DNA of 64,000 nucleotides from Lingula anatina. Taxonomy: Eukaryota > Animalia > Brachiopoda. Position numbers and translations under genes: made by a program. Shown here piece after piece: positions 1-64,000 of this stretch (position 1 is the stretch's first letter; each line of letters starts with the position of its first letter). The notes under the pieces were generated by a model that was not told the origin of the DNA, did not search any database, and saw only the letters and a list, made by a program, of their open reading frames with translations. Location of the stretch: contig CM120644.1 in assembly GCA_051362555.1 (NCBI GenBank), forward strand, positions 9,556,954-9,620,953, in the 5' to 3' direction.

Positions 1-325
1 CAAACTAAGGGAGTAATGTATTAGTTTGAAACATTTATTTAATAGAGTAACCTATTGATTTACTATATGGTGATCAGTTTGATTTGGTGTGGCACTTTTC
101 AAAAAGCAATACTTTTCCTTCATGATCAAAGAAGTTCATATAAGCAGTTTGAAGTAAACCTATCTGTATTTTCATTGAAATAACAAAGCGGGGGTTAAAA
201 GATGATAATGGTACATGTAGACCCCTCCCACCCAAAAAAAAAATAAAAAAAAAAAATCAGGAAATAAACTTGCTGAAAAACAGAGTTTTACAACGTTTAA
301 CTTAAAATTTACATCTTTTACTTAC

Positions 326-718
326 TCTGTTACATAAGCAACACAGTAGGCCTACAGTAACCAACACTGCAACGAACACAGCAACAGAGCAGGTAAAGCC
401 ATTCATCGCAGTACATATACCTTTGGTACCGGCAGTTGTGGGCATGGTCGCGGTAGAAGTAACCGTTCTCTGGGAGGCGATACCCATGTTGTTGTTGTTG
501 TTGGCCATGTCCGGCTTGTTTATGCTGGAAATTGGCGCAGATCTTGAAGCAGTTGGGGCGGGCTCAGTGGCGTTGCCGCTGCTAGGTCTCTGGGAGACCG
601 ATCCATTTCCAGTAGAGAACACTGAGATACTCGTGTAATTGGTATAAGAGGAAGGGACGTGAGGTGTTAAAACTATCAGTATGGCGGAAACAGTGCACAA
701 AACAACGCATGTATCCAT
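326..718 (-). CDS. First coding exon of a tandem paralog of the 20988-7024 gene (signal peptide, Ser/Thr/Asn-rich stalk, TM helix); continues off the left edge
   Basis: Acceptor ttctttcag-type AG at 734-733; ATG at 718; MDTCVVLCTVSAILIVLTP..GNGSVSQRPSSGNATE..NNNNMG aligns with MDMCGVLCSITAILVVITP..GNGSVSQKHSSGNITE..NNNNIG; TM VAVFVAVLVTVGLLCCLC; consensus phase-0 donor AGA|GTAAGT at 326/325. Confidence 0.8.
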
Positions 719-1531
719 TGGCTGAGAGCGATCTGAAAGATTAAAACAAAATGCACACATGTGTGAGGAAATTTACCACGGTTGCCTTTTGCAAAACTAA
801 TGGGCATGATTTTGGTTTTAATTAGTTTCAGGAGGGTGGTTTTGATAAATTTCATCATACTGTATAAACCTGCTATTGTAGGACAGAATGCCATCAAAGA
901 TAATAGTTAAGTTAGCCATTGATATACAAATTAAAATGTACACATAACGGGAATTAGACTGTTATTTGGGTTAAATATTAAAAGTATAAAATTGCGTCAT
1001 GTCGATATTACAGGTAGATTGCTGATACACGGTAGTTGTACTACCGATGATGACCTACATTATGTCTTACCTACATTAGGTCTAATTCAAGGTTAAGAGT
1101 TTGATCTGAATGCGTGGACTATCGTCTGGACCAGTGGCGGATTTAGAGGGGTCAATTTCACCTTCGATTTCTGGTCCTCTCTTGAAATTAAAATGTTCAC
1201 TAGCTGAATCATAGTTACCATCATTCTCTGAAACTCGACTGTGCGATTTAAACAAACACTTATTTCCCAAAACGAATGAGGTCACCTGATTTAGTGTCCT
1301 TGCTGATGTTGTACGTATCATGTGCTACACATTTCTGTTCACCTTGACGTTAAGATTATTTTTTATCTGGTTTGTCAGGATAATATGACTATACCTTACA
1401 CATGAAGGTTTGATTCTTCCAGCCTGATATCAAAATGGACGCGTACCACTCGGTTTCACATCAAATGAAGTGCGTCGGTTGAAAACTCATGATGACAGAT
1501 TCACCCCGAATAACTTCCTAGCCGCTGCTTA

Positions 1532-1754
1532 TACCCCCTTTACACTGGACGGCGTCCTTTCTGCGTCCTCTCTGCGACCATGAAATTTGGCAACGCTGTG
1601 GTCTTAATAAGGAGGCACGAGCATGGATTTTGTATCAGAATGAATGCTCAATGAACAGCAAGTTGTCGGCACGTAAAGTATTATAATTTTTTAACTCTCA
1701 AATGGGGCCGGACTGCTGGACGCAGAGAGGACGCCGTCCAGTGTAAAGGGGGCT
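1532..1754. mobile_element. PIF/Harbinger-like MITE
   Basis: TIRs ccccctttacactggacggcgtcct / aggacgccgtccagtgtaaaggggg; TTA on both flanks (1529-1531, 1755-1757). Confidence 0.8.
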
Positions 1755-2169
1755 TTACCTTGTCATCTTTGTTTACCTCAATGATTTAAAAGCCGGAAAA
1801 GGAAGCCAAGGCGCTGCAATCTAGCTTAACAGGATTACTTTGTTTACGTCGACCTACATAGCTGACAAAAACAGATAAAAAATAGATAAAAGGAGCCCCG
1901 GCCTCAACTACAGTGGAATGTTTCTTATCATTTTTAGTGCAGATTAATTTTGTTTGGCTTTATTAATAAAAAAATATGTCATTGAGTTATAAAAATATCC
2001 AGTCAGATGTCATCCAAAGAAAGAACACCCTCGGAAAACCATATCAACAGTTTGTTGACAGTATGAAGTTTAAGCTAAGATATTGTAGAAAATGACAGCC
2101 TCCGGACAGTGATATGCTACAGATACAAAGAGCTCATTACTGTTAATCATGGAAAGTATTTAAATTCGG

Positions 2170-2520
2170 ACATGACCGCTTGCAGCGCCCTTATCCTTCG
2201 TTGCATTCCCTCTGACAAGTTTCTCAGAGTATGGGTGGGGATATCATTCCACGCATTGATAATTGAGTGTCAGACTTCATCACTATTTACCGGCTGGTTG
2301 TCATTGCTATTAAATATGCGTGTGATTTCCGCCCACATTATTTACAATGGGTTCAAGGGAGTTTGCAAGCCAGGTCAGTTGCTGGACCCCCTTGGTTATG
2401 AAGAAAAGCAGTGCCTCTGTGAGCTCAGGGATGCATTGTCCTCTTGGTATACGTCTGTCCCTTGCTCATGCAAAGGGAAACATTGTTTGCTGAAGGAATT
2501 TTCTTGCTCAAATGAACCAC
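2170..2520 (-). mobile_element. Degenerate Tc1/mariner transposase C-terminal remnant
   Basis: Minus-strand translation gives EDNAS (QDNAP-like), WLANSLEPIVN (WPxxSPDLNPIEN-like) and IINAWNDIPTHTLRNLSEGMQRRIRAL; TIRs not resolved. Confidence 0.6.
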
Positions 2521-2974
2521 TAATGAATCACTAATCAATGTGTTATTATTACTGTTATATGTAGCAATATTTACCTCTTTAGTTCAAGACACAGCAGCTT
2601 TTTGGGTTCACATTTGAAAATCAAAACGTTCACTGATGAAAATGACAACAAAAGATTTTCTGTTGTAGATGGTGTTTAAAGATTGTAGTCTTCGTCTGCT
2701 CAGTCATGCTATAGAATCGTAAAGTGTATTGTATAAATACTCAAGAAAACACAGATAATATAGATCAAATGTACATTTATTACTGCTAAATATACAGTGT
2801 ACAATAACCTAAAAGCACACGATGTTTTAACATTTAATGAAACTTAGCAAAATCTCTGTCTATTTCGGATAAATAAACATCACATCTAAAGCGTTAACTG
2901 CTCTGCCTTATTTGAACTGACTTTAAGTAATATAATAACTAGGGAATTCTTATCAGATATAAACATCACGGGTA

Positions 2975-3920
2975 CAGGCCTAACCAACTACCAGACTCGG
3001 CACCTACGGATCCAGAATAAACCGGTTTATCAGACCACACTACCCGTTTTCAAGGTGTGTGTCAGATCGCATTGCAGAGTATCATACCCCATCACAAATT
3101 TTGTAAGCCTACCTGTCATCCGGGTATCGCGCCTCGTTTTCATCAAGTAGGAGTCGTATAAATACAACAACATGGCGACAGACGACTCCCTCAGTCAGGG
3201 GGTGGAAACGCGCTACTTACATGATGAAGACGAGCCTAGCCGTCAGTGCCGGTTATTGTTTTGTGACCTTGAGGAGCAATTAGGTTTGGTCGTTGCGGCA
3301 CGCATGAACAGTAGTTGAACTACCACACCTGGGTCTTTTGATTTTGACAACTGTTCACTCGTCATCGAGGCGCTTGTTCAAGACTACAGGCTGATATCTA
3401 CTAGTACTACCAGTGGCTTCATTAGTAACGTTCCCACAATACTTAGTTTTTTGTCTGTGCGTACATACCCTGAAAAAGGCCAGCCTCGCTGACGAGAACA
3501 ATGGACGTTTCTCACCCCTCTCTAGGATTACCCCTGCCCTCATTCTCGTCCATCCCGTACTCAGAATATGCTTCCGCTATCAAAATTAGTTCTACTTTTC
3601 TAAATTAATATATAAGTTTGCAAGTTCTTATTTACAAAACATCATTGGTCCGAACCTAAATTTTATGTTAAAAATTGCGGTATTGTCAGATTTTAGCATA
3701 AACAGGGAAAATTGCAGCAGCGCATGAATCTAGATGAGATGCACTACTTTCCAACCCCGCTTAGGATCATTGCTATCACATCGCGCTCCAGGCAAAATCG
3801 GTGTGGTGGCTGATACTCTGTAATGCGATCTGACACACACCTTGAAAACGGGTAGTGTGGTCTGATAAACCGGTTTATTCTGGATCCGTAGGTGCCGAGT
3901 CTGGTAGTTGCGTAGGCCTG
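2975..3920. mobile_element. Non-autonomous TIR DNA transposon (CAGGCC termini), long copy
   Basis: ~110-bp near-perfect TIRs caggccta..ccagactcggcacctacggatccagaat / reverse complement ending gtaggcctg; flanked by GGGTA on both sides. Confidence 0.85.
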
Positions 3921-5819
3921 GGGTAGAGTAATGTAATTAGCTTTTTCGTTGAGTATGTGGGATGCTTTGCTCTGCTAACATGCCTGTGCACACTAACCCT
4001 AATGAATTCTAACAAAAACAGTTTTGTATCCTTGATCTAAACCGGCTTTAATAACATAACGCAGCAATAAAAGAATAAAACAAACACAAGCACGATGTTC
4101 CAAATTCGACTGATGACGGCATCATTTATTGAATGTCCCTCTGATAAACGAAGTCAAGTACCTGTAGTTTAGTGGTAAACATTGAATAATGTTGAGTAAT
4201 GATTTTTACGTAATGTTTACTCTTGGAAAAATCTATATTTAATATGCAATTTCCAGACAAATAGTGTGCAGACTTTAATATGTGGGGACGAAACTTGGTA
4301 AACTATCTAGCACTTATATAGGAAGCCTGGTAAAACATGCAGCATTAAAATCGAGATCTCAAGTTGAGTTGTAAGAATCAGACCATCGCCATGAATCAAC
4401 GTTTGACTACGCCAAACTGATTTATGGGCGATTTGTGTTTTACAAAGTGATTTTTGAAATGCACGACTTTTTAATTTCTCAAGAAATTAAATAATCTTAC
4501 TCATTTTTCAAACAAAATGTGACCTTACTAAGTTGTTATAAACATCATCTCACATAAAACCTTTTACTATATGACCAATAAATTTGATTTAATAGCAGTA
4601 AAATAGAAAATAAAATCATCAGCAGCAAGTTAATGTAAATCTCGTAAATGTAGATGCAAATATCTCCGACGAAAACCAAATTTGTTTGAGAAACTAGTAA
4701 TTAAGATATATGTGAGCCCCGACTAGTCCATTATAGCATTCAATTAAGCCAAAAATCCATCAGAAAAATATTTTACATTGGAAGGATCGTTTAATCATGA
4801 ACTTTAATGAAGCAAGATTTCTAAAACTTAAAATTAAGAGAATTAATTGTATTTATGTAGCAAATGGTTTGTTTTAGTGGTGCTATTAACTTTTTGGTAA
4901 TACATCAAGGTTTTGTTTGGGTCTTGTGTCTGCACATTTTGACCTTAAGTAGTTGACCAAGACAAGGTGATAACAGATGTCCAGGGTTAAGGAATGTCTT
5001 AGCTGCTGTGTATCAAGGCACACACAAGTATTTCTATGAAAGATGTTTTGGAGATTAATTCCATCGAGCTGCATTCAGTGAGAAGTCATTCAGCTTTGTA
5101 GCTGCGGATATATTTACCCGCAGTTTTAGCAGCTACACTGTATTATTACTTACGTTTCTTTATTGTTATTTGTACACCCTCCACCCTCCCCTACCACCTG
5201 CCTTCATCCTTGTGGTGTTTTTAACACTTAGACTTATTTACTTTCAAGCGGCACCTGTGTGACATAATTAAGGGGGCACCTAATTGGGCAGTGCCACTTT
5301 GCCTCTGGAAGGCCTGCTAATCAGAGGCATAAGAGTTCAGTTATTCAGGAGACAGTGAATGCTCTCCCTCACTTTTCTCGTAAAATTCACAACATTAAGA
5401 AGTGCATTATTCAGGAGTAAAATTTTTAAGGAGATGTTTGGTAAACTTATTCAAACTCCCCCCACCCCCCAATATTTTTTTTTTCTCTTTTCATGACTAA
5501 TGAAGCAGATTTGAGCATTGGCTCAATGCAACATGGTTGTATTTATGCTTGTTAGCTATAACTCATTTGGCACATTAATTAGTCATTTCAGATTATCTGG
5601 ATATCATTTGTTTATTGATATATATCATACATGTGAGATTATTACTTTAAAACTATAGTTAGGTAAATGTACTATGCAGGGCATATGTGGCAGTACGTAG
5701 GCCAAGAGAGACAACTCTATGGTTGGGCTGTCAGAGCAATGAGGAAACCTACGTCCCCGTCCTAAAAAGGTAGGGGTTGCGTAGCTCGCTCTCAGCCTAG
5801 GCCGGCTTTAGAATGTGCC

Positions 5820-6235
5820 TTTTGCCTTTTATTTTCATTTGCGCCAACCATTTGCGCCAACTTTTTGCTCCTATAGCTGTTGTGATTTCTCATATTTTTC
5901 ATAAGCCTTTTATTTTCATTTGCGCCAACTTTTTGCTCCTATAGCTGTTGTGTTTTCTCATATTTTTCATAATTAATCCTGGTTACATTTCATTAACTTA
6001 CTTTATTATTTTTATATTTAGCACTTATATAGTTTGGGGGATGTTTATTATCTCCCCAGTTCTGTAACAAAGGCCTTTTATTTTCATTTGCGCCAACTTT
6101 TTGCTCCTATAGCTGTTGTGATTTCTCATATTTTTCATAATTAATCCTGGTTACATTTCATTAACTTACTTTATTATTTTTATATTTAGCACTTATATAG
6201 TTTGGGGGATGTTTATTATCTCCCCAGTTTTGTAA
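5820..6235. repeat. Local tandem duplications (~80-bp and ~168-bp units)
   Basis: gccttttattttcatttgcgccaactttttgctcctatagctgttgtg recurs at ~5823, 5905, 6072; downstream block taatcctggttacatt..ctccccagtt duplicated. Confidence 0.85.
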
Positions 6236-6664
6236 CTTTGTATCTTTTTAGTTTTCGTCATTAATAAATGACAATTTCAGTCATATGGACTTATCTTACT
6301 TAATTTGGAGCAAAAACAGAGCTTCGTTGTGCTTGTGAACATTTGGCTACATAAATATATTTTGCAGACAACAGCATGCCGCAATGCTACATGCGCACTA
6401 ACCATTAAGAATTAACCATTAACCATTTTAGGTTTAATCAATTCAAACACACATGTATCAAACGTACATGTATATAGAGGCAAAACCGCATGTAAATTGT
6501 ATACATAGTACTTATTACTTTTGATAAAATCTGGATTAAAAATACGTTCATGTTGACGTTAATCATTTTGATAAAAGAAGATACATGTAATACAAAGTGA
6601 AAAATGAATGTTGTAATCAATGTTTCATTCACAATAACCCTTTTGTTGATTTTCGAACTATAAA

Positions 6665-6667
<3 letters not shown>

Positions 6668-6711
<44 letters not shown>
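6668..6711. repeat. (TA)n microsatellite
   Basis: Direct reading. Confidence 0.95.
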
Positions 6712-6713
<2 letters not shown>

Positions 6714-7023
6714 TAAATATATTGTATATAATTGTGTCCGATCTACTGTAGAAGCTACAAACATACAGCTGTGACCCGTAATCCTCTGCCCGTCAGCAAT
6801 CTACGTGTGGCTGAATATAATAACTTTGCAGAAATTACTATAATTCAATTTCCAGTGTAAAACCAATTTTTTTTCCAAAATTTAACAAGGGCGAAATCTT
6901 AACCTTGAGTCTCTTAGAGGTCAATCTTGAATAACAGATTTAAACAACTTGGCTATTGAAACCTCATATTGAGTCGCTTATTTACGACTTACATTACATT
7001 ATGACATCCTGATTTAATTAGCA

Positions 7024-7189
7024 TTATGCTGGAAAGAATTCCTTTAGTGATCCCCTAACCGTCCAGTCATCAGAAGACGACCGGGTGTCTCTCACAGTTT
7101 TGTAAACCTCAAGGAACAGCTCGTCAAAAGGCAGCTTCGCGGTGAAGTATGTCATGGGATTACCCACAGCGGCTTGTGTGGCGGGCGGT
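7024..7189 (-). CDS. Exon 10: KEN C-terminus and stop
   Basis: tctctag|A CCG; PPATQAAVGNPMTYFTAKLPFDELFLEVYKTVRD..LKEFFPA* vs RNase L [20 protein letters not shown]. Confidence 0.88.
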
Positions 7190-10100
7190 CTAGAGAAAAT
7201 ATCCATGTTTTCTTTAAAAGACATATTTACAAAGATACGGCATAACAATTGGACATTTCCTGGACTAAAAAGACAAATGGACAAAAGGGTAATTATATTG
7301 AAACATGCAGTTCTCATTTTTGTAGATTTACATTTTAAAATCTGGTCTGGATATTTGAATAAAACTTAATCTTTTAAGAAAAAAAGCTAGTAAAATTTTA
7401 TTTGATAAATATTTTCTGAATTAGATATTATTATGCTGCAAGTCATATCGAATTCTGTCTCTTCAATAACTCTGATATGTTACTATAAACATATTAGTTG
7501 GATTAATCGTGCTTCTACCCAAACTTTGAACATAAAGTTATTCCCCTAAGATGTCCGTTATGCTGAGCTAAAACCACCTCCTTCATAAATTTCCCAAACA
7601 TGTTTGAGTATATTTAGTGCTAAACACTGAAAGTGATGTTAATATTTGCAAAAATAAGAATATATCATTCTTACTGATCTTTGAGATGGACGTCCACATT
7701 TCGAAGGAATCGAAGAAGTCCGCATATGGTAGACCTGTAGCCATTTCTGATTGGTTTTGCAATTTTGTCATACACAGCTTGATCGAGCAAGTCCTTCTGT
7801 AAAACATTAATTGATAAAACTTGGTATATTTATCTTTGTTAGTACAATACACAAATGGTGCGATAGATTTCCCATTGGCCTTTGTATTGTGATGGTAAAA
7901 TAATCAATCGTTTTGGAATTGACGAAACGTGATGCGTCATAAAAAAACTATTTATTTGCTTTACATCATTATTGACGACTAACTAATTTTTGTTTCACAG
8001 CTTAGATATACACCTAACGCAGCATTACAGACGGTTGACGTCACACTGAAATTGTTCTTTATAAAATTATTTCATTGAAATAAAATGCTATATAAAAATT
8101 GTGGAAAATGAGATGACTCTTCTTTTGACGGGGACACTTTTCCATGTCTGCACGTCCACGTTACTGGGTAACAGCAATGAGGGATGGGCATCAAAATTTC
8201 AACATGGCGCCAATCTTGTGAGAACGTTTTCGCTTAGAATATTTTGAGAGATTTTTGTTACCCAGCATCTTAAACGTGCAGTTGTGCATCCAGACTCTTG
8301 TACAATGCTGTGGGAATTCCCTTAACGAAAATACATTAAATTGGGATATCACGTGGCGCATGGCTTCGGTGTAGACGTACCTCAGATCTGCTCTGCAATT
8401 TTTATATCTTTGGCTTATCTTTTTGGACGTTGGTCGCGGTGAAAAGGACACTAGTGTGAGTGTGAACTACAAGTGCCAAATGCAGTAGTATCGAAGTAGC
8501 AAAAAAAGCATTAACGCAGTAGTGGTGTGGAGTGGTTTCAGAAAAAAAAAACCAAAAGGACATTTGAGGATTTTCTGTTCAAATCGACCTTCTGTTTGTT
8601 AGGTAAGGCCAAGTGAGTACTCCTCATCTACCTATAATTACGCTAAACAAAAGTAGCCATGGCCAGTAAGTGCGTCACGAGTGATGGTCAAGACGAACAA
8701 AAGACCATGGATGTTGACACACAAAGAAAACTGGTGCAACTAAATATTGACTCTATTACTTCTGTGACAAAACCATCTGATGAAACTGGATGAAAACCAC
8801 CCTAAAAGAGGAAAAGAACCAACAGTGTGGAGTCGACAGAGAACCCAACTGCAGATGAACTCCATACAATACAGAATACATTGGCAGAAATCAAAAATGA
8901 GATGATACGTAAATCTGACGTTATGTCACAGCTTAAGCTCGAAATAAAACAGAAACTAAAAGATGGATTTAAGAAAGAGTTGGAGCAAGATCTCAGGGCC
9001 ATCTGATCTCAGGGCCATCAGATCTCTGAAACTGAAAAAGTTGACGCACTTTGCCTAGAGACAGAATCAATGCGTGAAGAACTAACTAAACAGGCCTCTG
9101 AAATCAGAAAGTAAACCGAGAAGCTGGAGGAAAATAGCCGCCAGACAAGAGCCGCCATACATATGGCGAATCATAATCAGCAATACTCACAAAAGAACAA
9201 TATAAAATTTCTAAACTGGACAGAAGGAAAACCTGAGAGCTGACCTCTGCAAAATTTTCAAGGAGAAGGTCAATGTAGATATTAACCCATCATCAATTTT
9301 AGCTATTCTTCGGATCCCAAGCACTGCCTGCGAACCCCGGCCCGTTATTGCGAAATTTGTGAATACGGAATCGAACATAGCTGTCATCAAACACAGGCAA
9401 GCTCTAAAAAAACATTTCCTTATGTACGATCACATTACTCGCTGTAATGCAGAGCTAATTAGATCACTAAAAGAGAGAGAGAGTCTGTGCATTCCGCATG
9501 GTATTTCTACGGAAGGGTTTTTGCAGTGGATATCAAAGGGCGCCGACAGAGATTCGACCAGTTCGATAACATTGACAACAAGCTGAGATGACAATTTAAC
9601 GTGTTAGCTTAACAAAGAGCAGGGACTGTAGCGTGAACTGTATGTAGTTAGTTTCTCAACGATAGTTAATACGTGTACATGTGCATGTTGTTTCTCAATG
9701 CATTGGTGTGGTAGTCTTTTGGCAGTGAGTGTGTGGTTGAGTGTGTGGATGTTGATAATTAGCTGGTTGGTTATGCAATGCCACAATGTATTCCCTCATA
9801 GTGTAATTTTAAGCGTCTTTACACATGGGTCACATTATGCTAGACCCTGGTATATCACTGTAGAATGTAGTTTTATATTTCTATTTATATTACCAACATA
9901 TGTATTTATACACTTCTCTTCACTTTTAGAGCCGTATGAAGGACATGATAAACCCGATAAAGATAGTCTCCTGTAATTGCCAAGGCCTGGGCACCCCGGA
10001 GAAAAGAAGAGATATCTAATTTTTTTATAGAACTAAAAATTACCATATTCTGTGTTTGCAACACACACATTTAAGCACAGAAGATGAGAAACGAGTAGTT

Positions 10101-13100
10101 TTAGAATGGGGCTACAAGGGTTACTTTAACTCATTTTCTACAAATGCCCGTGGGGTGGCCTTTCTAATATAGATAACTTCGATTTTGAATTTTTTAAAGA
10201 ACAAAAAAACAAAAAAAAAAAAAAAAAAAAAAAAACAAAAAACAAATGGTGACAGTCTCTTAGCGTTGGTATAAACAAAGTCCGATTTACTTTAATTAAC
10301 ATATATGGTCCTTATATAGACAGCCCAGATTTCTACGAACAAATAAGAAACTATTGTCGATTTTAATAATGAAAACTTTATCACCTGTGGAGATTTTAAT
10401 CTCGTTAGACCCGGTGCTAGATTCAAGTAATTACCGTCATGTAAATAACCCCAGAGCAAGGAAAAAAGTAACTGAAATAATGAATGATCCAAAGAAATTT
10501 CATATTTATTGGTAGCAAAATAGACAGAAATCTAAAACATCAGACAGAAGAAACTAAAAGGTATCCTTTTGCGAGCAAACGCAAGGTGGGTGGAAGAAGG
10601 TGAGAAGCCGACAAAATACTTCTGTTTTCTAGAATCTAGACATTACATGAACAAAACACTACAAAATCTAGAACTGCAAGACGGCACTGTTATTTTTGAC
10701 CAAAAGGAAATAATGAAGCTAAATTATTTTATGAACACCTGTATTCCTCAAAAACATTTTGTACAAAATACTGATCTAAGAGCCCTTCTTGTCCAATTTA
10801 ATGTGCCCAAATTAAATGATACCGAAGAAGAACTGTAACAGGTAGAAATCTCCAAGACAGAACTTCTTACAGTCCTAAAGAAAATGAAGAATAACAAGTC
10901 TCCGGGCTCCGACGGATTTACAAATGAGTATTACAATTTTTTTGGTCAGACTTGAAAGAATTTATGATCAGAACGGTAAATGAAGTATTTCGTAAAGCAA
11001 GGTTACCAACTAGCCAGGAACTCGGCATTATTACTTGTATCCCGAAAGGGGACAAGAATAGAACATTTCTACAAAATTGGCGACCTAAAACATTGTGAAA
11101 TGTATTTTATAAACTAATATCCGGATGTATAGCTGAACGAATGAAAATTGTATTAGACAAACTAATTTCCCCTTCTCAATCTGGGTTTTTAGCTGGCCGC
11201 TATATAGGAGAAAACACAAGGTTGATATATGACCTAATGCACATCACAGACAAACGAAATATTCCAAGTTTGCATGTTTTGATTGATTTGGAAAAGGCTT
11301 TCGATTCGGTTGACTGGGATTTTATAATTTTAATTAAATTTTAATTTTTAATTTTAATTAAAATGTACCGGACTTATTTTATTTCGGTGACGCAATTAAA
11401 AAATGGTTTGGGATATTAAATTTTGATTGCAGCGCCGCCATTAGTCAGTGACCCCCTCTCCCTGTACATTTTTATTTTATGCTTATAAATACAACACAGA
11501 ACGATGTTCTTGAAATCACCTTTCACCCATTTTTGCCACAAGCAATAGAGTTTCTTATCAAACATAGTAAAGGCTGTAGATACTTTTATCAAACTCTCTA
11601 CAAGCCAGCTACACGGATGACAAACGAAAAAAATGGAACGGAAAGTCAAATTTTTATGTACATTAAAAAGATGTCTTTAAGAACTGTTTCGAAGAACACC
11701 AAACTGCAGTGGTTCCAATACCGCATAATACATAGGTTCCTGCCTATTAAATCACATTTAAAAATATAGGGCTTGAGAAGGATGATGTCTGTTCTCTCTG
11801 TGGCGTTGCCAGAGAAGACATTTCGCATACTTTTTCCACTGCGAGTACAGTAAGAAAATTTGGGAAGAAGTGAAAGCTAACATCTTTAACAGAACGAATA
11901 AAAACATTACCTTTGATGAAAAATGCATCCTTTTCGACTCTCAAACAAACCCAAACAGCCCAATTAATTTTGTTATTCTTTGTACGAAATTTTATATTTA
12001 CAAACGTTTCAAAAAGAAAGAATGTATGCGTCTTTCTTCACTCATAAGTTACATTAAGGATCAATTTATAATAGAAAGATTCAATGCATTAAAAAAGCTA
12101 AATTTAACAAACTGAAAAAAATGGGAAAATTGGTCAGACATGTTTGATTTTAATTAGTATCCATCTGTTTCAGCAAAATTATATATTGCACTTTTTCTTG
12201 TTTAATAATCTATTGTATATTTGGTTGAATACATTGTGGTATCGATCTTTATTATCATTATTATTTTCACACCTGTTGTTCATGAGATTATAAACGTATA
12301 TTCGTGTGTGTGTGTGAGAGCGTGTGTGTGTGTAAGAAAGAGAGTGAGTGTGCAAATAAATATGTACATTCCTGTACTGAAATTTTTCAATAAAAAAAAA
12401 GATTTTGAGATTCATGTACAATAGTCAGGATGCTTATAAAAATAATTTAATTTGACGAAATACAGGGTATATTGAATTTGACGATAACATTTGATCATAA
12501 TGCTCACTACGGTTTGGAAGAATCTTGGAAAAAAACTTGGGAATTTCACAGTACTGAGCTCATGGGACATGTGCCATTCTGATCAGTTTGTGGCAGGCAA
12601 TTATATTGGGTCGCCTAATCGACTTTCTCCCTCTCCTCTCCCTCCCTCCCAACCCTCCTGACAACCTGCAGTCGTCTTAATATAACATGCACATCAGCAA
12701 CTCCCTGATGATCGATATCAGTTATTATATTGCCGTACACATACAGTTACACTGATAATGAACAGAAATTACGTACCCAGTGTGCTACTGTGTTAAACAC
12801 GGATACCGTCAACCCATCCAGTGTCGACGTTAAGGAATGGGACTGTTGTTTCCAACTGAAATAAATTCATTGGATTAACATGAATCTTATACAAAACAAA
12901 CATCTTAATATCTTAATAAATAGAATTACTGCAATACTAAACACAACATATTATTTAACTGCTCGTATTAAGTACCGTTGGTATTGTACTTTCAATATTA
13001 TTCTTCAGCTTTTCTACCTGTTCTAAAAAATGACTATGCTGAGGACTATAACAATATAGAGCAATCTTTTAAGTTACAGACAAAGTATAAGTTCTAGGGG

Positions 13101-16100
13101 TGGGCAAATGACAAAATTTTTTTAAAACAGGTGGATTCTATGGCCATTTTTGCTGCTGAACACAAATATGACAATATTTTTTACCAAAGCTAAAGATTTA
13201 TATCGGTATCTGCTATTTGTTTGTGAAAAAAGGCGGGAAATGGCTTTTTGGCCATATTTTCCCAGTAAAGTACATAAAAATGATGTGTAATATGTATTTC
13301 TATATGTTTTGAGGGTTGCTGAGTTCAAATATGAGCATATTCAAGACATTGGCAATATTGTTAGGGTGACATCTGTAAAAATATGTTATTTAAAACAAAC
13401 ATATACATAAAATACACACTTCGAGCCTAAGATAAATATAAATAATGGGCATTATGTACATACTGAATTCATGGATTACAGTTTGGTATAAAAACAATGC
13501 TGAAAATACCTTTATGGATGTGTACCAACAAATTTTATGCTGTATAATTTTCCTTTTCTTCAGAACAGCTAAAACTTTGTCAGGTGACATCAACCTCTTA
13601 CAACCTCTAAGCTCTTGACCTTGGAATAGTACTTAGTTTCAGTTGTGTAGTTTAAGAGTATCTCACCACAACCATGAAAGCATCAACAAGAAATACACTG
13701 AGACCAGAAGGCACTGTAAAGCCCCCTGTCACACTTATTTGGAATCTGAAGTAATCAAGCAGAAAGAGCCATAATGAAGAATTTTCAAAATTTGCGCCAC
13801 ATTCGTTGGGTAATATCAAATTGACCTTAATTCCAGCAAGAATACCTCAGAATGCGCTTCGAACCCAACTGGAATGATTCGTGCGCATTTCGGTTGTATT
13901 GTATTAGCTCTCAAATGCAGCTCGAATGTAGTTGGAACACATTAGGAATATCGTTAATGCTAATGCCGTTCACCCTAAATATAGTGAGAATATTTAGAAT
14001 GCACTTCAAATGCCATACAAGTGTGGTTTGATTGTTGGCTGAATCCCAGCCTGCAATCAAGATGCATTCGAGTTGCATTCCTGCTCATTGGAGGCACACT
14101 GTGGAACATTCTGACAAGATTTGAAGCGCCTTGCCATTTCGGTTCTCCCTCGAATGTGATCAAAATGTTTCGAATGCTGTTGGAATTTCGTAAGAATTTT
14201 AAGAATGCGCTCATAGTGCAGTTAGAATACACTTGAATGCCATTCGATATTTTTCCACTTGCAATGCACTTCGAAAGTTTTGAGAATGAGCAAAACATTT
14301 TAACAGGACACAAGAATGGACCCAAACATTTAGAATGCGCTTAGAATTTTAAGATACTTCAAATATCCAGGAACAAACAAGAAATTTTTATTCCGACTAC
14401 ATTCTAACTCATTCCGCCTATAGTGTGACTAGGTTATAAATGAAGACAATAAAGATATTGTCACCGTTCACCCAAAACTCCTTATTTACTGCCTTACATA
14501 CATTCTTTTCGGTGATAAATAAATTTTCAGTGTTCAGTGATTACATTAATTAACATTTACACATGTCATCTTACGTGGATGGTATAATTGCAGTTTGGGG
14601 GTAAAAACTGAAAAATCGGTTTCTCAAATGTCTGTTTTACCTGAACACCCATGATCACTATTTCAAAGCGAATTTAATGACACCATTTAGTACCCCAAAA
14701 CCCTGCCAGCGATTTTTTTAAAGCCTTAGTTCAGATCTGATCGTTGATAAAGCAAAATAATACCATTGTTTTTAGAAGATTGGTCATTACGGACTAATGA
14801 CTCCATAACAAAAGCAATTAAATCATAACGTTGGCATGGAATAGTAGCTCATGCCCTTGTGGTCCATTGGCCAATCCTTGTGATAAAATCTTGTTCAGGG
14901 ATGAAGTTATGCCCCATGTGCATTGCTAACTAATCTCAAAAAAGAAAGCTGTTAAATAGATGATTAAAGCTTTGCGTTGCTTATGCTTATACATTGCAAC
15001 GAAAAAATATAAACGCCATTATTTCATATTTTCAAGAGTTTTTGCATTGTTTCAAAGCAGCACAAAGACAGATACATTATTGAATAATTAGATGCAGAAA
15101 AAAACTCATTTTCGGTATCTGGATGGTAATAAAGAGTAACAATATCCTTAATGCTCTGCTACTGAGTGTTCTACTGTAAATATTCCCATATGTAACTAAC
15201 ATTATGCTATTCTTTATGTCAAAACTTTTCAGTTTCATGTGATCCTTGAACAATACTGACCATATTTGTTGTATTATTGTTTTTCCTAATTTAAAATCCA
15301 CAGTTGCATATAAACATTTGTATTTATGTACACAGAAATGGTGATTTTGGGGTGATTTTTACCTCAAATTGACCAAAAAATCCTCTTTTTAACCCAAAAT
15401 GAAGTGACCCAACCAAAATGATGTATCTATTTATGCTCATTGATCATGAAATCGTATGGTTAGACATATAAAAAGCCATGTTTGAACTGATATTTAAAGA
15501 TTTACATGAGAAATATGTGATTTGAGGGAGCGTTTGGTGGCCATTTTGAAAAATCACCTGATACCAATATCAGATGTAATTTAAAATGAAAATACTTATT
15601 AGATTTGTATTCAGCAGCCAAAATGGCCATAGAATCCACTTGTCTGAAATTAAATTTCCCAAAAAAGCTTTCATTTGCCCACCCCTAGATAACACAAAGT
15701 TTCAGTGAAAGTCAAATATACTGAACAAAAATATAAACGCACTAAACTAAAATGGTCAGTTGAAATGGATAACCATGAAATATGCCCAGGTTGATGGATT
15801 ATTTGTGAACTGATGGATTTGTTTTGATCAATTATAGTGGTCTGGTCTCACTTGGCCGCTCCCCGTGAGTATCCTCAAAGGTTCAGTTTTTACACCCATA
15901 AAACTAATGGAGCATGACGGAGTAGAGATCAATCTGCAAGACCAATACACAGACACTCTCTACCGTACCGGCAATAAAAGGACACACCAAAATGTGTATT
16001 TCTGCCACTTGTCAACATGCCACAGATGTCTGGAACCATGAGGGAGCATGCCATCAGCATGCTCAATACAGGCTTGTCAGTAACAGAAGTTGCAGCATGC

Positions 16101-19100
16101 CTGAATGTGCATCGTTCCACTGTCAGCCGTCTGGGAACACGCTTCAGAGACACTGCATTGCATTAGGAACCACCCTTATGCACCATGTTGCCCAACAAAC
16201 ACCTGTGGAATGTTCTGGATCAGAGTTTTCAGCCATCATGTTCCAGCTCTCGAGAATGTTCGCCAACTGCGAGTAGCAGAAGGAATGGGATAATATCCCT
16301 TAGGCCTCTATTGACAACTTAGTGATGTCCATGCGCCGCTGGTGTACTGCTCTGCACAAATTTAATGGTGTCTGTAAACTCAGGATGTTGACCCCCATGG
16401 TGTATTTGATGCCCTAACTCTTGGACTATGCATTTAAACTTCCCCTAATGCTCTCAAAGTGATGTCGATTTGTCGAGAAAAATATGCTGTTAATTTTGGC
16501 TATATACTCTAGTTCCATATATGAAAATAAATCTACATATTCTTTCGTGCGTTTATATTTTGTTCAGTATATTAATAGCAATGCAAGCTGACATGAAGGA
16601 CGTAATATTTATCTTACAAGTACATGTACACGGAACAAAATACTGATGGTGATGCATTTTCGCATTTTGTTACCGCTATTTCTTTAATTTTACTTCTAAA
16701 AATGACTAGTCTCCCAATGTTTTGAGTGTTACCTTTCTTTCACTTCCTTCTCGTCCCCCAGCACACAAAGTAAACGAAATCTCGTATCCACATTCCAAAG
16801 GAACGGGTGCCTGTTAACAAAAGGTGTACACATACTAATTGAACATATGTCATTTAACATATAAATGAATAATTTACCAAACAACATTTCTTAAAGATTT
16901 CAATGTGTTGCAAATTTCTATTTTAAAACGGAAGGTAAATAAAACACAAATATAACTTACGCCAGTGCCTCATCAATGGTCGGTCTCAGCTCGGGGTCTG
17001 GCTGCAGCATCCAGTCCAATAAATGTCTCCCGACGATGTCGTCCAAGGCTGAGAGGTCATGTTTTCCCTCTTGAACGTTCTTGTTACACAGAAACACGTC
17101 GTCCTCACCATTGGGCATAAATGGATGTTTGCCACCTGTTAGTGTGTAGTAGACTAACATCCCAGCCACCTGCAAGGGAAACAGAACAATAAACAGTTTA
17201 ATGAATTAAATTTTGAGACATGTACCTAGTTTTTTCGTAATGCAAAGTTCCTCAATAGCTACAGAAAGCTCCTTTCCGTGGGCGTAATTGTCAAAATCAA
17301 ATTAATCATGCTTCATGGTTGTTAACTAATCTACTTCAATAATACATATATATATATATTATATCATCCTAATTATATTTTTTTAATCTAATGTATCCTG
17401 TAATTTTTTTTGTTCTATTTTTTTTTTACCTGGATATCCGCATTTTTCTTGTATTTCACTTGTCTTTTGGAGCTATCCAATATCTCTTTTGCTACCCAGT
17501 GGTATGTTCCTCAATATACAACAAAGATATCTCAACCATGATTGGACAGTTGCGAATAAAAATAGATATTCAAACTTGGTATTTTAAAGACCTTAAAGTA
17601 ACTGTAAATTGGCAATGAGTAATATAGTGGTGGGCTTCCATTCATTTTTCTTCTACAGTCAAATATCTCCTGCATGACTCGGAATTTAAGATCACTGCAC
17701 TTTACCCAAAACATCTTCCAAGATAGGCGGGCAAACAGAGACAGAGAAACACAAAGTGACAAAAACATTATACCTTTAGCAGTAGTGTAGAAAGTGCTCT
17801 GGTCATCCGGGAGGACCACACTTATACCAAAGTCAGATAACTTTGCCCGGCAGTTGACATCTATAAGAACGTTAAGGGGCTGAAGTGACAAAGTACGTAA
17901 AGAAACTTTAGTCTCTTAGTCTGTTGTGTATTTTTCAGTTTTTATCCAATCTCTACTAGGATGAAACATTTGACATTAAAATTCATTTGCAACTAAGAAA
18001 AATGCCTCAATTAGTATTTCAAGAATAATCTGTGTTAAAGCCCAATAAATAGCTGTCAACTGAAAAGGTACTTACCTTGATATCCATGTGGATAACGTTA
18101 TGTCCGGTGTGTAAGGTTCTAAGGCTCTCCAAGATTTGCCCTACGAGATCTCGGGAGATTTTAGTCTGGTTTTGTTTGTACTCGTCTGTAGATATGAATT
18201 CATTGAGGGTAAACTCCCCAAGCTCAAGAACCAGGTACAGGAACTCGTCGTCCATGGCAATATCATAGTATCGGATAATATTTGGGGAATCCAATGTAGT
18301 TAACACGCCTTTCTCGTTCTTGAAGTTTTGTAACATGGACCTTGGGAATCTTTTCACGGCAACCTCTCTGCCATCATGCCGAATACCCAGAAACACTTCA
18401 GTTTTGTTCCCTCTGAATAGAATACACATAATAACTGATTTGAGGAAACTTTAACAAGTGTAACTAGTAGTGAAGACCCCTGTCCCGGTCAATGCATTCA
18501 ATGAAAAAATATTCGGTACAAACTAGATCGTTAATTGTCATTTATATGTCATTATAGAAATACAATAATGGAACACACACCTTAATCTACAACATCAAAA
18601 TAAGATATTATTACTATAGCACACAACACAGCCCAACCATTTCCAAACCAAAATATATATCATTCCAATTTCTTGTAATAACAACCATCAAACCGCATTA
18701 GGAGTATAACTGTTTTGAAGGGCACCATAATTAAATTGAAAATTAAGTTAATATTGAATAAATGCAGCACACTTCACTGTATACTTACGATCCAATCTTA
18801 AACTTGTCGATCTTTGTGCTGAAACATACGTTATTCACCTCTTTCAAGTTCCCGTCGTTAACCTGCAAAAGTTTGTCAAACAAAGACTTCCATCTGACAC
18901 TGACAGATGTCCTGTTTGCCGAATATTTTATGGCAATCTGTTCCTTCAGATAGATTGGACTACTGGACGGTACTATATAATCACAGAGCAGTCCGTCGCT
19001 GGCTAAATCGTTTCCACCAATTTGTAAGATCTGGTGTGCAACAGGTATGCCTTCTTCTGCCTCAATTTTACTTTTCAGAAACGCCACGTTGTTATTTGGT

Positions 19101-20988
19101 GAAACTTGATAGTCTCTCCAAGTATTGTTAGGCAGCAGTATTGGTACTTTCCATGGTTGCTTGGTAAGAATGATGTCCATTTCATCTTCCATTTTGGAGG
19201 TCAAACATTCGGCCAACATCTTCTCGTCACTAAGAACATTGCCATTAAAACTAAGGTGCTGTTCAAGCCGGTGAATACCTGTGTTACCCGCCAGCATCTG
19301 TTTTACTTCGCCGAGGTCTCTGCTTGCCAACAGAGTGTATTTATAGTTTTGTGCGCCATGTGCTATGGAAACTGTTACTGACCAGTCAACAGTCACAACT
19401 GACCCTTCTTGGAGACCATACTCCTTCAAACATTTGTCGCTCCCGAGTTGTGTCCCTGCGTAAATGAAAATAACTGTTCCCAGAAAGTTCTTTGACAGAG
19501 CATTCACTGTGTCCGTTGGGGATACTCTGACCGACATTTGGGTGTTCTGTCCTATTATCTTTAACACGACTTGGAATGAAATAGACACCTTCACCTTACG
19601 TAGACAAAAGAGTGGTGCCTTTTTATCGCACTCGCTCAATTCTTGAAGTGTATGTCTTCCTACCCACTGGACGACTATAAGGGATTTATCCTTACATGTA
19701 CGTATTGCTTTTGGTTTAAGATCAATCATATTAAAAAAATCTCCGACGGTAAGAAAGGGATCCCAAGATTGTTCTTCAAGGCTGTCATCGGCAAATTGAA
19801 CAAGAACTCTATGTGAGGAATAGGTGACCGTAAACTCTACTAGTGGGTCTGTTCCAAAGTTAATGTCATAATCCCAGAAGGTTTTGTCTTCGTCAAGATT
19901 ATATGATTCGCCCGGCATAAGACCTTGACATACATTTACGTAAGAAAGGGGTAGATTTACAAGTTCAATGACTCTGTTCTTTATAACTCGAACCTTATCC
20001 GTGCGTTTAAGGGGCATGCGCAGACTCTGTCCGTCTGGCAGATGAACAGGTATAAAATGAAAATCTTCTAACAGGTTAGTATTGAGTAATACAGGCTCTG
20101 ATATGCATACGCACCTCTGAAAGGAAAATATATTCAGTATCACATGCATGATATGCTTTAGTAGATGAATACAATTGGTCCAGATTGAAGAAAAGTATTA
20201 GAATATTTACTACACTTTATATTTCTTTCTTTGGATAGTTCTTTCTTAATCTGTATTGTTTAACTTGTCTATTTTCTCATTTTACTTATTACTTATTCAC
20301 TACGTGATGATCAATATGATATGATCGTTGCACTTTTTGGTATCATTTAAATATCGTTACGTTTCCCTCACAACAGTAGTTCATGTAAGCATTTGGAAGA
20401 AGCATATATATTTAACGTTAACCGGTTACAATGACTGCGGGTACAGACGATACTGTATAGAAAAAAGCAATAAACAGAAATAAAAAATACCGAGAAACAA
20501 TTTTGGCAACAATCAGAAAACCAATCTTTACATCCCCCTTGACATAACTCGCAGTCGTCGTAGTCCTTGCAACAACGACACAGACTGCAATAATAATCAA
20601 TTTCCAGGCGGCCGCGTAACGAAATCCATAAACTTATCAGGAAACACAACCCAAATGGAATGCTACTCAGGGAAGCGGTTATGACGACAACTTCGATTAT
20701 TGTGAGCGGGGTCCCGGTAGAAGAAACCGTGGCTTGGGTGGCGTTGCCAATATTGTTGTTGTTGGTCGTGTCTGATTGGTATTTGTTGGATATTGGCGAG
20801 GTTTCCGCGACAGTAGGCGTGGTCTCAGTGATGTTGCCGCTGCTATGTTTTTGAGAGACCGATCCATTTCCGATAGTGGGCGTTGTTGCTGTCCCATTTC
20901 TCGGGTAATTGATATCAGATGCTGTGACTTGGGGTGTTATAACTACCAAAATAGCGGTTATACTGCACAACACGCCACACATATCCAT
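7024..20988 (-). CDS. Membrane-anchored, multi-ubiquitin-like, IRE1/RNase L-family kinase-ribonuclease (KEN); 10 coding exons, ~1000 aa
   Basis: Exons 20988-20491, 20116-18789, 18412-18076, 17879-17774, 17509-17430, 17169-16961, 16810-16733, 12855-12777, 7796-7675, 7189-7024; all GT-AG, phases 0,2,0,1,0,2,2,0,2; total 3003 nt with no internal stop. Kinase motifs VAVK, HMDIKPLN, DFG; KEN motif LLRFLRNVDVH. Exon-1 donor is uncertain. Confidence 0.8.
7675..7796 (-). CDS. Exon 9: KEN catalytic segment
   Basis: KDLLDQAVYDKIAKPIRNGYRSTICGLLRFLRNVDVHLKD vs RNase L YQNTVGDLLKFIRNLGEHI; tttacag|AAG, CA|GTAAGA. Confidence 0.9.
8520..12400 (+). mobile_element. Degenerate L1/Tx1-clade LINE in intron 8, antisense to the host gene
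   Basis: Coiled-coil ORF1 remnant ~8659-9590; endonuclease start IKIVSCNCQGLG at ~9955; RWVEEGEKPTKYF, KSPGSDG, QSGFLAGRYIGEN, IDLEKAFDSVDW, LQWFQYRIIHR; A-rich tail ~12389-12400; many frameshifts; 5' end approximate. Confidence 0.9.
12777..12855 (-). CDS. Exon 8: KEN domain
   Basis: tttcag|T TGG..; (S)WKQQSHSLTSTLDGLTVSVFNTVAHW; TGG|GTACGT; phases 2->0 bridge exons 7 and 9 and supply the conserved KEN Trp. Confidence 0.75.
13095..15687. mobile_element. Non-autonomous TIR DNA transposon (TAGGGGTGGGC termini; superfamily unresolved, hAT-like end)
   Basis: ctaggggtgggcaaatga / tcatttgcccacccctag; subterminal inverted ggattctatggccattttgctgctgaa; CTAG or TA at both junctions. Confidence 0.8.
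13720..14435. mobile_element. Harbinger-like MITE rich in GAATG/CATTC, nested in the 13095-15687 element
   Basis: Loose TIRs agccccctgtcacact / agtgtgactaggtt; related copy at ~27746-28385. Confidence 0.6.
15719..16569 (+). mobile_element. Internally deleted Tc1/mariner
   Basis: TIRs tactgaacaaaaatataaacgca / tgcgtttatatttt(t)gttcagta with TA TSD; N-terminal HTH MPQMSGTMREHAISMLNTGLSVTEVAACLNVHRSTVSRL from 16017; HLWNVLDQ and SMRRWCTA remnants; DDE core missing. Confidence 0.88.
16733..16810 (-). CDS. Exon 7: kinase end and KEN start
   Basis: HPFLWNVDTRFRLLCVLGDEKEVKE (cf. HPFFW in IRE1 and RNase L); taacag|G, AG|GTAACA. Confidence 0.88.
16961..17169 (-). CDS. Exon 6: kinase C-lobe
   Basis: VAGMLVYYTLTGGKHPF..LLDWMLQPDPELRPTIDEAL, matching the IRE1/RNase L-type YY.L..G.HPF motif; ttgcag|GTG, GC|GTAAGT. 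Confidence 0.92.
17430..17509 (-). CDS. Exon 5: kinase subdomains VIII-IX (absent from the ORF track)
   Basis: (G)TYHWVAKEILDSSKRQVKYKKNADIQ; ttgag|GA phase 1, CAG|GTAAAA phase 0. Confidence 0.88.
17774..17879 (-). CDS. Exon 4: kinase PLN..DFG/activation segment
   Basis: PLNVLIDVNCRAKLSDFGISVVLPDDQSTFYTTAKG; cttcag|CCC, G|GTATAA. Confidence 0.92.
18076..18412 (-). CDS. Exon 3: kinase N-lobe to catalytic loop
   Basis: (IGS)GNKTEVFLGIRHDGREVAVKRF..KNE..IIRYYD..LYLVLELGEFTL..VIHMDIK; ttcag|A acceptor, AAG|GTAAGT donor. Confidence 0.92.
18789..20116 (-). CDS. Exon 2: about five tandem ubiquitin-like domains plus pre-kinase helix
   Basis: Acceptor tcctttcag|AGG; VSPNNNVAFLKSKIEAEEGIPVAHQILQIGGNDLASDGLLCDY and VSPTDTV..FIYAGTQLGSDKCLKEYGLQEGSVV resemble ubiquitin [51 protein letters not shown]; donor TC|GTAAGT. 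Confidence 0.88.
20491..20988 (-). CDS. Exon 1: signal peptide, N-glycosylated S/T-rich stalk, TM helix, Cys-rich juxtamembrane segment
   Basis: Acceptor attttcag at 21004-21003; ATG 20988; sequons NGT, NGS, NIT, NAT; hydrophobic IIEVVVITASLSSIPFGLCFLISLWISL; CSLCRCCKDYDDCELCQGGCKDWFSDCCQNC; candidate phase-0 donor TCG|GTATTT. Confidence 0.65.
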
Positions 20989-22639
20989 TGATTTAGATTA
21001 ATCTGAAAATAAGAAAACATATTGCACCAGTAAATATCGTCCGTGTGACAAAATCCAACAAGTTTGTCCTGTGCAAATCAAATGTACATCGTTTTAGTTT
21101 AAAGCAGTTAAATATCGTATAAACAGACCTACAAAATTTGATATTGTCACTGTATAATTCAAGTCCACTATTCATAATTGAATTCCAATATTTCACCCTT
21201 TTATGTTTGAGGCACAATATCGAAGTGCAAATAATTACTATATAAAAACACTACAAATACTTGACTATGACATTGAAAAACGCTGAGTTCAAATGAGCGT
21301 AATTATCACGACAGTTATCACGCTGCTTAACTCTTATAAATGTGTATGACATTTGAATGATTTAATTTCACCCCACTATTTAGAAATGACCTTTCTGATC
21401 CCTTACCCATCACTTTCGTTGTGCCTCAACCCAGCAGGGATAATGTCGTTGGATCAACGTTGAAAACAGGTTGGGACGTTGCATCGCCGTTGATCTACCT
21501 ATATTCAACGTCAAATCAATGTTGATCCAGCCACAGCAAAACGCCGTCATAATGTGACGTTGACTCAACGTTGTATTTTGGTCGTTGACTCAACATTGTT
21601 GTTAGGTCGTCGTGATGCAAGATATGGATCGTAATTTAAGATATTAATTATTGAAAACGTGATACTATGTTTATCAATACTGTAACGAACTTTATCAAAA
21701 TATTAAAATCGGTGCTTTTAAGTAAAAGTAACAGTTGTTTTGTGTCTTTAGTGAACTAGTGAATTTTCTTAACTTGTTATTTAGAAATACATTCCAATAA
21801 ACTTCCTCGCAAGGTCAGCTAACACAAGGATGAATATGTAGCTGTTTGTGTGATGGAGTGGTGTTGACGCTGTTGACAGTTCATAGTACCCTGCTATAGA
21901 TAGATAGACAGGTTGAGGTGACCGTGACTTTCTTATTAACCTTGGAAATCCTAACTTATAGGCCATACATATACACTTTACATATATTTAGCCATCAAAC
22001 GCGTCCTAGTACTGCTAAACACAACCAGTCTTAAAGCATGTAACATGCTTAGGAGCAAAACGTGCTTAGAAGCTAAATGCGTTAAACAAGGCAGCAAAGC
22101 TGTCAAATGTACAGACAAAAAACAGGAAAAAAAGATGCAAAATAGGTCAATTTGTCAATTTTGATGCAATAATAAATGATGCTTATAATAGCACAGTCTG
22201 TCAACAGTGATTTTTAATCATGCACAACAGGTAACATGGTCAATAACAGGAGCAGATCCAGAGATATTTTCTGACAGTATTGCAAAGTATTTATGTTGAT
22301 CCATCCTCCATTTTGATGGTCTTCCAACAGAAAAAAATAGATACCAGTCACTATAAACTTAATAACCTGACTGTTTTCTGGAAGACCCAGGAGATGGTCT
22401 CAATCCACCCCTTCAATAAGATTACAGTTTCAGGACCATGAGAGACCAAAGTCACATGATGAAAGTATCAATATTTGAAAAATGATGACAGTGCATAAAA
22501 TAATATAACATAATGTTTAAAGACATAAAAAACAATACAACTGCTTATGTGGAAATACAGAAAATGAGCAGAGCCTCAGGTGGATGGAAGTTATAAGTCA
22601 CAAATGCCAGTGTTTGAGAAAAAAATTAACAAGGCAGCA

Positions 22640-22785
22640 ATGGTTGGTTATTATTGATTATTGTCCTCTTTGGCCCACTTCTGACAGTTCCTGAAAATTT
22701 CAGCAATATCGGTCCATAACTTTTTGAGTTATGTTGATGACAGACAAACAGGGGTGAAAATATAACCTCCTTGGCAGAGGTAAAT
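22640..22785 (+). mobile_element. Helitron/Helentron-type non-autonomous 3' end fragment
   Basis: aaatttcag..tttttgagttatg..acagacaaac..aaaatataacctccttggcagaggtaa terminal hairpin. Confidence 0.55.
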
Positions 22786-22829
22786 ATAATTCCAATGAAG
22801 CTGCTATTCAAACTTTTAATCTTTGAGTT

Positions 22830-22831
<2 letters not shown>

Positions 22832-22908
<77 letters not shown>

Positions 22909-22936
22909 CAAACTCAAAGATTAAAAGTTGGAATAG

Positions 22937-23010
<74 letters not shown>
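22832..23010. repeat. Two (TA)n tracts; the first is flanked by an inverted duplication
   Basis: (TA)n 22832-22903 and 22939-23010. Confidence 0.95.
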
Positions 23011-23012
<2 letters not shown>

Positions 23013-23639
23013 AAAACTTATTTGCAATATTAAAATTTACCTGCATAATTATCACTGCTTCCTTATTATTAATCTAGCAGAGAGCTTTACCTTTGGGAGT
23101 TTACAGGGAAATATCAACAAGTGTGCTTTATGTAATCTCATTTAATGGCCTATCAATTAGGCAAATTATTTTATAACACTGAAATTAGCTAAGTGATACC
23201 CAAGGGAATTTTACAGACTAACCCTCTCAAAGGTCTTTCAGGCCCATAAGTCAAAACTTAAGAAAAGCACATAACAATAATGCACAAAATAGGAGACTAC
23301 CAATTCTGATGCAATAGTACATTATGTTTAACTGCACAGTCAACATTAAATTTTAATTTTGCACAACAGGTAACACCGATGCAAGTAAAAGCATAAGGCT
23401 TCAGGCCCATCAGAGTTCAAGTTTATGCTTAGAAAGTGCCAGAATGAGAAAAATGAAAAATTCACACAAAATTGCATAAAATTCAATAATAAATGATAAC
23501 CCAATTGACCTGGCTTTCTAATTTGAACTACATGCCAATCCTAAAAATCATACTTATAAGTTAAAAATTATAATAAACACAGTTTTCTTTTCATAATGTT
23601 TGCAGTAGCAGTGCGAAAAGATTATTGTCAATTGTGCTG

Positions 23640-24810
23640 TAACATTACATAATAAATTATAGAATAATTATCACCAATTTTTGATTATTGACTATAAATA
23701 GCATGGACATGTAGAAAATTTGATTACCATACGGCTTCATGTCCATGGGAGCTCCGAGTCCCACAATGAATATACCAAAAAGATAATGAATATTTCACTA
23801 AAATGTATAACTTCCGGAAAAAGAAGCCAATTAGACTGCTTTTCTAACTCGGGCTGCATTTTAGTCATGTGTTTCTTTTTTGAAAGTTTGACAATCATAA
23901 GTTTGACAATCATAAGTAACACGGTTTTCCAATAATGGTCATCATGGCAGCAGCACCAAAAATTGTGTTTTCTTCTATTTTGATGCAACATTACATAATG
24001 CTTAACAGCATAAAGACCATCAATTTTTAATAATAAAATATACGTGTCATGGATTTTCAGAAAATGTGACTAGTATGGGTCTTCAAGCCCGTGGAGGTTC
24101 TAAGTTGCACCTTGAAATTGCCAATAAGTGAAAAATTAAATTTTCACAAAAAAAAACGGTTAAATTGCCAGAAAAATTTACCAAACAGACTGCATTGCCT
24201 ACTAAAGCTGTATGTTAGACCCATGTTTCTTTCCTGTAAGTTTGAGAACAGCAAGCGACATGATTTCCCTTAAATGGTCATCATAGGAGCAGTGCCCTAA
24301 ATAGGGGTTTATTCAAATTTTGATGTAACGTTACATAATGTTTAACAGCATAATAACCATCAAATGTTATTAATAAAATATTAGTAACATGGAAATTCAG
24401 AAAACGTGACAAGCAAAGGTCTTCAGGATCATGGAACTTCAAAGTCACACCTTGAAAATGCCAACATGTGAAAAATTAAATTTTCACAAAAAACGGTTTA
24501 ACTGCCAGAAAAAATTACCAAACAGACTGCATTGCCTACTGAAGTTATATTTTAGTCCCATGTTTCTTTCCTGTAAGTTTGAGAACAGTAAGTGACATGA
24601 TTTTCCTTAAATGGTCATCATGGGAGCAGTGCCCAAAATAGGGGTTTCTTCAAATTTTGATGCAATATTACATAATGTTTAACAGCATAATGACCATCAA
24701 TTTTTAATTATAAAATATTAGTATCACGGATATTCAGAAAATGTGACTAGCAAAGGTCTTCAGGCCCATGGAACTTCAAAGTCACATCTTGAAAATGCCA
24801 AAATGTAAAC
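23640..24810. repeat. ~340-bp tandem repeat
   Basis: ttacataatg(c/t)ttaacagcata at 23991, 24331, 24668; diverged copy ~23647. Confidence 0.85.
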
Positions 24811-25199
24811 AAGACAGCACTGTTCTGAAATGGGTTTATTTCCACTTTTAACACTTTTTAACATAAAACAAACATTTTACTGCCATTTTTATATGACCAA
24901 CTAAGAAAATCGATGAGATGGGAAAAGTATCAATAGAACAGTGTTAAATGTCCAATTTCCTCCATTCTGAGATTCTGAACATAGTGGATGATTGAATCTG
25001 ACAAACTGCAATGATGTGAGTTTATTTCCATTTTTGACACTTTATTACACAATACATGATAACAAGTTTACCATGTTTTTTACATAATCAACTAACAATG
25101 TTGTAAAGATGCAGGAAATATCAAACAAACACTTTTACGCATCTTATTAGTTCAATAATGAGACTGTTAACATGCCTAATAATTGAATCTGAGGAAATG

Positions 25200-26256
25200 T
25201 GAAAAAACAGTATAACTTCTAAAATAATGGCCCGATTATGCTGATTTTCGAACTCAACCTGCGTTTTAGTAAGATTGACCACTCCTGTGAGTATAATGAC
25301 AATTGGCCAATTGTTTTTTTTTATATTGTGTTATCAGTGTTGCATTTATATTGAAAAAAGTGAAAAAACAGCATAAATTCCCTAAAATAGCCCAATCATG
25401 CTGATTTTCGAACTTGACCTGCGTATTATGAATATTCATCAGTTCTGTAAGTTTCAAGCCAAAATGTAAAATGGTTTTCCACTTATCGTGTTATCGGTGC
25501 TGCACATACAGGTATGCTGCAAAAAGTGAAAAAACAGCATAAATTCCCTAAAATGGCCCAATCATGCTGATTTTCGAACTTGACCTGCGTATTATGAATA
25601 TTCATCAGTTCTGTAAGTTTCAAGCCAAAATGTAAAATGGTTTTCCACTTATCGTGTTATCGGTGCTGCACATACAGGTATGCTGCAAAAAGTGAAAAAA
25701 CAGCATAAATTCCCTAAAAATGGCCCAATCATGCTGATTTTCGAACTTGACCTGCGTATTATGAATATTCGTCAGTTCTGTAACTTCAAGTCAAAAGGTA
25801 AAATGGTTTTCCACTTATCGTGTTATCGGTGCTGCACATACAGGTATGCTGCAAAAAGTGAAAAAACAGCATAAATTCCCTAAAAATGGCCCAATCATGC
25901 TGATTTTCGAACTTGACCTGTGTATTATGAATATGCATCAGTTCTGTAAGTTTCAAGCCAAAAGGTTAAAATGGTATTTCACTTATTGTGTTATCGGTGT
26001 TGCATATATGCTGAAAAAAAAAAGAAAAAAAAAACAGCATAACTTCCCTAAAAATGACCCAATCATGCTGATTTTCGAACTTGGCCTGCAGATTATGAAT
26101 ATTCATCAGTTCTGCAAGTTTCAAGTCAAAAGGTAAAATGGTTTTCCACTTATCGTGTTATCGGTAAAAGTGCACGGCGACGGCGACGACGGCGACGGCG
26201 ACGACAGACGCAGATGACGGCTATATGTACAGACACATCTGTGTCTGTACATAAAA
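25200..26256 (+). repeat. 166-bp tandem array ending in a microsatellite-like tract and hairpin (Helentron-associated/HINE-like)
   Basis: atgctgcaaaaagtgaaaaaacagc at 25514, 25680, 25846; then gacggcgac repeats and the hairpin tatgtacagacaca-tc-tgtgtctgtacata followed by aaaa. Confidence 0.8.
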
Positions 26257-26532
26257 ATGAGACAAAGCAGGCACGTAGATGTTTTTACATTGTACGTTAT
26301 AATTGTGTACCTGTGTTTTGTACAAAAAATAAAAACAGGTCATTTTATTGTCTTTTCATGCAAGAATGTTGTCTAACAACTGGGGTTGATACAATATTGT
26401 TATCTGACGTTGATACAGCGTTGTTATTTGACGTTGAACCAACTTTCAAATCCAATGTTAATCCAACGTCTTGTCAACGTTATAGTTCAACATTGTGTCA
26501 ACGTTGAAACAACATAATTTTCCCGCTGGGAA

Positions 26533-27420
26533 GGGTCCATTCTTGGGCCACCTATGTTTATTCTCTTAAAAAGTGATCGCCCACTCAACATTGAACATGC
26601 TGGAAATGTAAATGGCTTAGCATAATTTGACAATATAGCAGCTAAAACAACTTCTGAACTAAACCAAAATCCAAAATGTGATATAGAAAATGTTACAAAA
26701 TGGTGTAAAAATTACGAAATGGTTGCCAATGTCAAAAAAACAAATATATGCCAAATATGTCGAGACAAAAAGTGAAACACCTATCTTAAAACAGTAAAAA
26801 TAACAAGTAATTTAACTGGAGGGCTGCTTATTCATGTGGGCTCTGAAATCCTACTAGGAGTTATATTTATGTGATGACCTATCATGGAATCTTCACATAC
26901 AAAAAATTAGAAAGATAATGGACAGTATACTCGCACTTTTAAGGAAAAAAACTATCTGCCAGTAAAACACGAAAACTGTGTTACCCCTCACCATGTCTAG
27001 ATCTACTGCTCCAAGGAAGGAGGTAGTAGTCCAAAAAATTATGAATTATGAAAATGCCGCAAGCGTGCATCTAGATTAATCTATGATATACCAGAAATGG
27101 ATACAAAATCCTCTTTTAATCATTTTACAAAATTAAACTGGCTCGCCATTTATGAAAGAATATATTAAATTTTGATTAAAAAAATGAGAATTTTACTGTT
27201 GTTATTGTTTACATCTGTACATACGTTTTAATTTTATTTGACAGATTTATATGTATGTCAGTTATATTGACATTTTGAGAGCCTTAACATAATATTATGA
27301 TATTTCTATTTAATAGTTGTTGAATTTATAAAATTTACTAATCCCATGAGGGCCAAAGGAAATTAAGAAAAATTAAAATTTACCATGTTTTTACCCTCAG
27401 TAAAAAATAAAATAAAAGTG
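26533..27420 (+). mobile_element. Highly degenerate CR1/L2-type LINE 3' fragment
   Basis: GSILGPPMFIL, LLGVIF, LSWNLHIQKI, KLNWL remnants; A-rich end. Confidence 0.6.
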
Positions 27421-27745
27421 ATTTATACGGGTTACCGGGGATCCACGCTCAGCCAACGCTCGGTTTAAAAGTACCCTTGAAGAACAAATTAGGTTAGCAC
27501 CCAAACCCACTCACTCTGGCAAGCGTTAGTCTACCCTTGACAGCTTGGCTCAGAGAGCGAGAAAATTCAGATTAAAACCTCATTTACCTATTAACAGTTC
27601 GACCAAAATTGTTTAATGCCAATAATATTCTTTTTTTTTAGTTGGGAAGAATGGAGACAGTAAAATCGTATAGAAAAGTCCATTCAGACATTTTTCATGT
27701 GAAATGCAGACTAGTCGTTAAACTGTGAAAGAAGACAATTCCTAT

Positions 27746-28385
27746 TACCCCCGCCACTTATTCGGAATCAGCAGGAATGAAGAAGAATGAGACTAAACGA
27801 AGAATTTTAAAATTCGCACCACATTCGAGAAAAATTGGCCTTAATAATTGTAAGAGAACCGTTGGAATACTCAGAATGCGCTTGAATTCGCCTGGAACTT
27901 TCGACTGTATACGCTCTCAAAAGCAGTTCGAATGTAGTTGGAAAACTAGGAATATTTACAATGCTGCAAGAAGGCAGTAATAATATTTAGAATATACCTT
28001 GAGTAGTGAATTTCGATTGCTGGCAACATTAATATTTCAGCTCATCCGAGGCACATTCGAAACATTCTGGCGGGATATAAAATCCCCGTCACACTAGAGG
28101 CGGAATGATTAAGAATGGCGTCTGAAATATGATTCTTTGTGCATTCCAGGATATTCGAATAGCATTCTAAAAACATTCTAAAAATTCTGAGTGCATTCCA
28201 AATATTTTTACCCATTCTTGTGACCGGCTCCAATGTTTTTGTCATGTCAAAAACTTTCGAAATGCATTCCAAGAGGAAATTTATCGCAATATCCCTACAG
28301 TATTCCAAGAATATTTAGAATGCAGTCATAGTTCAGTTAGAATACTGTTCAAATGCCATTCGATAAATTTCCACTTGGAATGCAC
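27746..28385. mobile_element. Partial, rearranged second copy of the GAATG-rich MITE at 13720
   Basis: cacttattcggaatcagc..gaagaattttaaaattcgcaccacattcg and gttagaatac..aatgccattcgat..tttccactt shared with 13732-14270. Confidence 0.65.
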
Positions 28386-29559
28386 AAGGCCATCTGGTCG
28401 GAACAATATAATCTGGACCAACTCCTCCAAACTCTTTATTGAGAATGTGACAATATCCCACAAAACAAAAGTGTTACTCTTCTTGAAGGCAAGGCGCGCT
28501 GCTTACGCGGAGATAATTGCACTACACTGCAATGTTGCTATGGCGGGCGTAAGGTACCCTAGGTGCTAGATTCCGGTATTGCCAGCCCGATATGGATTTC
28601 ATATATAACCCATGTCGCAATACCAGGCTCTAGTGCACAGCGGCCATGTTAGGTTCCCGTCAATCAAATAGAACGGCTCCGCAGTGAATCTGCAATTGAA
28701 TGTCATCAGACCAAAATGAAACGTAAGACAGATTTAATTCTGCTTTATTTAATTTTATTTGCAGCATTTAAGATATGTAAAGTGAGAAATAAATAATATG
28801 TTTCTTAAAGTAAAAGGTATATCCAATGTTTTGTATTTTTTGCTTATCAAAGAACATTTAGTCCTGAGATAATAAAAACACAATACACGTGCTTGCCTTG
28901 TGCCAAGTTTGACAGCTACACTGGATGCCCGATACCACTATAAGGGCTGCGCAATGGCTACACCAAAATCAGTTTTTAAAGCAGAATGTTGATATTATTG
29001 TGGCACTGACCTTCGACTGCAAGATATTTTCAATTCAAACTTCTAAATCCGCGCCAGACACTTTGATTCCTGTCTCGTTTGCACGAGATTATGTGGGCGC
29101 AAGGCGGCGAAAGGCAGCTCCAGGCGGTTAAACCTGTGACGTACGAGCCTTATGACTTCCAAATATGGATCCAGGCGGACACAGCTGTGACGTGTGACTT
29201 CCAAATATGGAGGCGCCCCAGGCAAAATTTTGAAGAAGAACGCCCCCAGATTGTCGCTGTTCGTCAGAGCTAGTGAAAGTGACTCCAAGGCATATTAAAT
29301 ATAAACAAACTAACTTTCACGTTGCTCTGACACTCAGGGTAGCGTAAGGCCGGTCACAGGGACATTCCGCCTCCCAAAGATATGATGAAATGTGAGAGTT
29401 TTACGCATACCAGAAGTGCAAAAAAGTACCGGTGAGTTTAGGAACTGTGAATGATATACTCTAGAATATTTGGATGAACAAAACTTATATGTAGCAAACA
29501 ACCCATTGAACTCAAGGACAGCCCAAATTTTCGTTGATTCCGTCATGGCGAAGGGTCAC

Positions 29560-30140
29560 CCAAAAGAAGTAATGACCACTGTTCCACCTTGGGGCACTAT
29601 ACCTATCATCGCAAATTGACTATATAAAACAGGCTACCACAGGATACCATGGAGACACGCGACATTGTACAGCAGTTGTCAAACCGCGTTTGCCAGTTAG
29701 AAAAAGATAAACAGTCATTAAACAATACCATCGATCATCTGGTCACAGATAATGAGAAACTGATAATCTCTGACTCTTTGACAGACTCTCTGGACAGCAA
29801 CGATATCTTGAAAATGAAGAAAGAGAGCGGAATGTCATTGTATTAAACCTGTCAGAGGATGCTGCATCGAGATAAAGTCAAACTGGCGTCAGTATTCAAA
29901 GAAATAAAAGTTGGAAATGTTAAAATCGGCTCTTTTAAGCGTTTAAATGAACGTAATGACGGAACGGCGCGACCGTACTTGGTGTCGGTAGAATCTTCAT
30001 CAAAGAGGAAGGAAATACTGATGACCGCATCCACATTGCAACACTATTCAAAATTCTCAAATGTTCGCCTGAAAAGAGATGAACACCCTCCGATTCGTAA
30101 GATTATTTGCAGCAGAGGCGGAGGGGGAAAAAACAAGAGT
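29560..30140 (+). mobile_element. LINE ORF1-like remnant (CR1/L2/Jockey type)
   Basis: Coiled coil LSNRVCQLEKDKQSL, then KRLNERNDGTARPYLVSVESSSKRKEILMTASTL..VRLKRDEHPPIRK. Confidence 0.55.
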
Positions 30141-31454
30141 ACGTTGGACACAATATTTATTAAAATATTTATTTAAAGGTCCGCACAGTGCTAAGGGATA
30201 CTTGCGTAATTGACCAGTTTGCGATTCAGGATTTTTGATAAGCGAGCAGAAACAATCAATTTTAATTTTTTCATGATATATTTATGGTGTGACGTGGGAG
30301 TATAAGTGATGACGCAAAGCCCCTTGAGATACAGTTTAAATATTTATAAAAACGTCCTCATGTCATGTCTAATTTACCATGACTGAACCACTAAAAATAT
30401 ATATCGGAACGCGGCATAAAAAGAAAATTAGATGGCAAGAACATACGTTACCGTATGGTTTTTAGAACATACGTTACCATATAGGGCTCTTTGCGTAATG
30501 TTAAAGACATGGTAAAATTTAAAAATTGAATTTCAGTTGAGACAGTCGTGGATTTATGTTCTATACACATACATGTTTTGAAATATTGTATACAATTTTG
30601 AATTAATTCATTTTTATTTTTTGACACTTCAGCATGTGAAATGCACCTCTATATTGGGTTTGGGTGATAAATGATGATCTGCGTGAAAAGTTGAAATGAT
30701 TCAAATTTATATATATACATGTATACTGAAGTCTAAAGTGGTGAAAACTAAAAATTGAAGAACGCAATTAAAAAGCTATAAAGTGTTAATGTATAGGTGC
30801 GAATAGTTACCTAATTGTTTATAGCATGAAGACTGGACAAAATCTCATGTATTCCTTAACCCGAATTTACTATAATTATATGTCAATTGATATTTGTTTA
30901 ATGTTTGTGTGCGTGGGTCACGAGAGTGAGTGGACAGTGGTATGTTCGTCCTCCATACATATGCACTTAAGTCTGTATGCGTGAGAGTTTGAGTGACTTC
31001 ATGTTATTTTTGTTATGCTGCATCACACTTGTCGTTCTTTGTACAGACACATATGTGTCTGCAGATATAACTGCTATTTGTGTCGGCCGTCGTCATTGGT
31101 ATTATAACACGGTAATGTTAAACGATTTGTTTCTGTCTTTAAGTCACATTCACAATCACGGAAGAGAAACCAAAATTAGAAACAAAAATCTCGGTATAGT
31201 AATTTATTTAAGTAATTGAAAATACGACCCTTTCGGTTGACAGAAAATGGAAACTCGGTGCCGTCTCTAAATCGCAGAAATTCCTTGGGTCTCATTTAAG
31301 TCATTTCGCTTCTTTGATCTCTTCCACCCAAAACAGTCACTACACCTGGGAAAATTTTAGTTGAGGCCAATCCCAGGTCCGAGCGTTATGTAACCTTCCT
31401 ACCCGGAGAACATATCCGTGTTCAGGGCAACTATGAAATGTAATATAGTCCCTG

Positions 31455-34400
31455 TGTAACATGAAAATCTGACTCCCATGAAAATCTGACTCCCCCCATG
31501 AAAATGTAACTCCCCCTCCACAAAACTTCATACATATTATTTTATTTGAGTATATGACTGTGATCTTGTAGTATGTCAAATGGAGGATACATTGTCACTT
31601 TTTCGTAGTTTGCAGGTGAACGATTTCATGAAAAAATAAGAAAATTAAAAATGGGCACATAATGAAAATCTGACTCCCCCTCCACAAAACTTCATAAATC
31701 TTATTTTATTTTGGGTATATGACTATGATCAACACATTTCCTTAACTTTTACTACATGAAGATTATATTGGAAAAATTTAAAAGTTTGATGGTAAAATAT
31801 TGGGTGAAAAAACAAAACAAAAAAAAAAAAAAAACATGAAAAATAAGAAAATAAAAAATTTGCATTTTATCAACCAATGACTCCCCAATGAAAAAGCTAT
31901 CTATTTGATATTTGATGATCATTTCAACACTTTTTCTTTTAGGTTACTTTATGAAAAATATATTGGAAATGTTTAAAAGTTTGATGATAAAATAGTGAGT
32001 GAAAGCATGAAAAAGAAATCATGAAAATCTTTATTTTTACACCCATGAGATTTGGACTCCCATGGAGAAAAGGACCTATTTTATATCCAGTCACCATACC
32101 ACAGTTTTCCACATAGTTTGCATAGAGATACAGCAAATATCTCCGGAGATCTATCAATGACCGCACTTAAATTATCTTTAGCGGGGCAAATGATGCACAT
32201 ACAAATATTTTTTACATGTGGACAATCCCAAAAAACGTACAGAATATTTTCTCTAGCAGTATTGCAAAATTCTCAAATTCATAAGATAAACATAAGTATT
32301 GAATATTCTATGGTTTATTCTGAATTGGAGCAACTTCATTTTCTTGTGATCTGTTTCTTAAATATTAGTTCCCAATTATTAGTACTCAAGTTTTTTTTTG
32401 ATATGTCTGCAACTCACTCACACCTTTATCTGGTGATATTATACGGCTTTGGAGGATTTTTTGCGAAAAAATATCTGGATGGTTTGGTAACTAGGTTAAT
32501 TGAGTCAATTATTTCTTGGAATGCTATGAGTAATTTCCTTCCATGGGAAGAGATAGCCGTTCAGATGGTAAGCTATTTGGAAGCTGAATTAACCCAGAAA
32601 GTTGGTGTTAAGGTTGATTTTTTGTTGAGTTCCTCTAGACAGAGGGGATTTCAAATGTCATTTATAATATCATTGATGTAAAAAAAACATTTTTACACCA
32701 TCTTTTCTTTCAATTTTTGAGTTTTGACATAATGGTTGTGATAGGATTTCATACATCTTTTGTAACTACCGATTCCTGGCATTTTGCCGAGAAAAACGCT
32801 CTCCACTTACTCTTATTTTCTTCATAAAGAAGTCTTTAAAGCCATGTTAAAGCAATAATTACTCTTCCTTTGAGATTCAAAATTCCGCAAGAAATACATT
32901 GTAAACAACGCCTGGAAATATATTCTATTGCATTTTCCCACTAAAACGACTGTTACTGTAGTAAAACTAAGATCTGTGCTTGTCACTTTAAGTTTAGGGC
33001 CTTGGTAAAATTTTTATTTGTGGTACCTTTTACCGTCCATTTTTGTAATCAGACGCAATCCTTGCTCATTTTATTTTGTGTCTTTTCCCATTCCTGATAA
33101 GTTTAAATATGATATGCATATTTTTAAGTATTGAGGGAGGGGGGGGGCTGGTAGGGGAGTTTGTACATGCACTACGTAAGATGAGATATACTAAAGGTTT
33201 AACCACTGTTGACTTTTCTATTATTGAAAGGTTTCTCAGAGACCATATTTCCAAGATATTTTTCATTTTGTTCAAAATTTTTCTAAAAAGTTTTTTCACA
33301 TAGTATTTTGTCAGTTTCCATTCTCTACCAAGTAACTTAAATACATCTGCATGGTTTTATTTTAATTCTTTTTGTTAATCAATGAAGTTCAAAACTTTCT
33401 GTTCACACCCAAAGGCTGTTAGATGCCATATCTTACTTCCAACAAGGCTGCTCTACATCAATATTAGAGTATTCTTGCGAGATGAACATATTTGAATCAG
33501 CACTACGGTGCCATGTCATCAGATACCATGTGCTATATTATAGATCTGCCTTACTTAATTAACCTTTTTCATCTTTTGCGGAAATACGAAGTGCGCATGA
33601 CAGGAACCGCGCGCCACAGGGGTCATGGTGGTCCTCTGCTGTTTCCAGCATGGCAATGCTAGGTGTAGATGATGTACAAGGTGCGCATATAAAAAGGTCG
33701 TTCGAAGCGTGCACTGCTTTCTGTCAAACTAAAAAGGTGGCTGAAGCACAGAAATGCGTAAACTGTAGGCAAGAAACAGCTATTTGGACGGAGAATCAAG
33801 CAATTAAATTTTTTTTTCTCAGTTTAAATACGATGCGCTTTACAACTAGACTTCACCTAAGCGTCCGAGCCTTGGCTGCACTTTCAATAGTGATGACGAA
33901 CTAAAGCTACGGAGTTCTTTTAAATGCTTCCGATAATAAAGATATGCGAAAGAGACTCGTTATTTTATATATATATAAAATCAAAATAGCCAGTAGACTC
34001 GTACACAGCTTTCAAGAGTGTGGACAGGTGCGCAGGCCTACGTCTTCACAATTTTGTACATGTTGTATGCAAGCTGTGGCGATATAACCTCATGTACCGG
34101 CAGTGTCAATTCATTACGATTTTTATATCTTGTTTGCAGGATATCTTAAGAGATTTTTAAAGTGATAAAATGAAAAGATTTCCTGCATTGTTTGACTCGT
34201 AACTACTGTGTATACAGGTAAAACTGACACGCAGATCGTTCGTCGGTGAACTGTTTAATCGTTTGGTACCTGATAAGGCATCAGGTGTTACTTGTTCGAC
34301 CTTTCCTCTGTAATTAAAACCTTTTAAGTGTTAAATAGGTGAGACAGGAATTCTCGACTCTTTCCCAGACGATAATTAAAGTTTACCGTGTCTTACTCTA

Positions 34401-36832
34401 GAGTATATGTACAAAATTTACGACAGGTAAAAAATGTCAGCCTTTCGGTCTGACAAGTATGAAAATTTTGTCAATCTGAAACAAAAACAAAATTATAGCA
34501 AGAGCCCAAATTATTTGATTTTTAAACGTTTTTATGCGTATTTTCATCGTTTTCAATCACAGACAATTAAAACATTCAAATAAAGTGTTTCCCACACATT
34601 TCATACTTATCAACTATCTAAGACAGTTAAATATACGTAGGCCTACTTTAATACTAAGCATATTTGTATTACTTTTTACCCCCGAGTTCTATTTGCCGAT
34701 AGTTCGTTATATACGTTGTTTAACTAAGCATTTCTGTTTTTTATTAAAGCACCGTTGATCTCCTAATATTATAGTTTTTCTTCCCGCCTTCGAAATGTTC
34801 AGCGCAAACGCGGTTCCCTGCTTTTGATCCAAACTTGCTATATTTTCCTTTCTTTCTACCATATTTTTCATTCTAACGGGTTTGTTGGGAACTTATTAAA
34901 CCTCATGTGTCGATCTCGCTTACTGTTATTGTAGTAGCGGGACAAAAAGCACGTAAACCCAGCCATGGTTTTAAGCACCGCATTAAGTGTTTCGACGTAG
35001 CAGGGCTCCCCTACCCACAATGCAATTTCCATTTCCGGAAAAGATGAAAAAGGCTAATAGACTAAAGCAACTTTAAGTGCTTGTTGCTAGGGTAATATGC
35101 TGCCTAGCAATCGTGGCTAAGGTTTATTTGGGTTTTAATTGCCTTAAAATAGTCTTGTGATAGTTCTGATGCCCTGAAACATAGTTATTAGCATTTCTAA
35201 ACCATTTAAACTGGACAAGAAAGGTCTAATTAGCTTGTTACTAAGGAGATTCACTTCCATAGCAACGGTTGCTAAGCAACGCCTTGAAATTTTGGGCACT
35301 TCCCTTGAAAATGATCAGCATAGACCAAAGAACATTTGTGCCAAGTTTCATGCTTTTTTTACATTTTGAGCAATTTGGCCAAAATATATAGCACCAGTCA
35401 TCCAGACTTGGTTAATTGCAATTAGGTAGCTGCCAGGGCTGTGACGTGTTTGGTGGAAGCCTTGTGATCTCAAGTTGATTGCAAAAAATTTTACCCACAA
35501 AAATTTTAATATTCCAAATATGTTCTCCATAGGAAAACTAAAAAGTAGAAACATTTAAATGTGTGCTAAATATGAAACAAGTGCTTTTAACTAGGAGAGT
35601 CAAAATCCTACGGGTACAAGAATGCAAATATATTATTCATTTTTCATTTATTTTCACGCAGTATGTTACCATAAAACTTTTGAATATTTCCCATAAATAA
35701 AGTATCTTAAAAGAAAAGCTGTCAGAATGATTATCAAATATCAAATAAATAGCTTTTTCTCCATAAGAAAACTAAAAAGTAGAAACATTTAAATGTGTGC
35801 TAAATATGAAATAAGTGCTTTTAACTAGGGGAGTCAAAATCCTACGGGTACAAGAATGCAAATATATTATCCATTTTTCATTTATTTTCACGTATTATTT
35901 TACCATAAAACTTTTACATATTTCCCATAAATAAAGTATCCTAAATGAAAAGCTGTCAGAATGATCATCAAATATCAAATAAATAGCTTTTACATAGGAG
36001 AGTCATTGGGTGTTAGAATACAAATCCTTCATTTTTCTTATTTTCATGTGTTTTATTATTTTTTTCTCTCAATTTTTTAACCATGTGCACATTTTTAATT
36101 TTCTTATTTTTTCATAAACATTTTCACCTGCAAACGACAAAAAAGTGTCAATGTATCCTCCATTTCACATACTACAAGAGCACAGTCATCTACTCAAAAT
36201 AAAATAAGATGTATGGAGTTTTGTGGAGGGGGAGTCAAAATTTTCATGGGGGAGTCAGACTTTCATTGTGTGCTCATTTTTAAGTTTCTTACTTTTTCAT
36301 GAAAATTTTCACCTGCAAACTGCAAAAAATGTGCCAATGTATCCTCCATTTTACAAACTACAAGATCACAGTCATATACTCAAAATAAAATAAGATTTAT
36401 GAAGTTTTGTGGAGGGGGAGTCAAATTTTCATGGGGGAACCAGATTTTTATTACGTGCACATTTTTAATTTTCTTATTTTTTCATGAAAATATTCACTGC
36501 GAACTATAAAAAATGTGCCAATGTATCATCCATTTTACATACTACAAGATCACAGTCATATACTCAAATAAAATGAGATTAATGAATGTTTTTTGTGGGG
36601 GAGTCAAATTGTCATGGGGGAACCACATTTTTATTATGTGCACATTTTTTAATTTTCTTTTTTTTAATGAAAATTTTCTCTTGCCAACTAAAAAAAGTGC
36701 CAATGTATCCTCCATTATGTATACTAAAAGATCACAGTCATTTACTCAAATAAAATGAGATTAATGAAAGTTTTCATAATGAAATTCTGACTGGGGAGTC
36801 ACATTTTAGGGGAGTCACATTTTCATGGTACA
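31455..36832. mobile_element. Ginger-like non-autonomous DNA transposon inserted in the 5' LTR
   Basis: TIRs tgtaacatgaaaatctgactccc / gggagtcacattttcatggtaca; CCTG TSD; the 3' LTR shows the empty site tagtccctgcattt; internal ~185-bp and 234-bp repeats at 35500-36780. Confidence 0.8.
32050..33330 (-). mobile_element. L1/Tx1 ORF2 3' fragment nested in the Ginger-like element
   Basis: KMKNILEIWSLRNLSIIEKSTVVKPL..IFKLIRNGKRHKIK; C-terminal FWDCPHVK-like remnant near 32210. Confidence 0.7.
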
Positions 36833-37141
36833 CCTGCATTTAGTTTTATCATACTTCCTATTAATCATGTATGTTACCTTTAGTTCCTTTATTATTGCTA
36901 TAAATTACACACATTTAGTAATAGTTATTGGGCACGCAGGACTTAGAACGATTACCTATAAAATGAGGGTTTCTCAGTAGAGAGACAAGAGAGACCCCGG
37001 GAGATCGTCGTGACTGTCCCTGCCTGCGTGCCAGATTGTAGCCCGTCAGCAAATAAAGATCTTCATGAGCTACCATTGATGTCTTCGGTGTTTTCAAGTT
37101 TGCTACTCGCTCAGAATTAAGTACCCAACCGGGTTACAAGG

Positions 37142-37151
37142 TGGTGGAGAA
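37142..37151 (+). promoter_or_regulatory. Primer-binding site, tRNA-Ala-like
   Basis: TGGTGGAGAA 3 nt after the LTR end; complementary to the 3' end ..UUCUCCACCA of eukaryotic tRNA-Ala. Confidence 0.7.
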
Positions 37152-37506
37152 CACGGTTGATTCCTTCTCTCGCAGCCGAGCCAACAGCAACGTCCCCGCA
37201 TGTTTTCATGAGGCCGTCAGCAAATACCAGGCACAAAAAGGCAGGTGAGTCACGTACGTTGATTCCTGTTAAAGAGCCAACGTCTCCACCGTCGGCGCGC
37301 ACCTCACCGACTTCTTCTCGCTCTGCTTCAACAGCGTTATCGCAACTCAACGATACCACCGACCCCACAGTCATTCAGCCTTTAGACAGCAGCGTTTCCG
37401 ACACTGAGAGCTCCACGCGCGCAGATTCTGCCAGAAATTCACCAATTCCCCCTCGTCCCTCACCGCCTGCCCACGCAATAATAATAAGCCGGCTGATTTG
37501 CACTTG

Positions 37507-38425
37507 ATGCCTGAGAAATTCACAGGCTCAACCCATGAAGATTACAATCGATGGCTAGCCCATTTTAAAAATTACGCAGCATACAGAGAGTTGTCGGACG
37601 AACAACAACGTTCGTCATTCCCTCTATTGTTGTGTGGGGCTGCCCTTGATTGGTATGATACACTACCAGAAGAGCACCGCCGGGACATGACAACAATAGA
37701 ATTGGCCTTTACCCGTCGCTTTCGGCCAACTGAAAGCGCAAAGTGGGTAGCAGTGTCCAATCTTTTTCACCAAATTCGATCTCCGTCCCAACCAGTCCAG
37801 GACTATATCGCAGAAATGCGACGAGAGGCGGCTGGAGTTCAATTGCCAGAAGAACAGGCAATTCAAGCCATTTTACACGGGCTGCTGCCTAAAGTGTAGC
37901 GCAACATGAGCCCCATACCTTCGAAGAACTCATCGCACGCGCACGCCAGGCGGAAACAGCCACTCAGCCTTCATCGTTGCCATCCGCCACGTTAACGGCC
38001 CTAAGCACGCAATTGTCCGAAATCAAGGAAAAGATTTCACAACTGTCCACTTCCCCCCCAACACCAGCCACGGTAACTCCTGCGCAGCCCACGGCGACAT
38101 ACCCCTAGAACCCCAATTTTCAGCGCCAACCCCCCTCTTATCATTTTCAGAACGCGTACCCTGAGTACACTCCACACGGGCAATTCCAGCAGCCACGCCG
38201 CGCTGACCATGAACCTCAACCTACTCGATTCCAGGGACGTTCTGGAGCCAGACAGCTGGGTCGCAGAAGAACAGACAATTTGCCATGAATCAAGAGACAC
38301 CAAGATGTAACGGCTGTGGTATGTCGCATTTACGTAAATTTTGCCTCGCTTCTCAATTAACGTGTAGAAATTGCGGTAGAATTGGTCATTTAGCTAGGGT
38401 CTGCCGTTCTGGTAGGCGCCAATGA
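37507..38425 (+). pseudogene. gag: Gypsy gag (stops/frameshifts)
   Basis: MPEKFTGSTHEDYNRWLAHFKNYA..GAALDWY; knuckles CNGCGMSHLRKFC and CRNCGRIGHLARVC at ~38306-38410. Confidence 0.88.
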
Positions 38426-38499
38426 CGGTTAAAATCACGAAAAAACGAAAAGGCTGTCGGTACACTTTCAAATTCTGTTAAACAAAATTCTATTTTTAT

Positions 38500-39644
38500 T
38501 TCGACACGAAACTGTAGAATAGATAGATTGGTAGATACGGGTGCTTCTGTTTCATGTATATCGAAAGACGTTTTGCAATAAATGGGCATTTCACTATCTC
38601 AGTTAGCTCCGCCTTCTCATTTGATACAATTATAGGCGTAGGTGGTGTATCCCAAAACATTTTAGGTGTGTTACGTCTCCAATTTCACATTGGCAAAGCA
38701 AAATTTACTCAAAATTTTCAAGTGATACCGAAACTCACTCGTTCTGCTATTTTGGGCCTTGATTTCCTCCATAATCATGGAGCCACTCTCAATTTGTCTT
38801 CCCAGGAATTGATCTTGCGTAACCCCGACATTACAGTCCCCTTTACCGTTTCTGACCAATTGGGCCTCGCACGCAATACATCCACTGTCACCATTGCGCC
38901 CCACACGGAACAATTAGTACGTGTGCATGTTTCTCGCGTTCACCTAAAACCCCAAGTGTCAACTCTTGTTTTATTAGAACCGACCAACAATGTTTCTACA
39001 TTATTAGGGGCATCTTCAGTGAATGCTTTGTCAACGCGATATTGCTTTTACCGTATGGCAAATATGACTCCTAATGCTATCACAATACGTCGCAATACTA
39101 TTTGGGCCAAAGCGTCCCGTATTGACTCATCTATGGTAAATCAAATTGATTTCACTTCTAGCCCCGCCCCTCCAATTCCTCCTGCTTCCCCTCAAAACAA
39201 GCAAGCGGCTCTCTCTCTTGGCATTCCCTTTGATCTCACTCATCTTTCACCAAATCAACAGAATCAAATGTTAGGTCTTATTGGTAGCAACAAAGACATT
39301 TTTGCCTCAGATTTATCTGAAATTGGTCACGTTCCCCTCTACAAACATACTATTGAAACAGACGGGCATCCTCCGATTGCGAAACGATTCTATAGAGCCA
39401 GTCCTCAAGCCAAAGCAGAGATTGATCGTCAGAAAGATAAGATGCTAAGGCACGATATCATAGAACCATCTACTTCACCTTGGAGTAGCCCAGTGGTACT
39501 TGTGAAAAAGAAACAGGGTGATTTTCGATTTGCTATTGATTATCGGAAATTGAACGCCGTTACCAAATCAATCAGCTTTCCCCTCCCTCGTTTAGAGGAC
39601 ATTTTTGACTCTGTTGCCGACTCCAAAGCAACCTACTTTTCCCT

Positions 39645-39682
<38 letters not shown>

Positions 39683-39701
39683 TAATAATAATAATTTCCC
39701 T

Positions 39702-39737
<36 letters not shown>

Positions 39738-42700
39738 TTATTTTTCTATGGCGCATTCCATTAAAAATCTCAATGCGCCTTACAACATTCACTTAAAAGA
39801 GCTAAATAACACAATACTAATACAAGAACACATTACAATTTTAAAGGACTAAGAACTAATTTAAAGAACCAATTATTCATATTCTAAAATGATAAGAACC
39901 TAAAGTGACAACATTTAAAATTAATCATAAAATTACAGTACACCTTATTAAAAAGTAAAATTAACTATATGATAGTTACTGATAGGCTATTCTAAAAATA
40001 TGAGTTTTCAAAAGCTTTTTAAAAGTATCTATGTCACCTGCTGCTCGTATTTCAGAGGGTAAGGTGTTCCAAACTTTGGGTGCATATATCATAAATGCCC
40101 TTTCACCGTAAAATTTACCAGCTTTTTTCTCTAAGACACTGTGTTCTAAAAGTAAATGACTAAAAGTTGAAGACCTGGTAACTCTTCCATGCTGATGTTG
40201 CTTCATAAGTTCTGAGATATAAAGTGGTTTCTTCTCAGTGACTGCTTTAAAAATGACACATAAAATTTTAAATAAAATTCTCTCTCTTACTGGAAGCCAG
40301 TGAAGTTCCATCAAAACAGGTGTTATATGCTCTCGGCTTTTCCATCCCATTTTAGTTACCAGCCTAGCTGCAGAATTTTGAATTAATTGAAGTTTGTTCA
40401 GATGATTTTTGCCTAAACCATATAAGAGACTGTTGCAATAATCAAGCTTAGAAGTAATGAAAGCATGGCCAATTTTTTACAGTTGAAGTTTTGTCCAGTA
40501 AGTCACGTATCTTACTAATTCGCCAAAGTGAGTATGATGCCGATTTACAAATGTCAGAGATCCGTCTATCCATAGTTGCATACTGATCAAAGGTGACACC
40601 TAAATCTTTCACATAGCTAGATGGATTGATGTTGACACCACCGATACAAATATCACATTTCATTGCATTTCCCCTGTCTGACTTAGACCTTGATGTAAAC
40701 CATATTAGTTCAGTTTTTCCATCATTTAGTGCTAGCAAGTTTGTTTTCATCCAATTCCGGATCTCAACTAGACAAGTTTCTATTGAGGTGATAGCCATGG
40801 AGCGATAACTTTCACTTGTGACATAAATTTGAGTGTCATCAGCAAAAATGACAGTTTTGAGACCATGTTTAACTATAATGTCCTCTATTGGTAGCATATA
40901 CAATGAAAAGAGCAATGGACCTAGCACAGACCCCTGAGGGACACCATACTCTAAAATAGTGGGCTCTGATAGCAACGACTCAATTGACACCTTTTGTGTT
41001 CGATCTTTTAGATATGAGGTTAACCAATTAAGTGCTAAATCTTTTACTCCAAATCGGTACTGTAGTCTGTGCAGAAGTATGTTGTGGTAAATGGTGTCGA
41101 ATGCAGCAGACAGATCTAAAAGGACTAAAATAACATCTTATGGACATCAATACAGCTTTTTGGACTGTAGGTTTGTCTGACGATTCAAAAGAAAAATCAA
41201 CTTTTGTTACGCATAGTGGTCAATATCAGTTCAAACGTATGACGTTTGGTTTGAAAAATGCTCCTTCTTCGTATCAATACCTTTTGAGCAATTTATTTCG
41301 GCACCTAAATTGGCAATCAGTCATCATTTACATCGATGACATCCTTTCATACTCAAAACATTCAAGGAACATCTTTTGCACATCCAAGAAGTTTTCCATA
41401 TTCTTCGTCAGGCGAACCTCAAATTAAAACCATACAAATGCACATTTGCCATGCCTAAAGTACTTTATCTCGGTCATTATGTTTCAAAACAAGGAATTGA
41501 AGTTGACCCCTCCAAAACGGAAGCTGTGAAAACTTTCCCACAACCCAAAAATGTTAAGCAAGTGCGTAGTTTTCTTGGTCTCTGTAATTGGAACAGACGA
41601 TTTATCAAAGGCTTCAGCACTATTGCAAAACCTCTTAATGTATTGTTGCAAAAAGGTGTGAAATTTCAATGGTCAGAGGAGTGTGAAACAGCATTTACCA
41701 CACTCAAGCATAGGCTTATTAACTCGCCTATTCTGAAGTTCCCCGATATGTCCAAACCTTTCATCCTAACGACTGATGCGTCAGGTCACGCACTTGGTTA
41801 CATATTAGGGCAATTAGATGATTCAGGTAGGGAAACGGTCATATGCTATGGTGGTCGCTCATTAACTCCAGCTGAGAGACTGTACCCAATTACGCAACTT
41901 GAATGCATAGCTGTGCTTGAAGGAGTGAGAACGTATCAAACGTATCTACTGAATCAGCCATTCGTCATTTACACAGATCATCAGGCTTTGAAATGGCTGA
42001 AACAAGTTAAGCATACTACCCCTCGTTTGATTAGATGGGCCTTAACTTTACAAGAGTATGATTACACAATTCATCATCGCCCTGGTGACAAAAATCCCGC
42101 TAACGCTTTGTCACGCCGAGATTATGATGCCCCAGTCCCGAAAGTGACCGATGATGATACCCCGTTGCTAGGGAAAGTCAAAGTTGAAAACGAGGCGCCC
42201 GTGCGCACCATGATTGAGCAAACTCAAACTCCGTCATCCCCTGTCCATATTCTTACTTGATGTTTTCTCTGCTATTAGTCATTCAGACAAAGATAGTTTA
42301 TCTCAGTTAGCCCTTGCTCAAAGACAATGCGCTGATTTTCAGCACATAATCACTTACCTTGAGACAGACACGCTACCTAGCGATCCCAAATTGGCGAGGA
42401 AAACAGTCTATGAGTCTGACCAGTACATAATGGACGGTGATCTTCTGTTCCATATTTATCAACCTCGATCAAAGAACGCTAGTTTGGCAGACAAGAAAAT
42501 TATACGACAATTAGCGGTGCCTTCACCTTACAGGGATGATGTTTTACACGCATATCATGATAGCTTAGCAGCGGGTGCTCATTTTGCCTTTGATAGAAGT
42601 TATGAGTTGATCAGGCACAGATTCTACTGGGTTCGCAATTATTCTGAAATTATGCGATATGTCAAAACATGTGAACCCTGTCAAAAGGCGAAGCGTCATC

Positions 42701-43808
42701 ACGGTCAACGGCCTGCTCTGTTACAACCCCTTCCCATTGTAGGTGTGTGGGACAGATTACATACTGACATACTGGGTCCCTTACCCAAATCAAAAGAAGG
42801 TTACAAGTATATTCTTTTAGTGGTCTGTTCTTTCTCAGCTTGGCCAGAAGCTTTCCCTCTCAGAACTCAAACTGCTGAGGAAATAGCTCATGTTTTGTAC
42901 TCCGAAATCTTTTGTCGTTTTGGAGCACCCCGGGTGATTGTGTCAGATAGAGGTCGAAATTTTACGTCTCTTCTGATTCAGACATTGAGTGACCTGTTTC
43001 ATGTCAAACGTTCACTTACCTCGGCCTATCACCCGGCCTCAAATTCAGTTGTTGAAAGAAACAATCAATCCATTGCGCAATCTCTTAGAATTTATTGCAA
43101 TGAAGCCCAGGATAACTGGCCTTCCATTCTCCCAGGAGTAATGATGGCTCTCAGAGCAACGCCAGCTACAGAATCGACCGGGTTTTCCCCATTTCATTTA
43201 ATGTTTGGGAGAGAAATGAACACCCCCCTTGAGTCCATTCTGAAACCCCCGGATCACTTGCCTTCCTCCGTAGAAGATTACATTGACAATATTCAAAAAA
43301 ATCTGGAAACAGCACGAAAGATAGCCCATGACAATAGATTGACAATAGAGTGTTGTTGAAATGGTCACGTGTCAAACCCGGAAAGAGCCCAAAATTGACT
43401 TCGAAATTCGTAGGACCTTACAACATAACAGGCAGAGTGTCTAGTTATACGTTTTTGTTGCGTGACTGCAAAAATAAAAAAGCGCACCCGTCACCCATTC
43501 ATGCCAATCGGTTGAAATTGTACAAAGATCCACAAGATCGCCCCTTGAGACCACAGCAGCCGTTACCCATCCCCACTCAGGCTGCCCCTGCCCCGGCACC
43601 ACCGGCTGATGAGCCACCTCCAGTGCCCGATGAATGGTTCGATGTTGAAAAGCTACTGAAGTGTAAAATCATACGCGGTGTCAAACACTACTTAGTGAAG
43701 TGGAAAGGATATACCCCAACTTGGGAGCCCCACTTTAACGTTGCGCCCTCTTTGATTAGAGAATTCCATATTCATAAAACCCTGACTGGAAATCGTCGCA
43801 AAAGATAA
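38500..43808 (+). pseudogene. pol: Gypsy pol (PR-RT-RH-IN-chromodomain), frameshifted and split by an L2-like LINE
   Basis: LVDTGASVSCI; SPWSSPVVLVKK..FRFAIDYRKLN; YIDDIL; TDASGHALG; YTDHQAL; HHCC; DRGRNFTS, YHPASNSVVER; GPY; VEKLL..HYLVKWKGYTPTWEP. Confidence 0.92.
39645..41136 (-). mobile_element. 5'-truncated L2-like LINE inserted in Gypsy RT
   Basis: [52 protein letters not shown]; (TTA)n tail; Gypsy frame ATYFSL|MDINTAFW resumes; CTTAT at both junctions. Confidence 0.9.
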
Positions 43809-44482
43809 GTCCCTTTATAAGGCATGGTTATCATTCTACGTAGACCTATTTCGAATTCAACGGTCCCAGCTATTTTAATGTGATATTTTAAACCTGTTAT
43901 ATCATGGTTTATCCTACCCTCACTGATTTTACTGTTCATACGATAAACAGCGGTACGTCACAAACTTATTATAGCAGTGATTAAGAAACAATTGTCGTCC
44001 ATTTAGCATCTATTCCCTCATGCTATGTATTCATACGAAAATTTCGATAAGTGTTTATTGAGATAAGTGTTTATTTATTGAGTTTTTCAAAGATCAATGT
44101 TACAGTTTCGCGCTCATGTACTTGTACATTAAACATGTATTTGTGATATGAAGATAACAGTTCGGGCGCTCGAAGTTCTCCGTGCGTTCGGTGACACGCA
44201 CACATGTTTATAGTAAGTATCAGCACCAAATTCGAAATTAGATGATTTGCATACAAGTGGGCCCACATGAGGTAATCCTATCGTCTCCTATTTCATCTGA
44301 GCCGGCTACTCTACTTTCTACTAACACGCACTTCTCTCTTCAAAAGATGAAACTGGTGCACGCATGAGAATCACCTCACAGTATGTACCATCGGAACCTT
44401 TGTCAGGGTTAATGTTACTGCCAAAGATTTGCATAGTCAACCTGTTGATGATGATGATACCTGCTACGAAAGCGTTATACTA

Positions 44483-46110
44483 CAGACTTGACATTTAATA
44501 TGGAATATTTTTTTCCAAATAATTTTTCATCAGTTTTTTTCCTATTTTGCAGACAGATAAATTTAAAATAAGGATTAAAACCGTGTTTTAATAACTTTTA
44601 ATTATCTCTTTGATGTCATTGTGACATCAGTTCATTAATGGAATTCGCCAGAGAAGCAAACAAAAACACATTGCCTATTCTATGTCATACGAAAACCATT
44701 AAAAGGGATATTTTAAACCTCCATACGTTCCAAATATCGTCTGTAAAAGAGTTAAAAGCTCCACAAAGGACCCTCATGTCAGTGTCTAGTCACAGTAACG
44801 GTCGCTGTTACGCCTGACTTCTTCTGGCTGCTACCAGCGCTCTCAAGTGGCAAGGCATTCCTTGGGATAGGTTTTTTAAGTTCAATCTGGAATAACATTC
44901 CAGGCATCGGTCAAAATCTGCCCAATTTGGTCCAGTTTTGTTGTAGGACATGTAGGCCATTGATTCGGAGAGTAATGGCCTACCCACATATTGTCGATGT
45001 GGTTCAAATATGGCGATTTTGATGACCAAGGTAGCTGCTCATTCCCTTGGTTCTGTAAGTAAAGTGCTATTAAAAGTGCTCTGTGTGAACCGGCAATCTC
45101 ACCGTGCAACCTATCAAACTATAGCCAAGTGGTCCCCAGATTATTTCTTTATTTGATCTGGTTCAGGTTTTCGTCGATGACTACCATTGGTGTTTTGGCA
45201 CCAATGTGGTATCCACTCCAAATACTGATGCTGTTAATGACCTTAGTCAAATTAGACGCGACACACGCTTCGTCGTTGGCCTCTTCTGGATATCTTGAAA
45301 CTCTGTTTTGACTGTTGAGCGGTACAGGTGAAATCTGACCTCAATAAAGAAAGCCACGAGATTTCAGTGTTCAATCCAAAACAGTCAAGGTCTCCAACTC
45401 AATAGAGAAACATACAACGATGTTTTGCTGTTTACAGTGGGTTCTTCGGAGGTCGTCTGGTATTCTGACCTGCTAAAACCAGTTTGGTGTTCGCAAAGGG
45501 CCTTGAAAGATGCGTTTTGGTGGTAATTTACCCCTCATTCTGAACTGACTTGGTGGTTTTTTGTTTAGTTGCAACAGCATATCCCGAAAGACAGTGGGTC
45601 CTGTACCCTGGTGGTGAGATTTCAATACATTGGGTGTGGCCTCTGTGTACATCGGTCTAGGCATTACTCTGTAAAACTGTGCGGACTGTTTCGTTTGGCG
45701 CAATTACCTGTCTGGCAATGCCTGTCTTTTTCGCGCCATTCTGCCACAGATTAACAAATTTGTAAAGCACTGTATAGCTCATTTTACACACCGCAAAACC
45801 GACCACTTACATGCAAAACTTCAAATTCTTCTATGCAGTTGTTGCCGACATATGTATACTTTTTGACAGAACCATGCTTTGCCAAAGCCAAGCTTTGACC
45901 TGCCCAAAGGAGCACTACCCAATTAAATCACTGCATATTACATAATGCAGCAGCGCAATAAACCTAGTATCAGTTAATTGGCAGCGACACACCTGACTAC
46001 ACACTTCTCCATTCACATATCTTATCTGAGATTGGAGTTTGTGAAAAAAAAGCATTTTCACCTAGGCATACATTCGAAACTGAAATATTCCATATTAAAT
46101 GTCAAGTTTG
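44483..46110 (-). mobile_element. Tc1/mariner (degenerate transposase) inserted between Gypsy pol and the 3' LTR
   Basis: TIRs cagacttgacatttaatatggaatattt / aaatattccatattaaatgtcaagtttg with TA TSD; LPWSSKSPYLNHIDNMW and AWNVIP motifs. Confidence 0.88.
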
Positions 46111-47489
46111 TATAAATATAAAGTTACTCACCGCGTAAATTACAAAACCATATATACTTACACCTATAGGGAAGATATTGCATTCCGTTGAATATTGGTC
46201 TCATACGTATGAGTTAACCATGCCTGATTTTACCGTAAAGAGTGTCCCTTTTAGAGTCATTGCGTATAATCATTTCCTATATGAACTGCCTATTTAAGCA
46301 CTTAATGTTCTTGTTTAGGCAACTTCTTGCCTTCAGTCTTCACGTTTTTCGTGTTTTTTTAATGATCAATAATTTAATAATTTAACTATTTTTAATGATT
46401 CAGTACTATACCGAACACATATTTATTGCAGGGGCAAAGTTTATTCTGCGACATATAACAACCTTATTTCATGCCTATTCCTTAACTCTTTGGATATAGT
46501 ATTTTATCTGTTAAATGCATTTTTCGTTATCAACTTACTTAATGTTTATTTCTAGTGTTTATTGTGTCACTCTTTATTACTATGTATTAATGTATACTGG
46601 TTTAATGGACTATACTTAGTTATAAATATGTATATGAGATGTCCTTATTTTTAATAACGTCTTTTTTCTATCACTATTTTTATGATGCCGCACTCCTGAA
46701 CGTGGTTCTTTGTTTAGTGGTCATTTGTCTATGCCAGGAGTTTCCAACTGTTTTCAAGTTAACCACTTTTGTTGTGTTTCTTTACTTATAGTTTTTAAGG
46801 TGTTTCTAGTGTTCTTAGTTTTGGCCGGAGGCCAAACTTCTCGCGGACGGAAGGTCATATAACACGGTAGTGTCGAACGATTTGTTTCTGTCTTTAAGTC
46901 ACATTCACAATCACGGAAGAGAAACCAAAATTAGAAACAAAAATCTCGGTAGAGTAATTTATTTAAGTAATTGAAAATACGACCCTTTCGGTTGACAGAA
47001 AACGGAAACTCGGTGCCGTCTCTAAATCGCAGAAATTCCTTGGGCCTCATTTAAGTCATTTCGCTTCTTTGATCTCTTCCACCCAAAATAGTCACTACAC
47101 CTGGGAAAATTTTAGTTGAGGCCAATCCCAGGTCCGAGCGTTATGTAACCATCCTACCCGTAGAACATATCCGTGTTCAGGGCAACTATGAAATGTAATA
47201 TAGTCCCTGCATTTAGTTTTATCATACTTCCTATTAATCATGTATGTTACCTTTAGTTCCTTAGTTCGTCGTGACTGTCCCTGCCTTCGTGCCAGATTGT
47301 AGCCCGTCAGCAAAAAAAGATCTTCATGAACTACCATTGATGTCTTTGGTGTTTTCACGTTTGCTACTCTCTCAGAATTAAGTAACCAACCGGGTTACAG
47401 TATCACCGTGACTTTCACGAATAACATGATAAGCGGAAAAACACAAGTTAGGTTAGAAAATCAGCTCTTTATATTTTTCCTTCCACTAT

Positions 47490-50400
47490 AAATGATTAAA
47501 ATCGCCACATTAAATTACCAAGGATTAGGTATCCCAGAGAAGAGGAAAGATGTTTGAAATTATTATAAAGGGAGAAAATATTCAGTGATATGCCTTAACG
47601 ATACGCATTTACAACAAAACTAGAGCCTTCTATTTAAACACAATGGGGCTATACTTGTATCTTTAATTAATACCGCTCAAATTGTAGAGGAGTTGCAATT
47701 CTTTTTCAGTGGTGCATAAAAACACAAGATGATAAGGGTAACTTACTCGCTGTATACTTAACTATTAATGGCTGTCGAGTCACGCTATTAAACATTTATG
47801 GTCCGAATGAGGATTATCCAGAATTCTTTGATAAGGTTAGGGAATTCATACTTGATTTCGCAAATTCAAACATTATATTGTTCGGAGATCTTATTAATCG
47901 CAATGGATCAAATTTCAGACACTTTTAATTACAATAGGAATAATAGCCCAAGAGCTAGAAAAATTAATTGAAACTATGAATGAATTGGGTCTGGAAGATT
48001 ACTACAGAGTTATTTATCCTTCCAAAAGAATATACACATGGAACAAAAAGAACCCAGTTAAACATGGTAGGCTTGATTAAATTCTAATGTCAGATAACCT
48101 CTCAAATCTTGTCACGGACATCTCAATAAAAGGGGGTTACAAATCAGATCACTCGTCAGTGGTCTTAGAATTAAAATTTATTGACTTCGTTCGGGGACCC
48201 GGTCTATGGAAATTTAATTGTACTCTACTAACCGACAGAGAGTTTGTTGACAAAGTGAAACTAACCATAATTTTGAATAAAAAACCAATATGCCACTATC
48301 TTGTATAAAGCATCCATAATTGACTGTATTCCAGAAGAAGACCTGCAATCATCCATATCCGATAGTCTACTTTGGAAGTACTACTAATGGAAATTAGGGG
48401 AGAAACTATATCACATGCAAGTGCTAAAAAAAGATAAGAATAAGAAGGAAAGGGAACTTATTGATGAGATACAAAAACTTGAAGACGACAATGACGCAGG
48501 AAATCTAGTACATAATGGCATCTCCGAAGAAAAAATGCTATTACTAGAAACATTAGGGAAAGAGAAACTACTGGGAAGCATGATTACATCACGCGCATAA
48601 TGGGTTGACGAGGGGGTGAAACCGACGCAATATCTAGAATCTAGAAACTGTCTGAATAAAACTATTCAGGTGCTAGATATAGATGGAAAAGGAACAGCTT
48701 ATGAACAGCCAGAAACCCCTCATGAGGGGAAACTTCTCTATAAAAACTTGTTTTCAATCAAAGAAAATGAAATAGATGATGTAGACCAGAGATATATACT
48801 GAAACCATATCCATTTAATAAATTGGACAATGTTACTGCTCAGGAAATCCTGAGATCTTATGTGTTATTAAAACAATGAAGAATAACAAGCCCCAAGGAA
48901 GTTACAGCTGAGTTCTACAAATTCTTTTGGAACGATCGCAAGTACTTTATCAACAGAGCTATAAATTTTATTTTTTATCTCACAAGGACACGGAATCAAT
49001 GTTTGTCTCCCAAAAAGAGACAAATCAAGAAAATACATTAAAAACTGGAGGCCGATTACACTCCTGAATGCATTTTATAAGATTATTTCCGGACGTATCT
49101 GTGGAAGAATAAAACACACTTTGAATTCTCTCATACTTCCATCGCAGTCGGGCTTTGTACCCGGTAGATACTTGGGTGATAACATGCCAGCAATATATGA
49201 CTTGCTGGACTATACTGCCAATAGACAGATTCCTAGCCTTCTAATGTTGATTGACTTTGAAAAAGCTTTTGATTCCTTAGCTTGTTCCTACATCCATAAA
49301 GTTCCTAACATCATGTTTAGCAGAACGTATCCAAAACAAATTTTGGCAGGATACTCTGATAGCTTGGTCTAGCTTTATGAGAATACAAATGTTAAAGGAA
49401 TGGGCAAGTGACAGAGCACAGTACCTCTTTGGTATAATTCTGACATTGAGAGTAACAACACATCGCTGTTTATTAGAACCTTTTCTGGTACAGACAAGGA
49501 ATAAAAGTTCTTGGAGATATGTTGCACAAACAGGGAGATTTATTGAATAAGAAAGTGTTATAACAAAAATTCAATGTGAGAGTCCCAACTATGCAGTTCA
49601 ACAGTGTGTACAGTTCAGTTAAGGCTTTTCTACTCCTAAGACAATTTGATAAAGAAAAGGTGGCTATAAGAGTTACTCCTTACTACGCATTTCATTTCAA
49701 GGGGCTTAAGTTAAACGAAAAAGGAAACATATATGTATACAGAGTCCTAAATACGAAAAATATTATTCCCACTGGTGTCTGTACATGGAACCAAAAACTA
49801 TTCCATAATGGGGACGCTTGCTTACAAACGGAAGAAATCTTCGAGACTTGTTTTGGAACCTCTCGAGAAACAACATTACAATGGCTCCAGTTTAGAATAA
49901 TACATAGGATACCCCATTTAGGTGCTTATCTGAAAAAGATTGTCATTCAGGATAATAACATATGCGGCTTTTGTGAAAATGACCGTGAAGATCTCCTTCA
50001 TGTGTTCACTCATTGTAATTGTGTGCGTTCTCTTTGGAACAAGTTTCAATACCATATATTCGAAAAAACTATTGTCAATTTGGATCTCGATGACTGTAAA
50101 ATCTTGTTTGGAACAAAATGTACGACGGAAACCAAAAATTTAAATTTACGTATTATGTCTGGAAAACAATACATTTACAAGTGCCTGAAACAAAAAAGAC
50201 CCCAAGCTTCCAAGGTCTTTTGGGTTACGCAAAATTGATGTATCATGTTGACAAAAATATTGCTTTGCGCCATGGATCTTGCATATATGACAATTTTGTT
50301 AAACATTGGGCACAATGGCTACCGCTTTTTGTTGAAGGGTAATAGTAATAGCATCTCTTTCTCTATCGTTTGGGTTTTCGTTTTTATTCTATTTTATTTC

Positions 50401-50660
50401 ATTTTATTTATTTTTTTGATAATTAGCAGGCACTTAAAGATGAATCTACTTTATCTGAGTGTGACAGACAACTGATTAGTCTATTTTTGTTTATACAACT
50501 GTGTAATGCAAGGATAATATACATACAGGTATTAGCAATTAACAAGTACGAGTGTTGTGCGCACGTGAGTATGTGTGCGTGTTTGAAAGGTATATGTTAC
50601 TTATGTGTTTATCTATTTACTTATTTTTTTCCCATCATATTACAAAAAAAATTAAAATAA
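47490..50660 (+). mobile_element. Degenerate L1/Tx1-clade LINE ORF2
   Basis: MIKIATLNYQGLGIPEKRKD, NIYGPNED, YKSDHS, GPGLWKFNCTLL, QSGFVPGRYLGDN, IDFEKAFDSL, LQWLQFRIIHR, CGFC..H..THC. Confidence 0.9.
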
Positions 50661-51000
50661 TAATATAAATTTTTATAGCAATTTATACCTAAGATAAAAC
50701 TGGAGGTGAGACAACCTTTTTCACCAATTATGTATGCCATGGTGAAGTAAATAAAATAGAGACGAATGAGAAGCGTAATTTTGAACAGTATTTAAAAAAG
50801 TAAACAGCCTGAGTATACTAAACATTTAGTGCATGTGGTTGCTTCATCTTTGTCTGTTATTCTAATCCTTCCCTGGACATACCAGTACTTATATATAACA
50901 TAAACGTGATCAAGACAGTTTATTGAACGAAATGTTAAAATCTACAGACTGTAAAATCTAGATCAGTGGCTGGCAGAAAAAAAAAGATTTACCTCCCCAT

Positions 51001-51259
51001 CAGGCCTACCCTACTACCAGACTCGGCACATAAGGATCCTGAATTAACTTGCATATCGGACCACGATACCCGTTTTCAAGGTGTGTGTCAGATCGCATTT
51101 CGGAGTATCATACCCAAGAACAAATTTTGTGTTACGACCGCCGGCTCATTCTGTCGGTGTTCTAACTGATACTCTGAAATGCGAAGACGGGTAGTGTGGT
51201 CCGATATAACGGTTAATTCAGGATCCTTATGTGCAGAGTCTGGCAGTTGGGTAGGCCTG
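51001..51259. mobile_element. Short copy of the CAGGCC-TIR MITE family (cf. 2975-3920)
   Basis: caggcctaccctactaccagactcggcac / gagtctggcagttgggtaggcctg; CAT on both flanks. Confidence 0.85.
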
Positions 51260-52716
51260 CATATTAATGTCTGGAAGACCAGGCAAAAACTTTCAGCAAG
51301 GATAAAGCCTGTTTCTGTCCTAAATCTAGAACTACCGACCAAAGGAACACCCCAATTTTGATTTATAACTACATATACACAGGGAAAACCTAAAATGTAT
51401 ATAATATTTAGTCAGCAATTTGTTCAAGCTTATTTAGGTTACAACAGATAATATAACCCAAATAAAGTTTTACGTGTAAGATACACTCGTCATATCTATA
51501 TACCAGTGGAAAGATTAGCATAGACAAGAATTAATGGTCCAGTCAGTAAACCACCGACAAAGGCTATCAACCCCTAATTATCAACTCTTTATTACATATT
51601 TAAACCTAAATAGATAAACTTTAACAATACGTGAAAGCATGAAAAGTACAGCTACATATATGGCACAGAAGAATACGAAAGGTATCACACAATCATTTAG
51701 GGACAGTTTTAAACACTGTTCTTTCATGAAGTCAATAGGGGTGGTACGTGTAGAATGCTGCGGGTGGACGTATAAAATAACTGCACGGTGGTTATTTAGA
51801 AAAGCACAGCAAATTTTAAACAATCACTTTAAAAATCTACAAACTCTTGGTGCTCTTGGCATGTGCTGTAACTAAATTAAGATATACAAAATGCTGGTTT
51901 GGTAAATGTGTCACTTATTTTATCTTTCTGCGCGAGGATCTGTAGGCAAATAACAGTGTGTGCGGAGCGGGACTGCACGGAGGTAGGTCCTAGTCTGTTT
52001 TTACACAGCTGACCTCGATACATCAAAACTTTATCAGTGTTCAAAGACGTAAATATTGATTTCTCGGGCAGAATGCTGATCTGATCTAAACACGTTAATT
52101 TTTATGCGACACACGGGTGGAATACTTCTTTTTATTGACAAGAATTGTTCAACAGCGCCCGAGCACATCATTGAAAAAGCCAGGCTTGGTTAAAGAAAAT
52201 AAAACACAACTCCAGAATCAGTTTGATGATAACTATAGAAAAATCAGATGCATGCAGTCAAAAGGTAGAGAATAGGTTACAACATTCTCTGAATCGTAAA
52301 TGTGCTATAAACCCACGCTGTTTTGTAGTCAATATCTTTTTCGATTCGTTTCAGTAAAGTGTCCACTTCTTGTGTGCACGCGGGAGTACGTGAGAGGAAG
52401 AGATCATATGATGAAGTGACCTTCTTGGTGTTTACTTTAAGGGATGTCTCATTTACGATATGTTTAAGGCACTTCTATTCATATCGACGTAAATTTTTAA
52501 TCCATTCTGGTTTGTCCAGAACAAACATGTATGGTTATGCTTTACACTGTGCGTGATTATACAACTGAAAAACCAATTCAGCAAAGCATAATCCTGACAT
52601 CGAAGGAGGCCGATAGCACTCGGTTTTATATCAAATGAAGGTTTTCGTTTGAAACCCAATATTACACATTCAACTCGAATAATTTCCTGATAGCAGAATT
52701 AACCAACTTTGCTTAC

Positions 52717-52870
52717 CTTGTTGACTTAAAGCAGAACAATTAAGCTGTGGTGTTGAGATCACAGGTTTACTCTGGCATCTACAGAAAAACTTGACCTACT
52801 GATACATAGTGTCTTCGTTATCAACGAATGTGATGACGAAAAATAAATAAAAGGAGCCTCAGCCTCTGTG
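52717..52870 (-). promoter_or_regulatory. Candidate non-coding first exon/promoter of the 20988-7024 gene
   Basis: Donor CAAG|GTAAGC at 52717/52716; patchy colinear similarity to 1777-1905 upstream of the paralog. Confidence 0.4.
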
Positions 52871-53929
52871 TTGGATTAGATAGAACATACAGTCATAAGA
52901 TTATATATGTGTGCATTTTTTCCATCTAACGAAGAAGATTAGATACAATTATAACGTCAGAAAATACAATAGAGGGAGTGTGATAATGATAGGGTCGCTA
53001 AACGAATTTGACGGAATATAGTGACTAGCCTAATCCTCTTGTCGCCTGGTTAGGCACGCCCCCTTAGAGTACTTATGTAAACAAAAGGTCTTCCCTAGAG
53101 AACTACCCTTTTGTTCAACAGCTTCGCGCGTGCAGCGGATTATGTATATAGTGACGCTGTACAGCTAACTGCAGTTAAATCTGTGAAAGCTGTTATTTAA
53201 TTTATTCTGCTGTGTCGGACGTTGTGGGCCAGCCCAATTGTTCATTCACTCATTCTTTTCTGAAGATTGGTGATGCATATTTTGAATGCTTAATTATTTG
53301 CCCTCCTTCTAACAAGAGAAAGTAAAAGGGGAGAGAAACAGAGACAGTGTCAAATAAAAAGGGTAAAGAGTAATATAACATGCTGTACAATGACTGAGTC
53401 GTGAAAGGGGTATTGGACTTCTTTGCGCTAAAAACAAATTCATTTCGAAATCAAAAGAGCATTTTTTGAAGGGCGCGTGGGGGGGGGGAGGTAAATAGTA
53501 ACTCATTCCGTAATCCTTCTTGCACATTTATTTAATCGTATCAAAATGTTTGATACACAATATTCACTAGTGTCATAGTTTTGGCGATCTTTTAAAACCA
53601 TATTTGTACAAAGTAGGTTAGCGTAAGTTACACAAATGTAGGCAACAACCAGTGTGAAGAACAACTCCCTTTTTAAGTGAGGCAAGACCCTAAATTTCTT
53701 CTGCTAGTTTGTACATTGATAGTCTTCATATAGCAAAACATGTATATATTCCTTATGTCTGTGGTATTGGCTTGTTCGAATAGAATTGCACTGTAAAATT
53801 ATCAAGTAAATGTTGATAGTCCTTAATGCTAGAAAATTATATTTTCCTTGGCACTTGTTATTATTTTCTGAATCTTTTCTTGTAGTTTTTTGTTCTTTTT
53901 TTCACTTTTGACCTAATAACCTTCAAATT

Positions 53930-55779
53930 TTTGCAATGTATTAGAGTCATTTTTTAAGAGACACCTGCCAGATTCCCCCCCCCCCATCCCTCCCCCCCCC
54001 CCCCCCCCCCCATTCAAGTCTCTGACATGCTCATCTTGCAAGATGCTAAGAGAAAGGATGAAACCTGTTCACACCTGACTGTTAATAACTGATCTGTATC
54101 TAGGTAAAGATCATGGACCTTAAAATTCCTACTTGCTAATTAGAGAAGCATTTAACAACAGTATCTATCCCTTAAGGTACATACTGTCTTTCAACAAGCT
54201 TAGCTGAACAATATTCCACTTCTAAGAGTATTTACAGCTCATCAAAGCTTAATGTGACTACAACTCAATTTTAAATTCTATATTATCTGACAGATATTTT
54301 AGGACTACCTACATGTAAGCTATTTAGCTTCACTGGATTATAATGGATTCAATTAAAAGCATTTCACTTCCTGACAAATAACCCAAATGACTGTAGAAGG
54401 GGTTCTAATAATGGAAAATTGCATTTTGTTATGCATATACCTAGAGACATCAAAATTTTATCAATTTAAGGATGCATAAATGGTAATTTTTTGCCACAAA
54501 AGCTCACCAATTGCTTGTAAAAATTTTAAATAGTACTAAGATAATTACCGCAAGACATCATTTAATACTGCCCGAAAAATGATATTTGAACAATATTTTC
54601 TGCTAGCTTGCTATGCCGTATAATCCAGGCAGATAAGTAAGATGTATACTTGTATGTTAAATTTTCAGCCAAAATTTAAAATAAGGAGCAGTTAAAAGCT
54701 CCTTTATGCTGATCAAGTGATTTTTCCTTGGCATGTCTAATAAATTATTCTAGGTGTATAACAAACTAGTAGAAGTAGTTAATAAGCATATACTGAGAAT
54801 CCATGTTTCACCACACTCAGTTCAAAATGTACCTTTAACTATGGTAATATACACAGAAACCTACAGCTAATTTTATTAGATTTTGTTAAACTAGAATAAA
54901 CTAAATAGGGAATAACAGTAGACAAGGGTAATATTTTATACACAGTTAAGTATCAAACTGTCATGTCTTAAGAAACACTAAAGGGAATCCTCCTTCCAAA
55001 GTCTTAGTTGACACTCACTCTTATAAAGGTGACAGTTTTCAATTGGCCGACAACTATCTGAAATGCTCAGCCCACAAGATGTGCTGCTAGCAAGGAAGAG
55101 CCCTATTCACACCTAACTGTTAATTACTATAGCACTGATCTGTATCAAAGATTCGGGGACTATTGTAAAGTGAATAATTATTTGTTGTTTAGGACAAGCA
55201 AGTCCCCATCTCCTAAGACTCAAACTGTCTCTTAATAAGCTTTCCTAAACAATTCCACTTTGAAGAATACAGCACAGCAGAGCCTAATCTAACTGTAACT
55301 CAAAAATTTAATGTAACCTGACATATAAGTACATTTGGGCTATTTAACTTCACTGGATTGTTATAGACTTGATTTAAAATGTCATCATTATTTGACACAA
55401 AGCTAAATAGCACGAAAATTCATGCGTTAGCACTACTATTGACGATTCTGATATGTACTGGCGTTAGCACAGCCAGAACATATCAGAATCGTCAATAGGA
55501 GTGCTAACGCATGAATTTTCGTGCTAAAAGCTAAAATGTAAGCAGAAAAGATGCTTTTAATGTAAAAATGCATTTTATATGACATTCATCTGTTTTAAGA
55601 CATTAAAATTGTTTAACTTTTATCAATGTCAATTCATAAAAAATACACAAACCAAATGCTCCTTTTAATAAGACAATGTAAAGATAATATAAATCTGATG
55701 GTAACTTAGGAATGGAAAGAAAAAAAGTAATATTTACTATAACACTCACGATTCAAACAATGTATCAAACTGTTTCGTG

Positions 55780-55813
<34 letters not shown>

Positions 55814-55915
55814 CTGAAGAGACACCTGAGGGACCTCCTACATTCAAGTCTCTGTTGACACCCACTCAAATATTGAGATGATAATTTTCAGTCATCTGAT
55901 AACTATCTTGCTAGA
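53930..55915. repeat. Diverged ~0.9-1 kb tandem duplication (two copies plus a partial third)
   Basis: agagacacctg..cattcaagtctctg, cacacct(g/a)actgttaat and gctattta(g/a)cttcactggatt recur. Confidence 0.7.
55408..55526. mobile_element. 119-bp fold-back MITE with 9-bp TSD
   Basis: tagcacgaaaattcatgcgttagcac..gtgctaacgcatgaattttcgtgcta; AAAGCTAAA on both flanks. Confidence 0.88.
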
Positions 55916-56470
55916 TAAGCTGCTACGTACCTTTCACTGCATGGTTTGCTGGGATTCATCTTCCGCGAAATAAAGACACGCGCAGCCTTGACGACTTTTC
56001 AACAATTCCACCCCAGTAAACATTAGTTGTTCTGGATGCAGGAGCAACTGTAGTGCTGTTGGCAGAATCTACCTTTTCTAATAGTTAGATCAAATTTAAG
56101 ATTCTTGGTCCACGGGGGAGCTCTCATGAACAGCGATTATCTGACAACCGGAAATGGTCATGAAAACGATTAATCGTGAGGAGGTTGATGCGCGATCTGA
56201 TGCATCACGGGAAATTTTGAAGACGAAGACGGTTTGAGGTTTACCGGCAGCTGATTTTAAGTTGGTGTAACCAGTTAGAACTTATGATGCGTTGATTGCA
56301 AAGCCAGGTGAGTGCAAAGATTAATCAGAACGTTTGATTCAAGATAGGATTTCACTACACTCAGAGAATTCTCATCATGTCTGCGAGTAGAAAGTAGAAA
56401 GTAAACCGATTCTAAATACAGTTCCAGTATGGGGGCGCTAGTATGGTACTTGTTGGGAAGGCCATCTCGT

Positions 56471-56498
56471 TCTCTCTCTCTCTCTCTTTCTCTTCTTA

Positions 56499-56534
<36 letters not shown>

Positions 56535-56555
56535 TCTCTCTCTCCTTTTTTTCCG

Positions 56556-56589
<34 letters not shown>

Positions 56590-56632
56590 TCTTTTTCCGC
56601 TCTCTCTCTCTTCTTTCTCTCTCTCTCTCTCT
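56471..56632. repeat. Imperfect (CT)n microsatellite
   Basis: Direct reading. Confidence 0.95.
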
Positions 56633-57135
56633 GTAACGGTGGAATAAGTGTGTAACTATATTCTTTTTTAATTATAGAGACGTGGATTACTATTGGTTTT
56701 GACAATGATGGAGTTGTATCAGTGGAAGACGTTCGAAGTTTGAGAGGGAGGAAGAGTAAGAAGGGGAAGTCCCTACTGTTGGAGAGACACCATCCTTGGG
56801 ATGGTTGCATGTATTTGGCAAAAGTGATTTACATTTAGTGGTACGTGTATTCTCAATTAGTAAAGTTTGCTTAGGTGAAATAAATTCAAAGGGCAGAAGG
56901 GTTCATACAGCACTTAAGGTACATATTAACAGAGCATCGCTGTAACATGGATTTCCAGTAACACATATAAACTACTTCTTCAAATTCCCTAATTACTCAA
57001 ATAAATTTAACATGACAAGGGGTAAACTGAATAAGTCACCAGATTGGTCATTAAAGAGCTTTAGACTGCTCCTTTCTTTAAATTTTTGGCCAGAAATTTA
57101 GCCTATTTTCATGACCTATTATTATTATTTTTTTA

Positions 57136-57167
<32 letters not shown>

Positions 57168-58214
57168 TTTTTTTGCCCATTGATATACAGCATAGAGTGC
57201 TAGCAGAAAAATCTGTTCAAATATTTTTTTCTTTTATTTTTTTTGGGGGAGGGGGGTTAATTAAACTATGCCTTTTGGTAATCCTCTAAGTTATACTACT
57301 TGAAACTATATGCTGGCATTTTGTTGGCCTATGTGCATGGCCAAAATTTACTTCATATGCACCTTTAAACTTAGCCCCTTGAAATTACTTTTAATCTTGA
57401 AAAAAAAACTTGCACATTCAATCATTTCTGCCACAGGAAAAATTTATAGTTTTAATAGTCTTGATGGTTTTTGAAAGTCAGTTTTGGTAATTTCCACAGA
57501 AAGGAGAAATATCAAAGTGCAAATACATGTGTTTTAAAAGAGTGCTTTGAAAGCTATTCTCCTTTTATTTTAGATTACAGAAATGCATGTCAGAAGGAAA
57601 AGAAGGCATATGTGAAAGGTGAGTAAATGTATTTTCAGTGAGTGTCAAAGACTTCTGAACAAATCTAAGAATTTAAGTGTATCACCCTCATACTGACTTA
57701 CCTCTTCTTTGTGAAACTAATATGTCTGATAATTCCATAATTATTGTTGGGTTTTTTTAAAATAGTAACACAGAATCCAAAATGTTTCAGTGTTGCCTTG
57801 CTTCTGAATAACAGGAACCCCACTTTTTTTTTTTAGTTCAAACAACGACGCAACCTATGATTAACTGTTCATATATATAAATATATATTCTTAATGTGTC
57901 ACTTTTTTGGTAGAATAACATTTTATGTTTTAACTTTTTTAGATAAAAAGGACAACCAGAGCAATGGTAGTAGTGTAAGTATATTGTTAATCGACCCGCA
58001 ATTGCTGTTGCATATCTTTTCCACTAAATGCTGAAAAAATTGTAATTTCCTCTTTCAAATAATAAGTACATTTTACACACTTAAATTCAAATTTAATAAA
58101 GCTATCCCTATGTTATTCAAGGAAAAAAATCAGAGACAGCTTGTAATGCAGCAGTTGAAGAAAGTGTTTCAGTGCCTTGTGCATCATCTGTTCCCCGTCT
58201 TACTCCCACCATCT

Positions 58215-58400
58215 CCAACTCTGTGCCCTCTATATATCTCCCCACACCCTTACCATCTCCAACCCTGTGCCCTCCATATCTCCCCACACCCATATCATAT
58301 CCAACCCTGTGCCCTCCATATCTCCCTACACCCATACCATATCCAACCCTGTGCCCTCCATATCTCCCCACACGCATACCCTGTGCCCTCCATATCCATC
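58215..58400. repeat. ~42-bp minisatellite, about 4.5 copies
   Basis: ccaaccctgtgccctccatatctcccc at 58215, 58259, 58301, 58343. Confidence 0.9.
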
Positions 58401-58640
58401 CCCCCCCCATCTGTCTCATTTAGTTTTTTAAATGCTTTCTTTGTTTATTGTTTAAATTCTCTTTCTTTCAGTGTATGGTATTAACAACTTGAAAATGGAT
58501 GGGCCAGCAATTAACCACACTATGAGTGCAAAAATTCACACTGCAAAGAGGGCCTTAAAAAAGGTAGGAAAAGTATTTTTAACTGTGATTAGATTATACC
58601 ATGCCTGCTAAATTTATTTTTGTTTTACTTAACAACATAA

Positions 58641-58643
<3 letters not shown>

Positions 58644-58700
<57 letters not shown>
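58644..58700. repeat. (TA)n microsatellite
   Basis: Direct reading. Confidence 0.95.
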
Positions 58701-58702
<2 letters not shown>

Positions 58703-59654
58703 TGTATTTATTAAGGGAATCTACTAGAAGCTTACTTGACAAACTACCTGTGAGAGTAACAAATTTTACAAGAAATGTCAAGTTTTATTTTTCTTGTCTT
58801 TCAGATGTGATATGGTGCTTGTATCCCTGTCGAAATTTGGTCTGACTTCTCTAGCGGGTGAAACAACAGTGGTGATATGTTTTCCAGAGATCAACTACAA
58901 CCTGCCTGATCTCTACGTTTATTTCTCTGGCTGACAGATTTGGAGTCTCCTAGGACAGCAGGGACTATCTAGCTATCGATTCAACTGACCAAACTCACTC
59001 TGAGCTCTTATACTAAGTTCTACTCCTTATATACTTATACACACACAATTCATTACAGTGAATCATTAACAGGATTGAGATATTGAGCACCAGTTAACAG
59101 AATTAAGACATATTACTAAGGACTCGATAATTAAACTCAGACTTCTTTAAACTTGGAGATGTAAATAAAGTTGTTGAATCCTCTTAAAAATTAAAGCATC
59201 CTTTATAGCTTGGTAACTGTTCTTTCCAATGAATAAAATGCATAAGCAGATTCATGTTGTATCATTATATCAGAGACATCTGAACAATCTTTACCAAATG
59301 TTGATTTAATTTGATTTAAATGTGCAAGTTTCTAAAATAAAATATTGAAAAATGTTTATGGTGTTTCTTACTGATATTCTGTGTGTGCTATTTTTTCATT
59401 CATTTGATAATTTTCTGAATGTGTTCTGCCAGCTGTACTATATGACTAAAATACAGTAATAAAATTTTGCTACTCCATGATTTCAAATATGGCATACATG
59501 ATTGAGATTTAATTAAAAAATAGAACTGGCATAAATAAAATCATAATCACTGGGTTAAATATTAGTTGTCAGTCTACTGCAATAGTGGTACTGGAGAAGA
59601 ATGTTTTTTCGAATTTTTTTTTTTTTTTTTTTTTTTTTGGGGGGGGGGGTTCCG

Positions 59655-59965
59655 GAAAAATTCGCGAGAAGAGTTCTGGAGAGTTTGTAGCAAATTTGCA
59701 AGAAGGATTTCTTAAGAGTTTGCAGAGCGTTTGCAAGAACAGTTCTGGAGGGTTTGCAGCAAATTTGCAAGAACAGTTCTGGAGAGTTAGCAGCAAATTC
59801 GCAAGAACAGTAGTGGAGAGTTTGCAGCAAATTCGCATGAATGGTTCTTGAGAGTTTGCAGCAAATTTGCAAGAAACCTGTGACAGATTCCCTTTTGTCA
59901 TGCTGATTAAGTTTGTGGGGAGTTAGCAGCAAATTTACATGGTAAATTTCCTCTTGCAAATTTGC
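59655..59965. repeat. tttgcagcaaatttgcaagaa repeat cluster (resembles CACTA subterminal repeats)
   Basis: About 8 imperfect copies; no matching opposite end found. Confidence 0.7.
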
Positions 59966-61279
59966 TTTTACCGAAAAATCCCCATGTACTTATGTCAAAT
60001 TTTACCCAGAGTGGGCCTTTTTTAAGCAAAAGGGGGTTTTTTTCGAACCTCCCGAACTCCCCCTGGCTGCGGGCCTGTTTATTTATTTATTTATTAAGAC
60101 TTTTTATTATTATCCTTTTACGGATTCGCTCTATTATTTTATATAAAATGTAACTTAATGTAGTAATTGAGGCAACACGCCAGCTTGTAATGTGAATAAA
60201 TTGTTTTAATAATGTTTCTTTCTTTGTTATCTCTAAACAGTAATGTATTTTTACACAGGTAGCGATGATGGAAATTTGTGTACGGAGCATCTTTAAACTT
60301 TTCGAGACGGGGTGTTGATCATGCTGATGTACGATGCTGATGCATGTCTATCAAATTCAATTTTTGACCACAGAACACTTCATGTTGAATTAAAAAACTG
60401 ATACTATATTAAACTAGCAGTTTTCTTGCAACACTTAAAACATGATCAGCTGCGTGTGCCAAGCTAGTGAACAAAAGGATAGGTGGCCACGGGAGTATAA
60501 TCCTATCGCCGCAACAAACAATGGGCACTTTCTGGCTGATGTATCCTGCTGTTAATTACACCTAGTCACAGCGGATTGTCGCGCTCGCGCTGGACCACAG
60601 CAACAGGCGTCATGGGGTTCACTCGCCTAAGGTATTGTGTGTTATTACGTCTAAACTATTGTGTTTTGGCGTTCGAATTTTGAAGGGATTAGACGGCTCT
60701 CCATTGTTTGTCCGCCCCCTTCTATTCATAGTATAGGGATTAAAACCTTTCTGACGTTTTTAAAACGTCGTACAACGGAAACTTAATTTTTATTACTACT
60801 GTAGAACTTTCTTTGAACTCGGTTGGCTTTATTTTCAGTTTATTTAAAATTGCTGATAAGCCGAAAGGTCACTAAAATAAAAATAAAACATAATATATAA
60901 CATATAAAAAAGTATAAAACAATAATTCTCATAAATTAAAGCAAACACACTTACATAATTTGTGGATTCTATATTTTATAGAAGAGAGTCATGTCCTTCT
61001 GTCCTTCTCCAGTCAAGTCAGTGTGTGTGTGTGTGTGTGTGTGATCTCAATAGGTGTGGTCTTTTGTATTTATGTATCACGAGTGAGTGACCACATTTCA
61101 CAGTTATCAATATTTTGTAGAATCCCAGAACATCGGGAGGTTCTCCTCACAGAGATACATTATATATTTTTTTATCTCTGCGACACCAATTATAAAACTT
61201 AAAGTTCTGTAACGTTAACTGAACTAGAACTAATAAAGAAATCATAATTATATAAAAAATATATCAATGGCATGCGTAG

Positions 61280-61281
<2 letters not shown>

Positions 61282-61353
<72 letters not shown>
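61282..61353. repeat. (TA)n microsatellite
   Basis: Direct reading. Confidence 0.95.
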
Positions 61354-61356
<3 letters not shown>

Positions 61357-61441
61357 GTTGCAATAGTATTTAAGAGCAATTACATATATTTTCAACAAGA
61401 ATCTTCTGACAGATCTCTCTACCTCAATATTCTAAGAATTC

Positions 61442-62400
61442 CTAATTAGCACCCACTGTATAATCTTTATAAGACACTCTCATCCTTCTTAAAAGACCAT
61501 CAGTGCCAGAAAAACTTCCGTAACCTTTGCAACACGATATTCTCCTATCAGGCACTATAATAACATATCCCACATTCAAGTCTCGACTTCGATTTAACCA
61601 CTTGGTTTGATGAACAAGAGTGTGTGCAAAGAGATTCTTCCATTGCTCCCAAAATTGTTTCACACAGCCTTCCACTAAAGTGAGACGAGATCTCAAGGAA
61701 GGATTTGCATCATATTCTCCAGGATTCCTAGAAGAACAGTAGATCTATCAAGAAGTATAGAATTGGGAGTAAGGGTATTGAGAGTAGAATCAACATTGGG
61801 CATCACTCCTATTGGTCTTTCATTAAAGGACAATAGTCTTATTAAAATCCATTTCTCGAAATCTGAAGATCCAGCATTTAATCTATACACTACAGTTATG
61901 TTTTAATCGATCTCCGCCATTATAAAAACAATTTATAAGAAGACAAAAAGCGTTTTAGTAAATCTCACCGAAATATGCATAAATGAAGCAACAGATCTGG
62001 GTCACGTGGTACTGTGACGACAATGAGGATAAAGGTCTATGAGACTCAACTAAGCCGCATGGTGCAAACAGACAGAAGTTTAGGAAAGTTGTGTTGAACG
62101 GAGTTCAGCAATTTTCGTTATGCCTTAGTGTGTTGCCGTGGTATGGGATTCACCAAAATTAAAGCACTCGTTGACAATCTTTTCTTTGTATGTGACAATA
62201 GTTGCGATGCTCGAGATCATGGTCACCTCAGGTGGTTTAGATCATTTCAAAAGCTGATAGCCTTTCAGATTAACTGCCATCAGTTGGCAAACTTACTGAT
62301 TGCTGATGCATTGTAGTTGACCAAGAGCTCGTTTACAATAGAACCTGTTAATTATGCACCGCTGCACTTCCCAACCCAGGTAATAACAGGTATCAAAATC
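61442..62400 (-). mobile_element. BEL/Pao LTR retrotransposon integrase remnant
   Basis: NERPIGV..LTPNSILLDR and FWEQWKNLFAHTLVHQTKW..DLNVGYVIIV..GTDGLLR; PFNTT remnant near 62095. Confidence 0.8.
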
Positions 62401-64000
62401 GTCTGATGAGCCGTAGGGCTCAAATTTTTAATAAATTGAAAAATCAAAATCGTCTTGGTGGGCTTTCATATTTTTCAAAATATCTCATTTATTTCATGGG
62501 GTAATTTTATTGGTATTTGTAAATGACGTTTAATATCAATATTTAAACAATTGAATTCAAACACCGTCGCGAACATTTATAAAAGTAATTGCTCTCTTGA
62601 AGCATGCGTATGCCCAGGCATTACTTCCGTGGAAGAAAACGTGTTGAGGAAAAACAGGACAAAGAGCGGTATATTAAAGAAAAAAATGGTAACTTCTGTA
62701 ATAAAATGGTTCGTAATCCTAATTCGTTTATGCTTTGAGGATTTGTTTCTGAAGGTTATTTAATCTCAAATATTAAATAATTAAAAAGATTTATCATTTT
62801 ATAACTTGAAAAGCAAGTTCTGCGTCTGTACGCAAAACTTTTTGCAAATTTGTAAGCTTTATCAAACCCAAAAACATTTAGCAGATCAAGGTAAAAGAGC
62901 ATTGTTTGCTATTAGTAGCATGGAAAATCATTACTTGAATGTTTACTAAATGTGCAGTTTTACGTACGTTAGTATATGAATTAAAAAATTCCAAAATGTA
63001 GACTAACGCAAAATATCAAGGACAGCACATGTACCACATGTACCACATAAAGTAGCTTAATTTCCATTTATAATAAAATCATCATTTAAGTTTTAAATAT
63101 TCTGGCGATTTAATAAATATTCTAATTTACCCAGAACGGTATATTTATTTTAAAGGAGGCTATCTGAAATATAGTTTTATTAACTGTTTGTGAAAATTGC
63201 CCATGTCACCCTGTTATTTTGGAGGTCTAAGCTGGATCAAGCCCGTGTTAATATTCCTATGAAGCAGTGCAGGAAAAAGTCTTCCTTTGTTTCTCTAGCT
63301 CCTCAATAAACCTGGTGTTCAGATTTTATCTAGTACCCCCAGGTCTGCGGGAGCCGCTCTTTGAACTAACGCACAGGTAGATTTTTACCTGAGATAAATA
63401 CTGCCAGCGAGAGTGCAAGACAAAGGCTACAGGAGAATTGAATGCCATTTAACCCTCTAATTAAGAAGTAAAGGATGTTCCAGTTAGATGGATGATCAAG
63501 CTGGACTTGACAACAGGCATTGTTTACCTCAGTTTAATAAAAGTATGCAAGACAGGGTGTCAGCGTAATAAAATTAATTGAATTTCACAAAGAACATGGA
63601 GCTCATATTGAATAATCAACAGTACCCTTAAGTCATTCAAATCACAGCTTCACGAGAATTTAGACCCCTCGGGTAAGAGATTTGAATAAGTATAGCCTTT
63701 TAACAGAAGCCAGAAAAGTCATCTTACAGGTAGACAATGCAGCTGAGTTTGACAGCTCCGCCGGTGGCTCGATTGTCGTCATCGGACCACGTGACCACGT
63801 AGCTCGCAGGCCAAGCAGAAAGGACGTTTATTAGAGTCCAAAATTTACAAAATGAGCTTTTACTTTGTGTATTTAGATAAAGATATCGTTAGTTGGGCAT
63901 GTTTTCTGAAGAATATGTACCATTCAGGCCATTCTGACGTCATGACCATTGTTCTTTAAGCAAATCTGCAACTTGAGTAAAGACAGTGAGAATTTCAGGC

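Follow-up and report, generated by a model that had tools for sequence, protein, structure and literature searches.

A Lingula anatina gene encoding a predicted membrane-anchored kinase-ribonuclease of a non-IRE1 family, with a ubiquitin-like array

Ubiquitin-like (Ubl) domains are known from innate immunity in OASL, in which an OAS moiety is followed by two such domains and which acts as a synthetase or sensor, not as a nuclease. Proteins that join a kinase to a KEN ribonuclease domain are best known from IRE1/ERN1 (PDB 6w3k, 2rio) and vertebrate RNase L (PDB 4o1p, 4oav). In IRE1, H910 is catalytic (PMC12475274) and E621, R627 and K706 are dimer residues (PMC7736581), whereas the kinase of RNase L is a pseudokinase (PMC4730318). 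According to Chu et al. 2023 (PMC10400998), RNase L is confined to jawed vertebrates and was lost in ray-finned fish; Lingula is listed with OAS but without RNase L (Hu et al. 2018). Chu et al. list ten RNase clades, and their non-RNase-L, non-IRE1 PK-RNase clades C1-C4, D and E, which include teleost ankyrin-kinase-KEN proteins called IRE1-like or ppk4-like, contain the nearest non-Lingula relatives of the protein described below, to which no lettered clade is assigned. A KEN-UBI fusion (gi 125543109) stands in Table 1 of Anantharaman et al. 2013 (PMC3710099) as a table entry only, with no transmembrane segment (TM) or Ubl array described there. Together with the broad metazoan clade reported below, these entries make the pair IRE1 and RNase L, to which an earlier sequence-only reading of this locus had limited its comparison, too narrow a frame of reference.

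The window analyzed here is a stretch of 64,000 nucleotides of the L. anatina genome. Splicing and translation of ten minus-strand exons (from 20988 to 7024) gave a frame of 3003 nt and 1000 aa with a single terminal stop, in which all nine introns are GT-AG and all junctions are in phase, so that the ten-exon, stop-free ORF of about 1000 aa proposed from the letters alone was borne out. The model is colinear end to end with XP_013390329 (LOC106158774), XP_013380124 (LOC106151416) and XP_013379366 (LOC106150894), three uncharacterized L. anatina RefSeq models with the same whole architecture. A tblastn search with XP_013390329 and XP_013379366 recovered all ten exons in the window, exon 8 being placed by this homology:

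Exon 1, 20491..20988, minus strand: aa 1-166; predicted signal peptide, stalk, predicted TM and Cys-rich juxtamembrane segment; colinear with the RefSeq paralogues
Exon 2, 18789..20116, minus strand: aa 167-608; Ubl array, pre-kinase helices and first kinase strands
Exon 3, 18076..18412, minus strand: kinase N-lobe to catalytic loop, with Gly loop, VAVK lysine, alphaC Glu and HMD; Pkinase E 1.2e-16
Exon 4, 17774..17879, minus strand: end of the catalytic loop, DFG and activation segment; Pfam Pkinase
Exon 5, 17430..17509, minus strand: P+1 loop and APE equivalent (AKE); paralogue tblastn
Exon 6, 16961..17169, minus strand: kinase C-lobe; Pfam Pkinase
Exon 7, 16733..16810, minus strand: end of kinase and start of KEN; paralogue tblastn
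Exon 8, 12777..12855, minus strand: KEN, flanked by the transposon-filled introns 7 and 8; tblastn identities of 89% and 78% to two paralogues
Exon 9, 7675..7796, minus strand: KEN catalytic R-N-x3-H (HEPN Rx4H) motif; Ribonuc_2-5A match
Exon 10, 7024..7189, minus strand: KEN C-terminus and stop codon; the acceptor at 7189 is in phase and fits the paralogues without insertion

Two other acceptors for exon 10 were rejected, that at 7211 for being out of frame and that at 7264 for a 25-aa insertion with respect to the paralogues.

The membrane part was predicted from hydropathy alone, with 19-residue means of 2.05 at aa 3-21 and 2.23 at aa 100-118, corresponding to a predicted signal peptide (about aa 1-24) and a predicted TM (about aa 97-124). 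The ectodomain is a stalk of about 70 aa rich in S, T and N with four N-glycosylation sequons, and the juxtamembrane segment carries 12 Cys in 49 residues. The signal peptide, short glycosylated stalk, TM and Cys-rich segment of the sequence-only reading are thus upheld as predictions from hydropathy, sequons and Cys count. No recognized binding domain was detected in the stalk (no Pfam match in exon 1), and the TM/Cys part of a paralogue gave no usable match in the ESM Atlas. IRE1/ERN1 has the same topology, one TM with kinase and KEN on its cytosolic side, which is predicted for the Lingula protein from hydropathy and Pfam.

The kinase and KEN assignments were confirmed by Pfam, with Pkinase matches in exons 3, 4 and 6 and a Ribonuc_2-5A match in exon 9 (E 0.0011; 1e-13 to 1e-15 in full-length paralogues). 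The Lingula kinase retains its catalytic residues (VAVK, alphaC Glu, HxDxKxxN and DFG), and in this keeping of K, E, HxD and DFG it differs from the RNase L pseudokinase. It is non-RD, with HMD in place of HRD, a state that is not specific because HMD was also found in 9 of 147 other representatives. Non-RD pattern-recognition receptor kinases share this trait, but the Lingula ectodomain is only a stalk, and LRRs occur only in a partial relative, LOC106171780, whose model lacks a TM. The His of the KEN Rx4H motif aligns to IRE1 H910, and this motif is invariant in all five close Lingula paralogues examined, whose KEN is 82-87% identical to that of the window. At the positions of the IRE1 dimer residues E621, R627 and K706, the aligned Lingula sequence has D, R and R; Leu stands in place of D620, and the Asp that immediately precedes the KEN "LLR" is replaced by Gly. 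The fold was modelled with AF2 in paralogue P0003, which is 88% identical to the window protein over kinase-KEN; this region reached a pLDDT of about 86-98 and matched IRE1 with Z 38.0 and RNase L with Z 31.5. From this model the KEN would have the HEPN/KEN fold and catalytic motif, making it a putative metal-independent RNase. The pre-kinase helix encoded by exon 2 was, in the paralogue model, aligned only by RNase L (residues 333-355), and this common helix suggests kinship with RNase L, while the pre-kinase segment alone had no meaningful match in the PDB. A homodimer prediction for the paralogue kinase-KEN scored 0.00 and gave no answer.

With IRE1/ERN1, the best structural match of the paralogue model, the Lingula protein shares type I topology, an active-type kinase followed by KEN and part of the back-to-back interface; on the other hand, it lacks the luminal sensor domain (IRE1-type rows in the same search show PQQ/beta-propeller matches), has a Ubl array where IRE1 has a disordered linker, is non-RD and belongs to a separate clade. 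With RNase L it shares the kinase-KEN module, the Rx4H motif and the pre-kinase helix, but it has a membrane anchor and a Ubl array instead of the ankyrin 2-5A sensor, no ankyrin match being obtained in the window exons or in paralogues P0001, P0002 and P0121. The statement that neither sensor is present therefore holds at the level of Pfam. An RNase L-like, antiviral-type output of the Lingula protein is probable.

Phylogenetic analysis placed the Lingula kinase-KEN in a non-IRE1 metazoan clade (24 of 40 rows; UFBoot 99, SH-aLRT 97), recovered in a larger tree (78 of 106 rows; SH-aLRT 99). These trees contained no RNase L row. Union with four IRE1-type rows was rejected (p-AU 4.1e-5), for a group picked after the first tree and defined by rows without taxon look-up. 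On this phylogenetic evidence, the kinase-KEN is not derived from IRE1. The clade includes teleost, Xenia, hemichordate, amphioxus and limpet proteins, and phmmer matches to its members start in the pre-kinase segment. Within the set, the kinase is partnered with CARD, PYRIN, caspase, TPR, ankyrin, GT4-conflict, HEPN_DZIP3 and UEV domains, with DED below the cut-off, in fusions from teleosts, Xenia, a hemichordate, amphioxus, a limpet and a sea cucumber. In several members of the clade Pfam finds no KEN, and a caspase or CARD takes its place. Kaur et al. 2021 interpret GT4 and TPR fusions resembling these as immune-conflict architecture. Among the proteins searched, a Ubl domain together with a clade-type kinase was found only in Lingula, and the scanned non-Lingula members, the closest of which are 36-48% identical, lack the combination of signal peptide, single TM and Ubl.

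Exon 2 matches Pfam ubiquitin in three stretches (E 1.4e-21). Its units were located as follows, with approximate limits:

U1, 20053-19847, minus strand: RBD E 0.009; local HMM 3.4e-6
Segment between U1 and U3, 19813-19580 (aa 268-345), minus strand: detected by neither Pfam nor the local HMM
U3, 19579-19379, minus strand: above the Pfam ubiquitin cut-off
U4, 19378-19157, minus strand: above the Pfam ubiquitin cut-off
U5, 19156-18935, minus strand: slightly below the Pfam ubiquitin cut-off

Of the roughly five Ubl domains first proposed, four were hence detected, and the fifth, at aa 268-345, was not. A search with U1-U2 returned only NEDD8 at E about 1, and exon 2 found only generic Ubl clusters (<0.9) in the ESM Atlas; an AF2 model of exon 2 from a 5-row alignment (pLDDT 37) was not used. 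Neither LRGG nor a terminal di-Gly occurs in the array, where GG appears just once in aa 183-560, inside U5; U5 lacks the Ile44 patch, with Gln at the Ile44 equivalent. In contrast to polyubiquitin and ISG15-type modifiers, the repeats thus have no LRGG ends for processing or conjugation, and without them and the U5 patch the array is a poor ubiquitin mimic; a role as a decoy for viral deubiquitinases was downgraded on the same grounds. Since paralogue P0004 keeps TM, kinase and KEN with the Ubl array deleted, the array is dispensable within the Lingula family.

The N-terminus changes among the close RefSeq paralogues, of which at least five were found; P0003 is annotated without one. The three colinear models are 67-74% identical to the window gene over exon 2 and 89-91% over the kinase, but their TM sequence is strongly divergent (6/31 identical); no protein nearer than 74% over exon 2 was present in the collection searched. 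Alignment with paralogue P0121 gave 233/257 identical residues for the kinase and 122/143 for KEN; the Ubl units range from 54/76 to 55/67, and the TM has 6/31. A tandem copy begins within the window:

Tandem paralogue exon 1, 326..718, minus strand: signal peptide, stalk, TM and phase-0 GTAAGT donor; 75-78% DNA identity in two blocks; protein alignment and tblastn

Its remaining exons would lie beyond the window edge. A divergent Lingula model, the above-mentioned LOC106171780, has a TLR-like LRR array before the same Ubl-kinase cassette (26%, 520 columns, E 3e-43); this model, which lies on a 30-kb contig, has no TM segment and breaks off within the kinase N-lobe, so that it could be a chimera or only part of a gene. 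No description of a TM, Ubl and kinase-KEN protein was found in the literature searched, which took in text of Chu et al. 2023, nor any study or name for the three RefSeq models; three Lingula accessions looked for in 12 of the 13 supplementary files of PMC8195603 did not occur there. The architecture that the sequence-only reading did not recognize is accordingly undescribed in this literature, but it was already in RefSeq as uncharacterized Lingula proteins. The literature examined likewise yielded no RNase activity or immune role for any clade member.

Introns 7 and 8 hold about 7.3 kb of transposon DNA in three insertions:

DNA element with terminal inverted repeats, 13095..15687, unstranded: intron 7
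Tc1/mariner-like remnant with TIRs and a transposase-type HTH, 15717..16571, unstranded: intron 7
Broken LINE-type retrotransposon, approximately 8500..12400, plus strand: intron 8; RVT_1 E 3.4e-8 at 11102-11341; fragmented ORFs

The load of about 7 kb agrees with the first reading, but the purifying selection deduced from it does not follow, because intronic insertions do not test the frame; the gradient of identity to the paralogues is better evidence of selection. The RNA-seq check proposed for the junctions gave no support: in four of nine listed runs (6-30% of each sampled, 95% identity), exon depth was zero except for roughly a single read in X4 and another in X9, and none of the nine introns was matched by a splice joint. 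This null is weak, as the runs were chosen by species label, none shown to contain the stretch, with no positive control.

To the following reading, which builds on the observed gene structure, domain order, retained catalytic residues, paralogue fold and phylogenetic position, we give about even credence: the gene encodes an intact-frame, predicted single-pass membrane protein of a Lingula-expanded non-IRE1 kinase-ribonuclease family, likely serving innate immunity, which would stay latent until clustering and then cut RNA independently of 2-5A. Of the immune or stress role first suggested, the immune type is the likeliest, considering the partner domains, the family expansion, the non-RD kinase and the LRR relative. 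Clustering in the membrane would dimerize the kinase-KEN, leading to RNA cleavage without a 2-5A messenger; by analogy with IRE1 and RNase L biochemistry, RNase activity would require the back-to-back dimer and the kinase would act mainly as its scaffold. The HRD arginine of IRE1 grips pS729, and its loss would allow looser control by the activation-loop phosphate. Judging from the anatomy, the TM and 12-Cys segment, possibly palmitoylated, would set membrane location and clustering, and the Ubl array may be a non-conjugated, variable spacer or docking module that gates dimerization or recruits partners. Clustering might be triggered through the stalk, by a ligand or co-receptor, or through the array, by a cytosolic binding partner.

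The gene marks an overlooked kinase-ribonuclease branch with kept catalytic residues and immune-domain fusions in many animals; the Lingula form has a membrane anchor and Ubl array in addition. Should it be active, RNA destruction would here have a new trigger, receptor clustering, as opposed to 2-5A or ER stress. A wider and decidedly speculative extension, which we regard as unlikely, is that brachiopods possess a class of cell-surface or endosomal receptor-ribonucleases, with interchangeable ectodomains (a stalk, or LRRs in LOC106171780) and a Ubl array leading to an RNase-L-related kinase-KEN, which would turn an extracellular cue into RNA destruction without OAS, second messenger or transcription. 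Such a class would form the membrane arm of a modular kinase-KEN immune family spread across metazoans (CARD, PYRIN, caspase, TPR, GT4 and ankyrin fusions), which would also have given rise to RNase L. If true, this would account for what takes the place of RNase L in OAS-bearing invertebrates and in teleosts devoid of it.

The near absence of exonic reads and joints would also fit a functional family whose copy in the window arose recently by duplication and is seldom or never expressed, as would the weak exon-1 donor (GTATTT), the three intronic insertions and the nearest exon-2 identity of only 74%. We consider this rather unlikely, given that over 3 kb none of the ten exons or nine GT-AG introns is broken despite 9-30% residue differences with respect to the paralogues, that the catalytic part is the most strongly conserved and that the RNA runs may not derive from a matching population. 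The lack of transcripts in the libraries sampled is also compatible with narrow expression of a regulated mRNA-decay enzyme in development, germ line or shell-forming epithelium, but the mostly immune-type partner domains of the clade make such a non-immune role very improbable. An RNase of secretory-pathway stress, or of RIDD-like type, with an IRE1 topology gained by convergence, its TM and stalk sensing bilayer or glycosylation stress and its KEN degrading ER-bound mRNA, would account for the type I topology and for IRE1 giving the top fold and profile scores; it is unlikely in view of the missing luminal beta-propeller and the position outside the IRE1 clade, and tandem expansion with N-terminal swapping would be unusual in a housekeeping stress sensor. 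About as unlikely is a receptor-like kinase whose output is phosphorylation or scaffolding and whose KEN cuts RNA little or not at all: the kinase retains every catalytic residue and is better conserved than any other part, and several clade members lack a KEN match, yet the Rx4H motif and KEN identity noted above in the five Lingula paralogues argue against an idle KEN.

Least probable of all is a split of the model into two genes, exon 1 encoding a small membrane protein by itself and the rest a soluble Ubl-kinase-KEN protein. The exon-1 frame does continue through its weak donor until the stop at 20368, the four RNA runs yielded no junction read, and P0003 lacks an annotated N-terminus. However, the same phase-0 junction (..CFS|RCVC..) is predicted in the three RefSeq models, the TM exon of P0004 joins the "RC" start directly before its Ubl remnant, the exon 1 of the tandem copy also has a phase-0 donor, and intron 1 spans just 374 nt. 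At the other end of exon 1, an acceptor-like AG just before the ATG suggests a 5' UTR exon upstream.

The minus-strand gene spliced into ten exons, separated by nine GT-AG introns with every joint in phase, to give 3003 nt and 1000 aa, which bears out the ten-exon frame of about 1000 residues claimed in the sequence-only reading.

Exons of the kinase-ribonuclease gene
20988-20491, minus strand, exon 1
20116-18789, minus strand, exon 2
18412-18076, minus strand, exon 3
17879-17774, minus strand, exon 4
17509-17430, minus strand, exon 5
17169-16961, minus strand, exon 6
16810-16733, minus strand, exon 7
12855-12777, minus strand, exon 8, set by homology
7796-7675, minus strand, exon 9
7189-7024, minus strand, exon 10, acceptor set by homology

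Pfam assigned ubiquitin to exon 2, Pkinase to exons 3, 4 and 6, and Ribonuc_2-5A to exon 9; the signal peptide and transmembrane (TM) segment are predicted solely by hydropathy, and 12 Cys lie within 49 residues C-terminal of the predicted TM. A kinase-ribonuclease gene with a predicted TM and an array of ubiquitin-like (Ubl) domains is a real feature. Four Ubl units were detected in exon 2, and another segment of the approximately five proposed earlier (aa 268-345) matched nothing in Pfam or PDB and was missed by a local HMM as well; that segment is kept in the paralogues and is colinear with a distant relative. The units lack LRGG and U5 carries Gln at Ile44, indicating that they are integral domains, and these same features ruled them out as modifiers or good ubiquitin decoys.

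Queries with exon 2 recovered two proteins among 5178 longer candidates and one among 4925 of near length, all from Lingula anatina, and a cluster look-up added a third full-length Lingula model. The window's own protein was absent among the exon-2 matches, the closest models being 67-74% identical over exon 2. Databases already contain the architecture, in models that are uncharacterised. The paralogue P0004 has the signal peptide, TM, kinase and KEN ribonuclease domain but just the tail of the last Ubl unit, apparently through an internal deletion. Exon 1 of a tandem paralogue (718-326, minus strand, ~20.3 kb downstream) encodes a signal peptide, stalk, TM and phase-0 donor without the long Cys-rich segment. 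A further Lingula protein, LOC106171780 (P0179, P0269), has both LRR and Ubl arrays together with a hydrophobic N-terminus. Its alignment to the window's model spans 520 columns and extends into the N-lobe of the kinase (26%, E 3e-43). This candidate TLR-like receptor kinase-RNase is treated only as a lead, because its model is truncated and has no TM.

Outside Lingula, a kinase-KEN query gave 299 hits, the best 120 of which comprised four Lingula proteins and 116 others. The latter were 36-48% identical, nearly all of them named as teleost ankyrin-kinase-KEN or kinase-KEN proteins, and none of the 116 matched PF00240. An exhaustive search gave 150 listed representatives of 264 at E up to 1e-30. 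Of these, 147 were new, and a Pfam scan covered 90 of them, excluding 44 short and 13 long sequences. Kinase partners in this scanned set were ankyrin, TPR, CARD, PYRIN, caspase, GT4-conflict, HEPN_DZIP3, UEV and asparaginase, with DED below threshold; pure Ubl arrays accounted for seven hits, and among the 90 the combination of Ubl with this kinase occurred in the Lingula LRR protein alone. The 20 rows with a taxon look-up include Xenia, Glandiceps, Branchiostoma, Patella, Holothuria and teleosts. By a crude hydropathy scan, a few more of the non-IRE1 rows also contain segments resembling a TM (four in one Xenia protein, for instance), and the membrane link is therefore not strictly unique.

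Several other fusions were observed in these searches. Teleost-branch kinases are fused to CARD, to UEV or to PYRIN together with caspase (P0178 from Alosa, P0129 and P0155 from Puntigrus, P0144, P0147). Fish lack RNase L, and these proteins may represent a branch linked to inflammasomes. A soft-coral expansion in Xenia (P0122, P0123, P0125, P0134, P0164, P0170, P0171, P0213) includes tandem kinase-KEN units and fusions with TPR, HEPN_DZIP3 or asparaginase. GT4-conflict glycosyltransferase accompanies the kinase in P0185 (Glandiceps), P0172, P0174, P0180, P0197 and P0208, of which P0185 and P0197 also hit KEN, and P0199 (PYRIN plus kinase-KEN) groups with IRE1-type rows.

In a quick tree of 106 rows (10 teleost rows kept from 116 hits, the other 106 left out), the Lingula clade fell inside a 78-row group apart from IRE1-type rows (SH-aLRT 99); a careful 40-row tree placed it in a 24-row group (99/97) of unresolved inner order, both trees being built without any RNase L sequence. 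Constraining Lingula with four IRE1-type rows, a group picked after the first tree, was rejected (p-AU 4.1e-5). The family profile scored higher against IRE1 (up to 290 bits) than against RNase L (217 bits), its match beginning at position 54 for RNase L and 77-97 for IRE1. Paralogue P0003, as modelled by AF2 (pLDDT averaging 82.7, low over the Ubl part), matched IRE1 from residue 194 (Z 38.0) and RNase L from residue 172, equivalent to RNase L 333 (Z 31.5). The earlier start of the RNase L match in both comparisons thus indicates that the predicted extra pre-kinase helix is shared with RNase L, although the constructs crystallised for IRE1 begin near the kinase.

The kinase retains the Gly loop, VAVK, alphaC Glu, HxDxKxxN and DFG. 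At the HxD x, Met occurs in the window's model and in each of the five close paralogues, and Arg in 119 of 119 matches of the 116 non-Lingula hits (best 120 of 299); HMD also occurs in 9 of 147 representatives. The KEN retains R-N-x3-H, whose His falls, in the alignment of paralogue P0121, on IRE1 H910, described as catalytic (PMC12475274); Rx4H is reported as essential (PMC3710099). Of the IRE1 dimer residues, E621 aligns with D, R627 and K706 each with R, and D620 with L. Identity to P0121 is high in the kinase (233/257) and KEN (122/143), intermediate in the Ubl units (70-82%) and low in the TM (6/31). This gradient fits constraint on the enzyme, but gene conversion could contribute to it.

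Neither IRE1 nor RNase L matches by its own defining features, yet the Lingula protein probably works like both. We give about an even chance to the likeliest reading, a latent membrane-tethered immune RNase, for which structure, motifs, fold and clade were observed, and for which we infer topology, dimerisation, activity, immune role and trigger. On clustering, two kinase-KEN modules would pair back to back in the manner of IRE1 and RNase L (for the latter's pseudokinase and dimer mechanism, see the passages of PMC4730318), and their composite site would cut RNA with no 2-5A needed; the Ubl array would provide a variable module for gating or docking, and membrane location would be tuned by the Cys segment. 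That this gene belongs to receptors with interchangeable ectodomains, wired through the Ubl array to an RNase-L-related kinase-KEN, is doubtful. An ER or bilayer-stress RNase appears unlikely, and a kinase-signalling receptor with a quiet KEN marginally more so. A non-immune role is highly improbable, and a split gene slightly more so.

A silent duplicate is also unlikely, if slightly less so than an ER or bilayer-stress role. Reads from four of nine listed RNA runs, tied to the window by species label alone and mapped at 95% identity without a control gene (6-30% of each run), fell almost solely on repeats. In these runs every exon bin had zero depth except X4 and X9, which drew roughly one read apiece. 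The three listed RNA joints lay at 22084-22367, none at any intron. Given the labelling and the lack of a control gene, this carries modest weight against expression of this copy. At ~22080-22370, a short repeat, probably a common transcribed interspersed element, drew many partially matching reads in all four runs.

The gene represents a new variant in architecture, in a metazoan clade of kinase-KEN proteins that has been little studied. In the portions consulted, Chu et al. 2023 describe ten RNase clades, RNase L confined to jawed vertebrates and independent ankyrin gains outside it, and a term search of the main text found neither 'Lingula' nor 'transmembrane' (PMC10400998). The passages of Hu et al. 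2018 list Lingula as having OAS and lacking RNase L (PMC6307210), those of Anantharaman et al. 2013 report KEN fusions to UBI and BRCT (PMC3710099), and those of Kaur et al. 2021 present GT4, TPR and polyubiquitin fusions as an immune architecture of sessile marine animals, Lingula accessions being absent from them and from 12 of 13 supplements (PMC8195603). The architecture is not described in the sections seen of PMC8528705, PMC8476169, PMC13319465 and PMC12922763, the second of which counts a homologue labelled 'RNase L' among the Nematostella genes that respond to poly(I:C), nor in the wider literature covered, which held few subscription papers; a figure or the SI of Chu et al. could depict it.

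Transposon remains account for ~7.3 kb of introns 7 and 8, close to the ~7 kb noted before, but this is uninformative on the purifying selection then suggested for the frame. ORFs at ~37400-43800 resemble, by their motifs, a Gypsy-type LTR retrotransposon, and are interrupted by an opposite-strand RT-like fragment (~39976-41137). By the ORF listing, a second broken LINE-like element at ~47600-50350 resembles the one in intron 8. Tandem repeats of ~340, 166 and 168 nt and a MITE-like 117-nt inverted-repeat pair occupy 23600-24830, 25187-26179, 5824-6235 and 2975-3920.
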